Shown: in pieces, positions 1 to 64,000 of the stretch
How the letters are laid out: the number at the start of each line of letters is the position of its first letter
Numbering within the stretch: the stretch's first letter is position 1
IMG/VR virus record: IMGVR_UViG_3300037258_000375
Span: 41,299 to 105,298 of that record
From: a virus
DNA: 64,000 nt
Reading direction: 5' to 3' (one strand)
Made by a program: the position numbers and the translations under genes
The notes under the pieces: generated by a model
Told to the model about the DNA's origin: nothing
The model's input: only the letters and a program-made list of their open reading frames with translations
Databases searched by the model: none

Positions 1-381
1 GATATCCATCGAGTGGAAAACGTGAATGTCATCTACGCTTCACGGCCTGTCACGATGGAGAATCTCAACCGTCCAGCGGAGGACTGCACGCACCACATCA
101 CAGACTTCCCGGTTGGTGGCTTCTGGAAGCCGCAGAAGGGTATCTTCGTGATCCCTGAAGCGCAGTGCAAGGCATTGTCTGGCAATGGCGCGCCCAAGCA
201 GGGGAAGGAGTTTGTTGCATCGATCCTCCCCGAAGTGGTATGCAGCGACGAAGTCAATGGTTGGATGATCCTCGCCGCTCCGGGTGCTAAATGCGCCTTG
301 CTATCTGGAGCAAAAACTGAAGTGGCCGCATGGAACAGAGCCGCTCGAATGCTCGGCTGTACCGCTTATTAAGGAGGGCCT

Positions 382-786
382 ATGCCAGCGCTAGGATCAG
401 AGTGGATCAAAGTACGACCGGAACTCGCCGCAGGCGGAGAGCATTTCACGTTTAAGACGGAGATCAGCGTGGACCGTGGGGGAATGTTCACGTTCACGAT
501 CCCGGAAGAATTGGAAGATACCGCCAGGGCGAACGCGAAGGGTAAGGTCGATGTATCGGTCGGCAAGATGCGCGTGAATTACTACATTATGACGCGGACG
601 AAAGACCAAGGTATGGAATTCCTTCGCTCGGTCGCGCAAGATTACATCAACTGCGACGTCACTCGTGAGACAGTGATTCTCTACACGACACGTGCGAACG
701 TAAGCTATTGGAAGAAACAAGACGGTGCCATCGTTCCGAACGGAGCCTACGATCCAAACTACAGCAAGATGGACATGGCACGGTAA
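382..786 (+). CDS. hypothetical phage protein (possibly N-half of a frameshifted gene with 725..1168)
   Basis: ORF with AGGAGG RBS; overlaps next ORF in another frame. Confidence 0.55.
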   Translation: MPALGSEWIKVRPELAAGGEHFTFKTEISVDRGGMFTFTIPEELEDTARANAKGKVDVSVGKMRVNYYIMTRTKDQGMEFLRSVAQDYINCDVTRETVILYTTRANVSYWKKQDGAIVPNGAYDPNYSKMDMAR

Positions 787-1168
787 GACTTCGAACGAAT
801 GGAGGTTTGATAGGGATATAACTTATTCGGTGGGCTTGATGGCTCATGCGTATATCAAGGTCACGGCACACCGCAAGTCCGGGGATCAGATTGGATGGGA
901 ACGCGCCGGGGAGAACTGCCACTCGGAGCCAGACAACTACCTGGACAAGCTCAACTCCTTCATCGGCGGTCTTTCCATAAGTGACATGGGAGAGTACCAG
1001 GAGATTCCGTACACCGAAGAAGCGGCCAAGTTCTTCTATGAGGCTATCCTCTCGATCTGCAAGCTCTCGGATCGAATCGAATCCTTCTTCGGTAATCCGG
1101 GGAACGTACAGAAAGCCATTGAGAGCCGCGCAAGCTTCATGCTCGGGGCTGGGAAGGAAAAATCATGA
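725..1168 (+). CDS. hypothetical phage protein (start uncertain)
   Basis: protein-like ORF; ATGA overlap with next gene. Confidence 0.5.
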   Translation: MPSFRTEPTIQTTARWTWHGKTSNEWRFDRDITYSVGLMAHAYIKVTAHRKSGDQIGWERAGENCHSEPDNYLDKLNSFIGGLSISDMGEYQEIPYTEEAAKFFYEAILSICKLSDRIESFFGNPGNVQKAIESRASFMLGAGKEKS

Positions 1169-1371
1169 CTACTCGCTTGAAGGGGTTCACGGTCGTACTC
1201 GACCATGACATCCGCGATGACGACGCCGAGACAATCAAGCAAGCGATCCTCGCGCTTCGCCACGTACAAGACGTTCAACCGGTGCCGGTGGACGTCGCAG
1301 ACTTTATCATCCGCGCTCGCGTCCGGCGTGAACTATTGGAAAAAGTTCTCAAGGTCATTGAGGAGAACTAA
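1165..1371 (+). CDS. small hypothetical protein
   Basis: translationally coupled ORF. Confidence 0.6.
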   Translation: MTTRLKGFTVVLDHDIRDDDAETIKQAILALRHVQDVQPVPVDVADFIIRARVRRELLEKVLKVIEEN

Positions 1372-1437
1372 GCCGGATTCAACCGTCCGAACTCTGGACG
1401 GGTAACCACAACCATCAACCAAAGGGAGAAGAACATC

Positions 1438-1743
1438 ATGAGTGATATAAGAGCAGCAGTCAAAGAAGTCGAGGGGCAGATTGAGACGCGTATGCGTTTC
1501 CTCCAGGCTCTTGCGTTTCTCGAATCGCTGGGCAAGACCATCGGGATACATCTTGTGGCACAAGACATCTCGGGGCGAAAGGTCAAGTCTGCGAAGGTGA
1601 GCCATCACAAGAAGGCAGCCCAACCAGCCAAGCGCAAGCTGAGCACAGCGGGCCGCAAGGCAATCGCAGCAGCAGCAAAGAAGCGCTGGGCAAAGGTCCA
1701 CGCCGCACAGCGGGCAGCAAAGAAGAAGAAGGCCGCGAAGTAA
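1438..1743 (+). CDS. histone-like K/A-rich basic DNA-binding protein
   Basis: RKLSTAGRKAIAAAAKKRWAK motif; GGAGA RBS; hairpin after stop. Confidence 0.7.
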   Translation: MSDIRAAVKEVEGQIETRMRFLQALAFLESLGKTIGIHLVAQDISGRKVKSAKVSHHKKAAQPAKRKLSTAGRKAIAAAAKKRWAKVHAAQRAAKKKKAAK

Positions 1744-1802
1744 GCGGCCCTTCCTGGACTCCCTCCCCCTCACCCTCTCACACACAGAAAGGTATTCGAG
1801 CG

Positions 1803-2903
1803 ATGGCAAAGACGAAGGTACCCACGATCACGACCACTGTAGAAGCATTCGTAGCAGCGCTAAAGAACACGGTCACGGAAAGAGGCTCTGTCACCATACC
1901 CATCCTTGGCTACGCGCGCGTACAAAACGCGACAGTGATCGGCACGACTCTCGATGTGTTCACTATCGTGAAGTTCGAGGGCAAGGGGCAGGGAGACTTC
2001 CTCATCCACCCACGTCGCGCTATCGATGTATTGAGCGGAGAAAAAGGTCCGCTTGTGATCGAATTTCACGACACAAACGAACCGAGGGGCGAGCGCAAGG
2101 TAAAGCTCAAGGTGGGCACGCTTGAGTTCACGCTTCCGACGCTGGCGGTCGAGAACTTCCCTCACATGCCGGAGCCGATAAAGACGACTCTCGCCATAGA
2201 TGGTGCCGCGCTCAAGACGATGATCGACCGCACCCGCATCGCAGTCTCAGCAGACGAATCGCGCTACACGATCAACGGCACACTCCTATCAACTGAAAAT
2301 GGAACTGTCACGATGGTAGCGACAGATGGGCACCGCATGAGTGTCGTAACCGCACCTGGAGAAGGAGAGCTTGAGAATGTCATTCTCTCGAAGAGCACAA
2401 CGGAGTGGCTTCGCAACAACTGCCGGGGCAAGGTACAGATCGGCAGAGATACCAGTGGTAACATCATCTCCACGGATACGGGAATTGTGATATCGAAGAC
2501 GCTGAGCGGCCAATTCCCGAACTATCAGGCTGTGATCCCAACAAAGTCTTCAGTCTCCGTACGCTTCTCTTCCTCCAAAACAGCCGCCGCCTTCTTGAAG
2601 CGCGCTTGCAAATGCGCGAGCCGAGAGAGCGGCACGATCAAGCTGTTTCTCGAAAAAGGAAAGCAAGAGGTAGTGATTTTGGCTGAATCGTTGGAGCGCG
2701 GATCGGCGCGTGTTCCAGTCCCCGCAGCTATTGAAAACATGCAGACTACGGGAATGACGATTGGATTCTGCGGAGAGTTCATTCTCGATTTTCTTGCCGT
2801 GCTCCCCGACCAGGAATTCACCCTCTCTCTCACCAAGGCAGACATGGCCGGAATGTTCGAGGTGGAGAACTTCAAGTACATTGTCATGCCGATGCGCCTC
2901 TGA
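1803..2903 (+). CDS. dnaN: DNA polymerase III beta sliding clamp
   Basis: 366 aa; VATDGHRM, GQFPNY and C-terminal YIVMPMRL motifs. Confidence 0.93.
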   Translation: MAKTKVPTITTTVEAFVAALKNTVTERGSVTIPILGYARVQNATVIGTTLDVFTIVKFEGKGQGDFLIHPRRAIDVLSGEKGPLVIEFHDTNEPRGERKVKLKVGTLEFTLPTLAVENFPHMPEPIKTTLAIDGAALKTMIDRTRIAVSADESRYTINGTLLSTENGTVTMVATDGHRMSVVTAPGEGELENVILSKSTTEWLRNNCRGKVQIGRDTSGNIISTDTGIVISKTLSGQFPNYQAVIPTKSSVSVRFSSSKTAAAFLKRACKCASRESGTIKLFLEKGKQEVVILAESLERGSARVPVPAAIENMQTTGMTIGFCGEFILDFLAVLPDQEFTLSLTKADMAGMFEVENFKYIVMPMRL

Positions 2904-3009
2904 CAATAACCTCACTTGTGTACGATTATTCTTGACACCGAATAAAAAGGAGCGCAGAGTAACAAAGAACCGCTCATGCGGGCAATCAATCTCCGGGAGG
3001 AATAACGCT

Positions 3010-3822
3010 ATGGCAGTTGAATGGGCATCGGAAGATATAAAGCGGGCGGGGGCACTTTACGTTGCATTCCCGGAAGACATCACCATTGTCGAGGAACTCA
3101 ACGGACGGCATGATCCGACCGACATCGAGGCTCTTGCCGCTGACATCGAAGCCAACGATCAGCACACGCCGGTTGGCCTTCGCAAGAATGACGACGGGCA
3201 ACCAGTGCTTGTGTACGGTCACCGCCGCTGGGAAGCGGTCGCGTTGCTCAACAAGAAGTACCCGCATAGCAAGCGCAAGCTTGTCGGCACCTATCTGAGC
3301 GTGGATGAGAACGGCGCGTTCATCGCCGCGATCAGCGAGAACCGTTTCCGCAAGGACGTATCCCCCATAGACGACTGTGCGAATATCAACACGCTGCGCA
3401 AGCGGCTGAAGTTCGCAGATGAGGACATCGCTAAGGTCTATTTCCCCGAAGCCAAGAGCAAGGAAGAACTCGCAGCGGCTCTCCGCTTCGTGAAGCAACG
3501 CGGATCGCTCATTGAACTCGCGCCCGAGGCAGCTACCGCCGTCCGCGAGGGCAAGGTCAAGGTAACCGCTGCCGTCAGGCTCGCGAAGCTCTCCAAGAAC
3601 TTGCAGCGCGAGAAGCTGAAAGAGCAGCCAGCCAAGATGAAGGCAAAGGACGTGCCCGCGCCGAAGCCGAAGCGTGAGAGCATTCCCGCGACCATGCTTC
3701 CCCTGGTGAAGAAGGCAATCAAGGACTTGCTGTTGAAAGACCTCGAAAACACGCAGTATCCCTACGTCGAGGTCAAGCGGGAGCCTATGCTTGCTCTCTA
3801 CCGTCTCATCAACCCTAGCTAG
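3010..3822 (+). CDS. ParB/Srx N-terminal domain protein
   Basis: LVYGHRRWEA and ISENRFRKDVSP motifs; GGGAGG RBS before ATG 3010. Confidence 0.85.
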   Translation: MAVEWASEDIKRAGALYVAFPEDITIVEELNGRHDPTDIEALAADIEANDQHTPVGLRKNDDGQPVLVYGHRRWEAVALLNKKYPHSKRKLVGTYLSVDENGAFIAAISENRFRKDVSPIDDCANINTLRKRLKFADEDIAKVYFPEAKSKEELAAALRFVKQRGSLIELAPEAATAVREGKVKVTAAVRLAKLSKNLQREKLKEQPAKMKAKDVPAPKPKRESIPATMLPLVKKAIKDLLLKDLENTQYPYVEVKREPMLALYRLINPS

Positions 3823-3853
3823 TCCGAGCTTCGGATAGGTCAAGGAGATATCG

Positions 3854-4408
3854 ATGAAGCTGAGCTATGCTGAACGCCATCGCTTCGACAAGGCCGCTCC
3901 ATTCAAGATCGATGGTGTTTACTGTAAGCTGATTCCTTTGACGAAGGGGCAGTACGCAATCGTGTGGGAATCCGATTACGAATGGTTAATGTTTTGGAAC
4001 TGGTGCGCTAGATGGAACGGCCATCCCAAGACGTACTATGCCGTTCGTGGCGTACAAAAAGACGATAGACAGCAACTGATTTATATGCACCGCTTTATCA
4101 AAGGGCTTGCCCCCGGTGATTTACTCCAATGCGATCATAAAAGTCCTGGGAGCGGCTTGGATTGCCGACGCTCTAATTTACGCATTGCCTCTAACGCGCA
4201 GAATCACTGGAATCAAGGTGTACGCAAGAATAACAAAAGTGGCTATAAAGGCGTATATCTTCGGAAAGATACAGGGAAATGGACGGCACAGATTACAGTG
4301 AACGGACGATGCAAGACACTCGGTTCATTTCGCAGTAGACGCGTAGCTTTTCTCGCGTATTGTAAGGCAGCAGAACTTTACCATGGCGAATTCGCACGAG
4401 TCGCTTAA
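3854..4408 (+). CDS. HNH-AP2 homing endonuclease
   Basis: MHRFI..DH..LDCRRSNLR, NKSGYKGV..W.AQI..LGSF, HGEFAR. Confidence 0.88.
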   Translation: MKLSYAERHRFDKAAPFKIDGVYCKLIPLTKGQYAIVWESDYEWLMFWNWCARWNGHPKTYYAVRGVQKDDRQQLIYMHRFIKGLAPGDLLQCDHKSPGSGLDCRRSNLRIASNAQNHWNQGVRKNNKSGYKGVYLRKDTGKWTAQITVNGRCKTLGSFRSRRVAFLAYCKAAELYHGEFARVA

Positions 4409-5363
4409 GATAAGGAAAATTGCATGAGTGTCAAAATCAAAGGGCATCGCCTTCTTCCCGCTGATCCACAACAACCGCGCAGAGCCACATGTGGATGTGG
4501 CGCATGGTGTAACTTAATCACCGGAGTCGGGTCCGCGCTTATTCTCAAGGCAAGGTCCGATTGGCACCTGGAGCATAAGCTCAACGTCCTCCACAGCCAG
4601 GGTAAGCTCGACGAAGAGGAGGATAAACCGATATGGGCGGACATGCGATAGGTGCTGTGATCTTTGGGATATTTTTCCTTTCGGCTATCAGCGTTGCATT
4701 GATCGGTCTTATTCGGCTTGACGATAAGAGCGGGCGGAGTGTTGACTGGCACAGACGCAATGGACGCTGGCGTGTACAGTATCCAAACGGCGGTGTCTCG
4801 CAACCATTTACGCGCTCCGTGGCTAAGGATTACGCGAAGTTGTTCGGCGGTGTTGTCGTTCGAAAGGAGAAGGAACCAAATGAATCTGGACAAAGCGAAC
4901 TGGAGGAAGGGTCTTCATCCGGAAGACATTGAAGCGGACGGTCAGCGCTATGGCCCAGCATTCGTGTTTGGCACACGCATGTACCATTCGCATAAACCTA
5001 TCAACTACACGGCAATTTTTGTCGTCTTCTTTTTCATCTCTTTCGTTCTCTCGTTTCTTGGATTCCGACTCGGCTGGTGGTAATGAGGTGCTGCTGTGAG
5101 CATTAAAGAAATCGTAATTCACACGTACAGTTGCCGGTGCGATTTACCAGAATGTCCGGGGAAGGGAAAGCCTTGGATCGCAACAAAAGGAGTACCGAAG
5201 CGATGCCGGTACTGCAAGAGACTGGCCTGGAACGGCAAAGGTCGGGAGGTACGAAAGAACGCACTCCCCATCAAGTACGACGACATGACCGACGAAGAGC
5301 GTCGTGAATACAACCGCAAGAAGAAAACTGAGTCGAGAGCCAGGATAAAAAAAGAGGCTGGGG

Positions 5364-5681
5364 ATGACGACTAACAAAAAGACGCTGCCTCTCCGAATCC
5401 TTGAGGCTCTAGCCGCGTTCGAAGATGGGCGCGCCGCGTACGTCCATCTCATGTGGAAGGTGTGGCCACCGAAGGATTACCCACGAGCTTATCGGCACTC
5501 AGGCAAGGGTGGTCCTCCGGGAGTGTCACGAGTTTTCAGTGGGGCTCTCAACCGGATGCGGCAACAGGGGTTGATTGCACGTACGCGATATTCCATTGGA
5601 TACGAGCAGCGATATGGACAGCCAGATGTAATCATTCTCTCCACCGGAAGAAAGGCGCTCAAAGATGATCTTCAAGCGTGA
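5364..5681 (+). CDS. hypothetical protein, possible winged HTH
   Basis: coupled ORF; L.RM...GLI pattern. Confidence 0.45.
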   Translation: MTTNKKTLPLRILEALAAFEDGRAAYVHLMWKVWPPKDYPRAYRHSGKGGPPGVSRVFSGALNRMRQQGLIARTRYSIGYEQRYGQPDVIILSTGRKALKDDLQA

Positions 5682-5868
5682 ACGCAGAACCTATCCAACT
5701 GTACATTGGCAGGGCGGACGCCTGCCAGGAAGTATCCGTACGTTCTGCGGACCTCTCATCACCGACAAGACGGCGCATTCGCCCGACAAAGCAAAGGTGA
5801 ACTGCAAGCGGTGTCTCCAGTGCATGAGGCGGCACGGGCATCTTCCGACAGAATAAGGAGGTCATGGG

Positions 5869-6525
5869 ATGGAATTCCCCGATCTTGAAAAATTGGACGA
5901 CATAGCGCTCATGAAAGAAGTCGTTGCTGAGAACGGCGATGCGCTCGCGGTATTATTTGACCGTTACCACAACAGGGTTCTTAGTGTAGGGCTCAGAATT
6001 CTCAAGAATCGCGAAGAAGCTGAAGAAGTAATGCAGCAGGTATTTTTAGAAGTTTGGCGTGTAGGAGCAAAGTTCGATCCCGCAAAGGGAAAGTTCTACA
6101 CGTGGTTGATGCAATACGCTTATCATCGAAGTCTTAATCGGAGGCAGAGCCTTATCTCTCGACGTTTCTGGAGTCATTGCGGCTTCGACATATTCGCCGG
6201 GATGCGTGCAGGGAGCGACGATAAGGTTAATCGGCGATTCCGCGATGGCACCTTTGAGCCGCCCGAGGAGTTAATGTTGCGGCCTCAAGGTGAGTGCAAC
6301 CGGCTCGTGGAGGAAGTGCTGAAGGCATTGAATGAAGAACAGCGACATGCAATTCGCCTTGTCCACTACGAAGGCATGAGTTTGAAAGAGGCTGCTGAAG
6401 TAGCTAACACGCCTTTTCACAATATGCGTCACCATTATTACCGGGGTTTGCAAAAGATGAAAAAGCATCTTTCTATACTTGCTCAAAAAAACAAAAACTT
6501 GGACACTCTCGGAGGAAAATCGTGA
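5869..6525 (+). CDS. ECF-type sigma-70 RNA polymerase sigma factor
   Basis: region 2 (LFDRY..AEEVMQQVFLEVW..FDP.KG.F.TWL) and region 4 (L.HYEGMSLKE.A). Confidence 0.9.
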   Translation: MEFPDLEKLDDIALMKEVVAENGDALAVLFDRYHNRVLSVGLRILKNREEAEEVMQQVFLEVWRVGAKFDPAKGKFYTWLMQYAYHRSLNRRQSLISRRFWSHCGFDIFAGMRAGSDDKVNRRFRDGTFEPPEELMLRPQGECNRLVEEVLKALNEEQRHAIRLVHYEGMSLKEAAEVANTPFHNMRHHYYRGLQKMKKHLSILAQKNKNLDTLGGKS

Positions 6526-6854
6526 GCGAATTTATGACCGTGGACCATCCGCGAGCTTTCGAGGGTATGACTCTCGATCCTCACAAAGAGTTGCGGATCA
6601 AGCACTATCCGGAAGAGACGCATCTATGCCCGCTCTGCAAGGGCTACGGCGGATGGCATCTCCAGTTCGACGCCTACGGTCCAGGCAAGCACTTTGACTC
6701 TAGTTGCTTCCAGTGCAACGGGTGGGGATACGTCTCGGCAAAGGATGCAGATCACATACATAAGTACGGTCCAGGCACTACGGTAGGGCACTGCCTGAAT
6801 AACTATACCTGTGAGATTTGCAATCAAGTACGCACTGTCGATTCGAGCGACTGA
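6522..6854 (+). CDS. CxxCxGxG zinc-finger protein
   Basis: CPLCKGYG, CFQCNGWG, CEIC. Confidence 0.6.
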   Translation: MSEFMTVDHPRAFEGMTLDPHKELRIKHYPEETHLCPLCKGYGGWHLQFDAYGPGKHFDSSCFQCNGWGYVSAKDADHIHKYGPGTTVGHCLNNYTCEICNQVRTVDSSD

Positions 6855-7366
6855 AATGAAGCGGCGGGTCGTCATCGAAGTGTGGGAGTGTGAGTGCTCG
6901 CAGTGCGGGCATCCGCGAGACCGATACAAGCCTTGGTACAGTCTCGCGAAGCGTCCTCCGCAAGAATGCCCTGGTTGTGGATCGCGTGAATGGGACGGCA
7001 AGAAGATCAAGCACAAACCGGGGGCGAAGCCGAAGATCGAATTACCAAAACCAGTTCGAGTGAGAGCTACCGAGGGGGACGAATGCTAAAGAGTGTTTTC
7101 TTGATGCTTCTATTGGTCGTTGGATGTGAAGTGACGGACGAATCCAAGGCCATTCACGTGATCGGAACAATAACAGCCGTGGAAAATGACGGCTCCTTCG
7201 ATCTGGAGAATAGCCAGTCCAAAATTATCCATTTCGATAGGTGCTGGGAACAGATCGGCCACTTTGATGTATGGAAAAATGAGCGCGTCGATCTCAATCT
7301 GCAAATCAAGGTAATGAATGGAGGACAGTGCGCCTTTATTGTTTCCTCTACTGATCTGCACTGAAA

Positions 7367-7954
7367 GTGAGGATAGCTATGATTAAAAGCTGGAAGCAAG
7401 ACCACGGTATAAGCAACGGCCCTGGAATCATCCTTGTCAATTCCAAGTACGTCCACAACGTCGCGGCGGCGATCCGCGCGGCGTCTTGCTTTGACGTGAC
7501 TCGGCTTGTGTGGACGGGCAGCCGCGTCAATCCCGATCTACTCGACCGCCTGCCTCGCGAAGAGAGGATGAAGGGCTACAAAGACATCCTGTGGACACAC
7601 GACGTCAAGGACCGGCCCTTTGATTTATTCTCGCCTCGCGTCGTTCCGGTGTGCGTGGAGTTGCTCGAAAACTCCGAACCGCTCACAACCTTCGAACACC
7701 CTGATAACGCTGTGTACGTGTTCGGACCTGAAGATGGGGGAGTGCCGCAAGTGCTGCGCCGCTTCTGCCATCGCTTCGTTCACATTCAATCGAACCACTG
7801 CCTCAATCTTTCGGCAGCGGTGAATGTGGTTCTTCATGACAGAAAGTCTAAACGGCAGATCGCGGGCCTTGAGCCCATCTTGCCAACCGGCGAAATGCTC
7901 AATGAACACAGAGGCCCGATGGAGATTGCCATAGCGGGATGGGATGGGTACTGA
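7367..7954 (+). CDS. SpoU/TrmH family RNA methyltransferase
   Basis: NVAAAIRAA, VFGPEDGG, CLNLSAAVNVVL SPOUT motifs. Confidence 0.88.
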   Translation: MRIAMIKSWKQDHGISNGPGIILVNSKYVHNVAAAIRAASCFDVTRLVWTGSRVNPDLLDRLPREERMKGYKDILWTHDVKDRPFDLFSPRVVPVCVELLENSEPLTTFEHPDNAVYVFGPEDGGVPQVLRRFCHRFVHIQSNHCLNLSAAVNVVLHDRKSKRQIAGLEPILPTGEMLNEHRGPMEIAIAGWDGY

Positions 7955-8369
7955 ATGCTGACCAAATTCTGGACGGTATGCAAACCATGCAACGGACGCG
8001 GTGAAGTCAATCCAAACTCTCCACATGCGCGCAAGCCGCCGAAGATGACCGGAGAGATTACGGATCGCACCACGAGCGTTTGTAAGAAGTGCTCCGGGTG
8101 CGGGATGCAGTGGAATATGACGAGGGGGAAATGATGAGAACTTGGTGGATTGCTCCTGGTGACAATGAAAAAGTGATGCGCGGTGACGAGGTGATCGCTA
8201 CCATCACAACAATGAAAAGCGGGAACTATCGCTGGGACGGAATGAATATGTATCGTGAAAACTTCTTAATGAAGGACCATATCTTGGAGGACGTCAAGTA
8301 TTTTTACCGCTACCCGCACCGTCGCAAAACTGTCATCACATTTAAGAGCGGCAGAAAGGTCGTGCTCTG

Positions 8370-8588
8370 ATGAGCGACCGCTGGTATAAGAATCACCGCC
8401 TGGAGTGGATCGCCGAGATGCTCCGCATTTATGGCTTCATCAACCGCGAGCACGTGATGCGGAAGTTTGGCATCTCGACACCGCAAGCTTCGAAAGACCT
8501 GAACGACTTTCAGAAGAAGAATCCGAACGCGGTGAGTTACGATCTTAGCGTTAAGAAATTTATTGCTCGGGATGGACGGAAGATATGA
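8370..8588 (+). CDS. small HTH protein resembling N-terminal HTH of WYL regulators
   Basis: G.INR..VM.KFGISTPQASKDL..F...P....YD.S.K. Confidence 0.7.
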   Translation: MSDRWYKNHRLEWIAEMLRIYGFINREHVMRKFGISTPQASKDLNDFQKKNPNAVSYDLSVKKFIARDGRKI

Positions 8589-9283
8589 CTGCATCGAATG
8601 AATCCGAAGTTTACCGCGCGGTCTGTTACATGCGCTGCTCAGGCGATGGCCAGATTCTCGGAGACACCTGGGAACGCCAGCGCGAGGTGATCTTCAAACA
8701 CGCCTTGGCGAACGACTTTGACGTGGTTGAGGAGTTCCGAGACGAGGGTGTCACCGGCAAGATGGAACTGGAGAATCGCGCAGGGCTGTCCGCTTGTATG
8801 CAGTTCATCCAGGCGAACAGCATCAAGTTGGTCTTGGTCGAGTCCAGCGACCGGCTCGCCCGCGACATGATCGTGGCTGAGGTCATCGTGCGCGAGTTCC
8901 AGAAGATCGGCGTCAAGGTGATCGCGGCCTCGGGGGGTGTGGACCTCACCGCAGGCGACGATCTGAATCCAACCGCCAAGCTGATCCGGCAAATCCTCGC
9001 CGCAATCGCCGAGTTCGACCGCTGTGTCACCGTGCTCAAGCTGCGCGGCGCGCGCGAGCGCATCCGAAGCAAGAACGGGAAGTGTGAAGGCCAGCACGCC
9101 TTCGGCGAGAAGCCCGAAGAGCATGAGACCATGGAAGCGATTAGAAATTTCCGCGCCATCGGATGGACCTGTAAGACGATTGCCGACACCCTCAATGAGC
9201 GTTCTTTCCGGACCCGCTCCGGACGGCCTTGGCACCGATCCACGGTCGCGAAGATTCTCGCGCGTAAAGCTACCACCAACTAA
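8585..9283 (+). CDS. serine recombinase/resolvase with C-terminal recombinase HTH
   Basis: YMRCS, DEGVTG, R.GL, DRLARD motifs. Confidence 0.9.
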   Translation: MTASNESEVYRAVCYMRCSGDGQILGDTWERQREVIFKHALANDFDVVEEFRDEGVTGKMELENRAGLSACMQFIQANSIKLVLVESSDRLARDMIVAEVIVREFQKIGVKVIAASGGVDLTAGDDLNPTAKLIRQILAAIAEFDRCVTVLKLRGARERIRSKNGKCEGQHAFGEKPEEHETMEAIRNFRAIGWTCKTIADTLNERSFRTRSGRPWHRSTVAKILARKATTN

Positions 9284-9947
9284 TCTTCAGATTGCTTACC
9301 AGGATCGACCAAGGCGCGCCAGCCGGTAGACTTCCCAATTGCACCTGGACGTACACGCCCGGAGTCCAGTTGCTGGCCGTGGCGGGCATGTTGCCCAGCG
9401 ACGTCGGAACCTGGGACACCATCTTGTCGCACTCGTAGCTCACCACAGAGCAAGTCTTCGCTGTGAGGTTGAACGAGTACGCCCACTTCACTTTGTGCTG
9501 CACGTTCGGCTTGAGCGCACCCAAGAGCAGCCCGGTCGAGGTCCAGTTCCCGATGTCGATCTGGCCGGTCGCCACGTGGCGCTGGCCGCTCAGGTTGTAC
9601 TTCATCCCACCCGTGACAATCAGGAGATCGGTCTCGATCACGTTCGCGTTGGTCGGGGTACCGGCGTCGATATCCAGGCCGTACGACAGAGACACATTGC
9701 CGGTGTTGACAGGAATCTGCCGAGGCTCGGCCACGCCGTTGAGCACACCGGCCTGCGCCGGGTAAAACTCGACGGCAGGGTACGACCCAGGCTGGCTGTT
9801 TCCCGAGGTCCAGCAGAGCAGGGTGGTTTTCTTGGCGGGCACTAGACGGGACCCGTAGGCGAGAGGGGGAACGCCCCCTATCGGGGTCGCCGCAGTGTTG
9901 ACATGGACACCCCACAAAGTGGTCGGATCGAGCCGGTCGATGAGCAT
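9270..9947 (-). CDS. hypothetical beta-rich (lectin-like) protein
   Basis: AGGAG RBS; beta-strand-rich composition. Confidence 0.55.
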   Translation of the reverse strand: MLIDRLDPTTLWGVHVNTAATPIGGVPPLAYGSRLVPAKKTTLLCWTSGNSQPGSYPAVEFYPAQAGVLNGVAEPRQIPVNTGNVSLSYGLDIDAGTPTNANVIETDLLIVTGGMKYNLSGQRHVATGQIDIGNWTSTGLLLGALKPNVQHKVKWAYSFNLTAKTCSVVSYECDKMVSQVPTSLGNMPATASNWTPGVYVQVQLGSLPAGAPWSILVSNLKISWW

Positions 9948-10111
9948 AAAGTCTCCTGGACTTTATGATGCACCCAAATCGATCCAAAAACACCCTAAAA
10001 GCGACCGTGGAGCGGCACATGAACTGCGCTTACTCTGCGCTTTTCGACCCCGTTTCGCCGAAGAGACGTGTATGTCACCTGTAAAGCTATCTACGTGTAA
10101 TTTCTATCGCT

Positions 10112-10606
10112 TCACTCCGGGAACAGGCCGTACTTTGGCTCTGTGGAAAGCAGCCCGCTCGACGCTTTTCGCAACTCTTCAGTCGGAACGTCGAAAAAGC
10201 TCTGCTTTCCGGCCCACGGGATGGGGTTTCTGAGCTTGATTGGATCGCGCAGAACAAACGCATAGCGGAGCTTTCTGTCGTCTCCATATTGCCGGTAGTC
10301 GCCCCACACGATCTGCCATGGTTCCCTCGCCGGAGCGACGTCGCAAGCGGGCTGGCAACGCACGAGATCGACGGTGCCGATGATGCACCCAAAGGGTAGC
10401 TGAGACCACTTCATACCCAGCATCGTGAGCTTCGGCTCGTAGAACGCGCGAGTGCTTTTGTCCTGGTGCTTGGCCGCGTGGATCGCGATCCGGCCCCGGA
10501 CGGCGGTCGGCCAGCCGCGCGTTTCGTCCGGCTTTACCATCCGGCCCTGGTCGTCTTTCTCGAAGATGACGGACGCCCACGGCTGCCATAAGCTGAGGCA
10601 CTTCAT
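10112..10606 (-). CDS. ASCH domain protein
   Basis: LSLWQPWAS..K.ETR.W....RG.IAIHA, G.IIG.V.L, G.Q.FF. Confidence 0.88.
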   Translation of the reverse strand: MKCLSLWQPWASVIFEKDDQGRMVKPDETRGWPTAVRGRIAIHAAKHQDKSTRAFYEPKLTMLGMKWSQLPFGCIIGTVDLVRCQPACDVAPAREPWQIVWGDYRQYGDDRKLRYAFVLRDPIKLRNPIPWAGKQSFFDVPTEELRKASSGLLSTEPKYGLFPE

Positions 10607-10616
10607 ATCAGGCTCC

Positions 10617-11381
10617 TCACGTTTTCCGACTCCACCGCTGGATGGGATTGATTAGCTCGATGTCGTCCGGAATTCTTTTGCCGAGGTAGAGCGCTTCGTC
10701 TGTGCGCGCATAATCCGTAATGGGGATCGGCGTACAGTGTGGAAAGGTGCCAACCGCCGCGATGATCTTAAAGTGGTTTTTGAGCGTCTCTCGCGCCTTC
10801 TCTGAAATCTGGAACCAGTCATCAACCATAACCTCTTGACCGCATCCTCGGAGGCTGTGAAGCTCCTCACTCCCGACGAAGTCAAGGCGGGCGAACTGAT
10901 GGGGGCGTCCTTCGCGGAGACGGCGGCGGGCAGCTTCGGCGATGATGTTCTCTTTGTGCGGAGAGATGATCGTGATGTGGCTCTGCGTTTGACTTGCGAC
11001 CTCTTCCGCGCTATCGAACAAGGCGGTGGTCTTTCCACTGCGGCGCTCGCAGTGCAGAACTGTTCCCTGCCGAAACGCGTCACGCATCATGCCGGTGCGT
11101 ATTGTCACAAGCTCAGGCGAGGGGCTTGTGCAAGATCGCATGTGATCGTCCAGCCTGTCGATGATATTGTGCGCGTACGTATGGAACCGCCGTGCATACT
11201 CCACGAACATCTCGCGCGCAACTTCGACCGGGATCGCGTCACATCTATGCTGCGCTTGCTCCTCGTAACTGTTGAGCATCCGGTTAAAGTGTTCTTCATC
11301 TGGATCGCGGCGTCGCGAAAGAGGAAGCATCGCTGGCTCAAATTTCTCGAACGGGCTTATTGAAAAATACTCCATTTGCAA
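10617..11381 (-). CDS. hypothetical protein with P-loop-like segment
   Basis: RRSGKTT and LRG...VMVDD. Confidence 0.5.
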   Translation of the reverse strand: MQMEYFSISPFEKFEPAMLPLSRRRDPDEEHFNRMLNSYEEQAQHRCDAIPVEVAREMFVEYARRFHTYAHNIIDRLDDHMRSCTSPSPELVTIRTGMMRDAFRQGTVLHCERRSGKTTALFDSAEEVASQTQSHITIISPHKENIIAEAARRRLREGRPHQFARLDFVGSEELHSLRGCGQEVMVDDWFQISEKARETLKNHFKIIAAVGTFPHCTPIPITDYARTDEALYLGKRIPDDIELINPIQRWSRKT

Positions 11382-11425
11382 TTATGGAACTATCGAGGTC
11401 GCCGATTTTCAAGCAGTCCTCTTGT

Positions 11426-11962
11426 TTATGCCCCGCGCGAAACAGTGAGAGAATCAATTTCGCCGAATAGTTCATATATATCATCCCAGTCTGGTGGATC
11501 GTAATCTTCTTTCTCCTCGTTCCATTTACCGCAAAACGGATTCACGCTCACTGATGTGCAGTGCAAACCAATCCCCGGTACATCCGGATTCGACAAGAAA
11601 AGCTCTCGCAGCGCTGGCCAGTGATTGACATTATCCGATGGAATCGAAAAGTCTTCGAGAAATACCTTGATCGCGTCGGCCATGCGCGGGTAGTCCTTCT
11701 TCGCGACATAAGCACGATCAAAGGTAAGCATGAAAACGGCTTTGTGCTCCGTTTTTACGCGCGGGTCTTTCCAGAGATTCCACAAGGTGTCCCCGAGTTG
11801 CATGTAGCCCTTGTTCGGGTGGTCATAAGACCTCGTTACGCTCAGATAGCGAGCGGCCATCAGTTCCCAAATTATCGGAGCCGACCCCCAGCTATTGCCG
11901 TATTCATCCAGCACGTCCACCCTATCTCCTGGATAAACTGCTATAACATCCGTCTGGCTCAT
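11426..11962 (-). CDS. hypothetical protein
   Basis: coupled ORF starting MSQTDV after GGAG. Confidence 0.6.
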   Translation of the reverse strand: MSQTDVIAVYPGDRVDVLDEYGNSWGSAPIIWELMAARYLSVTRSYDHPNKGYMQLGDTLWNLWKDPRVKTEHKAVFMLTFDRAYVAKKDYPRMADAIKVFLEDFSIPSDNVNHWPALRELFLSNPDVPGIGLHCTSVSVNPFCGKWNEEKEDYDPPDWDDIYELFGEIDSLTVSRGA

Positions 11963-12195
11963 GTCGTCATCTCCCCGAGCTTCTCCTTCGTCTCGTTGAA
12001 CTGCTTTCTGTTGTAGAGCAGCAGACAAGCTATAAGCTCTCCGGTTACGAGGCTGCCAACCACATCCCCGGCAATGCCCATCGTGACCTGGGTGCCCAAG
12101 CGGCACTTCGTCGCTTGCACAACGTCTACGCCAAGGCGGATGTCCAGATTATCGTCGGCCATCTTTTTCAGTACATCGAAACTGTTCACTGGCAT
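11959..12195 (-). CDS. small hypothetical protein
   Basis: GGAGG RBS; coupled to next gene. Confidence 0.55.
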   Translation of the reverse strand: MPVNSFDVLKKMADDNLDIRLGVDVVQATKCRLGTQVTMGIAGDVVGSLVTGELIACLLLYNRKQFNETKEKLGEMTT

Positions 12196-12382
12196 CCTAT
12201 TCCTCCGTCAGAGCCCGAGCGTCTTCCCAGCGTACGGCTCTTTCTTGTCTTCTGACTCTTCATCGTTCACGTGAATATCTTCAAAATACGTGGCCACGCA
12301 CTTGATGATTCCAATGACCAAACAGAGCGTGAAAATCGCGGCTGGGAATAACAGTTCCCAAGCGATCCGAACCTCGATATAT

Positions 12383-12880
12383 TCACGCCAAGTGATTGCG
12401 TGATCCACTCAGACTCCTGGGCGGTGGTCGTAGCCCCGCTTTACGTTCGTCGCGAAATCTTTGTTGCTTTTGCCGCTCACACTCTCTACATCTACGTGAT
12501 CCTTTTCGCGAGTCGATTATTAGATTCTCTCCCTCATAGGGATGACCGCGTGGACAGTGAGTTTTTCTGCTCTCTTTATTGTTTGTCACTAGGTCAGCAT
12601 TAAGAGCCTGCTCCCGAGGAGTTGCCCACCGACAGTTTTCAGCGGTGTAATCTCCATTATTGTTTTCACGATCTAATGTCTTCCCTGGTGGTCGTTCGCC
12701 CATGTCTGCATAAAAATTCGCGAAACTGTTCTGCCAGCGTTCACAAATCTTTATCCCACGTCCGCCATAGCGCGGGTATTTGTGGGATTTTGAATTGAGG
12801 CATCGTTCTTTCATTGCGCGCCACGAACGATACGTCCGCGTTTCTCCCTGCTTTCGCGTGCTGTGCCCATGTTTCTTCAT
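12383..12880 (-). CDS. HNH-type homing endonuclease
   Basis: Y.SW.AMK.RC..YGGRGI.IC.RW..F..F..DMG.RP...TLDR.NN.G.Y...NCRWA; KTHCPRGH. Confidence 0.88.
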   Translation of the reverse strand: MKKHGHSTRKQGETRTYRSWRAMKERCLNSKSHKYPRYGGRGIKICERWQNSFANFYADMGERPPGKTLDRENNNGDYTAENCRWATPREQALNADLVTNNKESRKTHCPRGHPYEGENLIIDSRKGSRRCRECERQKQQRFRDERKAGLRPPPRSLSGSRNHLA

Positions 12881-13647
12881 ATTGCCGACATCGGATCATC
12901 AAGTGTATGCTGCTGAGCGCGTTTCCAAAAGTCATGCTCATCTGCCCTGATAGCCAATAAGTCCGCCAACACTTGGTCTGATGGCGGATATACGCCCACG
13001 TGGGTGCCTTGATACCAGCCGAGACAATGGGAACACAAGGCTGCGAGAAAATGGAAATAGACCTTGTCCGCTTTTTTCTCCGGCTTCAGCGCGAGAGTGG
13101 GAAGGCCCTTGCGCAGGCAGTACATCACGCCAGAGCGCTTGCTCTTCTCCAGAAAGGCCCCGGCGAGAATGTAGCTGTCATGCTGCACTTCGTTGAGACG
13201 CCGGAGCAGTGCGCCCATGGCCTTCCACTCCGCAACGGGCTTTACCGCTCCGGCTTGGCAGATCATCGAAGTGATGTACATGTCGAGACGTTCGTTTGTG
13301 GTCACGAACTTCTCCACGATTGCGCCCTTCGAATGCTTCGCCACCGCGATTGTTTTTGGCCGCGTCGTCCAGACATTCACGACCATAGGCGAGTCGTCCT
13401 GCTCATCGACGTCCGAGGTGGAGCACACGCGCACTTCAGGAACGCCATTCATCGAGACAGGCACATCGTGACCGTGCTTGTCGGCAAGCGGGCAGCCCTT
13501 CGCAAGAACGATCTTGCGATCCTGGTCGAAGATGCTCACGATGGGCACGCCGTGGTGCCAGCCGCGCGCTTTGCAGAGTTCATGCACGCCGGATCGGAGA
13601 GATTCCCAGGTGAGTTCTCCCTTGATGGGCAGTAGGTCTGTGGCCAT
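12877..13647 (-). CDS. conserved LCxH protein, paralog of 20470..21123 (candidate Ubl partner enzyme)
   Basis: shares AE..A..L...L...Q...Y...G.F, LCxH, P..D....LL..R.DE..F...A with 20470..21123. Confidence 0.7.
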   Translation of the reverse strand: MATDLLPIKGELTWESLRSGVHELCKARGWHHGVPIVSIFDQDRKIVLAKGCPLADKHGHDVPVSMNGVPEVRVCSTSDVDEQDDSPMVVNVWTTRPKTIAVAKHSKGAIVEKFVTTNERLDMYITSMICQAGAVKPVAEWKAMGALLRRLNEVQHDSYILAGAFLEKSKRSGVMYCLRKGLPTLALKPEKKADKVYFHFLAALCSHCLGWYQGTHVGVYPPSDQVLADLLAIRADEHDFWKRAQQHTLDDPMSAI

Positions 13648-13648
13648 A

Positions 13649-14014
13649 CTATCCTCCACTTCGCGGCGCAATCGCCACCGTTCGTCCAGATTCCGGACTC
13701 ACTCTCCCATACGATGCCCTACGTGGCAGCCCCTTCGGCCTGCCACGGCCTTTCTTGCGAGGCACTGTCTCCACGGCTTCATCGGGAGTTTCCTGTGTGT
13801 CCAGGCGAATCATGAGCTTGTTCGTCACCGGATCGTAGCCCAACACCCTGTACGTGTGAGTCACATCGCCGATTTCCCTTTCGAGAAAGACGGCGGACCC
13901 GGACTTGATGAGATCGCCGACGAGCTTGGCAGCTTGCTTGCGGCCATCCTCGTTCGTTGTGTCGATCTCTGAGTTGTCATCGCCGGAAAAGCTATTGAGG
14001 ATTTGGATATTCAT
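13649..14014 (-). CDS. Gly-Gly-terminated small protein with AT-hook insert, paralog of 21564..21818
   Basis: ends APRSGG; KKGRGRPK; aligns by eye to 21564..21818. Confidence 0.7.
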   Translation of the reverse strand: MNIQILNSFSGDDNSEIDTTNEDGRKQAAKLVGDLIKSGSAVFLEREIGDVTHTYRVLGYDPVTNKLMIRLDTQETPDEAVETVPRKKGRGRPKGLPRRASYGRVSPESGRTVAIAPRSGG

Positions 14015-15147
14015 ATGACCACCTCTGAGTACAACACCCGTTCTATCGCGCTCGGTCCATGTGCCGTGATGGCCACAGGCACACGTAGGTTCGCCGCCAT
14101 CGAGTAGAGAAAATCAACTTCCGACTCACCGATACGTGGCAGGTAGTCTAGGTGGCTCACTGCGAGGTAATCGACACCGCCGATGATTCGGAGAGCCCGC
14201 CGCGCCATGTTGAAATCGAACTGCCCCACCCGAAACTTTCCCTGAAGCGAGCTATCGGAGTTGTGTAGCTCTGGCAAATCGAGCGCTGGGTCTTCGCTCG
14301 GGAACGGACCGGCACCGTGGCGCGTGTAATAGCTGCGCAGGCAGCCGACGCGGGTACGCTCTTTGACTTTCGCTTCATCGAGAAGTGTATTCGCATTTTC
14401 GAAGGTAGTGTTCGTCCAGGTGTTGTGCGGCGCGGTGCCGTACGTCTCATCGAGCATCACGCCCTGTGCGCCCTCAAAGACCATGCATTCTTCCGGCTTG
14501 AAGTGATCGACGATCTTGGCTGGCCAACTCTCGAAGTCGGCCATGGTCCGGCTGAGAACTGCTATGTCTTTGCTGCGATGAATGACGATGCCCAGTTCTT
14601 CCCGAAGCTTCACGATCTCATCGAGAAGCATATCCGAGATAAATGTGAGCTTACGGCGGAGCGTGACCAGATTCTGCGTGTCACCAGCGTAGGGAACATA
14701 GAGCGGGTGCTTTATCTGCATCTCTCGCGCCACACCGATGCCCATTCCGCAGCTTCCATGTCTTGCATCGCCGCGCGCCATCTCGCGAAGTTGATTGAGA
14801 TGCTTATGAAACGGCGTGACCAGGAGCGCTCTCTGATCGACTGTGGTGCGGTCCCATACGTCTCCCGCCAGATTTGAAAGCTCTTCTGCCTCTCGCATCA
14901 TCGACACCGGATCGATAACCATGTAGCGCGAGAGAAATGTCTTCACGTGCGGGTTCGCCAGTGTTCCCGCTCCAAACTGCGCGAAGGTGTGGTGGTCTCC
15001 CTCTGGAGTAACCACGTTGTGCGCCGCCTGAGAGCCGCCGTTATAGCGCACCACTAGATCGACCGGATATTCACGACATAATTTATCGACACATGCCCCC
15101 TTGCCTTCGTCTCCGAAGGCAAGTCCTGCCACAAGAAATGCTTTCAT
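14011..15147 (-). CDS. adenylosuccinate synthetase-like (PurA family) protein
   Basis: GDEGKG, RYNGGSQAAHNV, GSCGMGIG, EGAQG..LD, TRHGAGPFP. Confidence 0.9.
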   Translation of the reverse strand: MKAFLVAGLAFGDEGKGACVDKLCREYPVDLVVRYNGGSQAAHNVVTPEGDHHTFAQFGAGTLANPHVKTFLSRYMVIDPVSMMREAEELSNLAGDVWDRTTVDQRALLVTPFHKHLNQLREMARGDARHGSCGMGIGVAREMQIKHPLYVPYAGDTQNLVTLRRKLTFISDMLLDEIVKLREELGIVIHRSKDIAVLSRTMADFESWPAKIVDHFKPEECMVFEGAQGVMLDETYGTAPHNTWTNTTFENANTLLDEAKVKERTRVGCLRSYYTRHGAGPFPSEDPALDLPELHNSDSSLQGKFRVGQFDFNMARRALRIIGGVDYLAVSHLDYLPRIGESEVDFLYSMAANLRVPVAITAHGPSAIERVLYSEVVI

Positions 15148-15426
15148 TTATTCCCCCAGGTTCTTTATACACACCGTAAATGCAGTGAGCGGGCGGTTCG
15201 GCCTCCCGTCCGGGCGAAGCGGATGCGTGTCGCTGATCTGACGGTAGAAGGTCATAGCCTGCGCCCCATCGTCGAATCGCTTCGCCTCGGCGAGGTTGAA
15301 GGTCGTAGTGAGATCGCCATGGCCGTCGTGACCGTTAGGGTCGTACGTTTTCACATACGACCCCTCCAGTTCGGACGGCAATGACTCAAGCCCGCCAAGC
15401 CGTTCGATTTGGATAACGGCGCTCAC
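15148..15426 (-). CDS. hypothetical protein
   Basis: coupled ORF within operon. Confidence 0.55.
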   Translation of the reverse strand: MSAVIQIERLGGLESLPSELEGSYVKTYDPNGHDGHGDLTTTFNLAEAKRFDDGAQAMTFYRQISDTHPLRPDGRPNRPLTAFTVCIKNLGE

Positions 15427-16361
15427 AGACGTGCGGCCTTGCCTGCTCCGGACGTCGTCAGCGCAGCCGCCGCGTGCGCGCTGTGCTTCACCAGGGCATG
15501 TGCTTCGTGATCGCTCACGCCGACCGCAACCAGATCGTCAACGACCGAGTCTGCCGACTTCTCTTCACAGAGAGCGACGGTAGAGGCGATGAGTTCGCAA
15601 ATCAGGTTCGCGTGCTGCAACACAAGAACAGACTCTTCTCCGAAAAGCTTCTTGTATTGCTCAAACGAGTGCTGATAGGAACCGTGCGGCCAGATCACGA
15701 AAATGGTAAAGTTGCGGCGTGCTTCTTCGATGATCTCTGCGATGGGGATGTCGGCCTGGATGGTATCGCCGAACACAGCGTGGACATGCTTTTTCCCCAC
15801 TTGATCGAAGATCGGCTCGTCTGCGAACATGAAGAAGTATCCCTTCTTGTCACGCTTCTCCAGGCAATCGAGGCTGACCTTGCGCGCCGCCGCATAAAGC
15901 AGCAGATCGTAAGACTCGCCGTGATTAGAGCCGCCTTGGCCGACAAGCCAGATGTTCCGGATGTGCTCATCCACGCGGATATCGCTCTCGAAGTCCGAAA
16001 TCTGGATGCAGTTCTTGCCGACAGAAAAGAAGTCGTCGTTCGCGGCAACGGCAACTTGCGGGTCCGGCAAATACTTATTCAAGAGGTCCATGAGGTTCGG
16101 GAGCTTCTTCTGCGCATCGACGGCGCGGTCGTAGTTCGAACCGGTTACGTCGAACGCGACCAGCACTGCATTCGATGTCGGATGCTCAGCGGAATCCCGC
16201 GATTCAAGCTTGCCGACAGGCTTTGTGTTAATACGCATCGGGTCCAGGTTCGCATGAACCGAACTCGCGGTTGTTGTGTAGGCAAAGTCTGGCGTGCCTG
16301 AAGCACGACGACTTGAAGTTGTACTGTGATATGTACCTGAGTCCCAGCGGCCACCGCCCAT
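15423..16361 (-). CDS. vWA-like domain protein
   Basis: MGGGRW start; FDVTGS MIDAS-like motif; GGSN.GESY; KKGYFF...DE. Confidence 0.8.
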   Translation of the reverse strand: MGGGRWDSGTYHSTTSSRRASGTPDFAYTTTASSVHANLDPMRINTKPVGKLESRDSAEHPTSNAVLVAFDVTGSNYDRAVDAQKKLPNLMDLLNKYLPDPQVAVAANDDFFSVGKNCIQISDFESDIRVDEHIRNIWLVGQGGSNHGESYDLLLYAAARKVSLDCLEKRDKKGYFFMFADEPIFDQVGKKHVHAVFGDTIQADIPIAEIIEEARRNFTIFVIWPHGSYQHSFEQYKKLFGEESVLVLQHANLICELIASTVALCEEKSADSVVDDLVAVGVSDHEAHALVKHSAHAAAALTTSGAGKAARL

Positions 16362-16373
16362 GATTTCCTCCGC

Positions 16374-17417
16374 TTACGTCGGCAAGTTGAATGCGATCCA
16401 CTTCGGAGAGCCGTACTCCTTAGCAGCCGCCTCTTTCCAGTCCTGCAAAACATCTCCAGCTTTCTGGTAGCGTTTCTTATAGTCAGAATCGAGGCACTTC
16501 ACAAGAATTTTTCCCAAGGCGGGCATCCACAACGATCCGCAAAGATACACCATCAACTTCGCGGCCATGTAGATGTCCGAAGCAGGGCCGATGTACTTCT
16601 TAGACAGAAGCTCTGGCGCATAATGGTCCTGCCACGCCGGAATCCAGGATGACAGTCTTGTCCGCTCTTCGTAATTGACTGAATAGCACCAGTCGATCAT
16701 CCGGATGGAGTGCTTGCGTGGATCGACACCGGAGCCTCCGTCGTTATCTGGATAGAACATAACGTGTGGCGGAAGGATCGCCCCATGCACCAGCCGGAAG
16801 TGATGTGTCCATGTCAGTACAGCCAAAATCCTCTTAAACATCCAGACGCCGGTTCGCGTGTCAACATTCTCGATCTTCACGTGAACTTGCTGCGCGGTCA
16901 CGAATCCTGAGAAATTCGTGATGACGTTCGCCTCGCGCTTCATCGTTGCCTCGATCCAGAAGTTGTCGATTAGCACAGGTACGCCTTCGCGGATCGGCCC
17001 GTCAATCTTGCTCAACGCTTTGAGTGCGACGATCTCCGCCCTAAGAAGGTCGTTGTCATCGTGATTTCTCGCAACCTTGATGAGTTCCTTGCCGCCTTCC
17101 GTTGTGTAGAGATCGGCGATGTCGCCGATGCGTGGGTGCGGCTTGGCGTTGTACTTACCGATCTTCAGAGGAACGCAGTGGGGGAGCGGAAGACGCTTGC
17201 CCCAATTGCCTTTCCTTACTCGAATATCGGCCTCATTCTTCAACGCGGAGAGTTGCTGGAACACTTTCGCAGCGAGCGGCTCTGTCGGATGAAAGTCGGG
17301 GTGACAAGACCGCGCGAGCTTCCTGAAGACCACAGACGGATCATCTCCCGATCCGAATACATCCTCCGGACAGCACGCGCTCTCCAGCTTATCGTGCATC
17401 AATTGCAATTCGCTCAT
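16374..17417 (-). CDS. J-domain / Ser-Thr kinase-like fusion protein
   Basis: FRKLARSCHPD; HGAILPPHV, IDW, YAPE, SDIYM. Confidence 0.8.
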   Translation of the reverse strand: MSELQLMHDKLESACCPEDVFGSGDDPSVVFRKLARSCHPDFHPTEPLAAKVFQQLSALKNEADIRVRKGNWGKRLPLPHCVPLKIGKYNAKPHPRIGDIADLYTTEGGKELIKVARNHDDNDLLRAEIVALKALSKIDGPIREGVPVLIDNFWIEATMKREANVITNFSGFVTAQQVHVKIENVDTRTGVWMFKRILAVLTWTHHFRLVHGAILPPHVMFYPDNDGGSGVDPRKHSIRMIDWCYSVNYEERTRLSSWIPAWQDHYAPELLSKKYIGPASDIYMAAKLMVYLCGSLWMPALGKILVKCLDSDYKKRYQKAGDVLQDWKEAAAKEYGSPKWIAFNLPT

Positions 17418-18049
17418 GCAGCTTCGTCCATGAACTTGCGCCGGGGCAAGATCGGTCCACTTGGCTTCACGCCTAAAGGATTTTCCGTGTAGCCCTCATA
17501 CCACGGTGCGGTTGAAGGAAGCGATAGGCGAATGAACTGGCGATCCACGTCGCCAAGCTGGCGGGTCGATTCATGCACACACATCCCGTCCACCCAATAG
17601 ACCATGCCTGGAGCGAAGATGGTGCCCGGAGAGCGTAGCTCGCCCCGCAGATGCTCGCAGCTTCCCTCTTCTCCCACTTCACCGTGGAATTGCTGCGCCC
17701 AGGCGCAACAGCCCGCGTGCGAAGACACAGTGAGCATCCCAGTCGCTCTGCTCGCCCAAGGCGCACCTCCACCCCATCCGCGACCCTCCCCGCCATCTAC
17801 GTGCAGTCCTGCGCGCCGATGCGTTCGTCCGAGGGCAACCGTCTTCTCATCGATGGTGAGGTAGCCGACTTTCCCCAAATGCTTCGCGTCCATCATCCGG
17901 AAAAGGCACCACGCCACATCCCAGTAATGTAAAACAAAATCGGGAAAGGTCGATACGCCCCCGAGAATAATCGGAAGCATCATGACCCGTGTGCCCGAGA
18001 ACGGCGGTAATTTAACTTCGCCGACTTCGCGAAAAGTGCTTGTAAACAT
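17414..18049 (-). CDS. putative 2OG-Fe(II) oxygenase-fold protein
   Basis: LHVDG...VHES...RQFIRL (HxD..H..R). Confidence 0.6.
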   Translation of the reverse strand: MFTSTFREVGEVKLPPFSGTRVMMLPIILGGVSTFPDFVLHYWDVAWCLFRMMDAKHLGKVGYLTIDEKTVALGRTHRRAGLHVDGGEGRGWGGGAPWASRATGMLTVSSHAGCCAWAQQFHGEVGEEGSCEHLRGELRSPGTIFAPGMVYWVDGMCVHESTRQLGDVDRQFIRLSLPSTAPWYEGYTENPLGVKPSGPILPRRKFMDEAA

Positions 18050-18077
18050 ACCCTTCCCCCTTTTACTCATACACGAA

Positions 18078-19409
18078 CTAGAAGCTACCGCTATCGCCTC
18101 CGAAGCTACCGCTATCCCCGCCTCCGAAGTCCGATGAAGATGACGAGTCGCTGAAGCTGCTACTGCTGCTGTCGTCAAAGCCGCTCGATGACGATGAATC
18201 GCTAAAACTACTGCTACTGCTGTCATCGAAGCTGCTCGATGACGACGAGTCATTCCAACTGCTGCTCGATTCCTCTCGAACCGCGACCGGCTCCGGCTCT
18301 GGAACGAAGACGGGCTCGATGATGGGAACAATGACCGGGCTGGGGCCATAATAACCATCGTCGATGTACGCTGGCCGAGCAGGGGCCTTATTGATGATCG
18401 TCGTATTCGTCACAGACGGAGACGCTGCCGGAGCGGCCTGCGGAGGGGTTGGAGGTGTAGGGCCGGGTTTCGGAACGTCGGGATCAGGATTGCCCGCAGG
18501 AGCGGTAGAGTGGCCGTCGCCGGAATGCCTCGAAGCACTACGATCAAACCGGAACTTGCGCGAAGCTTGAGCTACTTCCGCATCGACTTTGTCGGCAATC
18601 CACTTATAGCGCTTCCCGATCTCCTCGTACTCCTCGATGTCGAGACCTTTCGTATCCGGATTGAAGGTCTCGCTCTGGTTCAACCGGGAGAACTCCTCCG
18701 ACAATGCGTAGTTAGTGCTGTTGATGATCTTCCCCGCCGCCTCGTTCCGCCATAGCACCGCTTGTTGCTGCGCCAGGAGACGCTTGCGCCGGAAGTTAAA
18801 CAGGGCGAGAATACCGATCACGCAACAACCGAGAAGGATCGCGCCAAGCAACCAATCCAGCCATCTCCAAAGTCCGGACATGTCTGTTGCTTGCTTGGTA
18901 ATAACGGTGGTGGCCGGATGTAGAGCCGCCGTTTGAAATGCTTCGATCTGCACTGCGGCTTGAGACATACCGGCAATCATGCCCCGTGTCCAGTCGCCGT
19001 CTCGGAAGGCGGGAGCCATGAACTGCGTGCGGATCACAGACGTATTGAGTGCCCGTCCGAACTCGTTCCCCACAAACAACCCCGCCGCGTGCCGCTTCGG
19101 GAACACGAGGAACACGATCAGGTTGTTCTTCACTCCTCCGCTGGCCGATTGCCACGATGGACACTCCTTCTGTAGTGTGGCGACGTACTGCTCGGGCGTG
19201 GTCTTGGAGGTGTCATCCAAGATCACGCGCGGGTCGGCACCCTTCGCCGCGAGCATAGAAGCAGAATGAACAAGCGCATCACCCTGACCGCTCCTGAGAA
19301 GCGATGACGGGTCCGCGAAAACTGGCGAGTCGCACGAATGCGAAAACACTTGACTCCAGCCCATGGAGGCCAGAGCCACAAATATGCAGGCGATCAAAAC
19401 TCGTCTCAT
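18078..19409 (-). CDS. TPM (DUF477) domain membrane protein with Pro-rich linker and Ser/Gly-rich tail
   Basis: signal peptide; M.PAFRDGDW..G; TM helix; DSSSSS repeats and FGGGDSGSF end. Confidence 0.8.
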   Translation of the reverse strand: MRRVLIACIFVALASMGWSQVFSHSCDSPVFADPSSLLRSGQGDALVHSASMLAAKGADPRVILDDTSKTTPEQYVATLQKECPSWQSASGGVKNNLIVFLVFPKRHAAGLFVGNEFGRALNTSVIRTQFMAPAFRDGDWTRGMIAGMSQAAVQIEAFQTAALHPATTVITKQATDMSGLWRWLDWLLGAILLGCCVIGILALFNFRRKRLLAQQQAVLWRNEAAGKIINSTNYALSEEFSRLNQSETFNPDTKGLDIEEYEEIGKRYKWIADKVDAEVAQASRKFRFDRSASRHSGDGHSTAPAGNPDPDVPKPGPTPPTPPQAAPAASPSVTNTTIINKAPARPAYIDDGYYGPSPVIVPIIEPVFVPEPEPVAVREESSSSWNDSSSSSSFDDSSSSSFSDSSSSSGFDDSSSSSFSDSSSSSDFGGGDSGSFGGDSGSF

Positions 19410-19459
19410 GGAACTTCCTTTCACATCGAGCATTCGAGGGAGGGTTTCCGTGTGGTCGT

Positions 19460-20119
19460 TTATTTCAGTGACGCGAGAAGGGCATCCACTTCAGGGCTGT
19501 TCGCGTTCGATGGTTGAGGCGTTGTGGTGAGTGCCCGGTCAAACTCAGCGCTGGCTACATCGTTGTGGCGGCGCATTCTTTGCTCCACATCATCGACGGA
19601 TTGATTGCCATCAAAGCCAAGTGCGGCATTCGCTTGGGTCAACGCGGAAGCGGCCTGATGCTTTGCCTTCGTGTCCATATCCAGGCGTTCGAGTTCACGC
19701 ACGCGAGCAACCATCAACTGATGCTTCGCGTTCAACAAATCGGCGGACTCCTTCAGCTTGGCCACCACGGTCTGTTGGTCGGTGATGTCGGTACCCATCT
19801 TCGTGAAGTGCGTCGTCTCTTCGACGATGTTTGCGGCCTTCATCCGCGCTGCCTGAGAATTGGGATCGGCAATGAGAATGGCCTTGACTTCCTTCTTCTG
19901 TGATTCAATTTGATTGCCGAGGTCCTGGTATTCGCGGGTGAGCGTACGCAGTCCGCCATCCTGCGCAGCGATTTCGGTATTCATCTTGCCCATCGCGTCT
20001 TCGAGATCACGGCAATACTGACGCACGGCAGATGGTGAGTTCGCGTCAATCTCTTTATCCAGCAGATCATGTGCTGCACCCAGCGTGACGACGCGAAGCT
20101 TTTGCAGAAAACCAGTCAT
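19460..20119 (-). CDS. PspA/IM30 family coiled-coil protein
   Basis: 219 aa coiled coil; D.NSP....QY.RDLE; C-terminal VDALLASLK. Confidence 0.75.
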   Translation of the reverse strand: MTGFLQKLRVVTLGAAHDLLDKEIDANSPSAVRQYCRDLEDAMGKMNTEIAAQDGGLRTLTREYQDLGNQIESQKKEVKAILIADPNSQAARMKAANIVEETTHFTKMGTDITDQQTVVAKLKESADLLNAKHQLMVARVRELERLDMDTKAKHQAASALTQANAALGFDGNQSVDDVEQRMRRHNDVASAEFDRALTTTPQPSNANSPEVDALLASLK

Positions 20120-20159
20120 AAACTCTTCTCCTGGAGCGCCACGCAGTGGCCGGTTGCTG

Positions 20160-20438
20160 TTACAGTGCCGCTGCTAATTCGTAATCTTCCGCCAGTAGAT
20201 CACTCTGAGAGCACGCCCACGGTACGACGGTTCCCTGATAAGTCATCATGTCTACGTGCGACTGATACTGAATCTCCGTCCCTTCGGGATAGATACCCAA
20301 AAGCGGAAGTCGGTTCACCTGGAACTTAGAGCCCGGAACCAGGAACAGATACATTCCCTTCCCGTTCCAGCCAGCCCGACATACCCGCTCGCCGCTTTGC
20401 AACTGTTCGAGTGCCCATCCTAATCCTTGCTTCTCCAT
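20160..20438 (-). CDS. DUF2829 / Tad2-like anti-defence sponge protein
   Basis: AL..L..G..V.R.GWNGKGM.L.L ... VPW..SQSDLLAED. Confidence 0.85.
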   Translation of the reverse strand: MEKQGLGWALEQLQSGERVCRAGWNGKGMYLFLVPGSKFQVNRLPLLGIYPEGTEIQYQSHVDMMTYQGTVVPWACSQSDLLAEDYELAAAL

Positions 20439-20469
20439 TGATTTTTCCTTCCGCCACAACTGTGGCTGG

Positions 20470-21123
20470 TTATGCTGCTAGTCGAGTGCGATTTGCTATT
20501 TCAAGAAATTTCTTCTCATCGGTGCGCAGCATCAAAAGCTGCGATACCATGTTATCCGCATCCGGCATCCACTCCGACGGATGCGCACACAACCGCAAGA
20601 TCGGTTTGCCCTTCTCGATCTGCTCGATGTTTTGCGACCGCTCCTTCTTGATCCGGTAGATGCGCTCGTTCACATGGGTCTCGAAATAGCCATGGTCTCG
20701 ATACTGCCGAACCTGTTCTGGCTTGAGGATCGTAAACATCAACTGCTCGGCGCGCGCCTCCGCGATCTTTCGCTTTTCGGCTGCCTCGAAACGTGCCGCT
20801 TTCTCTTCGGCTGACTCGGGCGGTTGGCATCCAAGCCCAAGAATGGAAATCATTTGGTTATGATTGTTATTCATCATCTGGCTGTACATCATCTGGCTGT
20901 ACCAGATATTGGCGTTCGAGACGGTTACATAAGACATAGATGTGCCTGTCCCCCCACCTATTGCATAGGCAGAGTCCGCACTCTTCGACGCGCCCCCGAG
21001 CAGCTTTGACCAGTTATTGCTCATTTGATCCACCATCGCTTGCGCGCCATAGGCAGTCCTCGCGCCCTTCACATCCGATCCGTTCAACGCTTTTGAAATC
21101 CACGACTCCGATTTATATGGCAT
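20470..21123 (-). CDS. conserved LCxH protein, paralog of 12877..13647
   Basis: AEARAEQL...L.PEQ..QY...GYF; LCAHP..P..D.M..QLL.L..DE..FL..AN. Confidence 0.72.
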   Translation of the reverse strand: MPYKSESWISKALNGSDVKGARTAYGAQAMVDQMSNNWSKLLGGASKSADSAYAIGGGTGTSMSYVTVSNANIWYSQMMYSQMMNNNHNQMISILGLGCQPPESAEEKAARFEAAEKRKIAEARAEQLMFTILKPEQVRQYRDHGYFETHVNERIYRIKKERSQNIEQIEKGKPILRLCAHPSEWMPDADNMVSQLLMLRTDEKKFLEIANRTRLAA

Positions 21124-21556
21124 TGTCGCTCGCCTTCATCATTCTTTTTGCTTTGTCGAGGAAGGTTTGCTCATCCTTCTTGGGAGGCCATCCGTTGGGA
21201 TCGGACGGTACGAACATCTCCTGGGCCACGACAACCTGCTTGCTAGTTTGTATGCCAAGACATGTGATCTTCCGCACGAAGACGCGCCTCAGACCGCCCA
21301 TCTCCTTCAACTCCTGCTCGTTGTAGAAGACGTGAAATCCGGGAGCATACGGCTTCGAGTCTAATGCGGTGATTTTTTTCCCTGGAGTGTGTTCGTCTGT
21401 GGCGGTGATCCATTTATCCAGCGGCACGTCTGCCGATTTGGCGATGGTGAACTGCTGGAAGGTCGGCTTCCTCGCGGTGCCGCCGAATTCCTTCCAGGCA
21501 TCCATGATGAGGCCCGAAGGATTATCGTATGTCTCTTTGACTATGGAGAGGCACAT
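21113..21556 (-). CDS. hypothetical protein (Y..GFH motif)
   Basis: operon-embedded ORF. Confidence 0.6.
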   Translation of the reverse strand: MCLSIVKETYDNPSGLIMDAWKEFGGTARKPTFQQFTIAKSADVPLDKWITATDEHTPGKKITALDSKPYAPGFHVFYNEQELKEMGGLRRVFVRKITCLGIQTSKQVVVAQEMFVPSDPNGWPPKKDEQTFLDKAKRMMKASDNAI

Positions 21557-21563
21557 AGCTCAA

Positions 21564-21818
21564 CTAACCCCCGATCATGCGCGCATGAAGAATTATGCGT
21601 TCGGCGGTCGGATCGAACGCATTGAGAACCTCACCCTGGTCGCCTTTTTTGCTGACCGAGTAAGCGAGGTAGCCTTTGGCTTTTAGCTCATTGAAACGCG
21701 CTTCCGCCTTGGAAACTTCGGCTGGGTTGTTGCGATCCCATTGCATCCGGGTATCGCCTGTGTCATCGAGTATGTTGAGTTCTCCCCCGTGGGCGCGGTC
21801 AATGATTTCTAGTTCCAT
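21564..21818 (-). CDS. Gly-Gly-terminated small protein (ubiquitin-like candidate)
   Basis: 84 aa ending MIGG; GGAG RBS; first gene after TTGACA promoter near 21896. Confidence 0.72.
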   Translation of the reverse strand: MELEIIDRAHGGELNILDDTGDTRMQWDRNNPAEVSKAEARFNELKAKGYLAYSVSKKGDQGEVLNAFDPTAERIILHARMIGG

Positions 21819-21921
21819 TGTCTGTCTTCTCCCGAAGATTGAACGATTTACCTATAGCTTCCCAATAGTCTGCGCTATCCGGGATGGGCTGTCAAGAAAA
21901 ATTGCGCCCATGATGCGGATG

Positions 21922-22392
21922 CTAGATCGCCGTCGAAATATCCTCTGGCGGTGCGATTCTACGGCTCCCTTGCAAACTATTACAAAAAGGGCAGATGGCA
22001 TAATTATGTGGCTTTCCGTCCACAACGATGCGGTCGTCTCTGCTGCCCCCGCCCATGCCACGCGATGACTCGTGCCCGAAGACCACTTCATCGAACGGCC
22101 ATTGGCCTTGACGCTTCTTGCATTCGTCTGAAATCTGGAGAGCACAGCGCTTGCCCTGCTGATCCCACCGCGTCCGCTTGCGGCTGATATATTCGTCCAT
22201 GCCCTTCTTGCTGTCGAGCTTGCAGACCTCGCGGCCATCGGGATAGCGAAAGACGCCGTCTTCGCATAGGAACTTTGGCACGTGCTTCACTTGAGATGGT
22301 CTCCCGAATGCCTGTGCTTCTCTTTTCACGCCGCGAGGCTCGGGGCGTTTAGGACGCAGCGGAGTCTTTCGGCGGAGTGGCGTTCGTTTCAT
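21922..22392 (-). CDS. NinG/HNH-like nuclease
   Basis: MKRTPLRRKTPL; C.....C, H..SRG.GG, N..ICPFCN. Confidence 0.6.
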   Translation of the reverse strand: MKRTPLRRKTPLRPKRPEPRGVKREAQAFGRPSQVKHVPKFLCEDGVFRYPDGREVCKLDSKKGMDEYISRKRTRWDQQGKRCALQISDECKKRQGQWPFDEVVFGHESSRGMGGGSRDDRIVVDGKPHNYAICPFCNSLQGSRRIAPPEDISTAI

Positions 22393-22678
22393 TAGTCTGC
22401 GAGTGTTGCAAGAACTTCATCGGGAATACTTGAATGACTGAAGCCCACACGTTCGAGCACTATGTCTTCCCGCCCGTCGTCCGGCTTGGGAGTCCACATC
22501 GCCCTCATCCCCTGCCACCATAGTCTATCGCCAACCTTCATTTCTTTGGTGTCTCTGATCCGGATTGCACATGTCTGATCTGCATACGTCGTATCCAAAC
22601 ATTGGACCCCAGGTACTCTCCGTAAGCTTCACGATGTTAATGACTACGCCGCCGACCATTATGTGACCTTTCCTCTTG

Positions 22679-23410
22679 TTAAGTGCCGACCTTCGGCCCA
22701 TCCGTTCCGTTCATCTCATACCATACAAATTCGCCGTCTTCCCCGATAGGGAAGTGGTCACGGCATGTAGAGCAGAAAGTTCCCTGGTAAAAATATGGAT
22801 CGCGCGCGTACGTTTCCGCAATTGCGCGACTCATGATCGTGATCCTCCCGCAACCCATACCTCGCTTGTTCAATTGCTCCTGTGTCCAGAAACGACCGAC
22901 GGTATTACTGCCCTTGTATGACTCCGGGTAGGACTCAAACTTCACATACCCATAGTCGCTATAGCGTTGCCGCTCCTCTTCCGTCAGATCACGCACGGAG
23001 AACTGAGGCCCAGGTGGTCCGATGTGCTTGTAAGCATCGCGGTACGGTCTCACAAAGCCCTTGGCGCGTTCCTCAACGGTCAGGACTACATATCCCTTCT
23101 GCTGCCCATCGTCGCGCAGTTGAGTGTGGCTCCGGTCTTCAGGAACCGGAGCGCCACTGGCAAGAACCTGAGCGCTGCGATCCACTGGAGGTACATTCTT
23201 CAATCTCTCAGCTTCTCGCTTGGCCGCTAATTCCTCGTAAGCTTCGTGCGCTTTTCCCGATAATAAGCGGGCAAAATTGTGCGCCTGCTCAACGGAGAAG
23301 ACGATGTGCCCGACGCCGTTCTCGTCTGGTTTTAAATCTGAATGGACAACGACAACCTCGCCTTCCCCGTTCGTGCCAATCTCCAACGTTCCCGCTACCT
23401 TATCTGTCAT
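22679..23410 (-). CDS. hypothetical Zn-binding phage protein
   Basis: CG..T.M...IAETYARDP.FY..TFC..C..HFP. Confidence 0.65.
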   Translation of the reverse strand: MTDKVAGTLEIGTNGEGEVVVVHSDLKPDENGVGHIVFSVEQAHNFARLLSGKAHEAYEELAAKREAERLKNVPPVDRSAQVLASGAPVPEDRSHTQLRDDGQQKGYVVLTVEERAKGFVRPYRDAYKHIGPPGPQFSVRDLTEEERQRYSDYGYVKFESYPESYKGSNTVGRFWTQEQLNKRGMGCGRITIMSRAIAETYARDPYFYQGTFCSTCRDHFPIGEDGEFVWYEMNGTDGPKVGT

Positions 23411-23688
23411 GCCGATAGCCCTCCCTCTTTGCGTAACAACGCCATGCTTTCAGCCTCACTCAAAAGGCGCAACTCTATGCCTTTCGTATCGTCGAAGCGT
23501 ACCGTGATGTTCTTCCCCTCAAGGCCCATAATCTCTTCCGGCGAAATGATGACATGATTTGTTCCCATCTTCGCCATGAGAAGAGCCGCGATCTTGTGCC
23601 AGTGGTCATGGGCTGCCTTGGTGGCAGGATGATTTGGGTTAGCTTCCATCGATTCCTCCGCGCATCGCCAAAGTACGGCAGGCTTCAT
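23407..23688 (-). CDS. hypothetical protein
   Basis: coupled ORF. Confidence 0.5.
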   Translation of the reverse strand: MKPAVLWRCAEESMEANPNHPATKAAHDHWHKIAALLMAKMGTNHVIISPEEIMGLEGKNITVRFDDTKGIELRLLSEAESMALLRKEGGLSA

Positions 23689-23838
23689 TGATTCCCTGCG
23701 AGATGATGTGATAGTACGTCTTTTCGATATAGCGCAGCATCAAATTCAGTTTCTCAATGCCATGGCAAGGAGCGTATGCCCTGCGCACGTATTCCTCAGC
23801 GGCGTGCGCAAGCTGGTCGTCGCTGAGAAACACATGGC

Positions 23839-24603
23839 TCACGCGCTTCTCTCTTCTTCCGTCTCACCACAGCAAAGATCGATCTGCTTCTGAATTCCTA
23901 TCACGTAATTCGCAACGTAGAGCTTCAGTTGGGCGAGGTCATCGGATGTCTTGATCTGCTCGACTAGATCAGAACGTGATTGCAGTAGGAAGCCGACCAA
24001 GGTCGGGCGTGAGTGGATTTCGGCGAGCATGGTCTCCAGCGCAAACACGTCGTCCTCGATTCCGTGCTCTTCTTTCCATGAGGCGAGAGCGAGTTCGATC
24101 ACCTTCCTCTGCTCGACGCGCATGAGCCACTTCACCTGGACCCAGTGTTCGCGCTTCGGCCTGCCGTCCCGATGCGCACCACGGGTTGTCATCTCATCGT
24201 CGAATTTTTCCGCTGTCATCTCCGCTGCGAGTTGAAGCACGGTGGGATCGAGACGAATCTCTGGCGGCTCGATGCTGAGGCGCTCCGCGTTCTCCATGCT
24301 CATTGCGACGTACACTTCGCGGTCGATTGTGAGGAACTTCGAAGCCACACCGACAACCCGGTACCAGTTCGATCTACCGATCCCCTCCGCAATCCGGAAG
24401 TCGTGCTGGTTGTGAAAACCAAGGAACGTCCACGATCCACGCTCGGCAAGACTGTCGATCACCGCACCGTCATAGCCGATGGCCATAGCCGCCTTGCGAA
24501 GGGTCACTTTGTTGTTGCGGATGCGGCCCGCGCATCCCAATACAACCGCTTGCAGGCTCTCATCCAGGGCGTGCGCCGGTACCATTTCGATGATGTTGCT
24601 CAT
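23839..24603 (-). CDS. hypothetical protein
   Basis: GAGGAGG RBS; long ORF. Confidence 0.6.
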   Translation of the reverse strand: MSNIIEMVPAHALDESLQAVVLGCAGRIRNNKVTLRKAAMAIGYDGAVIDSLAERGSWTFLGFHNQHDFRIAEGIGRSNWYRVVGVASKFLTIDREVYVAMSMENAERLSIEPPEIRLDPTVLQLAAEMTAEKFDDEMTTRGAHRDGRPKREHWVQVKWLMRVEQRKVIELALASWKEEHGIEDDVFALETMLAEIHSRPTLVGFLLQSRSDLVEQIKTSDDLAQLKLYVANYVIGIQKQIDLCCGETEEERSA

Positions 24604-24834
24604 AATTCCTCCTCTGTCTTCTCCCGGAGGGTTAAATGTACTTGTCTTTGATGTCGCGCAGATAGAACAATTGTTTGACCGAGACGGAAGTCGCATCATT
24701 CATGCGCGTGATGAAGTTGAATTCGCTGGGTGTGAAAGTACCTAACGTTTCTTCATTCAGAATCTTCAGAATGCGCCCCGCTTCCGCAATCCGCTCGTCA
24801 TCGGTCAATGTGCATTCAGATAGATCGTGATAGC

Positions 24835-25335
24835 TCATGGAAGCTCCGTTCCTTTCGGAAAAAATAGCTGTGGTGCATCCGTGTACGCTTCGCGGACCGG
24901 ATGCACCGGATTCCCTGCTTTTGAACGACGGATGCAGTAGAGATCGCGATAGTTCAACATGTTCACCACGTCTCTATCCCGCGAAGTCATCCACTGCGAA
25001 AACGCATCCACATTATCACCCCACGCACACACAACGCTATGGGCCATCTTGGCTTCACGGTCGAGATGGGCTGTATTGTCTTCACCAATCGCAAGGCGGA
25101 ATCCGCCTTCACGCATAAGAAGCGTCTTCAGGTCTTTGGGATTGGTCGCGCGATAGGCGAAAAGATTGGTCACGACCAAACCGCAATAGCCCCACCGTTT
25201 CGCAAACCCCACACAGCGGCGGATTGTAGGATCGTCCGTCACATCGTCGGCAGTTGACGGATTGAGCATGATGAAGTTCACAACCCCGCCGTTGCCCATC
25301 CAGCTACGACGCAGTGTGTACCGGTGCTCGTTCAC
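24835..25335 (-). CDS. DUF1643 family protein
   Basis: RY.L.R.W, FIMLNPSTAD...DDPTIRRC..FA..WGY, NLFA.RAT.P, AWG, P.HP. Confidence 0.9.
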   Translation of the reverse strand: MNEHRYTLRRSWMGNGGVVNFIMLNPSTADDVTDDPTIRRCVGFAKRWGYCGLVVTNLFAYRATNPKDLKTLLMREGGFRLAIGEDNTAHLDREAKMAHSVVCAWGDNVDAFSQWMTSRDRDVVNMLNYRDLYCIRRSKAGNPVHPVREAYTDAPQLFFPKGTELP

Positions 25336-25766
25336 TTTTTTGACTCCTGGCCGCGCCGAAATGCTTCGCGAAGCCGTTCATTGAGCACCTCCGGCTTGAA
25401 AAAGCCGCTCTCGATATCAGGAAGGATCAAGTCTTTGATCTCCTCCGACACTTCCGGTTTCGGCGCGTCGTATCGCTCGTAGAGTCGATTTCCGCAGAAG
25501 ATCAGGATATCGACGAAACTTATGTCGCTTAATTCGCTCCATTGCGCCGTAAATTTATTCCACTCTTTGAGTGAGCGGGTATACCACGGTTCAGGCATCC
25601 GCTCCGCGTTTGGCGCGGTGCTCCAATTCTCTTTCTGCCAGCGCAAAGCATCGTAAAGAGCGCTTTCCGCAATCATCTTGTCGTGAAAATTATCCCTCAC
25701 TTCAGACAAGACCGCTCTCAACATTCCTTGGGGAACATAGACGTTTGGTTTTTTTGATTCACTCAT
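25332..25766 (-). CDS. hypothetical protein, paralog of 54921..55406
   Basis: shared VP..ML, YDAP.PE...EI.DL, EAFRRGQ. Confidence 0.65.
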   Translation of the reverse strand: MSESKKPNVYVPQGMLRAVLSEVRDNFHDKMIAESALYDALRWQKENWSTAPNAERMPEPWYTRSLKEWNKFTAQWSELSDISFVDILIFCGNRLYERYDAPKPEVSEEIKDLILPDIESGFFKPEVLNERLREAFRRGQESKK

Positions 25767-27232
25767 GCCACATCCTCCTCGTCGTCATTGCTCTGATAGG
25801 AAAGGTGCCCCTGGTAGTCTGGCGTCGGCTTCGCCCCGGAGCACCATAGCGCAGTTTTTGGGTCCTTCCAAAGAGCCACATTGCAGGGCACACCGAAACG
25901 CTGTTTGGGAATGATCCCCGCGCCTTCATCGGTGAAATGACCTTGCTCCTCGTCGTACTTCAAATGCAGCAGGAGAACAGTCGCGGCGTCGTTCTCGATC
26001 TGGCCACTCTCGCGAAGCCGGTCCATCGTCGGCAAGGTGCTCATACCACCAGACCGGCTCAACTGCGACAGGATGACATTGCGGCACTTCGTGCCCTTGA
26101 CGAGATCGGCGTTGCTTGTGCTCACACGTCCGATCTTCAGACGTGTGTCATCGTTCTTGTCCGCGTTCTTTACCTTCATGCGTTGGAGGTAGTCAATCGC
26201 GCTCAACTCAATTCCATGGCGGTGCATCGCTAGCCGTTGATGCGCCAGTTGCTCGTCGAGCGTCATGTTGCTGTTGTCGTAGATGAAAAGGTCCCACTCG
26301 GCCACTTGGTACTCCGCCCAGGTCAACTGATCTCGCTCGGCCTTTGTGGCCAGCCACGGCTTGATCGCTGCGGTATAGCGCACGTTGCCGACAATCGACC
26401 ACAGACGGCGCAGAAAATCATGCCGTGTTGGCTCAATCAAAAACAAAGCTGTGGGGTGACCCTTCGGACAGTTAGCGGCGACGATCTGTGCCAAGATGGT
26501 GGTCTTACCGACGCCTGAAAAACACCCGATAACAACTTGCTCGCCCTCTTGAATTCCACCTGTGGCATCGTCGATGGCAGGCACGCCGTAGCTGAATCCA
26601 GGAGATTGCGTCAATTGCGCTTGAGCGAGGAAACGGTCCATCACCTCTTGCGAAAGCTCGGCGGCAGAGACAAGGCCGCGTTGAATGCCGCCCGCGATGA
26701 TCCTCTCAAGCTCGGCGGCGTGCCACGTAGCCACGGAGAGCGCCGTCTCGGATTGATCCGCAGCTTTGGCGATAGTTAAACTCGAAAGACCCATGATCTG
26801 GCGCGCGAGGCTCTTGTCTTTCACGATGCGGATGTATTCCTCAATCACCGGGCGGCGCGGCATCCCTTCTGTGAGGGATGCAAGATAAGCGACTCCTCCA
26901 ATCGCCTCAATCTCCTTGTTGACCCGAAGCTCGTTAGCGAGCGTCACAATGTCAACCGCGTGATTGGCATCCATCAGGTCTTTCATGCGAAGAAAAATAC
27001 GCCGATGTGAATCCAATGAAAAGTCATCGGCTTTGAGTTTCTCGGATGCTTCGAGATATGCTTCATTGTCGAGTAAGATCGCACCGAGAATTGTTGTTTC
27101 CGCCTCAATGTTTGCGGGGAGCCCAACTTCAAGTGTGAGATCAGGTATGGAGTTGGAGTAATTCTCCCGCTTCTCTTCACGCGGCGGCTCCGGAGCTTTA
27201 TCTGGAACCCGATAGTTGTTAACGTCTTCCAC
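25763..27232 (-). CDS. dnaB: replicative DNA helicase
   Basis: P.N.EAE..ILGAILLDN N-domain; GVGKT, IDYLQ, LSQLSR, LRESGQIE.DA, KQR.G. Confidence 0.93.
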   Translation of the reverse strand: MEDVNNYRVPDKAPEPPREEKRENYSNSIPDLTLEVGLPANIEAETTILGAILLDNEAYLEASEKLKADDFSLDSHRRIFLRMKDLMDANHAVDIVTLANELRVNKEIEAIGGVAYLASLTEGMPRRPVIEEYIRIVKDKSLARQIMGLSSLTIAKAADQSETALSVATWHAAELERIIAGGIQRGLVSAAELSQEVMDRFLAQAQLTQSPGFSYGVPAIDDATGGIQEGEQVVIGCFSGVGKTTILAQIVAANCPKGHPTALFLIEPTRHDFLRRLWSIVGNVRYTAAIKPWLATKAERDQLTWAEYQVAEWDLFIYDNSNMTLDEQLAHQRLAMHRHGIELSAIDYLQRMKVKNADKNDDTRLKIGRVSTSNADLVKGTKCRNVILSQLSRSGGMSTLPTMDRLRESGQIENDAATVLLLHLKYDEEQGHFTDEGAGIIPKQRFGVPCNVALWKDPKTALWCSGAKPTPDYQGHLSYQSNDDEEDVA

Positions 27233-27245
27233 TTCATCTCCCCCG

Positions 27246-28076
27246 TTACTTGTTTACAAATTTCATTTTTTCCAAAGGATCGGCTTTCTTTTTCTTTTTT
27301 TCTTTAGGCAAGTAACGCTGATCGGTGATCCAAAAACGGTTGATCGTCTCGCCGTCTTGCTTCGCCTGCTTCGCGGCCTGGAGAATGAAATCTGCGGCCA
27401 TCTTGAGATCGCCGCCTTCTTTCGCCAGCGCGCGGAATGCTTGTGCTGTGACGTCGCGTGTCCCGAAATCGGCGGGCACCCCGAGTTCTTCGTAGAACCA
27501 CGTGGCAAGTGCTATCTCTACGCCAGAGTCGGGATTGACTGGTTGAGTGGGGGGAGCGCTGCCGTTGTTCCCCTCTGCATCTGCTCTCTGCTTTCTGCCT
27601 CTGCTATGCGTAACGTTCGGGGGTACCGTTACGCCGTTACGCCGAACATCATCTTCTTTCCTTCGCTCCCGGAGCTTGCGCATCCGGTCGGCTGCGCCAT
27701 GATCGTAATCGCGGAAGCGCATGTAGTTCAACACAATGTAGCCACCATTCACGCGAGCCATACGTCGCCCGTCGTACTCCTGGCTCCGGCTCTCCGATTC
27801 CGGCTCCCCAAGCTGTCTGAGCGCCTTCAGACCCGCGTCTGGCTCGACCATGGCCCGCCGCACAATCCCCGGCCCCGAGGCCGGGACGAACCCGTACCAG
27901 CCTGGAGGAACCATAAAACCGGTCTCCTTCAAAGCATCCACTTCAAGCTGCGGAATAGGCGCATCAAACTCCTCCGGCTTCGCCATCAAGAGCGCCGTGA
28001 TGAAAATATCCCGTTGGTCTTTTTGCAGCCAAAGGGTCGAGTCGAGAATTCCAGTATCCAACTTAACGAAGGCCAT
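27246..28076 (-). CDS. phage replication initiator-like protein
   Basis: MAFVKLD..IL.ST.W; LNY..FR; RMR..RER; directly upstream of dnaB. Confidence 0.7.
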   Translation of the reverse strand: MAFVKLDTGILDSTLWLQKDQRDIFITALLMAKPEEFDAPIPQLEVDALKETGFMVPPGWYGFVPASGPGIVRRAMVEPDAGLKALRQLGEPESESRSQEYDGRRMARVNGGYIVLNYMRFRDYDHGAADRMRKLRERRKEDDVRRNGVTVPPNVTHSRGRKQRADAEGNNGSAPPTQPVNPDSGVEIALATWFYEELGVPADFGTRDVTAQAFRALAKEGGDLKMAADFILQAAKQAKQDGETINRFWITDQRYLPKEKKKKKADPLEKMKFVNK

Positions 28077-28464
28077 TAACCGCCTCAAAAAAGACACACT
28101 TCTCCTGTCAGCGCAAGAGCCTTAAATTGCGTAGGAAGAATGCCGTTGATGATCCAAGCCTGAAGCTCGCGGGGCGGCTTTGGGACCGCCCCGGACCTTT
28201 TCAACGGCGAGGAATCGAGGAGCTACCCCGACACTGGCAATGATAGCGGCCTTGAAATCGAAGTCAAGCGGTTTTCCACAAAAAGTGGGTGTGGAGAATC
28301 AGGAAAACTACTACCGTTGTCTGCAAAACAAAAGCCCGATCATCGGGGGAGAGATCGGGCCTTCGTTGGGGGCGCACTCCCTCGGAGGAAAGAACGCGCA
28401 ACCCGGCGCTGCACCGCGCCATTCGACTATTGAAGAATAAACCGCGCTCTCTGTCAAGCGGAAA

Positions 28465-29586
28465 CTATGGCCGGTCGAACAACCCCTCCGGGTCCGAAGG
28501 AATAGAACCGTCACTCTCTGCTTCTTTCGGTCCGAAGTTCTTGAGCAGAGTGTCGAGGATGAGTTGAAATTGGTCCTGCCGGATATGAGGCCGATGCTGA
28601 ATCTCGAACTCACGGTCGAGCATATCTTTCACTTTCTGATCTCCCTCAGCGCCCTTCAATCCGAGCTTCTCTTCGATTCCCTTCATCTGAAGAAACTCGT
28701 TGAACGAGATGTGAATCTTGGGATCATGTCCCTCGTAGTTATCCCAAATCTCACGCGTCTTCTTCTTCCCTCCAGGTTTATTTTTTGGATTCAGCTTACA
28801 GTCGTCAGTGTGGCCGTTCGTCTTGCGACACTCCGCGCAGATCGTGGATTCATTCTGCTGCGTGCCTTCCTTGCCGTGGCCGCGATTGGGCTCGCTCGAC
28901 GTCTTCATGGTGCCGAGTTCACGCTTGGTCTTGTCCTGCTTCGGCGGCTCCGCTTGCGGAGGCAGATACTGTGGACTGTCGGCGTGCTGCATCTCCTCAT
29001 CGACATAGATGCCGCCAAGCTCTTCTGGCCAGCCCTTGCGCAAGGCGAGCGCCTCGGCGCACTTTGTCAACTGGTTGACCGGCATCTTCTCCCACATTGA
29101 ATTGGGAACTGGCTTATTGCTCTCGTCTTTACGTGTTTGCACAAACTCGCGGTAGTAAGCTGTTGCCGAAAATTCATGCCACGTGTTCGAAAGCAAGTGA
29201 AACTTCTTCACGTGCATCGTGATGCGCATCGTCTCCGATCCAGCGCCCTCAATGATTGCCGGTTTATCGGATGGCATGTACACGCCGGTACGATTCGCGA
29301 TGGAGCGATAACCGTCGATCCCCGTCTGAATCGTCATCTTCTCTTCGTAGCCGCCCTTGCCGCCATTCAAAGATGAATTCCACGACCGACGCTTCACCGC
29401 GTGAATCTGGCGCTGCAATGGGTCCAGATGTCGGACGCGCGCGACATAGCAGAAGAGTTGAAACTCTTCCGCGTTTAGGCCCGGAGCCACGGTTTTGGCG
29501 ACGAGATCGAGTGAGTCTTCCCAGGCGTTCCTCGGGATGATCGCAGCCGGTTGCTGCGGTATGACTGCAAGGTTTGATTCAGGCAT
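28465..29586 (-). CDS. bet: Bet/RecT-family single-strand annealing protein
   Basis: LDPL.RQI, QTGIDGYRSIA.RTG.Y, W.KMP..QL.KCAEALALRK..P..L.G.Y..EEM. Confidence 0.9.
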   Translation of the reverse strand: MPESNLAVIPQQPAAIIPRNAWEDSLDLVAKTVAPGLNAEEFQLFCYVARVRHLDPLQRQIHAVKRRSWNSSLNGGKGGYEEKMTIQTGIDGYRSIANRTGVYMPSDKPAIIEGAGSETMRITMHVKKFHLLSNTWHEFSATAYYREFVQTRKDESNKPVPNSMWEKMPVNQLTKCAEALALRKGWPEELGGIYVDEEMQHADSPQYLPPQAEPPKQDKTKRELGTMKTSSEPNRGHGKEGTQQNESTICAECRKTNGHTDDCKLNPKNKPGGKKKTREIWDNYEGHDPKIHISFNEFLQMKGIEEKLGLKGAEGDQKVKDMLDREFEIQHRPHIRQDQFQLILDTLLKNFGPKEAESDGSIPSDPEGLFDRP

Positions 29587-29602
29587 TATTCCCCTCCGTG
29601 TG

Positions 29603-29854
29603 TTATGCGTCCAGCGGCATATCTGGAACTTGCTTGCCGAATTGTTCCTGGTAGACACGCATGGCGCGTGCGTGGGCTCGGGCGGTTTCCACAATAGCCT
29701 CGGAAGCCCCCGACGCTTCCGCTAAAGCCGCCCAAGCTTCCACCGCTGCCGGAGCAGCGATGTCCTTACCTCGAATCAAGAACACCGGTTCATCAGCCGG
29801 GATTATGCCTTCCGGGTCTTGGATGCGTTCGTAGTCTTTACGCGCGTGCTTCAT
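29603..29854 (-). CDS. small conserved phage protein
   Basis: DEPVFLIRGKD..AP..V..W motif; GAGG RBS. Confidence 0.65.
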   Translation of the reverse strand: MKHARKDYERIQDPEGIIPADEPVFLIRGKDIAAPAAVEAWAALAEASGASEAIVETARAHARAMRVYQEQFGKQVPDMPLDA

Positions 29855-30113
29855 AACCTCTCCATTTCTCGTTCGATGATTCTCGAACCTTCAATTTCTT
29901 CGTGCGTAATCATACAGCCGAGGTCTCGGAAAATTGAGTTGCAACACCTGAATAAGATCGCCCGCGCTTCCAAATTCGACCCCGCCTCTACACGGTCCAT
30001 GTCTATGTCGAACTGCTTCTTGATGTAGACACACGCATTGTGCAGCATACCCAAAGCTACCAATTGACCGGGCGAAGCCGACGCAGACAAATCATTCATA
30101 GCGATTCTCACTG

Positions 30114-31178
30114 TTACGGGACGGGCACTTGCGCTGTGATCTGCACCAGCTTCGGTTTCTTCGAGTACGGGCAGATGTCGAACCAGCCGCACCACTTCTG
30201 CGAGCATCCCCACCAACTCTGGTTCGCAGGAACAAATACCCCGGTCTTCATTGCGTGAATCAGATTGGTGAAGCGATTGAGAAACACATTCACGTCGTCC
30301 AAATCCCGGTGAGTTGCCGTGGGGACATACTTCACGGTCGGCTTCGCCGCATTCGTGCGTATGAGGTAATCGAGAACCAGCTTGTCGGGGAGCTTACCGT
30401 CAACAACGTAGCTGGCAGTCGCATAGGCCGTGAGTTGTTCCGACTCGTCGGCGGCTCCAGCCCTCGTGCCACCGTCCATAAACGAAGGGGTAGGAGATTT
30501 CGAGGAAGTCTTTGTGTCGCGGATCACCAGAGTCTGGCCGATGATCTCTTGAATATCTTGCTCTCCCACGAAGTCGATGCCGGTGCGCGCCACTGCGTTC
30601 AATGCGGTCGCTTGGCCATGCAGGAGCTTCGTGCTGAATTTATCTCCGGACTCATCTCCGGCCTTGTGAAGCTCCTTGGCCCTGCCGCGCAGGAATGCAT
30701 CCATGTTGATCGAGAACTTGCGGCGTGTACGCACAGCCTGGATGTTCGGGGCAGCCTCGTCATGGTGAAGACCGGAGAGGCAGACAGCCTTGTCTTTGGC
30801 GTCGCCGAGAACGTCCTTCAGAGACTTGCCCTCGGCCTTTTCGTCAGCATCGAGTTCGATAGGCTCGTTCTTCTGCTCTTCCTCGAACTTGGTTGCTGAA
30901 ATATCGAGCACATCTTTGCGAGCCAAAAGCTCGCCAGTCTCGATCTTGTGGTCGAGATCGCGAGTCACAGATTCATCGGTGGACTTGCCGACCAGGAGAA
31001 AAGCGTTCGGTGGGCGTTTGATGCCCAGCAGGTACCGGAAAATATAGCGCTGACCGCAATCGTTGGCCATATTGACACCGGAAACGTGAATCTGTTGACG
31101 CTGTTTGCTCTTGGAGATGAGGTCCCGCATATCAGGGACGATGGGATCGTGCGGCATTGGTGGGGCTCCATTTGGCAC
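30114..31178 (-). CDS. PD-(D/E)XK Cas4/RecB-like exonuclease
   Basis: S......CG..Y.F.Y, D..TKT, QL..Y, C...WC.W...CP; near bet. Confidence 0.85.
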   Translation of the reverse strand: MPNGAPPMPHDPIVPDMRDLISKSKQRQQIHVSGVNMANDCGQRYIFRYLLGIKRPPNAFLLVGKSTDESVTRDLDHKIETGELLARKDVLDISATKFEEEQKNEPIELDADEKAEGKSLKDVLGDAKDKAVCLSGLHHDEAAPNIQAVRTRRKFSINMDAFLRGRAKELHKAGDESGDKFSTKLLHGQATALNAVARTGIDFVGEQDIQEIIGQTLVIRDTKTSSKSPTPSFMDGGTRAGAADESEQLTAYATASYVVDGKLPDKLVLDYLIRTNAAKPTVKYVPTATHRDLDDVNVFLNRFTNLIHAMKTGVFVPANQSWWGCSQKWCGWFDICPYSKKPKLVQITAQVPVP

Positions 31179-31213
31179 TGGACTAGCAGCGACTTTCCGC
31201 CTATCATACGCTC

Positions 31214-31426
31214 ATGAAGGCCGCAAATAAAGCAGCAAAACCAGCAGAAAAACTGACGAAGGCTGATCCGGATTTTTACCGCAAAATTGCCAAGATCGCT
31301 GGCCGTAAACTTAAACGCAAAAGAGGTAACAAGTATTTCTCGGAACTAGCCAAAAAGAGCCATCCACGAAAGGTCTACAACGGCGGTCGCCCCAAAAAGA
31401 AATCTGCTAGTAAGACGAAGCCTTAA
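31214..31426 (+). CDS. small basic protein, leaderless
   Basis: TATCAT -10 six nt before ATG; K/R-rich. Confidence 0.6.
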   Translation: MKAANKAAKPAEKLTKADPDFYRKIAKIAGRKLKRKRGNKYFSELAKKSHPRKVYNGGRPKKKSASKTKP

Positions 31427-32019
31427 TCAATCGTCATTGCCAACTTTTGTACGGACATATCCATCGATCCAAAACTAGCTCTGCGCGCCAAAAAGTTGAT
31501 AACTGCTTTGGTCTTTTTCTCTAGGTTGCCCTCAGTCGAATCGATGACCTTCTTCAACTCTTCCTTCGCTAACCAGAATCCAGGAAGGAACCAGATTTCC
31601 CAAAATCTCCCATCTGTGCCGCGCTTAGATCGTAGACAGTGAAACCCCCACCTTGTCAATTTTTCCGCTTCACTCTTGTATCTGAGCGGGGTATAGTCAT
31701 AGCCGCACAAGTGCTGGATAGATATGCTCGGCTCATGCCAATTCGGTAAAGGCTCGAAATCATCGAGCTTGAGTGCGGTTTGCGCTTCCTGATGTTTACG
31801 CCAGAACGGCTCCATGCCCTCGTCTGTTACCGGAGGTGGAGGTGTAAGTTTATTCGATTTAACCAGCCGTCCATTTTGGCTTACAGTCACCCATCCTGTT
31901 CCGTTCGAGGCGGACTCCATCATGGTGACCTCGGCTGGCGTCAAGCCAGTGAACTCCGCTTTGCCAGCCCCATAGCTAGATAGTCTGACACGCTCTTCTT
32001 TTTTGTCTTCCAGGCTCAT
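31423..32019 (-). CDS. hypothetical protein
   Basis: GGAG RBS before MSLEDK. Confidence 0.55.
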   Translation of the reverse strand: MSLEDKKEERVRLSSYGAGKAEFTGLTPAEVTMMESASNGTGWVTVSQNGRLVKSNKLTPPPPVTDEGMEPFWRKHQEAQTALKLDDFEPLPNWHEPSISIQHLCGYDYTPLRYKSEAEKLTRWGFHCLRSKRGTDGRFWEIWFLPGFWLAKEELKKVIDSTEGNLEKKTKAVINFLARRASFGSMDMSVQKLAMTID

Positions 32020-32081
32020 TCTGTCTCCCCGACACGAACACTTAGCAAATAAACACACTGCAAATTTTGAGCACTTCCTTG

Positions 32082-32519
32082 TCACTTCTCTGGCTGGATT
32101 CTGAATTTCACTCCACGGTCATGAAGCTCTTTCTTCGACAGGTAATCGCATACATCGTTCTCGTCACGAGGTACCCAGGTGAGTTGCGCCCTGTGCTTGA
32201 GCTTAGCCCACAGCGTTCGCGCCTTCTCGTAAAACGGTAGATATAGGCCACCGTTCACGTTCCATGTGCCGTTTATCTGGTTGATGACGAGCTTCGAGTC
32301 CCCGCGTATGATCGCTACACCTGGATGCTTGAGTATCTCCGTCGCCACGGCGATGAAAGCTGAGTATTCGCTGACGTTATTTGAGATATGCTTACCGTGA
32401 CCGATGTACCCACCTTTCTCAAAAACCGTTACGCCATCTACGCGAACGACTCCTCCCCATGCGCCATGCCCCCCTGGATTGACCGGCTCCGCGACGCCAT
32501 CGAACCAAGCTTCAATCAT
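32082..32519 (-). CDS. rnhA: ribonuclease HI
   Basis: WFDG...NPG, SNNVSEY, GDSKLVINQ, WVPR..N..CD.L. Confidence 0.9.
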   Translation of the reverse strand: MIEAWFDGVAEPVNPGGHGAWGGVVRVDGVTVFEKGGYIGHGKHISNNVSEYSAFIAVATEILKHPGVAIIRGDSKLVINQINGTWNVNGGLYLPFYEKARTLWAKLKHRAQLTWVPRDENDVCDYLSKKELHDRGVKFRIQPEK

Positions 32520-32916
32520 GATCCTTTTGACCTCCGATCTCTTCGGCAACTGTGATGCAATGGTCTTCCTTGTTCGTATCGGCTCCCCAGGCCCCATCTC
32601 GAATTCTTTGCTCGATGCCTCGCTCCGCTCCGGTGAACCCGAACAGGCCAGCGATAGCACTCACGGCTATCGGGTTCGGATAGAGCGTTTCAGACGGAAT
32701 CGAAATGGAAAGGTGCCGAACGAGTTTGTCCGGGTACTCCTTCACTTTTGTGAACGTGAACACGCAGCGATAGGTATTTAACTGGGTGACGAAGTTTGGG
32801 TTGCCGCCAGGGATGGGATCGCCAGTATCCGGTTCGTAAATGTGACCTTGTGCATATTCCAACACCTTCTCAACTTTCGCAACCGCCTCATCGTCAATTA
32901 CTAAAACTCTCGCCAT
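32512..32916 (-). CDS. hypothetical protein
   Basis: RHLSIS motif; coupled ORF. Confidence 0.55.
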   Translation of the reverse strand: MARVLVIDDEAVAKVEKVLEYAQGHIYEPDTGDPIPGGNPNFVTQLNTYRCVFTFTKVKEYPDKLVRHLSISIPSETLYPNPIAVSAIAGLFGFTGAERGIEQRIRDGAWGADTNKEDHCITVAEEIGGQKDHD

Positions 32917-34026
32917 ACTGCCTCACTTTGTCTCGATGCTCGCCTTGAGTTTGTCGTACCGTTCTCTCCACGATAGATCGGCATCCACTTCCGAATAGAT
33001 CACGGTGGGGAGGAACGGCTCAACACCGGAGGCGCGCTCAACTATCGCTTCCGCCGCCTTGCCGACGCTGATCTCACCATCCGCGAGCAGTGTCATGATG
33101 TCGCGAAACTTCTCGTGTTTCAAGTCCTGGAAGACGTCGGAAGCGCAAACGTGTTTCCAGTTTTCGGACTCGCGCTGATAGAGCTTGCGAGCGTATTCGT
33201 CACGCTCCGTCTTCAGATTCGCAGCCATATCGGCAAATTTGGACGCAAACAACTTCGGCAAATATTGGCCGAGACTCTCCCGGTGACCATCTGGATGTTG
33301 GACCTGGGTTGTATCGAAGAAACAGACTACGTCGTCGTAGCTCATCAGATATGGAGCCTTCGGCTTGTCGCTCATGGCTTCTGTTCCTCCGGTTTTCCGA
33401 CGTTCGTCATCACCACGCCAGACGGCGGTTTCACTTCCACAAGACGCCTGCGCCAGACGAGCGTACCGGTGATCTTTTCGGCATCGCGAGACTCTTCTAC
33501 GAACTCCAGTTCCGGAGGATCGTCCGGAAGTCGGACATCGATATATTCCCCCGGTGTAACCAGCACGACCGTCCCCGGAGGCAGAGAAGCATTGGCGCGG
33601 AGTTTCGGGAAAGTCATGTGCTTTATCCCTCCGAATTCTTCTCTATCGAGCGAAGTGTCTCGCTCTCCTCATGCTCCAACTTACGACCGATCTGGAGTCC
33701 CCAATAGAAGAACTCAAATGGAATATTGAAAGCTTGCAGATTTCCAAGAATGATTTTTGCGAATGCCTCTTCCTTTTCCTTCTGACTCGTTCCCCGGTGG
33801 GCAGCCATCTCCGTCGCTATCGTTCGCCCGCTCAAGCCTACAGCAACCAGCATGAGCATCAAGAGTCCCGATACAGTCGAACTCTTCATCAGTTCACGCA
33901 CAATTTCTGGATACCCGTCTCCCGTAAGCAGTCCGAAATTATCTTGCGTAAACTGGTTGCTGGCCTTGATCTGCTCTTCGAGCATCGTGCGTATTTGCTG
34001 CATCTCCATCTTTCCTCCAAATCTGT

Positions 34027-34635
34027 TTACGGTTTTAGTTGCGGGGCTTCCGGCACTTTCGGCATGAGTTGGTCAGCGATGTATCGGCTCACCGATTCCT
34101 GAATCTGTGTTTTCGCTGTTGCCGCCACCTTGCCGACTTGTTCCTTGATGGCCGCGTTGAGTGGATCGATGGCGAGTAAACGCAGGAAGTAGACGGCGCG
34201 CGGTATGCTGTCGTTATAGTTGGCCTCGTTGCCGGAAGTGTTCACTTTCTGGCTGAGATACTCTCGAAACATCTGGCCAAACATCTCGACGACCGATATC
34301 TTTTCGCCGCTTCTCTGTCCATAGTTATTTGTTTTATAGAAATCTTTTTCAAAGAACTCAGCAGTGAGTTTCTGTGCGTGCTTTTCGAATTCTCCCCTAG
34401 CTGCGGCTAAGACCGTTTCTTCGACGCGCTTCTGAATCACTTTTTCTAGCGAAGAACTGATTTGCCGACTCAGATTATTGGCAATCAAATCTTCAAGCTT
34501 GCCTCCGCTCAAGTATTTGTCGAGTTGAAGTGTGATGGTGATCGTTCCGGTTGGCAACTCGGTCGGCGGCTGTGTGCCCGCATCGAGTTCAGTCCCTTCG
34601 TCTTCATCTTCCTGGTATGACATTCTTTCCTCCAT
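34027..34635 (-). CDS. hypothetical protein
   Basis: long ORF behind TATTCT -10 element. Confidence 0.55.
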   Translation of the reverse strand: MEERMSYQEDEDEGTELDAGTQPPTELPTGTITITLQLDKYLSGGKLEDLIANNLSRQISSSLEKVIQKRVEETVLAAARGEFEKHAQKLTAEFFEKDFYKTNNYGQRSGEKISVVEMFGQMFREYLSQKVNTSGNEANYNDSIPRAVYFLRLLAIDPLNAAIKEQVGKVAATAKTQIQESVSRYIADQLMPKVPEAPQLKP

Positions 34636-34675
34636 GCGCGCAAGAATACCATACTCTGCGCTCCATGCGCGCAGT

Positions 34676-35329
34676 TTATTTCGGTCTCATCCACTCTGCC
34701 AAACGAACCCGCAGCAACCGCCAAATGCTCATCGATTTGATACGCTCATCTAACTCTTGAACAACCGCTTCACGGAATTTATGCTCCTCGCGAAGTTGCG
34801 CGAGTTGCTCAGCTACATCCTTCAGTTTGATCCGTTCGGCGTTGAGTGCGGAGAGAGCTTGATCGCGCTGCTCCAGCAGCACATCTTCTCGTGAGCGCTT
34901 CACGGAGGGAATGTAGGTGCCAGCCATGATCTGCTTCTTCTCATCACCTGTGAGCGCGACATGTCCATTTGCCTTAGATTTTTTGGTGTAACCACGTGGG
35001 AAGTAGTCGCCAAGAAGTGAGCCTTCCGGGAGCCCGCGCATGTCCTCGTGCGCGCGCCGGTTATTGCAGAGACGGCAGGCGCAGACGAGATTGCTGTCAT
35101 CGTTGGTCCCGCCTCTGTGCCGAGGCACGACGTGATCGATGGTCGCTAAATCCCACGCTTCGAGGTTGAAGGTTCCATCAGGCTTCGGTATACGCAGATG
35201 CGTCGGGCTCTTGCACCAGAAGCAGACATGTCCGCCCTTCTCCCACAGCACGGCGCGGCGCGGCAATGCCCCTGCTTCTAGCAGCCACGATATGGCCGGA
35301 GGTTTGATCTGGTCGGCAGAATCTACCAC
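34676..35329 (-). CDS. HNH endonuclease with coiled-coil tail
   Basis: CFWC, ATIDHVVPR..GG....NLV.AC..CN..R. Confidence 0.85.
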   Translation of the reverse strand: MVDSADQIKPPAISWLLEAGALPRRAVLWEKGGHVCFWCKSPTHLRIPKPDGTFNLEAWDLATIDHVVPRHRGGTNDDSNLVCACRLCNNRRAHEDMRGLPEGSLLGDYFPRGYTKKSKANGHVALTGDEKKQIMAGTYIPSVKRSREDVLLEQRDQALSALNAERIKLKDVAEQLAQLREEHKFREAVVQELDERIKSMSIWRLLRVRLAEWMRPK

Positions 35330-35919
35330 GAGTCTCCCACACGTTCGGGGCCATCGAGGATGATACTTTCGTGGACAGTGGTTTTAGGGAAGCGTATGTT
35401 GACTTGATCGACGAACCAGCGGATCATTTCACGGCCCTTGGAGGGCGTGCAGGAATCGATGATGGAGAACAAGAGAAGTAAGTCTTTGTCCTCGACAGCG
35501 TCAAGGCCCTGCATGAGCTTGGCTTCGTCGAGCTTGCCGGTCTGCTGGAACTTGCGGTACACGGCATATCCTAAATCGTGGTACTGGACGATGTTGAGTA
35601 AGTCCGGATCGTCGAGGAACTCAGCAAGGAACGCGCGAGCGAGCGAAGCATGACTCTTGGGATCAAGGATCGCACTGCCATGCTTCGCGACCGCTTTGAA
35701 GGAGTCATGCACGTGAATCAAGATCATCAACTTCCAGCGCTCGTCGTCGCTGACTCGCCACTTCCCATCGATGGCGCGAAGGTTCGCTTCGAGGTCGGCG
35801 ATGTGCGCCTTGATCGTTCCTTCCGCATGGCCACGGCGCGGCTTTCCGTACTCGATGTTTAACTTGTAGCGCGCATCGGCAGTGATTCGCTGAAAGATTT
35901 CAAGATAATTTGCGCCCAT
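35323..35919 (-). CDS. HD-domain phosphohydrolase, leaderless
   Basis: H.EG....H, IHVHDSFK, H, YHD, D; TATACT six nt before ATG. Confidence 0.75.
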   Translation of the reverse strand: MGANYLEIFQRITADARYKLNIEYGKPRRGHAEGTIKAHIADLEANLRAIDGKWRVSDDERWKLMILIHVHDSFKAVAKHGSAILDPKSHASLARAFLAEFLDDPDLLNIVQYHDLGYAVYRKFQQTGKLDEAKLMQGLDAVEDKDLLLLFSIIDSCTPSKGREMIRWFVDQVNIRFPKTTVHESIILDGPERVGDSW

Positions 35920-36137
35920 GGAGAAAGTATATCCCGAAGCGCGCAATTTTTAAACGGAAGATTCCTCTCCCGCTTGTTGCGGCCAGCCGGACATAGATAG
36001 GACAGGGTGGTTTGCTAGATGGGTTACTTTTGGGTAGGATGGTGTTACGCAGACATTCGCAGGAACTGGCCAATTAGGAATCACTATATACAAAAGGCTG
36101 GCATCGCGCCAGCCCTTTGTGGGGATGCCTTGAAAAG

Positions 36138-36635
36138 TTAGGGCGTCGGTGTGGAGAACTCCACCGCGACCGACTGGGTAAGTTGGGTTGGCGGAGGCGG
36201 AGTAACGGCGCTGGTTGTGATCGTAAACGCCTGGGTCCACGTCGAGACAGCGCCATCGGTATCGGTCACGGTGCAAGACGCCGCTCCGCTTACCGCGCCG
36301 GACGACGCAGCCACGCCGGTACAAGTAGCCGTGACCCCATCGGAGTTCAAGGTGACAGTGGCGGATGGGTCGTTAAACGAATAGCTGACATTCGAGAGGG
36401 TGCCTCCCGAGTTGGTGACGCCATCGGCCTCAAGAGGGACGATGGACGCCTGCGAAGTCTGGCCTACGTTAAAGACCAGGGCATTGTTCGGCATGGGGGA
36501 TTCTCCTGTGAAGCGAATTGTGATGCTTTTAGTGAGGGTTCGGGAGCGAAGCTCGTTCTTGATCTCGCGAAGATCGTGCGCGATCTCTTTGAGGAGACCA
36601 ACTATTTCGTGATCGTGGTCATGGAACAAACTCAT
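36138..36635 (-). CDS. Ig-like domain protein
   Basis: T/S/V-rich beta-sandwich-like sequence. Confidence 0.55.
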   Translation of the reverse strand: MSLFHDHDHEIVGLLKEIAHDLREIKNELRSRTLTKSITIRFTGESPMPNNALVFNVGQTSQASIVPLEADGVTNSGGTLSNVSYSFNDPSATVTLNSDGVTATCTGVAASSGAVSGAASCTVTDTDGAVSTWTQAFTITTSAVTPPPPTQLTQSVAVEFSTPTP

Positions 36636-36968
36636 GGCACCATCCTACACCGGATTGCAATGGGCCTGGATTGTAAATTTTTGACTAGAACCGGGGGCGT
36701 TGATTGAGGGGCGGGACACATGGCGAGGGAACGATCCGGAGACCCGGATTCAGCGAATGCTTTAGGATGAGCGTCCGGAATCCGGACTTGATCCAGTCGG
36801 CTCGGCGCGCCTCGGCTGTCCGCCGCAGCATGAATCCCTGATCCACCCAGTGAGCGCCGCTCTTCTCTTCGACAAGTAGACGCACCAGGGCGATCCGGCT
36901 GAATGGAGACTTCTTGACGATGTCAGCGATGGATGCGCGGTAGATGAGCATGGGAAGCATCATGTTTA

Positions 36969-37044
36969 TGGAGCGGGCGGCGGGACTCGAACCCGCGATC
37001 AACTGCTTGGAAGGCAGAGGTCTTAGCCGCTAGACGACACCCGC
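36969..37044 (-). tRNA. tRNA-Gly(UCC)
   Basis: cloverleaf; loop CUUCCAA; encoded CCA. Confidence 0.92.
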
Positions 37045-37565
37045 TAAAGTTTCAACCTTTCGATCTCCTGCTCTACGAACCCGCGCGTGATGGGATGGAG
37101 GATTATCCGGTCACGTCGTTCTTTGTACCAACCGCTCACATCCCACACGCCGCGAATGGCCCGTCCCGCTCCCGCCCAGTCGGCGATCATCTCGCGAACG
37201 TATTTGACCGGCATCGGCAGCGCTGCCGTATTGTCATCTGTGTTCGACGCTGGATCGTCAAGCAGAACCCAGTATTGCCAGTGATGCTTGTTCCAGTGAA
37301 TGTGATGGAGCCACGCTGTCTGGAACTCCGACGCAACACTTTCTTTCGTCCGACCGCAGTAGCCAGAGCATTGAATCTTCGCCGCGTCCCACTCTGGATA
37401 ATCACCGTAAAAGTAGCGCAGATAGGGGAACCATTCGCACGGCAGCAACTTGCTCCAATCGTGAATCACCAGCCGCCACAGCGAAGCTTTGGTTCTGAGC
37501 CCAGCTTGAAAGACAAACAGCTTGTGGCGGAACAGGTACCGAACGTACTGCAAGTTCTTCGTCAT
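37044..37565 (-). CDS. DUF5662-like HD-fold protein
   Basis: RHK..V, HDWSK, AWLHH...NKHHWQYW, MP..Y..EMIADW. Confidence 0.8.
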   Translation of the reverse strand: MTKNLQYVRYLFRHKLFVFQAGLRTKASLWRLVIHDWSKLLPCEWFPYLRYFYGDYPEWDAAKIQCSGYCGRTKESVASEFQTAWLHHIHWNKHHWQYWVLLDDPASNTDDNTAALPMPVKYVREMIADWAGAGRAIRGVWDVSGWYKERRDRIILHPITRGFVEQEIERLKL

Positions 37566-37891
37566 GCGAAAATTTTAGCGCCAAATTCCTTAGTTACCGG
37601 CGAAATTTTAGTAACGTTTCTGGAAAACTCGATGTTGCCCTTGCATCCGCTTGCGTTCTTTATTGCGCCATTTCTCGGTCGGCATCTTGTTAAGCCTCAG
37701 CGAGAGGTGTTCCGGATTGAACTTACTTCTGCGGATTTTGCGCAAGTTGAATTCGTGACGAGTGCAGAACGTGAGGCGATTCCCTTTTCCGTCATGTCCA
37801 AGAAGCGAGCAGTCTGGATAAAAACACCCACAATCGCTTGCTTGTTGATTTTCGAAATACGGTCCTTTTTTCATGTCCGCAATTATAGACT

Positions 37892-37968
37892 TGGTGGCGA
37901 TGGGAAGCATCGAACTTCCGACCTCACCCTTATCAGGGGTGCGCTCTGTCCAACTGAGCTACATCGCC
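37892..37968 (-). tRNA. tRNA-Ile(GAU)
   Basis: cloverleaf; loop CUGAUAA; CCA. Confidence 0.93.
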
Positions 37969-37972
37969 AAAA

Positions 37973-38048
37973 TGGGGCCGGGAACCGGGATCGAACCGGT
38001 GACCTCTCCCTTACCAAGGGAGTGCTCTGCCAACTGAGCTATCTCGGC
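37973..38048 (-). tRNA. tRNA-Thr(GGU)
   Basis: loop UUGGUAA; CCA. Confidence 0.92.
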
Positions 38049-38108
38049 AAACGTCAGTGAACTTTCGAAACGTCATACAAACGTCAGTGAAAAGTCATTG
38101 ACAGAAGT

Positions 38109-38184
38109 TGGTGCGGAGTGAGGGACTCGAACCCCCGGCGACCTGCTTGTAGGGCAGACGATCTAGCCGCTGATCTAACTCCGC
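38109..38184 (-). tRNA. tRNA-Val(UAC), C33 variant
   Basis: loop CCUACAA; CCA. Confidence 0.82.
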
Positions 38185-38189
38185 AAAAC

Positions 38190-38266
38190 TGGTGCGCGTG
38201 GACGGAATCGAACCGCCGACCTCAAGTTTCGGAAACTTGCGCTCTCTCCAACTGAGCTACACGCGC
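38190..38266 (-). tRNA. tRNA-Arg(CCG)
   Basis: loop UUCCGAA; CCA. Confidence 0.92.
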
Positions 38267-38478
38267 ATTTGACTTCCAACCCATTAAACATGGAAAACAT
38301 GTTCTCTTCCATGCCACTTCGCTGCGATTAAAACATGGCTCGACGTCTCCACATATCTTGCACCGCACGTTAATCAGGAGATTGGATGCATCAGCATTCG
38401 CAAGGTCCACTTCTTCATCCGTCAGTGGATCGCTCAATGACGACGCTCGAATCACAATCTCCTCCGACAAACCCGGTG

Positions 38479-38580
38479 CCGACCCGAAGATCGGGAAGGA
38501 GTCGAACCTTCCACCTCGTCCACGATTCTCCGCGTCGGAGATTCCCGCCGAGGACCCGACCCTCGGATGTGCGACGTGGT
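38479..38580 (-). ncRNA. unknown structured RNA with T-loop and UUCG hairpins
   Basis: GGAAGG-UUCGACU-CCUUCC, GAUC-UUCG-GGUC, CCACG/CGUGG, CCGAGG/CCUCGG. Confidence 0.5.
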
Positions 38581-38586
38581 GCAAAC

Positions 38587-38663
38587 TGGTGACCCCGGCG
38601 TGAGTCGAACACGCGACCTGTCGTTTAGGAAACGACCGCTCTATCCGTCTGAGCTACGGGGTC
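38587..38663 (-). tRNA. tRNA-Arg(CCU)
   Basis: loop UUCCUAA; CCA. Confidence 0.92.
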
Positions 38664-38922
38664 GTGACTTACTGGACACTTATCATTCGGCGCAGGCATC
38701 CAACAAGTACACTGTGGGTCGATGAATGTCTCCAGCACCCGATCACACTCTGCGTAGTCGCTGCCCACTGCCTGGAACATGCATTTCTGAAGTGCTTCGA
38801 AAGCTCTCACTCTGGACGCAACGCGTGTCTTAATAAACACCGTTTTTCCGTCGCGTTCGTGCGTGCCGCGTTCCAATGCTTCTTCTGCCCAGGTTCTCAT
38901 GGCGACCATCATACATCTAAAC

Positions 38923-38999
38923 TGGTGCTGGCGACTGGAGTCGAACCAGTGGCCTCAAGCTTAGAAGGCAAGTGCTCTATCCGTCTGAGCTACGCCAGC
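38923..38999 (-). tRNA. tRNA-Arg(UCU)
   Basis: loop CUUCUAA; imperfect anticodon stem; CCA. Confidence 0.85.
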
Positions 39000-39004
39000 A
39001 AAAT

Positions 39005-39079
39005 TGGTGGGACCGGTCAGAGTCGAACTGACATTTCAACGCTTAAAAGGCGTGGCCTCTACCATTGAGTTACGATCCC
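39005..39079 (-). tRNA. tRNA-Lys(UUU)
   Basis: loop CUUUUAA; CCA. Confidence 0.9.
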
Positions 39080-39480
39080 AATTTCCTTTTCCTTTTCCAC
39101 TCGTTGACGTATCCGTTGTGCGCCTTCTTACATAAATCACATCGGCAATACCGATAGGAAGAAATCGTGCCGTGCGTACCTTTTGCCTTGGTGAAGCCCA
39201 GGTCCACGATACTCTTATCCTGGTGGCACGGCCTGCAAAGCAATTGGCATTTCGCAACTTCCTCCCAAAAACGCCGGTCGCTATACGACCATATCCTGGC
39301 GATATCGGCGATCTTGGATGTTCGGGCTTTATGATCGAACTCAAGTTGTTTTTTACTGCCGCACCTGACGCACTTGCCGCCGAGTTTTCGAATTGCCGCC
39401 TTGCGCCTGCGGTGATATCTTTCCTTGATATACACGCGCATGTACGCATTGTATTCGGCTTTGTTTTTCCCGACTGGCAT
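39070..39480 (-). CDS. HNH endonuclease inside tRNA cluster, leaderless
   Basis: LGGKCVRCG...LEFDH...KCQLLC..CH; TATGCT six nt before ATG. Confidence 0.85.
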   Translation of the reverse strand: MPVGKNKAEYNAYMRVYIKERYHRRRKAAIRKLGGKCVRCGSKKQLEFDHKARTSKIADIARIWSYSDRRFWEEVAKCQLLCRPCHQDKSIVDLGFTKAKGTHGTISSYRYCRCDLCKKAHNGYVNEWKRKRKLGS

Positions 39481-39505
39481 GGATTAAGCATACCATGCTT
39501 CAACT

Positions 39506-39581
39506 TGGTGGGCGCGGAGGGCATCGAACCCCCGACCTTATGGTTAAGAGCCATCTGCTCTCCCAACTGAGCTACGCGCCC
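39506..39581 (-). tRNA. tRNA-Lys(CUU)
   Basis: loop CUCUUAA; CCA. Confidence 0.93.
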
Positions 39582-39585
39582 AAAC

Positions 39586-39777
39586 TTACCGGATCGGACG
39601 TACCAACGGACCGCCCGTCAACAAACCGAATGCACTTAGAAGCCACAGCACCACTGCGACGAGAACCACGATGTTCAAGATAGTCTTGATCTTCGGGTCC
39701 ATCGGAATGAACTGGTTTATCAACCACAAAAGCAAACCAACGACCACCAAGGTGACGATCAATCCAATCAATGTCAT
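39586..39777 (-). CDS. small two-TM membrane protein (Thivi_2564-like)
   Basis: LIVTLVVVGLLLWLIN.IPM...IK.ILN.VV; AGGAGG RBS. Confidence 0.8.
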   Translation of the reverse strand: MTLIGLIVTLVVVGLLLWLINQFIPMDPKIKTILNIVVLVAVVLWLLSAFGLLTGGPLVRPIR

Positions 39778-39808
39778 GAAGTTCCTCCTGCTGATTGGAT
39801 GCAACCTT

Positions 39809-39886
39809 TGGTGGGGCTGGTGACGACTCGAACCCACAACCGGAGAATTATGAGTTCTCTGCTCTGCCGACAAATCTTACAGCCCA
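39809..39886 (-). tRNA. tRNA-Ile2/Met(CAU), degenerate D/T arms
   Basis: loop CUCAUAA; CCA; mismatched T stem. Confidence 0.65.
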
Positions 39887-39888
39887 TT

Positions 39889-39965
39889 TGGTAGACGTGC
39901 GGAGCATCGAACTCCGAACCTTGCTCTTATAAGGAGCATGCTCTAGCCGATTGAGCTACACGTCT
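39889..39965 (-). tRNA. tRNA-Ile(UAU)
   Basis: UGCUC-CUUAUAA-GAGCA; canonical arms; CCA. Confidence 0.9.
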
Positions 39966-39976
39966 ATAAAACTTGT

Positions 39977-40136
39977 TTCACAGCGGGATGGCGTTGCGCC
40001 ATCGGAGTAGACAAACTCCGCTGTGAACTTTTTCGTAGTGGCCCACTGCAACGGCTAACCTTTCGGTGAGTTCTGCACGTCTCGGTAGTCTTAGCTTTCC
40101 GATACCGCCAGTGAATTATGCGCCGCCGCTACGAAA
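39977..40136 (-). ncRNA. two unknown structured RNAs (39977-40027 and 40031-40136)
   Basis: closing stems UUCACAGC/GCUGUGAA and UUUCGUAGCGGC/GCCACUACGAAA; internal hairpins. Confidence 0.55.
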
Positions 40137-40138
40137 CT

Positions 40139-40207
40139 TGGTGGCACGCCCGGAGTCGAACCGGATTACGTCCTTATGAGAGACGCTTCCCGCCTTGGGT
40201 ACGTGCC
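40139..40207 (-). tRNA. short tRNA-Met(CAU)
   Basis: loop CUCAUAA; T arm; CCA; reduced D arm. Confidence 0.65.
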
Positions 40208-40212
40208 AAATC

Positions 40213-40286
40213 TGGCAGGGGATGAACGATTTGAACGCTCAAATTCCGGGTTGGAGCCGGACGGTTTGCATTAAGCCTAATCCCCC
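40213..40286 (-). tRNA. tRNA-Trp(CCA)
   Basis: UCCGG-CUCCAAC-CCGGA; CCA. Confidence 0.85.
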
Positions 40287-40622
40287 AAAAGTTATCTTTC
40301 GATGACAATTAGCGCAGATGAGATCGCATTTTTGAATCTCGGCATAGATACGCGTCTTAGAGATACCCATCACCGCAATTGCATACGACACATCAAAGCA
40401 TTTTTCCTCGTCGGGTCGGTGATGGAATTCGAGGCACGCCCAAAATGACTCCTCACAATACAAGCAGTGCTTATCCTTTTTTAAGGACCGTGACCATTCA
40501 ACCCGCTTTGCCTTTTGAGCTATGGCGCGATCAATATAAGGCTGCTTATTGTTCCGGTAATGTTTCCTCCGGTAGCCTCGCAGTTTTTCTTGATTCGCGT
40601 CACGCCACGCTTTCGTAGACAT
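40239..40622 (-). CDS. HNH endonuclease inside tRNA cluster, leaderless
   Basis: C..C....CLEFHH...EI.KC.LICANCHR; TATACT six nt before ATG. Confidence 0.85.
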   Translation of the reverse strand: MSTKAWRDANQEKLRGYRRKHYRNNKQPYIDRAIAQKAKRVEWSRSLKKDKHCLYCEESFWACLEFHHRPDEEKCFDVSYAIAVMGISKTRIYAEIQKCDLICANCHRKITFGGLGLMQTVRLQPGI

Positions 40623-40638
40623 ACAAAAAGTATAGCGC

Positions 40639-40677
40639 TTTGGAGACCGGCAGTGTAGCCGCTGCGCTTACTCCCCT
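40639..40677 (-). pseudogene. 5' half of a tRNA-Trp truncated at the anticodon loop
   Basis: AGGGGAG-UA..GCCGGU-CUCCAAA then HNH promoter. Confidence 0.65.
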
Positions 40678-40695
40678 ATGATGTCAAAGACCAAC

Positions 40696-40720
40696 AAAAA
40701 ACCCTCTCCTGAGAGAGGGT
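40696..40720 (-). terminator. intrinsic terminator of attenuator 1
   Basis: ACCCUCUC-UCAG-GAGAGGGU followed by UUUUUG. Confidence 0.85.
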
Positions 40721-40743
40721 CCGGATTCCAATCTGTCTACAGA

Positions 40744-40830
40744 TTAGGAACCACAACCCTCACGCACGATTCCCCAAATGACCCGCTTGGTCCCGGTCAT
40801 GGTTCTCGCCGATTTGGTTATGGTCAGCAC
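40744..40830 (-). CDS. leaderless attenuator leader peptide MLTITKSARTMTGTKRVIWGIVREGCGS
   Basis: GTG 7 nt after -10; codons match downstream tRNAs; overlaps antiterminator. Confidence 0.8.
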   Translation of the reverse strand: MLTITKSARTMTGTKRVIWGIVREGCGS

Positions 40831-40837
40831 GAAAATA

Positions 40838-40866
40838 AGCGTACACCTGTTCGCATTTCGATGCAA
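40838..40866 (-). promoter_or_regulatory. sigma70-type promoter of tRNA operon 1
   Basis: TTGCAT-17 bp-TACGCT. Confidence 0.75.
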
Positions 40867-41009
40867 GCGGAAAATGGAAATATTCTTGTCAAGCGGAAAA
40901 TCGACACAGGCTTATCAGTGACTTGCAGACGAAGAAATGCGAAAACCCCTGTATTTATGCATGTTTGCAAATGCTCGCAATTAAAATTGACGTATCGGAG
41001 GAAACAACT

Positions 41010-41361
41010 ATGGATGGACAGATCAGCAAGTACGACCGGGTACGCGGCGGTCTTCATAACGTCGCGATGTTTACCAGGGCGAGCACAGTCAAAGACCGTG
41101 CAAGCCATCACCGGCAAGTCAGAAACGTTCGTCGTCGAGACAGCGCGGTTCGAAGACGAGGGAGATACCATCTTCATTGAGGCGCTCGATGAGAATGGCC
41201 TCACACGGCTCGCACTTCCACCAAAGGTTGCTGCGCTCATTGCTTCCCAGCGTGACAGTTTGACGGCGCGCCGCCGCTCGAAGGCCGCACAGCGAATTGC
41301 CCAGGAGCGCAAGGACCGAGGTGAGCTACCAGGGTTCATGCGCAAGAAGAGTACTGAATAA
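41010..41361 (+). pseudogene. hypothetical gene with apparent +1 frameshift at 41091-41093
   Basis: GGAGG RBS plus MDGQISKY..ASTV continues as KTVQAITG.. in next frame. Confidence 0.55.
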
Positions 41362-41403
41362 AAGTACCGTTGCCTCCCCCCAAAAGCGCGGTATCATGGG
41401 CGC

Positions 41404-41940
41404 ATGACAAACATTGAAGAAAAGGCGATGGTGTTTGCCACGCGAGCCCACAGAGGGCAGTTGAGAAAGTATACGAACGATCCGTACATTGTGCATCCAC
41501 TGACGGTCGCGGAGATCGTACGCGCCGTTCCCAACCACACAGAAGAGATGATCGCCGCCGCGTGGCTGCACGATGTCAAGGAAGATTGCGGCGTTCAACT
41601 GCCGGAGATCGCGGTAGAGTTCGGCTGGCCGGTCGCCACCATGGTTGATGAACTCAGCGACGTCTCGACCCACTTCGATGGCAACAGGAAGGCACGGAAG
41701 GCCATCGATCTACGACACACAGCGAAGGCGTCTCCGCAGAGCAAGACGATCAAGCTGGCCGACCTCATCGACAACACATCGAGCATCGTGCAATTCGACC
41801 CGAAGTTTGCGAAGGTCTACCTGCCGGAGAAGCTGGCCCTTCTCGAAGTGCTCAAGGATGGCGATTCCGAACTCTGGAAACGAGCCTACAGGTTGGCGCG
41901 GAGAAACGTCTCCCACACCGCGATGTTCTCCAGCCGATAA
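41404..41940 (+). CDS. HD-domain (p)ppGpp hydrolase-like (SpoT/Mesh1 type), leaderless
   Basis: FA..AH.GQ.RK....PYI.HP..VA, AA.LHDV.ED, IKLAD..DN. Confidence 0.88.
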   Translation: MTNIEEKAMVFATRAHRGQLRKYTNDPYIVHPLTVAEIVRAVPNHTEEMIAAAWLHDVKEDCGVQLPEIAVEFGWPVATMVDELSDVSTHFDGNRKARKAIDLRHTAKASPQSKTIKLADLIDNTSSIVQFDPKFAKVYLPEKLALLEVLKDGDSELWKRAYRLARRNVSHTAMFSSR

Positions 41941-42140
41941 CGCCGCCTCTGCCTGGAGCCTGGGACGAACCCCACGGCGCGCACGTCCAGGCCGTAAGCT
42001 CGGCATCGAGTGACCGAGTCGGCTCCCTGGAAGTCACCGAGAATCTCTGCGATCTGCGTGGACACCACCGCATCGTTGCTTCTGAAAAGCTCGATGAGCA
42101 CAGGAAGAGAACTCTCCACGGACTGCTTCATGCTTCCCTC

Positions 42141-42172
42141 AAAAAAAGGGCTGCGGGGATTGGCCCCGCAGC
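42141..42172 (-). terminator. terminator of Y-RNA/Ro60 operon
   Basis: GCUGCGGGG-CCAAU-CCCCGCAGC followed by CCUUUUUUU. Confidence 0.8.
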
Positions 42173-42197
42173 GAAGTTGATCGGTGTTGTTGTAATA

Positions 42198-42488
42198 CTA
42201 GATCGACTCGCCAAGGTCTGCCAACTCCTTGTCGATCTGCGCGCGCTTCTCCTGAGCAGTCTTAAGGCTCTCGCGCTCTGACTTCAACTGACGAATACGC
42301 GTCGCACGACGGTCTTCCATACGTGAAGAAATCTCACGGGAAATGGTATTCAGGTTATCGGAAACGTACTCCGGAACCGTGACCTTCTGTGCCTCGAACT
42401 CGCTACGAAGCTGCTTACCGAATGCTGACAGTGCGACAAGCTCATCGATGTCAGACTCTACATTGAAGTTCTTGAAATCCTGAAGCAT
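42198..42488 (-). CDS. small coiled-coil protein downstream of Ro60
   Basis: AGGAGG RBS before MLQDFK. Confidence 0.7.
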   Translation of the reverse strand: MLQDFKNFNVESDIDELVALSAFGKQLRSEFEAQKVTVPEYVSDNLNTISREISSRMEDRRATRIRQLKSERESLKTAQEKRAQIDKELADLGESI

Positions 42489-42601
42489 GGTCTTCCTCCT
42501 TTCCGCGATCCTCTGCTTCGAGAGATCGACAAAGATATTCTTCTTCGGAACCCTATTGCGGCTCGGGTTCTCATGCTTCTTGTTGTGGTAGTTCACTGCC
42601 A

Positions 42602-44110
42602 TCACACACCTACCAGTTCCGTATCCTTCAGCACATCGCTGAGCGACTTCAACGGCGTCGCCATGATCTCGTCAACGAGGCTGTACTGGTTCGACCGCAT
42701 CGTCTGCACAAGGTTCGGGATCGCATAATAGTCCGTCTTGCCGTCGCGAAGATCGAACGTCTGCATCTCGATACCCAGTGCATTCATGCGGTAGCTCAAG
42801 TTATCTGTACCGCCAGCGCAGTGGTAGAAGTAGACCGGCACGTCCTTATCCACGAACGTCGCATACTTCTTATACACATCCGGGAAGTGAGGTGCCCTAT
42901 TCTCCTCGCCGTCCGACACGATGGCAATGCCGTCAACCGCGATCTTCTCCGCCAGCATCCGATTCAGACCGCAACCGATGGACGTCGCCGAGCCAGTCTT
43001 GATGTGCTTCGTCGCGGCGATGACCTGATCCAGCGAGCAACCGGTGACATCTACAGTCATCGGAGTTTCGTCGAAGAACACGAGATACACCTTGCCCTTC
43101 ACGAACTGCGCCAGAGACGCCGCCACATGCTTACCGAACTCGATGCTCTTCTCCATGCTCGGGCTGCGATCCACCAGCACAAGCCAATCGCCAGCCGGAC
43201 CGCCAGCCTTCGCGATCTGCTTCGCCTGCAAGCCGCGCAGCTTCTCCTTCAGGCCCTCATCCGTGACGCCCTCGACTGCCTGGGTCGTCTTGAGCGTGTT
43301 CTGCGTAGACGTTGCCGCCTTCTGAAGTGCCTGCTCAAGCGCACCACGCAAAGCTGGGTTGGTCTTGACGCCGAGCTTCTCCAACATCTTCATGCTGGTC
43401 GCTAACTCGGTTGCCGTCATTTGGCCGATGAGGGCCAACACAAGGTCCGGCTCCTTCGCCTTCGCACCAAGAGCACCCGCAGCGATCAAGAACGGCACCT
43501 TGAACCTGATGATTGCGCCCGCCGCCTCAACCGGAGACATGTCCTTGAGGTGTGCCACTGCTTCGAAGACAGAGCCCTTCGGCAAAGCCAGCTTGGTCAC
43601 AACCACGGTACCGTCGATCTTCTCCTTCCACTGGCCGGAGATGACCGCAGCGACGCGGCGGTTACCAGGACCGGTACGTGAGAGCGCGTACAGCGCCTTG
43701 AGCACGCTGCGGTGCTGGATCGCGATGTGATCCCAGTTCCGTGACTCTTCCTTCTGCCGGAGATAGGCGCGAATCACGCGATCCATCTGCGACATCTTGC
43801 CCTTCGGACGAATCTCACGCACGAAATCGAAGGCGCGGCGCAACTCACGCGGGCCGAGCGCAGCCATGTGCGCGACGCTGTTGTCGAGTAATTCGAGATC
43901 ACTCTCGAACGCGAGGCCGAGAACCGGCAACGCGACCTTGCTGTCACGAATCTGACCATGCCGCGCGTTCCAGGCGATCAAATGCTGGAAGAACTCGCCA
44001 TCCTGCGCAATGGCCTGCTTGCCAACCTCGACATACTCGCCGAGCTTGCCGTGAGGAGACTTACTCAACTCGCTAAAAACCTTGGAGCGCGTTAAACCCT
44101 GCTTCTCCAT
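42602..44110 (-). CDS. Ro60/TROVE-vWA RNA-binding protein (divergent)
   Basis: helical N-domain (R..GQIRD) plus vWA with LVDRSPSM, T, IVSDGEEN; adjacent Y-like RNAs. Confidence 0.8.
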   Translation of the reverse strand: MEKQGLTRSKVFSELSKSPHGKLGEYVEVGKQAIAQDGEFFQHLIAWNARHGQIRDSKVALPVLGLAFESDLELLDNSVAHMAALGPRELRRAFDFVREIRPKGKMSQMDRVIRAYLRQKEESRNWDHIAIQHRSVLKALYALSRTGPGNRRVAAVISGQWKEKIDGTVVVTKLALPKGSVFEAVAHLKDMSPVEAAGAIIRFKVPFLIAAGALGAKAKEPDLVLALIGQMTATELATSMKMLEKLGVKTNPALRGALEQALQKAATSTQNTLKTTQAVEGVTDEGLKEKLRGLQAKQIAKAGGPAGDWLVLVDRSPSMEKSIEFGKHVAASLAQFVKGKVYLVFFDETPMTVDVTGCSLDQVIAATKHIKTGSATSIGCGLNRMLAEKIAVDGIAIVSDGEENRAPHFPDVYKKYATFVDKDVPVYFYHCAGGTDNLSYRMNALGIEMQTFDLRDGKTDYYAIPNLVQTMRSNQYSLVDEIMATPLKSLSDVLKDTELVGV

Positions 44111-44139
44111 AGTGTCACCGTCTCTTTCAGTTGTGGTAG

Positions 44140-44691
44140 TTATGGGAGTGTACGAGTTCTGAGATATTCGAGAAGGTCGATATAGCTGATCTTCTTCAAC
44201 TGGCACCACGCCACCGCCGACATACCACCTTTGTCTTTGTTGCATTTTCGGCACGCAGACAGGTAGTTACTCGGATCATTCAAGCCGCCCATCTCCAACG
44301 GATTGAAGTGGTCAATGGTCAATTGAACCTTGCCCATCGGCAGACTACAGTACACACATTTACAGCCGTCAGCCATCCATACTTTCTGCTGGACGGCACC
44401 GGAAATGTCGTAGCGTAGCTTCCGATGGAAAATCTTCTCCATCGAGCCTTGGACAAGAATCTCAGGATCGTCCGATCTCTGGAGCCAGTCCGACCATTCT
44501 TCGGTGGTAAGAATTCGAACTGACGCTACAGTAGAAAGACCACGCGCGTTCGGCAATAAGAACACGGCTTGCGCGCCTTCGCCGCCGATCACGACACCTT
44601 CAATTTTGAGGATGGAGCCTACGTCGCCGTGGAGAGCGGGACGATGGCGCAATTCTAGCTGATAAAATCTTGAGTCACTCGCCATCGTCAT
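44140..44691 (-). CDS. HNH nuclease with extra N-terminal domain
   Basis: DG.KCVYC, LTIDHF.P...GG....NY.SAC.KCN..K. Confidence 0.85.
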   Translation of the reverse strand: MTMASDSRFYQLELRHRPALHGDVGSILKIEGVVIGGEGAQAVFLLPNARGLSTVASVRILTTEEWSDWLQRSDDPEILVQGSMEKIFHRKLRYDISGAVQQKVWMADGCKCVYCSLPMGKVQLTIDHFNPLEMGGLNDPSNYLSACRKCNKDKGGMSAVAWCQLKKISYIDLLEYLRTRTLP

Positions 44692-44709
44692 CCCCCCGGA
44701 TCGAACTTA

Positions 44710-44843
44710 CGTGCTGTAGTCGATATGGCTTAGATTTTGCAGAGCCTTTCGGCCCGCGCCCCCCGTATATGAAGCCGGTATGGTGGTGGAAGGGGCCGGG
44801 GTTTCCCCCGGAACAAGATCATGTACCCATGTCAGTCAGCACG
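44710..44843 (-). ncRNA. Y-RNA-like unit 1
   Basis: GUGCU-GACUG-ACAUGGG-UACAUG...CCAUAU-CGACUAC-AGCAC. Confidence 0.8.
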
Positions 44844-44850
44844 AACTTAA

Positions 44851-44965
44851 TGCAGCGGCCAAGGAGGCAATTCGTAGCGGTAAAACCTGCTGTTGAGCTT
44901 CAGAGAGTCACTCGGCTCCGCTACACCCTTCTATTCCAGCCTCGGTAGGTCACCCCGCCGCTGCA
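44851..44965 (-). ncRNA. unknown rod-like structured RNA in Y array
   Basis: nested stems UGCAGCGGC/GCCGCUGCA, GAGGC/GCCUC, GUAGCGG/CCGCUAC. Confidence 0.6.
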
Positions 44966-44977
44966 AAACAAACTTGA

Positions 44978-45055
44978 TCGCGGTACCTTCTATGGCTCTC
45001 GAAGAGTACCTGTTTGGGATCGCATCCTTCTAAAGCCTTCCCTCGGGCACCGCGA
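44978..45055 (-). ncRNA. unknown four-way-junction RNA in Y array
   Basis: UCGCGGU/ACCGCGA closing three hairpins. Confidence 0.55.
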
Positions 45056-45058
45056 ACT

Positions 45059-45172
45059 TGGCTGGGGAACTCGGTTACGAGCCGAGAGCCTTCTTGCGAA
45101 GGCGCAAAGACATGTATCCAAGTCAGTCGGCAGTAACGCCGTAGTCGATCTGGAACTTCTTCAGTTCCCCAG
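45059..45172 (-). ncRNA. Y-RNA-like unit 2 (permuted; acceptor stem, T arm, CCA end)
   Basis: CGACUAC-GGC-loop-GCC-GACUG..UACAUG inside CUGGGGAA/UUCCCCAG-CCA. Confidence 0.8.
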
Positions 45173-45180
45173 TAAAACTT

Positions 45181-45241
45181 GCTGGCGGGAGTTGCCTCGG
45201 CACCTTCCACTCCCGGATCGCCTCGCGGCTGTCGAGCCAGC
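45181..45241 (-). ncRNA. unknown small three-way-junction RNA in Y array
   Basis: GCUGGC/GCCAGC, CGGGAGU/ACUCCCG, GCC-GCGA-GGC. Confidence 0.55.
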
Positions 45242-45249
45242 TAAATTAT

Positions 45250-45368
45250 TGGGGGCGGGTCTTGGATTCGAACCAAGATGCTCAGTTGATGAGACTTCGC
45301 TTTGCCATGTACCCGAATCTGTCAGCGTTTCCGCTGTAGTCGCTCCGGATTGTTTCATAACCCGCCCC
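45250..45368 (-). ncRNA. Y-RNA-like unit 3 (permuted; tRNA with D arm replaced by Y stem)
   Basis: GGCGGGU/ACCCGCC-C-CCA; CUUGG-UUCGAAU-CCAAG; CGACUAC..GACAG..UACAUG. Confidence 0.82.
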
Positions 45369-45375
45369 AACTTAC

Positions 45376-45498
45376 TGACCTGTAGTCGAAGTGCTATTCC
45401 CTTTCGGGAACGGAGTTGGAATTGAACCAACAACCTTCTGCTTAAGAGGCAGATGCTCTACCAAGTGAGCTATCCATGTAAGCACTTCAGTCAGGCCA
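45376..45498 (-). ncRNA. Y-RNA-like unit 4 carrying a tRNA-Lys(CUU) body
   Basis: Y stem enclosing D arm, UCUGC-CUCUUAA-GCAGA, T arm, GAAA hairpin. Confidence 0.85.
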
Positions 45499-45511
45499 TT
45501 CTCAAACTTAC

Positions 45512-45648
45512 TGGGCTGTAGTCGATCTGCTTGTGTTGCTAAGCGCTCTACCACTGAGCTAATCCCGCATAAAATTATGGGGCGGGATGAAGGATTCGAA
45601 CCTCCGACCTCTGCCTTGGAAGGGCATGTAAGCAAATCAGTCAGCCCA
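45512..45648 (-). ncRNA. Y-RNA-like unit 5, YrlA-type (T-acceptor-D order) from tRNA-Gly halves
   Basis: Y stem enclosing CUUCCAA arm, T arm, AUCCCGC-CCCA-spacer-GCGGGAU, D arm. Confidence 0.85.
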
Positions 45649-45655
45649 TACTTAC

Positions 45656-45731
45656 TGGCTTGTAGTCGTTCCGCATTGCCTTTCGGCGTGTTCGTGTTCA
45701 AAGCGATCATGTATGCGAAACAGTCAAGCCA
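45656..45731 (-). ncRNA. Y-RNA-like unit 6 (minimal)
   Basis: UGGCUU-GACUG-UUUCGCA-UACAUG...UGCGGAA-CGACUAC-AAGCCA. Confidence 0.8.
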
Positions 45732-45744
45732 TACTCAAAATTTC

Positions 45745-45861
45745 TCCGCTGTAGTCGTCTGGCAACCCCTTGCGGGGACACGGTCGGATTTGAACCGACT
45801 GCTTTTCATCCAAATTGAAATGTGGGACCAACCCACACATGTAAGCCAAACAGTCAGCGGA
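45745..45861 (-). ncRNA. Y-RNA-like unit 7 with degenerate tRNA body
   Basis: Y stem enclosing D-like arm, AUUUGGA loop arm, GUCGG-UUCAAAU-CCGAC, GCAA hairpin. Confidence 0.82.
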
Positions 45862-45881
45862 AACTCAAACTCAACTTCACA

Positions 45882-45910
45882 ACCTTACCACAACCCTGTC
45901 ATGCGCGCAA
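45882..45910 (-). promoter_or_regulatory. promoter of Y-RNA/HNH/Ro60 operon
   Basis: TTGCGC-17 bp-(TGG)TAAGGT with upstream A-tract; same TTGCGCGCAT as promoter at 48911. Confidence 0.65.
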
Positions 45911-46564
45911 TTTCTTTTTCTGCGCCGATCTATGGAGGGGCCGGAGGGAGTCGAACCCACGACCTGTTGATTCGTAGTCAACCGCTCTATCCGTCTGAGC
46001 TACGGCCCCGTGGTCGGGACTGTGGGATTCGAACCCACGACCACCTGTTCCCAAAACAGGAGCGCTACCTGACCGCGCCCAGTCCCGATACTCTAAGTCT
46101 TGGTCGGGGAGAGGGGATTCGAACCCCTGCATAGCCGAGCTACCTGCCCTTTGGTACGCGCCCAAGGATTCGAACCTCGGACCTCCGTCAGACTGCAACG
46201 GCGCTCTGACCACTGAGCTAGGCGCGTATGAAACATTCTTCTCACTCCACAGTTTATAGTTCTGCAAGACCGCGCGCTGTTCCTCATCGAGGGGCACGGT
46301 CACGACCGCTGTGAGACCAAGGTCATTGTCCGGCTCATAGAAAGCGGACGCATCGATGTGATGCAGCTTGAGCTTGGCAATGACTCTTTCGAGAGCTTTT
46401 TTGTTGGGGACGCCGATCAACACGAGGGACGGAACAAGATCATCCACACTCTGTGAAAGTGTGTAGGCCATCTCAAATGTCGCATGATTGGTCTGAATGA
46501 TCTGCTGCGCCAAGGTCAGGTCTTGGCGGACGAACAAGAAGTAGTATGGATTCCCCTAATGCAT
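45899..46564 (-). CDS. peptidyl-tRNA hydrolase 2-like protein with in-frame UAG at codon 3; ORF runs through downstream tRNAs
   Basis: YFLFVRQDL...QQIIQ..HA, LVL..V, F.EPD...GLTAV...P, L..Y.LW. Confidence 0.75.
45933..46009 (-). tRNA. tRNA-Arg(ACG)
   Basis: loop CUACGAA; CCA. Confidence 0.92.
46011..46087 (-). tRNA. tRNA-Pro(UGG)
   Basis: loop UUUGGGA; CCA. Confidence 0.92.
46101..46149 (-). pseudogene. internally deleted tRNA remnant (T arm plus CCA)
   Basis: AGGGG-UUCGAAU-CCCCU, CUCCCCG-A-CCA; no anticodon arm. Confidence 0.6.
46152..46227 (-). tRNA. tRNA-like RNA with non-canonical anticodon loop
   Basis: intact acceptor/D/T arms and CCA; loop GCAGUCU lacks U33 and purine 37. Confidence 0.7.
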
Positions 46565-46570
46565 GTGAGT

Positions 46571-46599
46571 ATCTTTCACCTGTTCTAAAATTTTGTCAA
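46571..46599 (-). promoter_or_regulatory. promoter for leaderless pth-like mRNA
   Basis: TTGACA-17 bp-AAAGAT, six nt before ATG 46564. Confidence 0.7.
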
Positions 46600-46859
46600 G
46601 GGGAATTTTCTAAACACGCCCTCATGAATCACATCTAGCTGGTAGCAAGTGATACCTATTTGTCTCGCTTTCACTTTCATGATGAGGGTTCGGCTGTTGG
46701 AATCCCATTCTCCGACATCGATGCCGATGACGTACTTACTTGGAGGCGGGAGCGTGACCATGCCCGCACTCACCGGTTCCAATGCCGCGACAGCAGCCAA
46801 GGGCGCGAGAGCTTTCGCGCCAGCAAGACCAGCTATCGATCTGAGAAAGCCGCGCCGAT

Positions 46860-47099
46860 TCACGACGACATCCCAATTCCTACTCTCACATCGGGCAGTT
46901 TGCGCAAATTCTCAGCAGCATTCACGGCCTGCGCAGCGTCCTCGTAGCGGAAGACAAGATCACGGGTATAAGTGCCCGAGAGCATACAGCCGGAGTCACA
47001 CTTCACTGGGCCATCAGGCACGTAACCGGCAGCTACGAAGATCGCTTCATCGGTCGCACTCTTGATGCCGCCGTCGTACTCGACAATTACGTTGTGCAT
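46860..47099 (-). CDS. small hypothetical protein
   Basis: GGGAG RBS. Confidence 0.55.
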   Translation of the reverse strand: MHNVIVEYDGGIKSATDEAIFVAAGYVPDGPVKCDSGCMLSGTYTRDLVFRYEDAAQAVNAAENLRKLPDVRVGIGMSS

Positions 47100-47117
47100 G
47101 AAGACTCCCGGAGAGAT

Positions 47118-47192
47118 TGGTAGAGCGTGCGGGACTCGAACCCGCGTCTTAGCCTTGAAAGAGCCATGTCCTAGCCGCTAGACGAACACTCC
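47118..47192 (-). tRNA. tRNA-Glu(UUC)
   Basis: loop CUUUCAA; CCA. Confidence 0.87.
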
Positions 47193-47398
47193 ACAACTTA
47201 CTCTTCTTTGTTTAAGGCATCAAGCGCCTTCGACGGAGCCTGCTTGATCCTCAAACGGAATCTGCACCATGCCTCGAATGCGCTACCGGCCATCAGCATA
47301 ATAAACTCGGCACCGATGCAGATGAACATCAAATCAATGAGGCCGTTAAAGAGCCATTTCTGGAAATAAGATACGTCCATGCTTCACCCCCGTGAACT

Positions 47399-47473
47399 TG
47401 GTAGGGAGTACGGGAATCGAACCCGTGTGGCAAGATTGAGAATCTTGCATCCTAGCCGCTAGATGAACTCCCC
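47399..47473 (-). tRNA. tRNA-Glu(CUC)
   Basis: loop UUCUCAA; CCA. Confidence 0.9.
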
Positions 47474-47689
47474 AAAAATCAGGCAGAACCAGTATATCCC
47501 GAACCTGCACTTGTAATCACAACGGAAGCAATCCGGCCATTCGCATTGAGGGTTACCTCGGTCCCAACCCGGCGAGCCTCCCAGGCACGAGCCGATCTCA
47601 GAAAGATATTCCGGATCAGAGCCGCTTTCCGCCGCCTCTGAATCCGCGCCAAGACCTTCTTGCGCTTGTGCTTCTTTTTGCGATTCTCG

Positions 47690-48050
47690 GGCATAAAAAT
47701 CGAGGCCGGGTATTGCTTTGCATGGAACCCGGCGAACCACGGATAGCTGTTTTTAGGCAGCCATCGGCAACGCATTATCCTCAGCGTTTATTGGTCTGCA
47801 TCCCTTTTGCGGGCGGTAGCAGGGTTCCCGGCACGAAGCTGGAGTTCATTGATCTCGTCGAAACCTTGACGCCCCCACCAAGAAACACTGATTGAGAAAT
47901 GTCTAGCCTGTCCACGAAGCTTTTTGACCAGCTTCGCCCTCGTAGCGCCGGAATCGAACCGACGACGCAATTAGTGCTTCTTGGTGGAGGCGGCGGGAGT
48001 CGAACCCGCGTCCGAAATCAACTTCCTTCAGTGTTGACGTGCGTAACTCA
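47690..48050 (-). ncRNA. ssrA: circularly permuted (two-piece) tmRNA, tag (A)AEDNALPMAA*
   Basis: acceptor piece ending GGUUCGACUCCCGCCGCCUCCACCA (47982) precedes 5' piece GGGGGCG..UUCGAC (47876); G3-U pair; tag at 47785-47753; outer ends approximate. Confidence 0.88.
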
Positions 48051-48075
48051 AATACTGCTCTCCTTTTCTTGAAAA

Positions 48076-48618
48076 TCATTGGACTTGAATATACACCGTC
48101 TTGTCTTCTGACGGGACGATTAAAAAGCTCCGGTCTGGTAAATCCGGAATCCCATGGATCAATCGCTGTCGTAGGGATTCGTGATGTACCCCATAATTCT
48201 TAGCTACCGACCGCATGGACTCACCAGACCTGATCCGCTCTCTCGCGATAGCAAGCTGGTCTTCTGAAAATCTCCTGGTCACCTCGCGTCTTCTGCGCCC
48301 ACGCGCCGGGTCATACGAGGTAATCGCTTTATCTATCTGCGATTGGCGACGAATCGACATCAATGGCCTGAGCAACTGCATCATCTGCAATATCCTCAAG
48401 CCGCCAATGTTGACAACCCAGGAATCTTTCCACTGAGGCTTACGCTTTTTCTTTCGAACTTTGTGATACTTCGCGTTTAACAACCTTGCGATTCGCGCGA
48501 TCACATCTTCATCTGTCATATTGCATGATATGCGTGGGCAATTTGGCTTAGAAGGAGGGCTACATAGAAATGACCCCTCCCCTTCAAGAATGCCAGCAAG
48601 CCAATGAAGATCATGCAT
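48076..48618 (-). CDS. LAGLIDADG-family homing endonuclease
   Basis: WLAGILEGEGSF, MTDEDVI; C-terminal HTH. Confidence 0.85.
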   Translation of the reverse strand: MHDLHWLAGILEGEGSFLCSPPSKPNCPRISCNMTDEDVIARIARLLNAKYHKVRKKKRKPQWKDSWVVNIGGLRILQMMQLLRPLMSIRRQSQIDKAITSYDPARGRRRREVTRRFSEDQLAIARERIRSGESMRSVAKNYGVHHESLRQRLIHGIPDLPDRSFLIVPSEDKTVYIQVQ

Positions 48619-48626
48619 CAAAATTA

Positions 48627-48702
48627 TGGCGCGACCGACCGGGGTTGAACCGGCGACCTCTTGATCGACAATCAAGCGCTTTTCCATCTAAGCTACGGTC
48701 GC
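48627..48702 (-). tRNA. tRNA-Asp(GUC)
   Basis: loop UUGUCGA; CCA. Confidence 0.88.
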
Positions 48703-48706
48703 GTGT

Positions 48707-48794
48707 GCCCAAATAGGTTCAAGCTTTCGCCGCTCCAATATGCGTTCGCGGAAACGCCTAAGCGCTCCAGACCCTACTAGCATTACCCTTGGGC
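48707..48794 (-). ncRNA. unknown structured RNA between tRNAs
   Basis: GCCCAA/UUGGGC closing stem; fills the whole spacer. Confidence 0.4.
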
Positions 48795-48799
48795 TTAAT

Positions 48800-48876
48800 T
48801 GGTTGCGGGCGCACGCTCCGACCGTGCCGATGTGGTGGTTATGAGCCACCCGAGACGCCTTTTCTCCATGCCCGCG
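48800..48876 (-). tRNA. initiator-like tRNA-Met(CAU)
   Basis: C1:A72 mismatch; loop CUCAUAA; atypical T loop; CCA. Confidence 0.75.
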
Positions 48877-48882
48877 TTTCAT

Positions 48883-48911
48883 AATGTACCACGGAATGGG
48901 AATGCGCGCAA
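48883..48911 (-). promoter_or_regulatory. promoter of fMet-Asp-tmRNA-Glu operon
   Basis: TTGCGC-17 bp-(TGG)TACATT. Confidence 0.7.
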
Positions 48912-48912
48912 A

Positions 48913-49407
48913 TTACTCCAGCCCTGGACCCTGGGACAGATCGAGCGCTTCGCCTCCCGCGCGACGCTGAATGCCGTACTTGCTGAAATCGATGTGCCAC
49001 GATGGCCATCCCTTCTCAATGCGCTCCAATGCTCCAGCCCATGCAGCTTCCATCGTGTCGTAGAACGTTTGGCTCGCACTCACGACAAGATAGCTACCGC
49101 CTTGGACGTTTGGCGGGATTTCTTCGCCGAGGATGACAAATCCAAGTTGTCCGATTTGCTTTGCATGGGCTTGTGGAAAGTCATTTGCTACTCGGTTTGC
49201 AGCCGCGATGGACAGCTTTTGTTTGACAAAGTCTGGATCACAAACGTGAGGATGCCACTCAGTGTTGGGATAGATGGAACCTTGAGGATTGGTGAACGCG
49301 GTGCCGCCCCACTCAGTACCCATTTTGACGATTAGGATACCGCAGTTCGGGCAATCGTGGGGACCGTAGTAGACGATCCTAGAGTTACGAAAGGTGATGG
49401 GTGACAT
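48913..49407 (-). CDS. hypothetical protein
   Basis: AGGAG RBS; CPNCG..H.C. Confidence 0.6.
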   Translation of the reverse strand: MSPITFRNSRIVYYGPHDCPNCGILIVKMGTEWGGTAFTNPQGSIYPNTEWHPHVCDPDFVKQKLSIAAANRVANDFPQAHAKQIGQLGFVILGEEIPPNVQGGSYLVVSASQTFYDTMEAAWAGALERIEKGWPSWHIDFSKYGIQRRAGGEALDLSQGPGLE

Positions 49408-49608
49408 AGATTTTCTCCTGCGTAAGTAGTTCCGCTTTCACGGAATGACAGGAGTCTAGCACAAAAGGAAAGACCCCGCCGAAGCGAGGCCGTTCCTTTG
49501 CCCAATAGGTTGTAGCTACCTAACCGGATCAGTCGTTTGTGTCGTTGTCCATCCCCATTTTCTGCCGGGTTGACCGACCCTTCTGCGAATCATTCTATCA
49601 CGTATTTT

Positions 49609-50805
49609 CTACGTCTCAAGAATTTTCCCGATCTTTACGGCGGTCGGATGGTCGCCGATCTCCAGCGAGATCGAGGATGAATCCGTCATCGTCAGCGGAC
49701 CTTCTTGAGCGAATGGTTCATAGACGGCGACATAGCAATTCGACGGCAGCGTGAGGATCACTGAGACATTCGGATTGGTGATGTCCGTGTTCGTCGTCAA
49801 GTTGTAGCAGCTAATCTCCTGCCACAAGAACAATAGCCATGTGCCGTCCGATTGTTGGAGTAGAAGGCTCGAAACAGATGCACCGCTTAACGTATAATTC
49901 AACGCGGTCAAGGCCGGACTCGTGTTGGTCGGAAGCAGTGTGAGCAAGTTTCTCACTGCTCGATATACTGGCTTCACGGTACCATCCCAGCGGATCATGC
50001 CCCAGGCATAGGTCGCATTCGTGAGAGTGGGATCGCTGCCTTCGTCCTGCAACTCGTAGAGATAAGTACGCACGATACCGCGTGAGAAGTTGTTGAGCAG
50101 CAAACGCAGTATGTACTTCGCGGCGGCGATCTCGGAGACTCCGGGCTGTCCACCTGTCTGGTGAATCGCGTTGTGATATCCACTCTCGGTTGCCATGATC
50201 GGCTTGGTTCCGTTAATGGCTTCGAGTTGTGTCGGCTGGGCTGGAGTGCTCGTAAAGCCGACCGTGGGCATGTTTCCAGCCGGGTAGTAGTGCCAGTTCC
50301 CGAAATCGCACTCCATTAGACCCGCCGCCGCAGCGCTTGAAGGATATGCCATCGAAGGAGCGATTACCGGCATCGCAATGCCCTGAGCCATGGTCTTGGC
50401 GAATCCATATAGCGGGGTCTGGTAGGCAGCGAGTACGGCTGGCCAGTTCGCTTCACCGCTCACGTCCATCTCGTTCGGGCCTTCGAGGCATTCGATGCTC
50501 ATTCCGCTCTTCCAATAGAACTGGTTCAATAGGTCGGCGGTGAGTGTACCGAGGTCTGAGCGCGGATCGACGACCGCATCGAACGAGATGCCCTGCCTTG
50601 CGATGAGTGTCCAGGTTGTGAAGAGTGTGTTGTCGTAGTCGTCGTTCAACGTGTGAAGGCCATCTCGCACGTGGACCAGACCGAGGGCCTTGAGTTGTGT
50701 CGCTACGAGAAGAGCATTCCCATAATTCAGATTGAAGTAGTTTAAGTGTGTGTTGACGCCAACACTCTGGAAGAGCGCGGTAGAAGTGGAAAACGGAACC
50801 GGCAT
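49609..50805 (-). CDS. clan GH-A glycoside hydrolase-like protein
   Basis: GVNTH, LG..HVRD, EGPNE, H.Y, ATESGY, YLYEL.D, WG....DG..KP. Confidence 0.8.
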   Translation of the reverse strand: MPVPFSTSTALFQSVGVNTHLNYFNLNYGNALLVATQLKALGLVHVRDGLHTLNDDYDNTLFTTWTLIARQGISFDAVVDPRSDLGTLTADLLNQFYWKSGMSIECLEGPNEMDVSGEANWPAVLAAYQTPLYGFAKTMAQGIAMPVIAPSMAYPSSAAAAGLMECDFGNWHYYPAGNMPTVGFTSTPAQPTQLEAINGTKPIMATESGYHNAIHQTGGQPGVSEIAAAKYILRLLLNNFSRGIVRTYLYELQDEGSDPTLTNATYAWGMIRWDGTVKPVYRAVRNLLTLLPTNTSPALTALNYTLSGASVSSLLLQQSDGTWLLFLWQEISCYNLTTNTDITNPNVSVILTLPSNCYVAVYEPFAQEGPLTMTDSSSISLEIGDHPTAVKIGKILET

Positions 50806-50837
50806 AGGTCACCTCCGATGCCGGTGATTATAGCTTA

Positions 50838-50928
50838 TGGTGCGTCGGACAGGATTCGAACCTGCAATGTCATCAAAGATGATCCAGATTTACAGTCTGG
50901 TAGTGTCCACCGTCTCACCAGCCGACGC
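50838..50928 (-). tRNA. tRNA-Tyr(GUA)
   Basis: loop CUGUAAA; long variable arm; CCA. Confidence 0.9.
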
Positions 50929-51390
50929 ATCTCTTAATCTTGTTTTGTAATTCGCTTTATTCCTTGCTTTGCTTCTGCAAAACTTACATTCGGTCTGAAG
51001 GCCGCGTCGTTTATGTTTATTCTTCGTAAAATGTCCAACCGGAGCAAAATGTTCACCAAGACAGCACCATGCCATTCCCGGAGGATCAACTACTCGCAGG
51101 TGCGCCTGCGAGTCTAAGACTTTACGTTCTCGCAGTGTCTTTTCCAGATGACAACGATGGCACCGCACCCTACATTTTGCTAATTCAATTGTTCTTTTTC
51201 TTTCTCCCCAACTCCAGATCGCAGAACTGATTTTTGTTTTTGGATTGTTGTGATCTAGCTCAAGATTGTCCCATGATCTACAGTCAGTGCAAGGGCCATT
51301 TTCTACGAACCATTTCCGTCGTCTCTTCTTTACGACTTCTTCGTACCACCGCTTCTGCGCGGCGCGCTGTTTTTCAATATCTCTCGCCAT
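50890..51390 (-). CDS. HNH endonuclease inside tRNA cluster, leaderless
   Basis: C..C....LELDH..P..K..EL.KC...C..CH; TATAAT six nt before ATG. Confidence 0.85.
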   Translation of the reverse strand: MARDIEKQRAAQKRWYEEVVKKRRRKWFVENGPCTDCRSWDNLELDHNNPKTKISSAIWSWGERKRTIELAKCRVRCHRCHLEKTLRERKVLDSQAHLRVVDPPGMAWCCLGEHFAPVGHFTKNKHKRRGLQTECKFCRSKARNKANYKTRLRDASAGETVDTTRL

Positions 51391-51432
51391 ATTGTCATTA
51401 TAACAAAACTGGCGGATACTTAACGAACTAAC

Positions 51433-51525
51433 TGGAGGAAGCGGCGAGATTCCAACTCGCGGTGCCGATCTCTCGGACACTCCCGTTTTCAAAACGGGTG
51501 GTTTAACGCACTCACCCACGCTTCC
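51433..51525 (-). tRNA. tRNA-Ser(UGA)
   Basis: loop UUUGAAA; long variable arm; T loop UUGGAAU. Confidence 0.87.
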
Positions 51526-51530
51526 AAACT

Positions 51531-51617
51531 TGGCGGTAGCGACAGGAGTTCAACCTGCAAAGGCTTTCACCTTGTCCCGTTTCGAGCGGGGTGGGCCTAG
51601 CAATGCCCAACGCTACC
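51531..51617 (-). tRNA. tRNA-Ser(CGA)
   Basis: loop CUCGAAA; long variable arm. Confidence 0.87.
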
Positions 51618-51618
51618 G

Positions 51619-51705
51619 TGGCGGGAAGCAGACCACTCGAAGGCCACTCCTTGCGGAGCCATTCGGTTTCCAACCGATGCCGCAGACCTCTGCGGTTTAC
51701 TTCCC
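51619..51705 (-). tRNA. tRNA-Ser(GGA)
   Basis: loop UUGGAAA; long variable arm. Confidence 0.85.
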
Positions 51706-51709
51706 TAAT

Positions 51710-51796
51710 TGGCGGAGAGCCGAGAACACGATTCCCAAACCCGAAGGTTCCATCTGTTTAGCAAACAGCGCCGTCAGCCTCAACGGTTGACTCTCC
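51710..51796 (-). tRNA. tRNA-Ser(GCU)
   Basis: loop UUGCUAA; long variable arm. Confidence 0.85.
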
Positions 51797-51803
51797 ATAC
51801 AAC

Positions 51804-51881
51804 TGGTGCTCCCGGTCGGATTCGAACCGACACTGTCTTCGTTTTGAATGAAGCGCCTCCTGCCGATTGGGCTACGAGAGC
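51804..51881 (-). tRNA. tRNA-Leu(CAA)
   Basis: loop UUCAAAA; short variable arm. Confidence 0.88.
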
Positions 51882-51883
51882 AT

Positions 51884-51962
51884 TGGTGCCTGCGAGGGGA
51901 TTCGAACCCATACTGTTCTGATCCTAAGTCAGACGCCTCCTGCCAAATTGGGCTACGCAGGC
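51884..51962 (-). tRNA. tRNA-Leu(UAG)
   Basis: loop CUUAGGA; short variable arm. Confidence 0.88.
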
Positions 51963-51971
51963 ACATAAAAC

Positions 51972-52049
51972 TGGTACACGGGGTGAGATTTGAACTCACA
52001 CTGCCACGCCCCTCAAGCGTGTGCCTCCTGCCGTTTGGGCTACCCGTGC
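51972..52049 (-). tRNA. tRNA-Leu(GAG)
   Basis: loop UUGAGGG; short variable arm. Confidence 0.88.
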
Positions 52050-52193
52050 ATGGTACTCCGGATGGGATTTGAACCCACACTAACACGGACCTGAACCGTG
52101 TGCCTCCTGCCGTTTGGGCTACCCGTGCATGGTACTCCGGATGGGATTTGAACCCACACTAACACGGACCTGAACCGTGTGCCTCCTGCCGTT
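52018..52193. repeat. 79-bp perfect tandem duplication
   Basis: unit starts recur at 52018, 52097 and 52176. Confidence 0.9.
52051..52128 (-). tRNA. chimeric tRNA-Leu(CAG) from tandem duplication, mismatched acceptor
   Basis: 5' half from Leu(GAG), 3' half from Leu(CAG). Confidence 0.65.
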
Positions 52194-52206
52194 GGGCTAC
52201 CGGAGC
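52130..52206 (-). tRNA. tRNA-Leu(CAG)
   Basis: loop UUCAGGU; CCA. Confidence 0.88.
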
Positions 52207-52216
52207 AAATTAAATT

Positions 52217-52293
52217 TGGACAGCCGAGGGAGAATCGAACTCCCGCATGATCTGATCTGCAATCAGACGCCTTACCGTCTTGGCTATCGGCTG
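52217..52293 (-). tRNA. tRNA-Cys(GCA)
   Basis: loop UUGCAGA; U73-CCA. Confidence 0.9.
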
Positions 52294-52294
52294 T

Positions 52295-52371
52295 TGGTAC
52301 CCGTCGAGGGATTCCAACCCCCATCCAAGCCGTCTTAAGCGACTCCGCTCTTGCAATTGGCGTACACGGGC
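52295..52371 (-). tRNA. tRNA-Leu(UAA)
   Basis: loop CUUAAGA; T loop UUGGAAU; CCA. Confidence 0.82.
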
Positions 52372-52378
52372 ACAAACT

Positions 52379-52404
52379 AAAAACCCCCCGAATCATCGGA
52401 GGGC
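52379..52404 (-). terminator. intrinsic terminator of attenuator 2
   Basis: GCCCUCCGA-UGAU-UCGGGGGGU followed by UUUU. Confidence 0.85.
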
Positions 52405-52430
52405 TGGAAACTTTCGACCGTGCTCAGTCG

Positions 52431-52493
52431 CTAGTCAACCCAACCCTCAGAAGAGGAGAGATACAGGCACGAACTGAGTGACAAGGTCTTCAC
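52431..52493 (-). CDS. leaderless attenuator leader peptide MKTLSLSSCLYLSSSEGWVD
   Basis: 12 consecutive Leu/Ser/Cys/Tyr codons; overlaps antiterminator GAGGGUUGG. Confidence 0.82.
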   Translation of the reverse strand: MKTLSLSSCLYLSSSEGWVD

Positions 52494-52500
52494 GAAAATG

Positions 52501-52529
52501 ATGCTCTCACAAATCTATTTTGCTGTCAA
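52501..52529 (-). promoter_or_regulatory. promoter of Leu/Ser/Cys/Tyr tRNA operon
   Basis: TTGACA-17 bp-(TG.)GAGCAT, 7 nt before GTG. Confidence 0.65.
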
Positions 52530-52958
52530 CGCCAATTTTCTGCGCTCCAGCCATTGCTCAAGAGTCAAGCCGCCTGGATGGTCCGGATCGTAATGCATCC
52601 ATACAGTCCATCCTCCTTTGGCTTTTTCGGGAAATGGGTGGCACGGGCATTCCGGCGAGAGTATATGCAGACATGACGGAACACGCTGTCCATCTATCTC
52701 GATCAAAGGAACCACGTGATTACATCCGGTGCCGTCGTCATCCTCACTGCGAACAACGCCCCAATGTTGCATCACTGCACCTGTGGCACTCTCGTCCTTG
52801 AATTCGGCGGCGGCGGCGGCGGACCCGGAATTTCATGCACATGCACATCGTGGCCCGCGTAGCGAAGATCGCCGAGCTTGCGTTTACATGCCTGCCCCTC
52901 GTCTGCGCCGCAGCAAGGGCACCAGAGGGATAACCGATTGGGTACGTACCGGGAGTGT

Positions 52959-53210
52959 TCATCCATTTTGTTTTTTCGCCTTCGTCAGTTCATCGAGTGC
53001 CTGCACCAAATCTTCCATCGAGACCGGCTCAGAATCTTCGGCAAGATAGGCGTCGATCTCTGTCTCTGCTTCCTCGCCGGAACAGTTGACGACGTGACCT
53101 TCAAGCGCGCTCTGTCCCACAAAGAAAACACTGCACGTGTTGTCGTCGATATCCTTGATTGCCGTGACATACTGTGCAGCGATTCGGAAGCCTTTGACCA
53201 AGTGCAGCAT
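52959..53210 (-). CDS. small acidic hypothetical protein
   Basis: coupled to downstream small ORFs. Confidence 0.5.
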   Translation of the reverse strand: MLHLVKGFRIAAQYVTAIKDIDDNTCSVFFVGQSALEGHVVNCSGEEAETEIDAYLAEDSEPVSMEDLVQALDELTKAKKQNG

Positions 53211-53261
53211 GATGCCAATCTACACCCAGCGGTCACGGTCGGCAATGATTTTGGTGATACC

Positions 53262-53642
53262 ATGGCTCCGATGCCGCAAGAATCAAAAGCTGAAAGAGAA
53301 GCGTGGACCGCACTTGTCGAAGGCCGCGCGCCCAAGAAAGAACCGAAGTACCACAATGAACGTAAGGGCAAATACGCCTCTGGCTACGAGGCCGAGGTCG
53401 CGGCCAAGCTCTGGACACTTCTCGAAGCTGGCAAGATCGAGGGGCTCCGCGAGCAAGTTCCCTTCGAGCTTGTGCCGCGTCGCGGCAAGATGGGGCCGGT
53501 GATCTACGTCGCTGATTTCACGTTTTACGAGGACGGGAAGTGGCGCGTCTGCGACGCAAAAGGTTTCGCGCACAATCGGGTTTACATGCTCAAAAAACGG
53601 ATGATGTACCTCGTCCACGAGATCGAGATTGAGGAACTGTAA
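53262..53642 (+). CDS. DUF1064-family endonuclease
   Basis: KY.N, S..EA, L.EQV.FEL, YVADF.F, DAKG, Y.LKK.MM. Confidence 0.85.
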   Translation: MAPMPQESKAEREAWTALVEGRAPKKEPKYHNERKGKYASGYEAEVAAKLWTLLEAGKIEGLREQVPFELVPRRGKMGPVIYVADFTFYEDGKWRVCDAKGFAHNRVYMLKKRMMYLVHEIEIEEL

Positions 53643-53685
53643 TTTCTCCTTGCGTTCGCCGATACTCTGCGCTAGTCTCTTCTGC

Positions 53686-54924
53686 ATGGCCGCAATTAAA
53701 CCACTTCTCATTATTTCAGATGCAGTCTCGGCCCCTACAGGGCTCGCCCGGATCACCCGCGATCTCTCAACACGTATTCACCAGAATCTCAAGGATGTTT
53801 ACCGTGTCGCCACGTTTGGGTACGGCGCGCCCGGATCATGCAGGTTCGGTTTTACACAATACGCTGCGAATGACGTTGACAACTTCGTTTTGGGTCAGTT
53901 GCCCGAGGTGTGGCATGACTTCGCCGGACAGGAGCAAGGGGTCGTGCTGTGCATTTGGGACCCGAGCCGCCTCGGCTGGCTCTCCACACCACATACGAGT
54001 GACTTCCTCAAAGATTTGAAGTATCAGGCTCTCCGGGTCTGGCTCGAACGCGCTCCTTTTAAGAAATGGATTTACGCCCCCGTAGATGCGGAAGGACCGA
54101 ATAACCGGCTTACTTTTTCGATCATGAAGTCGCTGTTTGGATTCGACCGCATTCTTGCCTATAGCGCGTGGGGAGCGGGAGTGATCGAACGCACGATGAG
54201 TACAGGCGAGGCACGCAGTCGCAACCTCACTTCACTACCTCACGGAATCGATGGAGGCGTGTTCTCTCCATCTCCGGATCGTTCTCTGGCACGCTCTGTG
54301 TTTAACAGCATCACGGGAGCGACATCGATCATTACGAAATACAAAGAGATCGAGGCAGACGAGGTGCTCGTCGGCATCGTCGCAACCAACCAAGCACGCA
54401 AGGATTGGGCACTCGGTATCGAGACCGCCGCGATACTGTCAAAAGAGATGAAGGTGCGGTTGTGGATTCACACGGACGCCCTAGCGCGCAACTGGGATAT
54501 TCTCGGCCTTCTTATCGATCATGGGATGCTCGGAGAGCAGACTGTCTTGTCGAGCGGGTACATCGCGGATGAACAAATGGCCGAGGCTTATTCTGCTTGC
54601 GATGTCACTTTGGGTATCGGACCGGAAGGTTTTGGCTATCCGATTTTCGAATCGATCTTCTGCGGAACTCCATGCGTCCACGGTAACTACGGCGGCGCTC
54701 CAGAACTCCTGACACCTGAGCTTTTAGTGACACCCATCGCCTTCCATAAAGAGGGACCTTATTCATCGAAGCGGCCCGTCTATGCTCCGGAGGATTTCGC
54801 CGCCGCAGTTAGAGGCGTAATCGGGAAGCGCGCCAGTCATAACGCTCAACTCGATTGGAAGCACCTATGGCCGCGTTGGGAAGCGTGGTTCCGGCAGGCT
54901 GCCGGTGATCTGGAGGAAGCGTGA
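53686..54924 (+). CDS. GT-B (GT4-like) glycosyltransferase, leaderless
   Basis: TGLAR, PHGID..F, NQ.RK, Y.ACDV, EGFGYPIFES..CGTP.V. Confidence 0.88.
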   Translation: MAAIKPLLIISDAVSAPTGLARITRDLSTRIHQNLKDVYRVATFGYGAPGSCRFGFTQYAANDVDNFVLGQLPEVWHDFAGQEQGVVLCIWDPSRLGWLSTPHTSDFLKDLKYQALRVWLERAPFKKWIYAPVDAEGPNNRLTFSIMKSLFGFDRILAYSAWGAGVIERTMSTGEARSRNLTSLPHGIDGGVFSPSPDRSLARSVFNSITGATSIITKYKEIEADEVLVGIVATNQARKDWALGIETAAILSKEMKVRLWIHTDALARNWDILGLLIDHGMLGEQTVLSSGYIADEQMAEAYSACDVTLGIGPEGFGYPIFESIFCGTPCVHGNYGGAPELLTPELLVTPIAFHKEGPYSSKRPVYAPEDFAAAVRGVIGKRASHNAQLDWKHLWPRWEAWFRQAAGDLEEA

Positions 54925-55406
54925 ATAGGATTGTAGTACCAGACGAGATGCTGCACGCAGCAACGCAGGCCGACACCACGTTTTGCGGCAAAGTTGCATT
55001 CCCTCCCCGTGTGCTTGCCATCGTCGGAGCTGTCCTACGTTACCAGTCTGAGCACGTTCCGCTTCCGCGAGACGAGCAAGAGTTAAATCAGTTACCCTTG
55101 CAACGCCATGAAGCGATCCGCGAATGGGTGGCGCACATGTACGATGCACCCGAGCCTGAGCCATTTAAGGAGATCGAAGATTTACTTCAATGCGCTGCTG
55201 GAACGCATCGCGTCTCTGACTATCAAGATTATGTCATGGAAGCTTTCCGCCGTGGTCAAAAGTATCTATTCCTGAAGCCAGGGCAAACGAACCCTCTCGA
55301 ATCCGTCATCTTCGAAGAGAGCGAACATCCAACCATCGGCAGAATCAATCAAGCGGTCATGCAAGCTTATCGCATCGGCCTGGAGCTTGGAGAGTCCGGA
55401 GAGTGA
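54921..55406 (+). CDS. hypothetical protein, paralog of 25332..25766
   Basis: VP..ML, YDAPEPE..EI.DL, EAFRRGQ. Confidence 0.65.
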   Translation: MNRIVVPDEMLHAATQADTTFCGKVAFPPRVLAIVGAVLRYQSEHVPLPRDEQELNQLPLQRHEAIREWVAHMYDAPEPEPFKEIEDLLQCAAGTHRVSDYQDYVMEAFRRGQKYLFLKPGQTNPLESVIFEESEHPTIGRINQAVMQAYRIGLELGESGE

Positions 55407-55722
55407 TTCTGATCGATATTCTCGATGGAAGTCCCGGACCGAAGCGCGGGGACATCGTACAAACCAATGTAGGAAATCGCAAGGAGAGGACATGGTTGGT
55501 CCTGAAGTCGAGAAAGATTTCCCGCAAAGCGTCCACTTCTTATCCGCGCTATCAGGTGTGGATGGCCCGCTGGTGGCACTTGGAGACGGAATTGCGGCTC
55601 GCTCTTTATCGGAGCGCCGAGAGGAACGGGGGACAGCAAGTCATTTCCTTCAAACGCTACCCGGCAAAAAGGCGGAGAGGGTTTGAAGATTATATGAAGG
55701 GCCAGTGACTCCGGGAGGGAAT

Positions 55723-56859
55723 ATGGCAAAGACGAAAATTGAATGGGCATCCGATGTCTGGAATCCGATCAGAGGTTGTTCTCGCGTCAGTGAAGGATGC
55801 CGTCATTGCTACGCTGAGCGCATGGCTGCCCGGTTCTCTCAGCCAGGAATGTGGGGAGAAGGGCTCGCCGTCATCAAGAATGGGGTTGCTCACTGGACCG
55901 GCAAAATCACCTTCGACAAAGACAAACTCCTCGAACCTTTGCACTGGAAGCGTCCGCGACGTGTTTTCGTCAACTCTATCAGCGATCTCTTCCATGAGAA
56001 CGTAGAAGATGGGTGGGTTGATAAGATTTTCTCGATAATGGCACTGTCATGGCGGCATCAGTTTCTGATTCTCACCAAACGTCCCGAGCGGATGCGCGAT
56101 TATATGAAGCGGATGCATAACGATCCCGGGGAATTTATCGCGTCGGCTCTTCTTGATATGCATATAGACGACGACTATAGCTGTCATGTCGCCAATTACA
56201 TCAATGGATGGTCCCGCTGGCGAGAGATGCCCGAAGATGGTAATCCTTTAAACGGCGCTGTGAGACGCTGGCCTCTTCCTAATGTTTGGCTCGGCACCAG
56301 CGTGGAGGATCAAAAGACAGCCGATTTACGAATTCCCTTTCTTCTCCAAACACCAGCAGCGATTCGCTTCATCAGCGCCGAGCCACTTCTAGGATCGGTC
56401 GATCTAACAACAATTCCCAATGCTCCCGGACTGGCGGAAGGGCAGCACTACCTTAATGCGCTCAAAGGATATGCCTGGGAGACTCATGGTGCAGATTACT
56501 ACGACGTCTGCAATATTGACGGACGGCTGCACTGGGTGATCGTCGGGGGCGAGAGCGGACCCGGCGCGCGTCCGATGAATCCAGACTGGGCAAGACTACT
56601 ACGGAATCAGTGTTTGGCGGCAAATGTTCCCTACTTCTTCAAACAGTGGGGAGAGTATGGCCCCTGCGAGAACGGTGAAGTGACTCCAAATCCCGAGGAT
56701 TGGGATAATCAACCGCACGCGCACACGTTCCCTGACGAAACAAGACCGCGATCTGGCTGGGAAACTGTCTACCGTGTCGGCAAGAAGTCTACCGGCCATA
56801 TCCTCGACAGCAAGGTTTGGCAGCAGTATCCAGAGGTCGTCCATGAAAGTCATCTGTAA
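55723..56859 (+). CDS. Gp37Gp68/DUF5131 family (radical-SAM-like) protein
   Basis: TKIEW, WNP..GC..VS.GC..CYA, VFVNS.SDLFH, SAEPLLG, WVIVGGESG, FFKQWG. Confidence 0.92.
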   Translation: MAKTKIEWASDVWNPIRGCSRVSEGCRHCYAERMAARFSQPGMWGEGLAVIKNGVAHWTGKITFDKDKLLEPLHWKRPRRVFVNSISDLFHENVEDGWVDKIFSIMALSWRHQFLILTKRPERMRDYMKRMHNDPGEFIASALLDMHIDDDYSCHVANYINGWSRWREMPEDGNPLNGAVRRWPLPNVWLGTSVEDQKTADLRIPFLLQTPAAIRFISAEPLLGSVDLTTIPNAPGLAEGQHYLNALKGYAWETHGADYYDVCNIDGRLHWVIVGGESGPGARPMNPDWARLLRNQCLAANVPYFFKQWGEYGPCENGEVTPNPEDWDNQPHAHTFPDETRPRSGWETVYRVGKKSTGHILDSKVWQQYPEVVHESHL

Positions 56860-57036
56860 ATACTGTCTTCGCAAGATCGACAAGCGGGGGATGAATGCCC
56901 ACATGCATTTCAAGCATTTGGGCCAATACCTGACCGAGTTTCGCCTCAATCCGATGATCTGCTTCTTTGCCGACAGATGGCCTCCACGCTTCCAGCACAA
57001 GCAACTTCCCGCCTCGTGCGATCCGGAGGTTGGACG

Positions 57037-57780
57037 ATGAAAGGTCGTCCTATCATCTTCACCGACCATTCCGTCGAGGGCATTCTTGCTGGGCGCAAAA
57101 CGCAGACGCGGCGCGTCATAAAACCGCAGCCCAGCGACGAATGGCATCCGGAAGTATGCCAATACGCACCCACGCGTGTGAATCGGCAAGGCGAAGAATA
57201 TCCAGGCGAGGAAGTATTTGGTGCGGCAGACGAAGATGAGGGGCGCGTGAGTTCCTATGGACGGCCCGGTGACCGGCTTTGGGTGCGCGAGGCTTGGCGG
57301 ACATTCGAAGACTCAACCATGCTCGATGGTGTTCTATTCCGCACAGACAAAGAGTTTGTCCCAATCGAGAATTGTCCACGCGCCGCAGATTTATGGGTAG
57401 TCGCTCACAATAACGGGATTCACGGAACGAAGTGGCGCTCTCCAATGTTCATGCCACGCTGGGCCAGCCGGATCAAGCTGGAAGTCACGGAGATTCGCGT
57501 ACAGCGAGTGCAGGATATCAGCGAGGAAGATGCCAGAGCGGAAGGCGTGCAGCCTAGTTCGATGACCGAGGAAGATATCGCCGACATGCAGATCAGCGAT
57601 TACAGCCCACAATTGAAGAAACTTTCGCAATTACTCGGTCCTGGTAGCTTTTCTCACAAATTCACGTATCAGACGCTTTGGGATGAGATCAACAGCAAAC
57701 GCGGGAAAGGTGAGTTCGCGTGGAAGAAGAACCCGTGGGTATGGGCGATCACATTTAGAAGGCTGGAGAGTTATTCATGA
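57037..57780 (+). CDS. ASCH/PUA-like phage protein
   Basis: RPI.F....IL.GRKTQTRR, GDRLWVRE, W.SP.FMPRWASRI.LE, NPWVW.I.F. Confidence 0.85.
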   Translation: MKGRPIIFTDHSVEGILAGRKTQTRRVIKPQPSDEWHPEVCQYAPTRVNRQGEEYPGEEVFGAADEDEGRVSSYGRPGDRLWVREAWRTFEDSTMLDGVLFRTDKEFVPIENCPRAADLWVVAHNNGIHGTKWRSPMFMPRWASRIKLEVTEIRVQRVQDISEEDARAEGVQPSSMTEEDIADMQISDYSPQLKKLSQLLGPGSFSHKFTYQTLWDEINSKRGKGEFAWKKNPWVWAITFRRLESYS

Positions 57781-58415
57781 AAATTGAAGTTAAAGAAGAA
57801 GCCAAACTTCGTTGGCCGGATGGATGGCCGCGCACGCTTGTTACTGCGTGGAAGGCCAATTCCTCCTGGAGGAAATCAAAGTCTGAATACCAGACTTCGC
57901 TCATCAAAGAGCTACAACTTTTGGGAGCAGTCTCCGTCCTCATCACGACATCCGAGAACGAGCGCACCGATCCAGGCGTGGCCGTCTGGTTCTCCATGGA
58001 GAAGTCGAAAGAGGACTGGCAAGGGACGCTCGGGCTCGAAAGTCCTGCCCCGACATTCGCCGAGATCGACAGCGCCTTTCGGGAAAAGGCGAAAGAGGTC
58101 CATCCCGACCGCACAGACGGCAAAGGAGACGTTGCCGTCTATCAGAAATTGGTTGCGGCACGCACTGCGGCGAAAGAATGGATTCGCGGGACACACGATA
58201 AGCAACACGACTTCGTCATGGCCCTCGATCTTTTCAAGGAGACGCGGCACAATATCCACGGGATCAAGCTTGCGATTGCGAGTCTCCGATCTCTGAAGCG
58301 GCTGGGAATGCCGTCCATCCTCGAACGTACACTCAATAAAGCATTCAAAGCATCGTTGGAAGCCACGACGGGAGGCGCAAATGGAGAACCCACCCAAAGC
58401 CAGAAATCGGGATGA
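57777..58415 (+). CDS. phage J-domain protein
   Basis: L.WP.GWPRT, DPGVAVWF, AFR.KA..VHPD. Confidence 0.8.
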   Translation: MKIEVKEEAKLRWPDGWPRTLVTAWKANSSWRKSKSEYQTSLIKELQLLGAVSVLITTSENERTDPGVAVWFSMEKSKEDWQGTLGLESPAPTFAEIDSAFREKAKEVHPDRTDGKGDVAVYQKLVAARTAAKEWIRGTHDKQHDFVMALDLFKETRHNIHGIKLAIASLRSLKRLGMPSILERTLNKAFKASLEATTGGANGEPTQSQKSG

Positions 58416-58562
58416 TTTGGGACTCGGACTGATCCAAGTACGAACATTCAGCACTGCTTCGGTCTTAGTTGACGTTATGTTTACAAAAGATCAGGTTATC
58501 AATTTAGCCAAGTTGGCAGAGGACCGCTCTCTTGTTCGATACGATGAGCCGTGGAGGCAGCT

Positions 58563-59051
58563 ATGAGCTTGTTGCACAGTCCAACAATCCTTCCCCCACC
58601 GCATAACCGCATCGCCGAACTCACGCGGGAGAATGACGCGCTCAAGGCGGAAATCAGAGAATTGAAGTTCAAGCTTCAGCGCGCCGACGAGAGCTTGATG
58701 GCTGTCGAGAATGGTGCCTCGCGTGTCCGCACGGTTCTCACTCCTCTCTATCAAGCGCTCCAGCAACTATTCGGTGACTTCGAAGTGATGGGTGTTGGGG
58801 AAGGTGCGCAAGCGGAGGCCGATCCGCGCAAGAGCCAAGCCTGGGAGAACTGGAAGGCTCGTCTCGGTACCATGCCCGGTCGCTTTATCGACGCTCTCCT
58901 CGTCCACGGTGCAATGACTCAGACGCAGCTTCGCATCGCTGTAGGTTGCAATAGAAGTTCGGTCGCACCAACAGTCTGCCGTCTCAATAAGGCTGGGCTA
59001 ATCGACAAAGAAAGCGGCAAGGGCGGTAAGATCAAGCTCAAAACTTTATAG
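58563..59051 (+). CDS. coiled-coil plus winged-HTH protein
   Basis: GGAGG RBS; LL.HG.MT..QL....G....V..L...GLI.K. Confidence 0.7.
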   Translation: MSLLHSPTILPPPHNRIAELTRENDALKAEIRELKFKLQRADESLMAVENGASRVRTVLTPLYQALQQLFGDFEVMGVGEGAQAEADPRKSQAWENWKARLGTMPGRFIDALLVHGAMTQTQLRIAVGCNRSSVAPTVCRLNKAGLIDKESGKGGKIKLKTL

Positions 59052-59864
59052 TGCAGAGATCATGATCGGAATAAGTCTCAACTCACCCACGACGTTACGG
59101 AAGCTGCCCGTCAATGGCTCGACAATCATGGCTTTAAGCCGGTCGAGACGGAAGTGGGGATGCCGTGGACAGCCGTCAATGAAACCGGGTGGATCGCCGA
59201 CATCGCGGGCGTCATCGTCCCAACGCAGACCGAATTGATTGAGATGAAGATGATCCCCCGTCCTCCACGCTGGAACCATGGCGGGAACAACGACGGGTAC
59301 GAGGTAAAACATGCTGCCTGGAAGGCACTTTATGAGCCGATCAATCGACTCATGACATGCTTGGTTGAAGTCAAGGCGACACGGTCGGATTTTCGAGGCG
59401 ACCGAAAGTGGAAGCTGACTCCGCCTGTCGATCTTGCGTATCTCGCAATACCTCCAGGAATCGTCAAAAAGGAGGAATGGCCCGAAGGGTGGGGCATCTT
59501 GGAACTGCGTGGCGATACGGTTGCACAGATACGCATACCGACAGTTCGTGCGGCAACGCTTCAGCAGCATTTCTCGTTCATCTATCAACTTGCGCTTTGC
59601 TGCGACCATCGAGTCCGGCGTGCGGTTATGCGTGAAGAGCAAAAACTGACCAGGATTAACGATGCGGAGCGAATCTTGATCTCTCGCATCGACAAGATAG
59701 TTTCTGCGGTCCACGACATCGCTGCTGGACACGTTTGGTGGTCCGAGAAGCCTCTAACTTCGGTCGAGCAAGTTCTGACATATCACGGCATAAAAAACGT
59801 GCGAGCGGCGCAGCTTGAGCAACTTGCCACATTGTTTAAAATTGCCGCGCGAAAGGATTCCTAA
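59052..59864 (+). CDS. MmcB-like PD-(D/E)XK nuclease; open in-frame from the preceding UAG
   Basis: H....A..WL...G...E.EV, IAD, VEVK.TRSDF..D.KW, Y.A.P, P.GWG.L. Confidence 0.75.
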   Translation, partial: CRDHDRNKSQLTHDVTEAARQWLDNHGFKPVETEVGMPWTAVNETGWIADIAGVIVPTQTELIEMKMIPRPPRWNHGGNNDGYEVKHAAWKALYEPINRLMTCLVEVKATRSDFRGDRKWKLTPPVDLAYLAIPPGIVKKEEWPEGWGILELRGDTVAQIRIPTVRAATLQQHFSFIYQLALCCDHRVRRAVMREEQKLTRINDAERILISRIDKIVSAVHDIAAGHVWWSEKPLTSVEQVLTYHGIKNVRAAQLEQLATLFKIAARKDS

Positions 59865-59865
59865 G

Positions 59866-60144
59866 ATGAACATCACGAAGCGGCAAGCAGATATTCTGCG
59901 GTTCATCGACGACTTCACAAATAAGAATGGATACTCTCCCACCTATGAAGAGATCGGGGCGGGCGCGAAGCTCCGCTCTCTGGCTTCGGTCCATAAACAT
60001 GTGACGAACTTGATGAGACGCGGACGTCTGTCGCGAGAGCCTGGGCGGAGGCGCGGGATCACCGTTGTGCCGGAAGGAAAGCTGGAACGCTTTCGGTTGG
60101 ATAGTCCGGAACGCATCTATGATACATTTCTCGATTGCTATTAG
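59866..60144 (+). CDS. LexA-type DNA-binding domain protein
   Basis: T.RQ..IL.FI......GY.PT..EI.....L.S..SV..H...L...G.L. Confidence 0.85.
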   Translation: MNITKRQADILRFIDDFTNKNGYSPTYEEIGAGAKLRSLASVHKHVTNLMRRGRLSREPGRRRGITVVPEGKLERFRLDSPERIYDTFLDCY

Positions 60145-60161
60145 GTGAAGGAGATTAGGCC

Positions 60162-60938
60162 ATGATACCCTGGAGGTGTCAGGTGTTGGAAGCACCCGGC
60201 TCACGCCTCATCGTTCGGAGGAACGACGTGACACCCCCCAATAAAATCCTAACACTTGGAACCTTCTACACGTACCTTTGGCTGCGCGAGGATGGAACGC
60301 CGTTCTACGTTGGGAAGGGAAAATGGAAGGCACAACAGCAACGCGCTTTTAGGAATGGTGCTCCGTCACCGGACAGGATCATTATCGAAGCACATCCATC
60401 GGAAGACGACGCGCTTTTCGCAGAAGTGTTTCTCATCTCTTACTACGGACGCAAAGACAACGGCACTGGCTGTCTCAGAAATCGCACGAACGGCGGAGAG
60501 GGTCTTTCGGGTACAGCATTTACAAAACAGCACCGAGAGCGAATAGCACATTCACTTAGCGTCAGCAAAAAAGGTAAACCAATTCCACATTACGATCCAG
60601 TCGAACACGGCAAGAAGATAAACGGCCCAAAGAATTTCTGGTATGGCAAAAAGAGGACTTTCAATGCAGAATGGTGCAAGCGTTTAAGCTTGGGAAAAAT
60701 TGGACATGTTAAGGCCGAAGAGACCAAACGCAAGATTGGTGCTGGAATAAAAAAGCATTCCCAAGAACATCCGCGTACCCACTGTCGGCGCGGTCATTCA
60801 TACGAAGGATTAAATCTTAAAATCAACAAATCTGGCTACAAAATCTGTTTGACGTGCAGCCGCGAAACAAACAGAATCGCTTCCCAAAAGAGGCGGGATC
60901 GCAAGAAAGCGAGGGCAGAATGCCATTTTTCGGAATAA
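60162..60938 (+). CDS. GIY-YIG/NUMOD homing endonuclease
   Basis: FYTY...R.DG.PFYVGKG, E..LI..YGR, L.N.T.GGEG, NUMOD repeats; start uncertain. Confidence 0.85.
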   Translation: MIPWRCQVLEAPGSRLIVRRNDVTPPNKILTLGTFYTYLWLREDGTPFYVGKGKWKAQQQRAFRNGAPSPDRIIIEAHPSEDDALFAEVFLISYYGRKDNGTGCLRNRTNGGEGLSGTAFTKQHRERIAHSLSVSKKGKPIPHYDPVEHGKKINGPKNFWYGKKRTFNAEWCKRLSLGKIGHVKAEETKRKIGAGIKKHSQEHPRTHCRRGHSYEGLNLKINKSGYKICLTCSRETNRIASQKRRDRKKARAECHFSE

Positions 60939-61498
60939 TCACTCCGACTATCCAAAGGGAAAGTCTGCTTAAAACTTGCCGGTCAATTGAGACTCAATCT
61001 TTTTCTGGATGGCAGCATGTCGTTGTAGTGGACTGTGAAGAATACAACGCTGATCTCATAAAAACTATCGAGCATCCGCAGCGCATAATTTACAAATGTG
61101 ACCACCCGCACCGCAACGGCGGAAACACTTGCCGCCACCAAGCTTGGAACTATGTCACGAGCGACTACTTAATTATGTGCGATGACGACAATTTTTTAGC
61201 CGATGATGACGTGCTCGAATCGATCAGAAAGGTTTTGCTTTGGAAGCGTCTGCCATTGGTCGCGTTCTTCCCGATCTTGCGCCTCGGCAGCATCTTTATG
61301 CCGGAAGGCAGACCGAGAATTTGCCACGTCGATACCGCTAACCTTGTGGTCGCGCGAGCGGTTGGCCAGTGGCCTGACATCGAGGAGTATACCAGCGATG
61401 GAATTTTCATTGAAGAACTTGTAAAGAAATACGAGTATGCCACATTCCCGAACGTCAATCCTATCGTCGTTGTCCCGGTTATTAGCGGTGGAAGATGA
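60920..61498 (+). CDS. GT-A (GT2) glycosyltransferase
   Basis: IITPT..R..L....SI..Q, VVVD, DDDN. Confidence 0.85.
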   Translation: MPFFGIITPTIQRESLLKTCRSIETQSFSGWQHVVVVDCEEYNADLIKTIEHPQRIIYKCDHPHRNGGNTCRHQAWNYVTSDYLIMCDDDNFLADDDVLESIRKVLLWKRLPLVAFFPILRLGSIFMPEGRPRICHVDTANLVVARAVGQWPDIEEYTSDGIFIEELVKKYEYATFPNVNPIVVVPVISGGR

Positions 61499-61845
61499 AC
61501 CTGTTGGAGCGGTTGGAAGGGATACTGAAAAATGTGTCTTATAAGCCGGGTTGGACGATCACGGTCGCCCCCTTCCGGATCGGCATGAATGGCCCCTTCT
61601 TTTATGCTTCCTGCAACTTGATGGTTATGTGGACCGCGAAAGACGTGGAGCGTCCTGGAGAAGATGTGTCTCTTTGTCTGGTTAAGCCTGTACATGGATT
61701 CCAGATCGAGAGGCTGTCTGATGAAGAGATTGTTGACCAATACGTCCGGAGCTTAATAAGGGAAGCTGAGCTTCACGAGCTTGATGAGTGGCTTAAGTAC
61801 AACAACGTATGCGTCCACGAGCCGCACCCAAAGGAGAGGGAATGA
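61495..61845 (+). CDS. hypothetical protein
   Basis: E.HE..EW motif; coupled ORF. Confidence 0.6.
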   Translation: MNLLERLEGILKNVSYKPGWTITVAPFRIGMNGPFFYASCNLMVMWTAKDVERPGEDVSLCLVKPVHGFQIERLSDEEIVDQYVRSLIREAELHELDEWLKYNNVCVHEPHPKERE

Positions 61846-62564
61846 ATCCAGTCGTTATCGTGACCCACAATTGTCTTGACTTGACGAAGCTTTGCATCGG
61901 ATCACTACGCTCGCAAGATATCCCTACCAGGATCACAGTGTTTGACAACGATTCGACAGACGGTACGGCAGAATGGCTAAAGGATGTGTATCCAGAAGTA
62001 TTTTCGATACAGAGTTATCGGAACTCCGGAGTTAGCCATGCGTGGAATCAGTGCCTCAATTTGGCTTTCGGACTCGACAAGGCCGACCACGTGCTCGTAG
62101 TCAATAACGACACCGTATTCCCACCATGGTTCTACGAGAGACTTCTCAGCTACGACATTCCTTTCGCCACTGGAGTGAGCGTCGGATCGATGGCGGAGAT
62201 TCAGACCAAGCCGCCCGTATCGGAGCCCATCGAAGCTCCGGACTTCAGCGCGTTCTTGATTACTAAGAACGTGTGGGAGACTGTTGGCTCTTTCGACGAA
62301 AAGATGGTAATGTACGTCCAAGACCTGGACTACCACATTCGCGCATATCGCGCCGGAATTCATCTCTGGAATACGCAGACGCCTTTCTACCACGCCCGAA
62401 GCTCGACCTTGGCGCAGTGTGATCCTCGCGAGCGGCGGCTGATTGAGATGCGCGCAGACGCGGATCGGGCAGTGTTTGCCACAAAGTGGGGATGCGCGGC
62501 TTGCAGTAAGGACTACGAAGCTATGTTCACGCAAGAGATGTTTGGAGTCGATAAAAAGTCATGA
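61842..62564 (+). CDS. GT2 glycosyltransferase
   Basis: VIVTHN, DN.STDGT, N.G...AWN, NND, G.FDE, D.DY..R. Confidence 0.9.
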   Translation: MNPVVIVTHNCLDLTKLCIGSLRSQDIPTRITVFDNDSTDGTAEWLKDVYPEVFSIQSYRNSGVSHAWNQCLNLAFGLDKADHVLVVNNDTVFPPWFYERLLSYDIPFATGVSVGSMAEIQTKPPVSEPIEAPDFSAFLITKNVWETVGSFDEKMVMYVQDLDYHIRAYRAGIHLWNTQTPFYHARSSTLAQCDPRERRLIEMRADADRAVFATKWGCAACSKDYEAMFTQEMFGVDKKS

Positions 62565-63781
62565 ACGATCTGATTGTGGTAGCCGGAGCTACGCATCGTG
62601 CTGGGTTCATCGATGAGTATGAGCAGCAACTCGCGGCTGCTGGAATTGAGTTTTATCTAGCGCCACTACAAAATCTCGCTTCGGGAGCCAATAGTATCTC
62701 GATGCTAAGGCGAATCGCTTACATGCGCGAAGTGGCAACTAAATTTAGCAGCTACGAAAGAATCGTTATGACCGATGCATGGGATGTATTGTTTTATGGC
62801 ACTAAAGAAGAAGTTTTTCGCAAAGTGCCAGAAGCGTTGATCGTTTCTGCCGAGCGCAATTGCTATCCAGAACCTGATATTGCGCTGCGATTCACTAGCA
62901 GCAGTCCATGGCGTTACGCCAATAATGGCATGGTCGCTGGATCACCCCGATCCATCATCGAATGGTTGAAGTGGGCTGAACAGATGCCAGACCTGGGATT
63001 ACTAGATCAGGCGTGGTTTAATCGTCGCGCCGCCGAAAATCAGCGTGAAATGCTTCTCGATGAAACTACTGATTTGTTCTATGTTGTATCTTCAACCCTC
63101 GAAGACGGGTCATTGCAAATGAAGGCACGGGTACCGTGGAATCAACGTTTTGGCACGTCACCGAATTTTTTCCACTTCTCTGGCGGATGTTCAACTGATA
63201 ATTTTCGCAGAATGATTGCCGGTGCAGTCAATAATGAGATAAAAATAGAACGCGCCTCATCTATCAAAGGATGGATGAATATTGTCGAGTTACAATATCT
63301 CGCTGAATCCGCAAACAAATCTACTGATATTTGTGAAGTAGGATCGTGGCTTGGACGCTCTTCGTGCGCAATAGCAGAAAACACATCAGGACATTTAACA
63401 TGTATCGATACTTGGCTTGGAACTGAGGAACAAGAAATTAACGGTGAGGAGATCGGTAAAGACGTGTTACCTAAATTTCTGATTAACCTCTCCCATCTAG
63501 ATAACGTCACCGCAATCAAGACCAAATCTCTTGACGCAGCAGAAAGATTTTCAGCGGAAGGCAGATCATTCGATATGATCTTTCTTGATGCCAAGCACGA
63601 TTACGCCAGCGTAAGCGAGGATATCCGTGCTTGGATACCGCTGTTGCGTAGCGGCGGCATATTTTGTGGCCATGATTATCATAGAAATTGGCCGGGGGTG
63701 ATGCGGGCAGTGCAAGAGCAAATACAAACTTTCCGGGTCGTCGATACGATCTGGACGACAGAAATCGCAAAACACGAGTAG
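62561..63781 (+). CDS. PLOD-type glycosyltransferase fused to class I SAM methyltransferase
   Basis: TDAWDV, SAERNCYP, Y.N.G, DQ, HF.G; EVGSWLGRS, FD.IFLDA.H.Y, GG...GHDY. Confidence 0.85.
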   Translation: MNDLIVVAGATHRAGFIDEYEQQLAAAGIEFYLAPLQNLASGANSISMLRRIAYMREVATKFSSYERIVMTDAWDVLFYGTKEEVFRKVPEALIVSAERNCYPEPDIALRFTSSSPWRYANNGMVAGSPRSIIEWLKWAEQMPDLGLLDQAWFNRRAAENQREMLLDETTDLFYVVSSTLEDGSLQMKARVPWNQRFGTSPNFFHFSGGCSTDNFRRMIAGAVNNEIKIERASSIKGWMNIVELQYLAESANKSTDICEVGSWLGRSSCAIAENTSGHLTCIDTWLGTEEQEINGEEIGKDVLPKFLINLSHLDNVTAIKTKSLDAAERFSAEGRSFDMIFLDAKHDYASVSEDIRAWIPLLRSGGIFCGHDYHRNWPGVMRAVQEQIQTFRVVDTIWTTEIAKHE

Positions 63782-64000
63782 GAGAAGTATGAAATGAAAA
63801 AAGTGACGCTCACGCTCAGCTTCGTCTTGATGATCGTTCTCGGAATGACCATCAAGAACCGCTATGTCCATGCAGATGTTTACAGCCCACCGTTGCTTGA
63901 CGCAGAAGTGTTCGCCACCGGGGGGAACGGATTCGGCAGCGGAAACTCAATCGCCAGACGATTCAGCACCGTTCAAGTTAGTGTTGGAACAGCGATTACT

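Follow-up and report, generated by a model that had tools for sequence, protein, structure and literature searches.

A coupled phage gene pair with a terminal Gly-Gly and an invariant cysteine: a possible minimal, E1-less ubiquitin-like module

Two copies of a two-gene unit are present in the window, the 64,000-nucleotide stretch of phage DNA analyzed here (IMG/VR virus record IMGVR_UViG_3300037258_000375). In each copy, a gene for a small protein ending in Gly-Gly (GG1 or GG2) lies upstream of a gene for a protein with an invariant Cys, the Cys partner (Table 1). Comparison of related loci shows, at the level of sequence, that the GG gene and the partner gene form a fixed, coupled phage cassette and that the GG end, the partner Cys and a partner Asp are under protein-level selection. 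As a tentative reading, to which we give somewhat less than an even chance, the pair would be a phage-specific, minimal, E1-less module of a ubiquitin-like modifier and an E2-like protein.

Table 1 Positions of the two cassette copies and adjoining genes in the window
Feature	Position	Strand	Basis and remarks
HNH endonuclease gene	12383..12880	(-)	phrog_3377 2.6e-39; context
Cys partner copy 1	12877..13647	(-)	256 aa from ATG 13647; 38 relatives; alignment A2
Invariant Asp224 of copy-1 partner	12976-12978	(-)	alignments A2 and A6
C205-S-H207 of copy-1 partner	13027..13035	(-)	invariant Cys column in A2 and A6
GG1 stop codon	13649-13651	(-)	
GG1 Gly-Gly codons	13652-13657	(-)	
GG protein copy 1, GG1	13649..14014	(-)	ORF and translation, 121 aa, ends APRSGG
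PurZ-like adenylosuccinate-synthetase homolog (2-aminoadenine pathway)	14011..15147	(-)	PF00709 4.6e-53, phrog_1211 5.8e-66
Cys partner copy 2	20470..21123	(-)	217 aa; alignment A3
147-aa gene between GG2 and copy-2 partner	21113..21556	(-)	optional cassette insert
GG protein copy 2, GG2	21564..21818	(-)	ORF and translation, 84 aa, ends RMIGG

Translation of the two GG reading frames confirmed the C-termini given in the preliminary description of this DNA. GG1 consists of a folded N-terminal region of ~75 aa, a basic Gly/Arg linker (KKGRGRPKG, residues ~88-100), and a tail. In an alignment of 32 family-1 relatives (A1), which has 28 invariant columns, the 12-residue tail G-R-x-V-x-[VI]-A-P-R-S-G-G is invariant, V-x-x-A-P-R-[SA]-G-G is the true C-terminus in 32/32, and GG is terminal in every sequence. 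The linker had been called an AT-hook, and the motif is indeed present in GG1, but only ~14/32 relatives retain G-R-P-[KR]-G, the remainder having other basic Gly/Arg linkers. The GG2 family is large and mostly viral, with at least 1287 cluster representatives at E ≤ 1e-3 (clusters at 50% identity), and its Atlas clusters are mostly from Uroviricota and lack a Pfam family. Of the 150 best family-2 representatives, 133 end in GG, compared to a background of ~2% for C-terminal GG among proteins of the same loci, so the tail on which the original proposal of a modifier turned is conserved in homologs from both families. In some family-2 members two domains stand in tandem and GG occurs solely at the end, an arrangement likewise found in ISG15-like modifiers.

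Across the loci, both terminal positions draw on every Gly codon (GGC/GGT/GGG/GGA, 16/13/7/5 for the first Gly and 21/5/3/12 for the second), indicating that selection acts on the protein and not on a ribosome-binding site. GG1 itself ends in GGA GGA, four bases ahead of the partner ATG. We considered whether GG could simply reflect a GGAGG Shine-Dalgarno site serving the coupled partner gene and rejected this, as the penultimate codon is GGA in only 5/41 cases.

The partner gene follows the GG gene on the same strand in 45/46 IMG/VR loci, with the partner start 0-6 nt from the GG stop in ~28 of those 45. Together with three natural GG-partner fusions, each joined exactly at ...SGG-x, this answers in the affirmative the question, raised in the preliminary description, of whether the two families co-occur; the genes are split in >90% of cases. 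The copy-1 pairing was present in 4/4 loci and also in Virus Rctr197k, which, with one uncultured 595-kb phage, is the only GenBank phage carrying the module. Around copy 1 the genes are tightly packed: the stop of the PurZ-like gene overlaps the GG1 start (ATGA), the partner starts 1 nt past the GG1 stop, most likely at ATG 13647 (256 aa) rather than TTG 13671, and the start of the HNH gene overlaps the partner stop (ATGA).

No third neighbor is conserved around the cassette in the IMG/VR loci compared. Homologs of the 147-aa gene in copy 2, which has no match in Pfam, PHROG or NCBIfam, occupy the same position in nine loci and are missing from most others, and a Tad2-like anti-defense gene adjoins copy 2. 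One close relative, a 134-kb phage, has the order PurZ-GG1-partner as well; in a second relative PurZ lies 3 kb off, and in a third none is found within 5 kb. On these grounds we rejected the idea that the module as such is functionally linked to PurZ; its tie to the PurZ/J-kinase operon is a matter of local synteny among close relatives. Copy 1 had originally been placed in a J-kinase/vWA/PurA-like operon, of which the PurA-like gene proved to be PurZ-like, while the vWA and J-kinase assignments were unsupported by Pfam at E ≤ 1e-3. The phage is probably a 2-aminoadenine (Z-DNA base) phage.

The first 118 aa of the copy-1 partner form a family-specific region with RGWHHGxP, AKGCPL and GHD motifs, followed by a C-terminal domain (residues ~119-250) that is predicted, in an AF2 model, to comprise helices, a four-strand meander and a long helix. 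The model and the alignments place the Cys at the end of strand 4, ahead of a 16-residue loop and then the long helix. In the copy-2 partner the N-terminal half is of low complexity and rich in S/G/N/Q/M/Y, and a domain of ~100 aa carries C179-A-H181-P and D190. This protein ends in Ala-Ala, an end that C-terminal statistics show to be conserved on the partner. The N-terminal extensions of long partners contain no informative Pfam domains. Pairwise BLAST between the two partners was not significant (E 2.1); hhalign aligned them with 94.4% probability (E 8.5e-8) over 99 columns, including C-x-H-P and R/T-D-E..F. The alignment of the partner genes drawn earlier by eye is thus upheld, and by profile the copy-2 partner is a true paralog of the copy-1 partner. 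For GG1 and GG2, profile comparison reproduced the register drawn by eye, but pairwise BLAST gave no match and the profile probability was 47-56% (46.6%, E 2e-4, in one run and 56%, E 1.1e-4, in another), and paralogy between them is only suggestive. The module is therefore present in two copies, as first described, with the partner relationship firm by profile and the GG link suggestive.

The partner domain is fast-evolving, with 27% mean column identity. In an alignment of this domain from 43 diverse partners (A6), Cys and Asp are each found in 43/43 and His in 38/43, and nothing else is invariant; the Cys column is likewise complete in the other alignments (35/35 and 16/16). The LCxH motif of the preliminary description therefore holds for its Cys, but its His is replaced in 5/43 sequences. 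Judged by this alignment, the His is not essential to the partner family and the invariant pair is Cys and Asp. In 41 GG-partner pairs, no covariation was visible between the residue preceding GG and the residue following Cys. The HPN motif is not found upstream of the Cys; the partners have C-x-H-P, with Cys first and a conserved Asn absent. The Cys thus precedes H-P by two residues, whereas the canonical E2 Cys follows HPN, an observation that runs against the module reading.

The AF2 model of the copy-1 partner has a pLDDT of 83.6 overall and >90 across residues 120-256 (the Atlas's own partner model is poor, at pLDDT 0.38), and residues 119-250 of the model follow a UBC-type element order of helix, four-strand meander and helices. 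When the domain was compared to 48,161 chains, E2, UEV and RWD folds made up 14 of the top 20 matches, all of them weak (Z ≤ 4.6). The matches thus cluster in a single superfamily. Ubc9 led at Z 4.6, ahead of RWD domains (Z 4.0 and Z 3.7) and Atg10 (Z 3.5), and lower down came UEV domains, the E2 of CBASS (8hsb_B, Z 3.1) and that of Bil (8tyz_C, Z 2.7); across searches the Bil E2 remained weak, at Z 2.7-3.0. Foldseek, suggested earlier as a check for E2 or beta-grasp folds, gave E ≥ 0.24 in all matches to the partner model, and, according to the tool's notes, structural scores of this order (Z ≤ 4.6, Foldseek E ≥ 0.24) can arise from a common alpha/beta arrangement. No resemblance to papain-like, OTU, UCH or JAB folds was found in the partner model. 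In the model the C-terminal domain most resembles E2/RWD/UEV domains, though weakly, which agrees with the earlier guess of a non-canonical Cys enzyme.

In the GG1 model (pLDDT 67) the elements run b-b-a-b-b-b. The top ranks among its matches, at Z ~5, went to Sm/Hfq-like folds and to beta-subdomains from papain-like proteases (calpain), and the first ubiquitin-like domain appeared at rank 43 with Z 3.8. Prediction of the copy-1 pair as a complex gave a score of 0.64 with one control at 0.47, and speaks neither for binding nor against it. The weakness of all structural matches, together with the lack of a sequence link to any E2 or ubiquitin-like protein, speaks against the module reading.

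The preliminary description had seen no E1 or JAB gene, and this extends to the whole 105-kb virus record, in which neither ThiF nor Prok-JAB was found. In 11 module-carrying phage records, four of them complete with terminal repeats, no ThiF-type E1 scored above the Pfam cut-off, with a single sub-threshold ThiF match of 15.8 bits; Prok-JAB was absent from six phage records and DUF6527 from five. Among all Pfam-A families, no E2 family matched the window proteins or the 43 partner-domain sequences, and a genome search with UQ_con, run without a positive control, gave no match. Pfam, NCBIfam and PHROG assigned no ubiquitin-like or other family to the GG and partner proteins of the window or to 71 family members, PADLOC had no family match for the module, and profile search of the PDB found no relative. 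One of the 71 members matched LPD39 at E 0.0011, which was unsupported in five genomes and was treated as chance. Homologs in BFVD were all of unknown function. Cellular homologs were absent by GG pattern, and by partner pattern amounted to one short MAG contig without a GG gene. A literature search found no published description of the module.

The preliminary description had proposed a two-gene conjugation or transpeptidation system. Its conserved GG/Cys unit, both split and fused, stands, while the ubiquitin-like and E2-like folds, the contact between tail and Cys, the bond and every other chemical step, and the target are what we infer. The GG protein would be the modifier, with its free Gly-Gly carboxylate as the reactive end, and the partner a strongly reduced E2-like protein, a carrier or ligase, whose invariant Cys receives the tail as a thioester, aided by the invariant Asp and usually also by the His. 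The tail would then be handed to an amine on a target. Since the phage lacks an E1, the tail would be activated by a host adenylating enzyme of the MoeB/ThiF type; for fused forms, cutting the peptide bond after Gly-Gly could serve instead (transpeptidation). A free carboxylate needs activation to form a thioester, and the absence of an activating enzyme from all 11 phage records (0/11) tells against the module reading. Urm1, SAMP and TtuB are E2-less systems that rely on a host-type E1 alone and need no E2, so the role of the partner is not dictated by precedent.

A broader version of this mechanism is conceivable but on the unlikely side: many uncultured environmental phages would carry self-contained, E1-less tagging, in which a ~100-residue E2-like domain loads the ubiquitin-like protein onto its Cys, with activation via host MoeB/ThiF or transpeptidation, and tags host or phage proteins in the course of infection. 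On this view, the phage being a probable 2-aminoadenine phage, the AT-hook-like linker of copy 1 could steer the modifier to host rather than phage DNA. An anti-defense or host-takeover role is a guess, drawn only from the restriction of the module to phages and the Tad2-like gene by copy 2.

We think it rather improbable that the partner is instead a Gly-Gly-specific cysteine peptidase or deconjugase, similar to a DUB, that cuts after GG. Such an enzyme would free the GG protein from fusions and, during infection, strip host conjugates of the Bil, Bub or CBASS type from phage or host proteins, with the GG protein as a product-like regulator or cofactor. A protease is required for fusions with an internal GG, and neither a JAB nor another candidate is encoded; the Cys has a nearby His in 38/43 partners, E2-CBASS has an E2 that acts as a Cys-His protease trimming a C-terminal Gly, deubiquitinases are common in eukaryotic viruses, and the gene beside copy 2 resembles the anti-defense gene Tad2. 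However, in the >90% of cases with split genes the GG end needs no release, which rules out processing as the partner's main job, and a plain deconjugase would need no strictly co-inherited GG protein. The partner model is also unlike the papain-like, OTU, UCH and JAB folds, and the His is dispensable in 5/43. With Cys and Asp alone invariant and the His replaced in these sequences, a thioester carrier fits better than a Cys-His protease dyad.

Of similarly low probability is a non-covalent pair, in which the tail is a docking peptide inserted into the partner, the Cys is structural or redox-sensing, and the complex has a binding or regulatory role, for instance as an anti-defense sponge or, via the basic linker, as a nucleoid-associated factor. 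Obligate heterodimers predict tight coupling and fusions equally well, the absence of an activating enzyme is expected, the 12-residue invariant tail of family 1 is longer than a thioester site requires, and RWD and UEV domains, non-catalytic cousins of E2s, match the partner model about as well as E2s do. Against this, a strictly terminal GG across >1000 clusters, paired with a lone invariant Cys and Asp in a fast-evolving domain, is a signature of chemistry and not of an interface.

It is very improbable that the GG protein carries sulfur as a thiocarboxylate in the manner of ThiS/MoaD, with the Cys protein as a persulfide relay for thiolation of phage tRNAs or a cofactor: a C-terminal GG typifies sulfur carriers, a ThiS family is the nearest of the named Atlas clusters (score 0.75, rated a lead only) and large tRNA arrays had been noted in the phage, but ThiF/MoeB is missing, neither protein matches Pfam or NCBIfam families, including ThiS/MoaD and sulfurtransferases, no conserved neighbor could use the sulfur, and a carrier-relay fusion with internal GG would block thiocarboxylate formation.

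If the GG-Cys pair does form covalent conjugates, as the E2-like reading holds, this would be the first case of ubiquitin-style tagging encoded by bacterial viruses, and the smallest such system known, with two small proteins and no E1, E3 or protease. It would bear on the origin of E2 from sulfur-carrier systems and on how phages answer or exploit the bacterial Bil, Bub and CBASS defenses. The module is widespread (at least 1287 clusters) yet missing from Pfam, PHROGs, NCBIfam and PADLOC, and even a non-covalent pair would still add a large phage family that lacks annotation and bears an unusual double mark at its C-termini, GG in the small protein and AA in the partner.

Among eukaryotic viruses, baculoviruses encode ubiquitin (v-ubi) and African swine fever virus an E2, in each case with no E1. 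As proposed for the phage module, the virus bears part of the cascade and the host does the activation; these viral proteins have clear cellular homologs, whereas the phage proteins match no known sequence family. The Bil system (BilABCD) is an anti-phage ubiquitination system (PMC10557695; PDB 8tyz/8tz0). Like the module as proposed, it combines a small modifier with a C-terminal Gly and a bacterial-type E2 with no E3, the structural match being weak, but it is a host defense with its own E1 (BilD) and JAB (BilC), and the module has neither and is virus-borne.

In type I Bub (6E/DUF6527) operons, the BubAB fusion of a ubiquitin-like domain and an E2 is cut after a conserved Gly (PMC11601596). 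The phage module, as read here, is similar in that the modifier is directly followed by an E2-type domain, fused and split forms exist, the junction is at the terminal Gly, and the number of modifier domains varies in both. Bub, however, lies in bacterial defense islands, includes the JAB peptidase-E1 fusion BubCD and BubE (DUF6527), and works through oxyesters, whereas the module is found in phages, lacks E1, JAB and DUF6527, has an invariant Cys and shows no sequence similarity to Bub.

In E2-CBASS, an E2 acts without an E1 on the C-terminal Gly of cGAS/CdnG (bioRxiv 10.1101/2022.05.25.493364; PDB 8hsb). This stand-alone bacterial E2 has as its substrate a large nucleotidyltransferase in which a single residue follows the Gly, and the linkage is paid for by breaking the bond between them; the proposed module substrate is 75-120 aa and already ends in Gly-Gly, and the positions of Cys and His differ. 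In both, the system has two components and no E1. A protein with Cys and His, of E2 fold in CBASS and perhaps also in the phages, takes the C-terminal Gly of its partner into the active site in CBASS and would do so in the phages; 8hsb_B is one of the weak structural matches of the partner model (Z 3.1).

The preliminary description had proposed two copies of a module, each pairing a gene for a small GG-tailed protein with a gene for an adjoining partner with an L-C-x-H motif, and translation confirmed both the GG ends and the motif-bearing partners (see table). Every gene of this region is on the minus strand. The ATG of the copy-1 partner, at 13647, falls 1 base past the stop of the GG gene, while the PurZ-like gene shares an ATGA overlap with the GG gene and the HNH gene another with the partner gene, starting on its stop, indicating that all four genes are translationally coupled.

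Coordinates and matches of the two copies and neighbouring genes
Feature	Position	Strand	Remarks
HNH endonuclease gene	12383-12880	-	phrog_3377 2.6e-39; downstream of copy 1
Cys partner, copy 1	12877-13647	-	256 aa, contains L-C205-S-H207
GG protein, copy 1	13649-14014	-	121 aa, C-terminus APRSGG
PurZ-like gene	14011-15147	-	phrog_1211 5.8e-66, PF00709 4.6e-53; upstream of copy 1
TPM-domain protein gene	18078-19433	-	downstream of copy 2
PspA/IM30 homologue	19460-20119	-	E 7.2e-9; downstream of copy 2
Tad2-like (Thoeris anti-defence 2) gene	20160-20459	-	PF11195 E 2.6e-20; directly downstream of copy-2 partner
Cys partner, copy 2	20470-21123	-	217 aa, contains L-C179-A-H181-P
147-aa gene between copy-2 GG gene and partner	21113-21556	-	matches no known family
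GG protein, copy 2	21564-21818	-	84 aa, C-terminus RMIGG

The gene described as PurA-like encodes a PurZ-like homologue of adenylosuccinate synthetase; the phage probably has a Z genome, with 2-aminoadenine in place of adenine. Two related phages, of 134 and 143 kb, have PurZ-like genes as well. In this phage and one related phage of 134 kb, but not in others, the copy-1 pair comes after PurZ. The vWA (15423-16361, minus strand) and J-domain kinase (16374-17417, minus strand) genes claimed for the same operon gave no Pfam match at E ≤ 1e-3; the 347-aa product of the putative kinase gene carries an H-P-D tripeptide close to its N-terminus. The HNH gene may represent a homing insertion; the related 134-kb phage has a homologue of it at another location. 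The TPM-domain protein is predicted to contain a membrane segment and carries a long repetitive Ser/Asp-rich tail.

Linkage of the two genes was followed in 49 IMG/VR loci retrieved with the profile of family 2 (relatives of the copy-2 GG protein), 46 of which have a full GG gene. A same-strand partner gene lies directly downstream in 45 of these 46, with 0-6 nt from GG stop to partner start in about 28 loci and an intervening gene in about 15. In nine of the latter the intervening gene is homologous to the 147-aa gene, which forms its own small family with, in most members, an M-C-L start, and with the motifs GWKEF, PLD.W, GFH, RRV and WPP. No other conserved neighbour was present in the IMG/VR loci examined. 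The copy-1-type pair is adjacent in four of four phages, and three distant members of family 1 (relatives of the copy-1 GG protein) are single-polypeptide fusions with the junction ...V-S-V-A-P-V-[SA]-G-G|x. Virus Rctr197k (KX853510.1, 197 kb) also has an adjacent GG-like/partner pair (genes 113 and 112). The pair, in the region 6312-15044, is flanked by transposase-like genes and two arrays annotated as CRISPR, and its GG-like member, a tandem repeat, terminates in I-P-G instead of G-G. The module is almost absent from species genomes: among 185,579, the GG pattern had zero matches and the partner pattern matched one short MAG contig only, without a GG gene.

Family 1 is small (32 clusters from a search among 5.8 billion proteins) and has 28 invariant columns, among them V-x-x-A-P-R-x-G-G at the extreme C-terminus. 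Family 2 is large, with 1287 mostly viral representatives at E ≤ 1e-3, and is without any Pfam family; GG forms the C-terminal end in 133 of the best 150 of these, and in the few tandem two-domain members it stands at the final end only. Both terminal positions use all four Gly codons, and Gly-Gly is therefore selected as protein sequence rather than as a ribosome-binding sequence serving the coupled gene downstream. In the copy-1 GG protein a basic linker of about 45 residues separates fold from tail. The canonical R-G-R-P core of the AT-hook claimed there is present in this phage's linker, though more than half of the relatives lack it.

Among 43 distinct partner-domain sequences (mean column identity 27%), invariance is confined to two residues, the Cys and an Asp that lies in P-x-x-D where the last helix begins. 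The L-C-x-H motif holds as a conserved feature for its Cys but not for its His, which is dispensable: 5 of the 43 have Ala, Asn or Ile instead. The Pro after the His position is found in 33. Twenty-three of 43 distinct family-2 partners, including copy 2 (...TRLAA; 20470-20478), end in Ala-Ala (LAA 7, RAA 5, VAA 3, others) against a background of ~1-3%, with all four Ala codons used and preceding tails of varying length, while the C-terminus is small-small-Ile/Val, most often A-G-I, in each of the 35 family-1 partners aligned. The Ala-Ala end resembles an ssrA-type LAA degron and may act as one; alternatively, it could be a pseudo-substrate tail. At its N-terminus the copy-1 partner has an additional region of 118 aa that is conserved. 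In the copy-2 partner the N-terminal half (20782-21123, minus strand) is of low complexity, with many S, G, N, Q, M and Y residues, and differs strongly in length and sequence between relatives.

The two partners, which pairwise BLAST did not link significantly (E 2.1), are clearly related by family profiles (hhalign 94.4%, E 8.5e-8, 99 columns including the Cys motif), in agreement with the resemblance first proposed. For the GG proteins, profiles reproduced the register of the by-eye alignment, but its significance is borderline (46.6%, E 2e-4; 56%, E 1.1e-4 with larger alignments) and pairwise BLAST gave no match. Their homology is probable but unproven, since each has the GG end and is encoded upstream of one of the two homologous partners.

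Neither family, with up to 71 and 43 members checked, matched Pfam, PHROGs, NCBIfam, PADLOC or PDB sequences. The absence of E1 (ThiF) and JAB, first described for the window, extends to the phage's whole record (105 kb, 89% complete) and the other records searched: no ThiF-type E1 scored above the Pfam cut-off in this record or in ten other module-carrying records (four with terminal repeats), and neither Prok-JAB nor DUF6527 was found in the phage records searched. A UQ_con search, run without a positive control, was blank.

The copy-1 partner gave a good model (mean pLDDT 83.6; residues 120-256 above 90), in which the C-terminal domain begins with helices, followed by a four-strand meander that has the Cys at its end, then a 16-residue loop and a long helix. 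Foldseek returned nothing significant, its list being populated by Ubc13/UBE2N chains. An exhaustive VIA search of 48,161 chains ranked Ubc9 first (Z 4.6, rmsd 3.0, 83 residues), followed by RWD domains, Atg10, UEV domains, kinetochore RWD proteins, the CBASS E2 8hsb_B (Z 3.1), FANCL and the Bil E2 (Z 2.7). The UBC/UEV/RWD superfamily made up 14 of the top 20 matches, with similar values on repetition, and with all Z values (≤ 4.6) below the secure level of that search this concentration is a weak signal for such a fold in the predicted domain. The family-1 GG model was mediocre (pLDDT 67), with best matches to Hfq/Sm folds and the beta-subdomain of papain-like proteases (Z ~5) and a ubiquitin-like domain first at rank 43.

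A Gly-Gly that is strictly terminal, a coupled partner in which a single Cys is invariant, occasional fusions exactly at Gly-Gly and tandem-domain variants together make up the genetic signature expected for a modifier with its carrier enzyme, and we tentatively read the pair as a conjugation module. Read otherwise, the partner would be a Gly-Gly-specific peptidase or deconjugase, which we consider unlikely, and we would likewise give only a small chance to the two proteins forming a non-covalent docking pair. That the GG protein is a sulfur carrier is very improbable. Under the conjugation reading, a host MoeB/ThiF-type enzyme would be the simplest candidate for activation, since a free carboxylate requires ATP-dependent adenylation; peptide-bond cleavage could pay for linkage in the rare fused forms only.

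Two known systems are close to the phage module in logic: type I Bub operons, in which a Ubl-E2 fusion is cleaved after a conserved Gly (PMC11601596), and E2-only CBASS, whose stand-alone E2, with a Cys and a His, needs no E1 to trim the C-terminal Gly of cGAS and capture it (bioRxiv 10.1101/2022.05.25.493364). Unlike these, the phage module is without E1, JAB and DUF6527 and has no sequence similarity to either; the Cys of its partner comes before H-P rather than after an HPN motif, and it is carried by viruses.

Follow-up and report, generated by a model that had tools for sequence, protein, structure and literature searches.

Three adjacent phage genes raise the question of whether a small protein ending in Gly-Gly and a cysteine-containing protein encoded beside it form a ubiquitin-like module. 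The genes lie in a 64,000-nucleotide stretch of DNA, referred to here as the window, which corresponds to positions 41,299 to 105,298 of IMG/VR virus record IMGVR_UViG_3300037258_000375. The original prediction regarded them as the second of two diverged copies of such a module (copy 2), in which an 84-aa protein with a GG tail (the GG protein) is encoded together with a protein carrying an LCAHP motif (the partner). All of the ORFs named for this stretch are present in the ORF list, on the minus strand, and so is the first copy (copy 1), as a GG-ended ORF of 121 aa and its own partner.

Organization of the locus

The features of the two copies and of their surroundings are as follows.

21890-21895, minus strand: TTGACA hexamer, a possible -35 box without a good -10 box
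21564-21818, minus strand: GG protein, 84 aa, C-terminus ...ARMIGG followed by the stop codon (ORF list and AF2 model)
21113-21556, minus strand: middle gene, 147 aa, from a virus-only family of unknown fold
20470-21123, minus strand: partner (the "LCAHP" ORF), 217 aa, containing ...RLCAHPSEW...
20473-20811, minus strand: C-terminal domain of the partner, residues 105-217 of the 217-aa protein
20160-20459, minus strand: Tad2-like gene (Pfam PF11195, E 2.6e-20, 73.2 bits for a gathering cut-off of 25)
19460-20119, minus strand: PspA_IM30 gene (Pfam, E 7.2e-9)
18078-19433, minus strand: TPM-domain gene (Pfam, E 1e-4)
13649-14014, minus strand: copy-1 GG-ended protein, 121 aa, with a basic linker inserted ahead of the tail
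12877-13671, minus strand: copy-1 partner, 264 aa, with the motif LCSHC (LC.HP in orthologues)

Read along the minus strand, the genes follow one another in the order GG protein, 147-aa ORF, 217-aa partner, Tad2-like, PspA and TPM, with 7 nt between the stop codon of the GG gene and the next ATG, and an overlap of 11 nt between the 147-aa and 217-aa genes. The Tad2-like, PspA and TPM genes that had been placed downstream of copy 2 were recovered by Pfam; on its profile score the product of 20160-20459 belongs to the Tad2-like family, and its sponge activity is putative. TTGACA sits 71 nt ahead of the ATG of the GG gene, within a gap of 103 nt that is the only sizeable one in the gene run. The hexamer found 17 nt past it, CAGACT, agrees with TATAAT at 3 of 6 positions, and a consensus promoter scan called no promoter at TTGACA upstream of the GG gene. 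Of the TTGACA promoter proposed earlier, the hexamer and its setting in an intergenic gap are thus borne out, but not the call of a promoter.

The GG protein is predicted to be a beta-grasp protein with a free tail

A terminal GG was found in each of the 17 close homologues of the 84-aa protein (17/17). The wider family comprises 2184 clusters, and an exact GG end is present in 137 of the 150 best cluster representatives; in most of the others, 1-9 further residues come after the GG, as in Ubl precursors, and a few members consist of tandem repeats. Because the close homologues and the best representatives alike carry it, the GG terminus is, judging from these alignments, not due to chance. 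The AF2 model of the 84-aa protein (pLDDT 82.6) displays the strand-helix order b-b-a-b-b-b, with a tail of six residues past the last strand and residues 80-84 being flexible (mean pLDDT ~63). The top Foldseek rows are all beta-grasp domains (prob 0.9-0.98, E at least 7e-3), as are the best VIA rows, whose Z scores of 3.3-6.2 lie below the level that the tool considers trustworthy. These fold matches include SUMO, UBX, the bacterial Ubl BubA, TtuB and MoaD, the last two at Z 3.3-4.4, and protein L and GB1 resemble the GG protein at least as well as Ubls do. The modeled protein is a beta-grasp, ubiquitin-like at the fold level only. At the level of sequence, the family yielded no match in Pfam, NCBIfam, PHROG or PDB sequence and profile searches, and none of 120 family members matched Ubl-type Pfam models, including ubiquitin, ThiS and MoaD, at E values up to 10. 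The designation of the protein as ubiquitin-like in the original prediction therefore holds for the modeled beta-grasp and its free, flexible GG tail, but not for its sequence. BTRD1 was matched weakly by 9 of the 120 members (E at least 0.027), which we took to be noise. Longer GG proteins showed no domains in their N-terminal extensions, and no long fused GG-partner forms were seen in a search that covered proteins of 572 aa or more.

The partner carries an invariant cysteine in a domain weakly resembling RWD, UEV and E2 folds

The 217-aa partner consists of a low-complexity N-terminal half and a conserved C-terminal domain; in bacterial versions the N-terminal part is a transmembrane helix, and in phage versions a low-complexity stretch. 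The AF2 model of the domain (residues 105-217, pLDDT 93.9) comprises a coiled-coil helix followed by a compact a-b4-a core of ~75 residues. Foldseek returned no usable match to it in PDB, the CTD of Mad1 being among the rows. The best matches by VIA-align were the RWD domain 2daw (Z 5.5), Ubc9 (4y1l, Z 5.2, rmsd 3.1 over 83 residues) and the GCN2 RWD domain (2yz0, Z 5.2), followed by UEV, FANCL, Cap2 and other E2 chains. RWD, UEV and E2 chains account for about 30 of the 50 best VIA matches, among them Ubc9, Cap2, CdnG-E2 and BubCD, with Z values of at most 5.5, below the level that the tool calls trustworthy. The modeled domain is weakly most similar to RWD, UEV and E2 folds. Sequence and profile searches assigned the partner to no family in Pfam, PHROGs, NCBIfam or PDB, the ESM Atlas returned unnamed, mostly viral clusters only, and none of 40 partners matched UQ_con, RWD, UEV or Prok-E2 profiles at E values up to 10.

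Family alignments identified four invariant residues, Y156, C179, D190 and A210, the cysteine being present in 40 of 40 aligned partners of phage and bacterial origin. In the model, Cys179 is located at the end of strand 4 and is followed by a loop of 8 residues before helix 2. A short loop is typical of RWD-like domains, whereas canonical E2s carry a long HPN...Cys loop. The surrounding motif reads C-x-H-P in the phage clade, C-[LV]-Q-P in bacterial members and C-F-L-P in others, and the alignment displayed neither an HPN motif nor a conserved Asn after the motif. The emphasis that had been placed on LCAHP, and on a Cys-x-His arrangement, was not sustained, the His position being occupied by H, Q or L across the family and only the cysteine being invariant; a catalytic Cys-His dyad or triad was rejected on the same grounds.

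A domain of this kind need not act in conjugation. The beta-grasp protein could instead act as an adaptor or regulator by binding non-covalently to the RWD/UEV-like domain of the partner, much as ubiquitin or other proteins are bound by UEV and RWD domains, with the GG and the cysteine serving recognition or structure. The best structural matches include catalytically inactive RWD domains (2daw and 2yz0), the loop between strand 4 and helix 2 has RWD length, and the long coiled-coil helix recalls dimeric coiled-coil-plus-RWD proteins, a likeness that the Mad1 row echoes. Neither E1 nor DUB was found in the phage record or near the loci (see below), and there is a precedent in the bacterial operons of type 6e, whose RWD-like domains are inactive and are thought to be binders of Ubls (PMC1779556). 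A purely structural cysteine, however, would not be expected to be invariant across phage and bacterial members sharing 27-40% identity, and an exact GG in >90% of the best 150 of 2184 clusters, together with the precursor-like extensions, is a signature of C-terminal chemistry. We give non-covalent binding a low but real probability.

The two genes are consistently linked, with neither E1 nor peptidase nearby

The partner gene follows the GG gene in 11/11 and 39/39 informative viral loci (50/50), often with a gap of 0-4 nt or an overlap, and in 20 of 23 bacterial loci; the same arrangement occurs in Virus Rctr197k. This linkage supports the earlier proposal that the GG protein and its partner form a functional pair, as far as gene order can indicate. 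Homologues of the 147-aa protein adjoin the pair in 11 related loci and in two gene orders, GG-middle-partner in ten of them (L001-L010) and GG-partner-middle in the other (L085). By this conservation, the module of this phage clade includes the 147-aa protein as its third component. What had been described as one unknown gene indeed lacks a family match, with none in Pfam, PHROG, NCBIfam or PDB and viral hypothetical-protein clusters only in the ESM Atlas, but it is not an interloper. An Ntn or Hint-like reading of its Met-Cys-Leu start found no support, as the second residue of one homologue is Arg and the protein matches no family.

No other neighbor of the pair recurred across 46 viral loci. 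ThiF was absent from the phage record, which is 89% complete, at E values up to 1 in searches whose positive controls worked, as was JAB (Prok-JAB), and no E1-like or JAB gene was located within 4-5 kb of the pair in the 46 viral or 23 bacterial loci. These neighborhoods also bear on a function as sulfur carrier of the ThiS/MoaD/TtuB type, wherein the GG tail would be adenylated and thiocarboxylated and the partner cysteine would relay a persulfide for the thio-modification of, for example, tRNA or a cofactor. Sulfur carriage is the classical role of GG-ended beta-grasp proteins in prokaryotes (PMC1779556), the fold matches reported above include TtuB and MoaD, and the partner has a single invariant cysteine. 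The pair is, however, linked to no PP-loop ATPase, MoaE, ThiG-like, rhodanese or E1 gene, the modeled partner fold is UBC/RWD-like rather than rhodanese-like or TusA-like, and the GG protein displays no sequence similarity to ThiS or MoaD. A sulfur carrier function is accordingly improbable in our assessment.

The two copies in the window are paralogous at the profile level

The original prediction had left the paralogy of the two copies to stand or fall with a profile-profile comparison. Alignment of the copy-1 and copy-2 GG families with hhalign gave a probability of 84.7% (E 6.7e-6, 64 columns), and that of the copy-1 partner with the copy-2 partner domain 94.4% (E 8.9e-8, 92 columns) with cysteine aligned on cysteine, while cross-controls scored below 1%. 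The copies are, on this comparison, paralogs. BLASTP of copy 1 against copy 2 left the GG proteins without a match and gave the partners no better than E 1.4-2.1, and the copy-2 GG profile scored the copy-1 protein in register at a non-significant E of 7.5; the relationship is apparent only when profiles are compared. Orthologues of the copy-1 GG protein in two related phages are also GG-ended.

The module is widespread in soil phages and in one Chloroflexota class

The two families were found in 76 and 78 of 81 sampled genomes of one Chloroflexota class, with 1-5 copies each, adjoining housekeeping genes (FakA, DegV, IDI-2-like). As judged from homology searches, the module is frequent among other soil phages and nearly universal in this class. 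A tblastn search of 50,697 GenBank phage records, in turn, retrieved two matching records only, both of them metagenomic, and the BFVD matches were all homologous hypothetical proteins of phages, apart from a weak one in Agrobacterium phage Atu_ph07. We found no publication describing the unit formed by the GG protein and its partner.

This distribution weighs on the possibility that the pair is a phage counter-defense device, that is, a decoy Ubl/E2 jamming ubiquitin-like immunity of the host (Bil, Bub or CBASS Cap2). Such a role would fit a position beside a Tad2-like sponge, encoded directly downstream in the same gene run, and the location of the module, in many soil phages, within accessory regions that vary. 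It would also fit the C-termini of the partners: the 217-aa protein ends in -LAA, as do 8 of 51 viral partners, and -AA ends occur in 21 of the 51 phage partners compared to 1 of 20 bacterial ones, which suggests phage-specific turnover control. Yet at no other locus is the module accompanied by a Tad2-like, PspA or TPM gene, searches detected no resemblance in sequence to components of Bil, Bub or Cap2, and both genes are near-universal, multi-copy and chromosomal beside housekeeping genes in the Chloroflexota class. Since both families occur in ~95% of the sampled genomes of this class, the module is probably not a phage-specific anti-defense device, and near-universal chromosomal copies beside housekeeping genes point to a cellular function borrowed by phages. 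We thus hold a decoy role to be very improbable, and the anti-defense and membrane-stress context once ascribed to copy 2 does not carry over to the module, the Tad2-like, PspA and TPM genes having been found beside it at this locus only.

A candidate ubiquitin-like/UBC-like pair lacking an E1 of its own

The observations are best accounted for, tentatively and at somewhat less than even confidence, by a ubiquitin-like/UBC-like pair that lacks its own E1 and constitutes a conserved, self-contained module. The function of the GG protein would depend on a free, flexible C-terminal Gly-Gly. The carboxylate of this dipeptide would be activated by an adenylating enzyme of the E1 type encoded outside of the module, in the phage case a MoeB/ThiF-family enzyme of the host. 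The activated tail would then be transferred to the partner cysteine as a thioester, and from this cysteine handed to a target. The 147-aa protein (21113-21556) would be part of the unit in this phage clade, as a cofactor or a substrate.

More speculatively, the GG protein and a mini-E2 (~100 aa, with RWD proportions) might represent a third, minimal form of prokaryotic Ubl conjugation devoid of dedicated E1, E3 and DUB. It would belong to the core cellular systems of one Chloroflexota class, in which the mini-E2 would be anchored to the membrane by its N-terminal helix, and would have been borrowed repeatedly by soil phages, often as two diverged copies, for the tagging of host or phage proteins at an early stage of infection. 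We consider this extended scenario rather unlikely as a whole. Membrane anchoring of the mini-E2, if true, would allow an attachment to membrane components resembling that of Atg8/Atg3. To our knowledge, prokaryotic Ubl systems fall into two groups, namely sulfur carriers (a Ubl and an E1) and defense operons (a Ubl, E1, E2 and DUB). A large unannotated GG family tied to a mini UBC/RWD-like protein, with neither E1 nor peptidase, would be a new architecture, bearing on the origin of E2-type chemistry and on the minimal machinery for tagging. Chloroflexota and soil phages provide cellular and viral settings in which to test the module, a candidate host-manipulation tool of phages that current annotation overlooks entirely.

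Comparison with known systems

The bacterial ubiquitination-like operons of types 6c-6e, which include an RWD-like/E2-like protein, were described by Iyer, Burroughs and Aravind in 2006 (PMC1779556); Bil and Bub are the names under which they are investigated today. In bacterial Ubl operons, Ubls are accompanied by E2-like or RWD-like domains (PMC1779556). Bil/Bub-type operons encode a beta-grasp protein with a C-terminal Gly beside a UBC-fold protein, an arrangement that the module shares if the weakly supported fold of its partner is correct; the type 6e operon has an RWD-like version of the UBC fold, to which the modeled partner domain would be comparable, and in type 6c a conserved cysteine replaces the His of HPN (PMC1779556). 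The BubA and BubCD chains of 9eav are among the fold matches (Z 3.8 and 3.2). An E1-like enzyme and a peptidase, JAB or another, are constant parts of Bil/Bub operons, whereas the module has neither at any locus examined. The two share no detectable sequence similarity, and the module is carried by phages and Chloroflexota chromosomes rather than by defense islands.

ThiS, MoaD, TtuB and SAMP are, like the GG protein, small beta-grasp proteins with a free Gly-Gly tail. Activation by a shared, unlinked enzyme of the E1 type is established for TtuC and for archaeal UbaA, and activation within the module could proceed in the same manner. These carriers, however, lack the UBC/RWD-like cysteine partner that the module has, and the module differs from ThiS/MoaD in matching none of their models and in having no linked biosynthetic partner genes. 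With Ubc9, the Tsg101 UEV and the GCN2 RWD domain, the partner shares a predicted core made of a helix, a four-strand meander and a helix. Relative to eukaryotic E2, UEV and RWD domains, its Z scores reach only 3-5.5 and it is much shorter (~75 core residues); compared to eukaryotic E2s, HPN is absent and the cysteine sits at the end of strand 4, outside of the canonical active-site loop. Finally, tail assembly protein I (TAPI) of phages lambda and T1 is, like the GG protein, a phage Ubl beta-grasp with a conserved C-terminal Gly (PMC1779556). Whereas the TAPI gene belongs to the tail gene cluster and its product has a second, fused domain and JAB/NlpC peptidases (TAPK JAB) as partners, the module resides among early/accessory genes and pairs its beta-grasp protein with a UBC/RWD-like protein.

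Gene content of the copy-2 locus

The window derives from a 105-kb record of an uncultured phage. Every gene between positions 18078 and 21818 is encoded on the minus strand in close packing, and the gene set that the original prediction had ascribed to the second copy of the module (copy 2) was recovered as described:

21564-21818, minus strand: Gly-Gly (GG) ORF, 84 aa, C-terminus ...ARMIGG
21113-21556, minus strand: middle ORF, 147 aa, starting 7 nt past the GG stop
20470-21123, minus strand: partner ORF, 217 aa, containing RLCAHPSEW, with an 11-nt overlap with the middle gene
Downstream within 18078-21818, minus strand: Tad2-like gene (PF11195, E 2.6e-20)
Downstream within 18078-21818, minus strand: PspA/IM30 gene (Pfam E 7.2e-9)
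Downstream within 18078-21818, minus strand: gene for a TPM-domain membrane protein (Pfam E 1e-4)

The TTGACA hexamer proposed as a promoter element ahead of the GG gene is present at 21895-21890, within the one large intergenic gap (103 nt), but the sequence 17 nt downstream of it reads CAGACT and a consensus scan returned no call, so the proposed promoter is borne out only in part. Judging from ORF translations, the same run also includes a 489-aa ORF for a DnaB-type replicative helicase and several small, conserved ORFs (24835-25335 and 25763-27232).

The Gly-Gly protein is a predicted beta-grasp domain with a conserved free tail

All 17 homologues of the copy-2 GG protein at 60-81% identity terminate exactly in GG. 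Searching 1.84 billion cluster representatives with a profile extended the family to 2184 clusters at E <=1e-3 (614 at E <=1e-10), the match reaching the final residue of the protein in nearly all hits. Among the best 150 of the 2184 clusters, GG was the terminus in 137, while several other members carried one to nine residues after it (GGA, GGAA, GGNA, GGL, GGR, GGCR and one extension of nine), an arrangement that resembles the precursors of ubiquitin-like proteins (Ubls). A few of these 150 ended in AG, SG or KG, and three were tandem repeats. No convincing Pfam match was obtained for family members, and none to the ubiquitin, ThiS or MoaD models; searches of NCBIfam and PHROGs, and of the PDB with a profile, were likewise negative.

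An AF2 model built on 120 diverse members (pLDDT 82.6) displayed the order strand-strand-helix-strand-strand-strand followed by a flexible six-residue tail. The leading Foldseek matches were all beta-grasp domains (UBX, RA, PB1, SUMO, FAT10, ISG15 and bacterial Ubl; best E 7e-3), and VIA-align retrieved protein L B1 (Z 5.8-6.2), GB1 and the Raf RBD (Z ~5), and PB1, TBCB-Ubl, Ddi1-UBL, BubA, TtuB and MoaD at Z 3.3-4.9. On the basis of the model and these matches, the GG protein is predicted to be a beta-grasp fold with a tail of ubiquitin-type geometry; on structural grounds, Ubls are not distinguished from other beta-grasp domains.

The partner carries a putative UBC/RWD-type domain with one invariant cysteine

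Conservation among homologues of the 217-aa partner is limited to the C-terminal ~100 residues. In an alignment of 40 phage and bacterial partners, numbered as in the 217-aa protein, Tyr156, Cys179, Asp190 and Ala210 are invariant, and Arg157, Pro182, Pro187, Glu203 and Asn211 nearly so. The histidine of the CAHP motif is not conserved, bacterial members reading C-L/V-Q-P and others C-F-L-P, and a Cys-His dyad was ruled out because of this variation.

The AF2 model of residues 105-217 is confident (pLDDT 93.9, pTM 0.83) and runs from a long helix through a short one to four strands, an eight-residue loop and a closing pair of helices, with Cys179 as the final residue of strand 4. Foldseek found no match for this domain in the PDB. 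Exhaustive VIA-align comparison placed at the top the RWD domain of RWDD2 (Z 5.5) and Ubc9 (Z 5.2, rmsd 3.1 over 83 residues), followed by the GCN2 RWD (Z 5.2) and VPS37A UEV-like (Z 4.5) domains, and below them further RWD and UEV domains, FANCL, Knl1, BubCD, Cap2, CdnG-E2 and many E2 chains. These scores are lower than those the tool recommends relying on; the match list is thematically uniform, about 30 of 50 rows belonging to the RWD/UEV/E2 fold group. We read the modelled domain as a compact UBC/RWD-type fold. Its loop between strand 4 and the following helix is short, as in RWD domains, whereas that of E2 enzymes differs, and as far as can be told from the predicted secondary structure Cys179 lies outside the canonical E2 position. 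A weak structural match to an uncharacterised 397-aa protein of the cultured jumbo phage Atu_ph07 of Agrobacterium (BFVD A0A2L0UZL2; Foldseek E 1.2e-2, TM 0.67), for which tblastn found no sequence match, could, if real, provide a cultured system.

The N-terminal part of the partner is always unusual in phage and Chloroflexota loci, though its sequence is not conserved. In phages this half (here 20812-21123) is low-complexity and rich in G/S/N/Q/M/Y or Q/N/Y/T/W, and in Chloroflexota it consists of one transmembrane helix with basic residues behind it, an arrangement suggesting that the bacterial partner is a membrane-tethered cytoplasmic domain. At the other end of the protein, 21 of 51 phage partners (loci L001-L011 and L041-L081) terminate in -AA, eight of them in -LAA, as does the copy-2 partner (...TRLAA, 20470-20478), compared with only one of 20 bacterial partners. 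Because LAA at a C-terminus forms the core of the ssrA-type signal for ClpXP, the pattern suggests a degradation signal specific to phage copies, whose partners may be short-lived.

Profile comparison supports paralogy of copies 1 and 2

BLASTP failed to relate copy 2 to copy 1 (a GG-ended 121-aa ORF and a 264-aa partner). Orthologues of the copy-1 pair were found in two related phages, one of which retains a GG-ended 93-aa protein and an LCLHP partner, and the resulting three-sequence alignments were compared with the copy-2 families using hhalign. The GG proteins aligned at 84.7% probability (E 6.7e-6, 64 columns) and the partners at 94.4% (E 8.9e-8, 92 columns, Cys on Cys), against 0.7% and 0.4% in the two cross-comparisons. 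The HMM-HMM comparison that the original prediction had named as a possible refutation thus bears out the paralogy, to a moderate degree for the GG protein and convincingly for its partner. Two partner-family genes also occur in several other phages (L047:5228-5863 and 8201-8986; L076:5322-7113; Virus Rctr197k, BFVD A0A1P8DIP4 and A0A1P8DIR1), so that within-genome duplication of the module is recurrent.

Upstream of copy 1 (14011-17417), a shortened paralogue of adenylosuccinate synthetase (PF00709, E 4.6e-53) directly precedes the GG gene and overlaps it by 4 nt; farther upstream are genes for a vWA-like protein and for one with weak J-domain and kinase matches. The PurA-like gene is kept beside copy 1 in a related 134-kb phage (L017) and absent from that position in a 179-kb phage (L016).

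The pair is tightly linked in phages and core to one Chloroflexota class

With close-family patterns, 11 of 11 phage loci showed the partner on the GG gene's strand and downstream of it. A second scan, with a pattern common to diverse GG members, yielded 41 more phage loci (36-57% identity); in 39 the GG stop is followed within a few bases by the partner start or is overlapped by the partner gene, and in the other two the contig ends directly after the GG gene. ORF clustering across 46 non-redundant phage loci found no other neighbour family in more than six, antisense artefacts set aside. Homologues of the 147-aa gene lie between GG gene and partner in 10 of the 10 closest phage loci, and a 176-kb phage (L085:1623-2944) has the order GG, partner, middle gene; as the linkage persists despite the changed order, the gene is part of the unit in this phage clade. 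Its product had no family or structure match, and its Cys2 is not invariant. In the other loci, no Tad2-like, PspA or TPM gene was found adjoining the module, so this context is particular to the present phage. The copy-2 observation is confirmed overall, and its interpretation is supported in part: the pair and the paralogy hold, and the anti-defence/membrane-stress setting falls away.

In bacterial genomes the GG-then-partner arrangement was seen in 20 of 23 loci, commonly with a 4-nt overlap. By their titles, one locus is from Planctomycetaceae and one from a Dictyobacter sp. MAG, the rest being Ktedonobacterales, Ktedonobacteraceae, Chloroflexia or Chloroflexi/Chloroflexota. The neighbours are ordinary genes (FakA-like, DegV, FMN-dependent dehydrogenase, MFS transporter, DUF3090). 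Directly upstream of the GG gene, several Ktedonobacterales-type loci (L024:2943-3755, L030:1137-1976, and L021, L026 and L029) encode a ~270-aa protein whose C-terminal part is a double zinc ribbon (PF12773, E ~1e-8), the three partner-less GG loci being among them.

Among 81 sampled genomes of the GTDB class that contains one of the bacterial loci, 76 encoded the GG family and 78 the partner (74 and 76 of 79 without the unpublished genomes G070 and G080), in one to five copies each and mostly side by side. When the phylum was sampled evenly, 26 of 121 genomes had the GG family (25 of 120 without the unpublished G229), as did 2 of 101 in Planctomycetota. On these counts, the pair belongs to the core cellular genes of one Chloroflexota class; outside it, the pair is sporadic and probably phage-borne. 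This distribution argues against a dedicated counter-defence decoy, which we consider very improbable. Virus Rctr197k is the single annotated GenBank record with the pair, both genes being labelled hypothetical, and the pair was not found in cultured phages of GenBank.

Possible function and comparison with published systems

A GG terminus kept free on a beta-grasp domain throughout the family, the variants that resemble precursors, the strict linkage to a UBC/RWD-type domain and the one invariant cysteine of that domain are together hard to explain without C-terminal chemistry involving the partner. We infer each chemical step of what follows: the GG tail would be activated by an unlinked, host-encoded E1-type enzyme and received by the partner cysteine in a ubiquitin-like transfer, a reading we tentatively favour. 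No ThiF-type E1 or Prok-JAB match was found in the phage record (89% complete) at E <=1, with positive controls working, and none was seen at any module locus. The missing E1 and the RWD proportions of the partner would also suit a non-covalent Ubl/RWD adaptor pair, which we judge rather unlikely; a sulfur-carrier relay appears improbable.

Our literature search found no description of this pair. In a published survey of Ubl operons in prokaryotes, the Ubl genes are accompanied by E1-like enzymes and JAB peptidases, and the survey contains no E1-less dyad; its type 6e has an inactive RWD-like E2 fold, and in its type 6c a cysteine replaces the HPN histidine (PMC1779556). Set beside these systems, the unit described here is an unannotated new variant of the theme of a Ubl plus an E2 fold, both widespread and testable.

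Follow-up and report, generated by a model that had tools for sequence, protein, structure and literature searches.

A codon-matched leader ORF with a terminator switch as a probable attenuator of a phage tRNA operon

A short leader open reading frame (ORF), preceded by its own promoter and followed by an intrinsic terminator with an overlapping antiterminator, lies ahead of a twelve-gene tRNA cluster in a phage genome recovered as virus record IMGVR_UViG_3300037258_000375. The leader is, in our assessment, probably a ribosome-mediated (leader-peptide) transcription attenuator that controls the tRNA operon in the style of the trp and thr leaders. What is new is the conserved family to which the leader belongs, the partition of one tRNA array among three such leaders, and the presence of the family in bacterial chromosomes.

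The window, that is, the whole 64,000-nt stretch analyzed, represents the right-hand 64 kb of the 105,298-bp virus record and contains 30 tRNA genes and a permuted tmRNA, all encoded on the minus strand; positions below are those of the window, and features lie on the minus strand unless noted. ARAGORN places the regulated cluster at 36969..40286 (12 tRNAs, 40286-36969) in the order Trp, Met, Ile(UAU), Lys(CUU), Lys(UUU), Arg(UCU), Arg(CCU), Arg(CCG), Val(UAC), Thr(GGU), Ile(GAU), and Gly(UCC), with small ORFs between the tRNA genes, at least one of which is a further HNH gene. The sequence-only reading had put the leader ahead of a Trp-to-Gly tRNA operon; the twelve tRNAs that it named are all present, but the first downstream gene is not a tRNA gene. 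Instead, the leader is followed by a 39-nt 5′ remnant of a tRNA-Trp gene that extends to the end of the anticodon loop (40677-40639), by an HNH endonuclease gene of 127 amino acids (40622-40239; phrog_2255, E 1.5e-18) that is the first gene 3′ of the attenuator in this phage, and then by a complete but divergent tRNA-Trp (40286-40213) and the remaining cluster. The remnant is 92% identical to the 5′ half of the tRNA-Trp of one relative. In relatives without an HNH gene at this place the terminator is directly followed by tRNA-Trp, and we therefore take the HNH cassette to have inserted later, within the operon's first gene; the remnant appears to mark where the cluster started before that insertion. 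HNH genes inserted in this phage may bring promoters that bypass the attenuator. Located 5′ of the leader is a small plus-strand island, comprising an ORF with a strong Shine-Dalgarno sequence at 41010 and an HD-domain gene (41404-41940, plus strand), so that the leader promoter lies in a divergent intergenic region. A 173-aa minus-strand ORF spanning the promoter (40824-41345) had no family match, and was treated as spurious because it clashes with the plus-strand ORF at 41010.

The promoter is sigma-70-like, with TTGCAT (40866-40861) and TACGCT (40843-40838) separated by a 17-nt spacer, and it is the only such promoter found upstream of the cluster. Two direct copies of the 12-nt word ATTTTCCGCTTG (40901-40890 and 40875-40864) each end in a −35-like hexamer, only the second of which has a −10 box at the proper distance. 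The leader ORF comprises 28 codons, from GTG at 40830 to TAA at 40746-40744; with only 7 nt between the −10 box and the start codon, the leader mRNA would be leaderless or nearly so. A GTG start on a leaderless mRNA is poorly used in E. coli. Re-reading of the sequence located the promoter and the leaderless GTG ORF at the minus-strand coordinates originally given, and agreed that codons 3-21 specify residues of the cluster with the exception of Ser and Ala (TCG and GCG).

The correspondence between the leader codons and the downstream tRNAs was quantified against the codon usage of the genome. With standard wobble, the 12 cluster tRNAs read 16 codons, which constitute 26.1% of the 29,825 codons in 132 proxy genes; in the leader, 17 of the 21 codons at positions 2-22 belong to this set (binomial P 2.4e-7). 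No 21-codon window of the proxy genes holds more than 15 in-set codons, and in a six-frame scan of the 119,243 open 21-codon windows of the 105-kb genome, counts of 16-17 were reached at the leader ORF only, as a unique maximum. The judgment that a chance match is unlikely, offered at first without a computed probability, is thus upheld. A codon for 11 of the 12 tRNAs is present in the leader, with AGG the one that is missing; 11 tRNA classes were reached by 1 in 400,000 simulated ORFs and by 2 of 27,185 real windows. The homologues described below sample 10-12 of the 12 tRNA classes, and six of them sample all 12.

Codon choice across the family follows the same set. Threonine is encoded by ACC or ACT in 48 of 52 codons, as compared to 45% in the proteome, and arginine by AGA, AGG, or CGG in 32 of 38 codons, as compared to 39%. 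At in-set alignment columns, 31 of the 45 alternative codons remain within the set, against an expectation of 43.5% from single-base neighbors (p 5e-4). The replacement of Val-Ile by Met-Gly is chemically drastic and yet stays in the set, with the hairpin at that site rebuilt from other bases. Selection here appears to act on the codon set rather than on the peptide. The last six leader codons lie outside the set; they form the antiterminator strand, and are absent from ten copies with a shorter ORF. A strict one-to-one match between codons and tRNAs does not fit the data: the valine codon GTC, conserved twice, is a non-standard partner of the cluster tRNA-Val(UAC), and some relatives (L020) retain ATA, AGA, AGG, and CGG though ARAGORN finds no matching tRNA in their clusters.

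The leader transcript is predicted to adopt mutually exclusive folds. A terminator scan detected an intrinsic terminator (40722-40696) with a 10-bp stem (40722-40699), a UCAG loop, a U6 tract, and a free energy of −15.6 kcal/mol. Within the ORF, region 1 (40816..40825, codons 2-5) pairs with 40758-40749 in the minimum-energy fold of the full leader, and an inner hairpin around an invariant AAGCGG loop (40774..40802) is a candidate pause hairpin, built from different bases in two subfamilies (AAUGACC/GGUCAUU and CCAUU/GAUGG). Region 2 (40747..40761), the 5′ strand of the antiterminator, is formed by the last five codons, directly before the stop codon; region 3 (40715..40729) is its 3′ strand, and positions 40722-40715 of region 3 also serve as the 5′ strand of the terminator. 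The resulting long hairpin, GAGGGUU..GGUUCC (40761-40747) paired with GGAAUC..GGACCCUC (40729-40715), occupies 7 of the 10 bases of the terminator 5′ strand and is the minimum-energy fold (−26.9 kcal/mol) of a transcript cut before the terminator 3′ strand. A long hairpin overlapping the terminator had been described at this place and is indeed found there, although the U tract, reported as U5, was scanned as U6. The 143-nt transcript as a whole is more stable than its shuffles (−56.7 kcal/mol, z −3.07).

Comparison across copies of the leader supports both helices. Among 13 phage-type copies, terminator stems differ in nearly every copy and yet remain paired, while the antiterminator pairs with 5-9 bases of the terminator strand. 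The stop codon falls inside or directly before region 2 in every copy; region 2 starts between 17 nt before and 3 nt after the stop codon in 12 of the 13, and in the L026 fold reaches −26. For covariation we aligned 43 distinct short-ORF copies. A plain MAFFT alignment given to RNAalifold yielded the structure only in part, and the helices were therefore specified and their pairs counted. Across these 43 sequences the antiterminator is 93.6% paired, with slid controls at 33-50%, and its covariation score, which stems mostly from G-U wobble, was reached by 0 of 500 shuffles; for the terminator the paired share is 95.7%, and both sides have changed in 29 cells, again unmatched in 500 shuffles. 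Columns 57-60, which lie at the foot of the terminator stem and border the U tract, belong to both helices.

Thermodynamic modeling of the switch returned a mixed picture. With the RNA masked as by a ribosome at the stop codon, the terminator had a probability of 0.79-1.0 in 13 of 13 copies; with the RNA masked as by a stalled ribosome, this probability fell in 8 of 13, and in the other 5 the equilibrium model still favored the terminator. The C-rich terminator strand often finds partners in shuffled upstream sequence as well, and the antiterminator outperforms shuffles on the two measures together, paired bases and energy (p <= 0.013), in 6 of the 13 copies only. Pairing of region 1 with region 2 wins only in full-length equilibrium folds and is not preferred in truncated transcripts of most copies. 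In truncated transcripts of most copies the antiterminator forms without a ribosome, which suggests that the default in the absence of translation may be read-through rather than termination. The distance from the U tract to tRNA-Trp is only 18-38 nt, leaving no room for a separate sigma-70 promoter; transcripts of the tRNA genes must consequently pass the terminator.

Taken together, a model for the leader emerges. The transcript from the promoter at 40866-40838 would open with the 28-codon ORF, which offers about one codon for nearly every downstream tRNA. If all sampled codons are decoded fast, the ribosome would arrive at the stop codon and cover region 2 (40761-40747), leaving region 3 free, so that the terminator (40722-40696) could form and RNA polymerase would not reach the tRNA genes. 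Scarcity of any one sampled tRNA would stall the ribosome upstream, and region 2 could pair with region 3; this pairing would sequester the base of the terminator stem and allow transcription into the HNH gene and the twelve tRNA genes. The outcome would be negative feedback on tRNA supply, in the form of an OR gate over the tRNAs of the sub-operon. In this model we infer translation of the ORF, ribosome-polymerase coupling, and the direction of the response; the component elements and their conservation, the match to the tRNA codons, and the competing pairings come from computation.

The case for translation of the ORF comes from related phages. Relatives were sought in metagenome and viral contigs by means of the neighboring 550-aa gene and a degenerate pattern of the ORF core, which furnished 12 further distinct copies in related phage and metagenome contigs, and hence the 13 phage-type copies referred to above. 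A nucleotide search of the phage collection with positions 40200-41400 gave no match, a protein search with the 550-aa neighbor returned one distant uncultured phage, and the HD-domain and HNH neighbors as queries retrieved no related viral loci. The same order is common to every copy: a sigma-70-like promoter, an ORF of 21-28 codons, a hairpin, a terminator, a TTTGACA word, and a tRNA cluster that begins with tRNA-Trp. The start codon is ATG in 11 of the 13 and GTG in 2, at a constant in-frame distance to the invariant AAGCGG; frame 0 is open in all 13, whereas frame +1 is closed in all 13 and frame +2 in 7. Gaps within the ORF measure 3 or 6 nt, and gaps in loops are of any length. In L004, L012, L015, L018, L020, L022, and L025 the promoter layout is a −35 box of TTGCAA, TTGACA, or TTGCAT, a spacer of 17-18 nt, TAnnnT, and 6-7 nt to the start codon; with a −10 box this close to the start, the mRNA would be leaderless. 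L011, L013, and L019 have a longer 5′ UTR and an AAGGA Shine-Dalgarno sequence 6-9 nt before ATG. The position of the start codon, the openness of frame 0, the in-frame gaps, and the spacing of the −10 box or Shine-Dalgarno sequence provide good comparative evidence that the ORF is translated. The cross-phage comparison that had been proposed as a check on the leader thus favors it: the ORF persists with its ATG or GTG start unshifted and in frame, frame 0 being the only one that every one of the 13 copies leaves open, and the promoter, terminator, and antiterminator are likewise retained across the related copies.

A second leader of this phage, near 52.4 kb, bears on specificity. It is the unique genome-wide maximum for Leu, Cys, Ser, and Tyr codons (12 of 12, among 150,339 windows). 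The two leaders share words, as had been pointed out: ATTTTCGTG and GAGGGTTG each occur 3 times in the genome, two of each at the two leaders. Homologues of the 52.4-kb leader in three relatives have kept its composition while their residue order is scrambled, which would be expected of a codon sensor and does not fit a functional peptide. Fisher tests of leader by codon set in four genomes gave p values from 8.5e-4 to 2.4e-6. Two genome-wide unique maxima, and the three bacterial leaders described below that match their own sub-arrays, lend sequence-level support to the proposal that the tRNAs are grouped into separately sensed regulons. A possible third unit at 49619-49472 was not conserved in the loci compared.

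The family extends into bacterial chromosomes. The core pattern matched 36 species-representative genomes, all of them Acidobacteriaceae, Terracidiphilus, or Bryobacteraceae MAGs, with 27 distinct ORFs and several matches on contigs of 0.8-1.3 Mb. In these bacterial copies, too, the start codon has stayed in frame. At the 12 loci examined, the unit is embedded in an array of ~25-31 tRNA genes whose order matches that of the phages; it usually lies between tRNA-Arg(ACG) and tRNA-Trp and has a promoter of its own, either an extended −10 or TTGCAA-17-TACTCT. The codon match of the bacterial copies is weaker, at 11-14 of 21-23 codons. Across Trp-cluster leaders, the number of ACC/ACT codons is 2-5 where tRNA-Thr(GGU) is present in the cluster and 0-4 (median 2) where it is not (p 8e-5, a comparison confounded by phylogeny). 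One array, in genome G010, packs at least 25 tRNA genes into 4.3 kb; the genome total is 67 tRNA hits, far above the content of the array, which makes the array supernumerary. It qualifies as an L-array, a term for 20 or more closely packed tRNA genes that a genome carries in addition to a complete dispersed set. Ordinary bacterial genes border it, at one end those for a P-type ATPase, a LysR regulator, and a molybdopterin oxidoreductase, and at the other ABC and efflux genes. This phage carries the same array, interrupted by inserted genes.

Three promoter-ORF-terminator units partition the G010 array (L069 12658-12729, 14264-14347, and 16259-16330). The first leader begins ATTTTC-GTG-AAG-ACC-TTG, as does the 52.4-kb phage leader, and has gained Asp and Glu codons; tRNAs for Asp and Glu are present in its own sub-array. 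A 3×3 table of leader codons by sub-array is diagonal (11/6/3, 3/19/4, 2/5/11; chi-square p 2.4e-5). In folds that lack the 3′ strand of the terminator, the last codons of each of the three leaders pair with its 5′ strand. For bacterial leader B, this phage has no homologue at the DNA level. The attenuators thus seem to belong to a tRNA array family common to hosts and phages. As the same units occur in Acidobacteriaceae arrays, the host of this phage is likely an acidobacterium of peat or soil. In a search of sequencing runs, the phage sequence was present in two DNA soil metagenomes, one of which is probably its source, and in no RNA run. More tentatively, the leader and sub-operon modules could constitute a mobile, self-regulating back-up tRNA system shared by Acidobacteriaceae chromosomes and their phages, in which each of three sub-arrays would be switched on when any of its own tRNAs runs short, as could happen during infection if a host anticodon nuclease cleaves it; on-demand replacement tRNAs would then serve the phage as a counter-defense, and the bacterium as insurance against translational stress. 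We regard this broader proposal as speculative.

Explanations other than codon-specific attenuation were weighed against these observations. The translated leader and its terminator switch might sense the general speed of translation, responding to any slowdown, amino-acid starvation, or toxins, with the codon match as a secondary tuning. The switch geometry would react to any ribosome stall, the bacterial leader copies are less codon-pure, and the Anabaena trn operon, likewise a supernumerary array, is induced by general translational stress (PMC8421152). However, a general sensor needs neither two genome-wide unique maxima, each ahead of its matching cluster, nor the enrichment of each of three leaders of one array for the codons of its own sub-array, nor selection for staying inside the codon set, and we consider this reading unlikely. 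Decidedly improbable, in our view, is a small basic peptide with a function of its own, encoded ahead of a constitutive and leaky terminator, with the tRNAs supplied by unregulated read-through. Such a peptide would account for the C-terminal half being strongly conserved from phages to bacteria (KRVIWG and two hydrophobic residues), and some attenuator peptides, such as peTrpL, do act in trans (PMC7968998); yet substitutions in the ORF are chemically non-conservative while remaining in the tRNA codon set and preserving the hairpin, synonymous choice among Thr and Arg codons tracks the cluster tRNAs, homologues of the leader of the Leu cluster keep composition and not sequence, and the antiterminator strand is always abutted by the stop codon.

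The strong structure of the transcript (z −3.07), its own promoter and terminator, and its conservation at the base level would equally suit an untranslated structured RNA or small RNA of ~135 nt, acting in trans or binding a protein, and terminated attenuator RNAs can serve as small RNAs, as for rnTrpL (PMC6614838). Against this very improbable reading stand the single frame open in all copies, the in-frame indels, and a Shine-Dalgarno sequence exactly where the 5′ UTR is long; moreover, the leader has no Rfam match, and the codon match would be left unexplained. Finally, regions upstream of tRNA clusters had been examined specifically when the leader was first noticed, which could have favored a coincidence of codon content in an ORF beside a terminator; the maximum of the unbiased six-frame genome scan nevertheless falls exactly at the leader, and with ~40 distinct copies conserved we regard the chance of such a coincidence as negligible.

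Leader-peptide attenuation is the textbook link between bacterial amino-acid biosynthesis and the levels of charged tRNAs. Like the phage leader, thrL (Thr/Ile), ilvL of ilvGMEDA (Ile/Leu/Val), trpL, hisL, and leuL are promoter-proximal ORFs rich in regulatory codons; both carry a terminator and an overlapping antiterminator, with a stop codon that lets a terminating ribosome block the antiterminator, and thrL and ilvL are likewise multivalent, several amino acids being sensed by one leader. The enterobacterial leaders govern biosynthetic enzymes, whereas the phage leader would govern tRNA genes, and since the regulated genes are tRNA genes, the sensed molecule in the phage system would be the product itself. 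They also contain runs of one codon, while the phage leader has about one codon per tRNA, with isoacceptor-specific ATA, AGA/AGG, CGG, AAA, and AAG. Unlike the enterobacterial leaders, mRNAs of the phage family are often leaderless, and there is no sequence or Rfam relation. A search of positions 36000-54000 and of the L013, L019, L020, and L069 leader regions against Rfam at E <= 1 returned no cis-regulatory, T-box, or amino-acid leader (Thr, His, Leu, Trp, Phe) match; the only Rfam hits near the leaders were tRNAs and the tmRNA.

In the pheM leader of E. coli pheST, leader-peptide attenuation makes part of the translation machinery responsive to charged tRNA; the target is a synthetase, a single amino acid is sensed, and the system is chromosomal in enterobacteria. 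The phage leader is akin to pheM-pheST in its proposed control of translation machinery and differs in its target and in the number of amino acids sensed. T-box riboswitches also read tRNA status through a terminator/antiterminator switch. However, uncharged tRNA binds them directly, without a ribosome; their hallmarks are Stem I with its specifier loop and a conserved T-box sequence in the antiterminator bulge, and their targets are synthetase or amino-acid genes. The phage leader matches no T-box model and spans only ~135 nt. In Sinorhizobium meliloti, the leader-peptide attenuator rnTrpL/peTrpL gives rise to a terminated RNA and a peptide that could play additional roles, as could those described here; it controls trpE(G), and the reading of the phage leader as an attenuator needs no function in trans.

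Among tRNA arrays, the trn operon of Anabaena PCC 7120, an L-array, resembles the bacterial arrays described here in that 25-31 extra tRNA genes lie beside a full dispersed set. L-arrays are shared with mobile elements or phages, are interspersed with HNH genes, and are apparently kept silent until translation falters. Control of the Anabaena operon, apparently the one supernumerary tRNA array whose regulation has been examined, is exerted at the promoter through direct repeats and the repressor TrcR, with leader-peptide attenuation not mentioned in either account (PMC8421152, PMC10272220), and a survey of tRNA arrays makes no mention of attenuation, leaders, or terminators (PMC4758250). Our full-text literature search found no published account of leader-peptide control of tRNA genes. 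Were the model correct, it would describe a direct feedback loop on tRNA supply, codon by codon and isoacceptor by isoacceptor. It would also explain why the tRNA genes of phages and arrays fall into groups of constant order, each of them one sensed regulon, and would supply a mechanism for the silent-until-needed behavior of supernumerary tRNA arrays. The leader would be a compact natural sensor of individual tRNA pools, and with ~40 distinct copies, three of them differently tuned in one array, it is amenable to testing in reporters.

Two conserved elements suggest that codon sampling is not the only constraint on the unit. The 3′ half of the ORF (AAGCGG ... TGGGGA) is near-invariant at the base level from phages to bacteria, and as such invariance is not needed by codon sampling alone, a further constraint acts on it. 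Between the terminator and tRNA-Trp lies the word TCTTTGACA (40690-40682), which was considered as the −35 box of a second promoter and rejected: no −10 box is found at 16-18 nt, a start from such a promoter would land inside tRNA-Trp, and in four relatives a TAAT-like word lies only 9-12 nt from the equivalent of TCTTTGACA, a distance unusable by sigma-70. Every homologue read, whether from a phage or a bacterium, has retained the word in the form TTTGACA or TTTGAAA, which points to some constraint beyond codon sampling.

The operon that follows the codon-matched leader begins with an interrupted gene. On the minus strand of window positions 40213-40677, an HNH gene separates a 39-nt 5' remnant of tRNA-Trp, which reaches as far as the anticodon loop, from a complete, divergent tRNA-Trp; the last part of the HNH ORF runs into this complete tRNA gene. 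The HNH cassette has thus struck the operon's leading tRNA gene, and the succession of remnant, HNH gene and divergent tRNA-Trp has the appearance of a homing event in which a variant tRNA was co-converted.

Between the terminator U tract and tRNA-Trp lies a short word, TCTTTGACA (window 40682-40690, and the equivalent place in loci L004-L066). Either this word or its variant TCTTTGAAA is kept in this interval in all phage and bacterial copies read. No -10 box was present at sigma-70 spacing downstream of the word, which could be a processing site or a binding site. In the related locus L011 (2590-3000), an insertion of ~350 nt separates the leader terminator from tRNA-Trp; the end of the insertion carries a second terminator and a second copy of TCTTTGACA.

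A possible third leader unit occupies window positions 49472-49619 on the minus strand. Its promoter-like site (TTGAGA, 16 nt, TAGAAT with TG) precedes an ORF of nine codons, all specifying Met, Gly, Asp, Asn or Thr, and a terminator (49491-49472); a 164-aa ORF and tRNA-Met/Asp lie downstream. The residues encoded by the short ORF match the Met-Asp-Glu-Asn-Gln-Gly-Thr block of relatives; the unit itself is not conserved in the related loci compared.

Bacterial chromosomes carry such leaders as well. A supernumerary tRNA array on an 813-kb contig of an Acidobacteriaceae MAG (L069, 12400-17300) is divided by three codon-matched leaders into three sub-operons, with an HNH gene (15047-15571) and a 75-aa ORF (13530-13757) between its tRNA genes. 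On a 986-kb contig of a second bacterial genome, G008, what comes after the Trp-cluster leader and terminator (L067, 16251-17700) is a gene for a trypsin-like peptidase and not tRNA genes; either the array has been truncated, or the attenuator has been captured by a protein gene.

Upstream of the leader promoter, a small plus-strand island (window 41010-42013), comprising an HD_4-domain protein and a 56-aa ORF that is preceded by a strong Shine-Dalgarno sequence, sits between that promoter and a terminator at 42172-42150; in four related loci (L004, L012, L015 and L019) the upstream terminator directly adjoins the leader promoter. A 12-nt word is tandemly duplicated on the minus strand at 40864-40901, and the duplication takes in the -35 box, so that two -35-like hexamers stand 26 nt apart.
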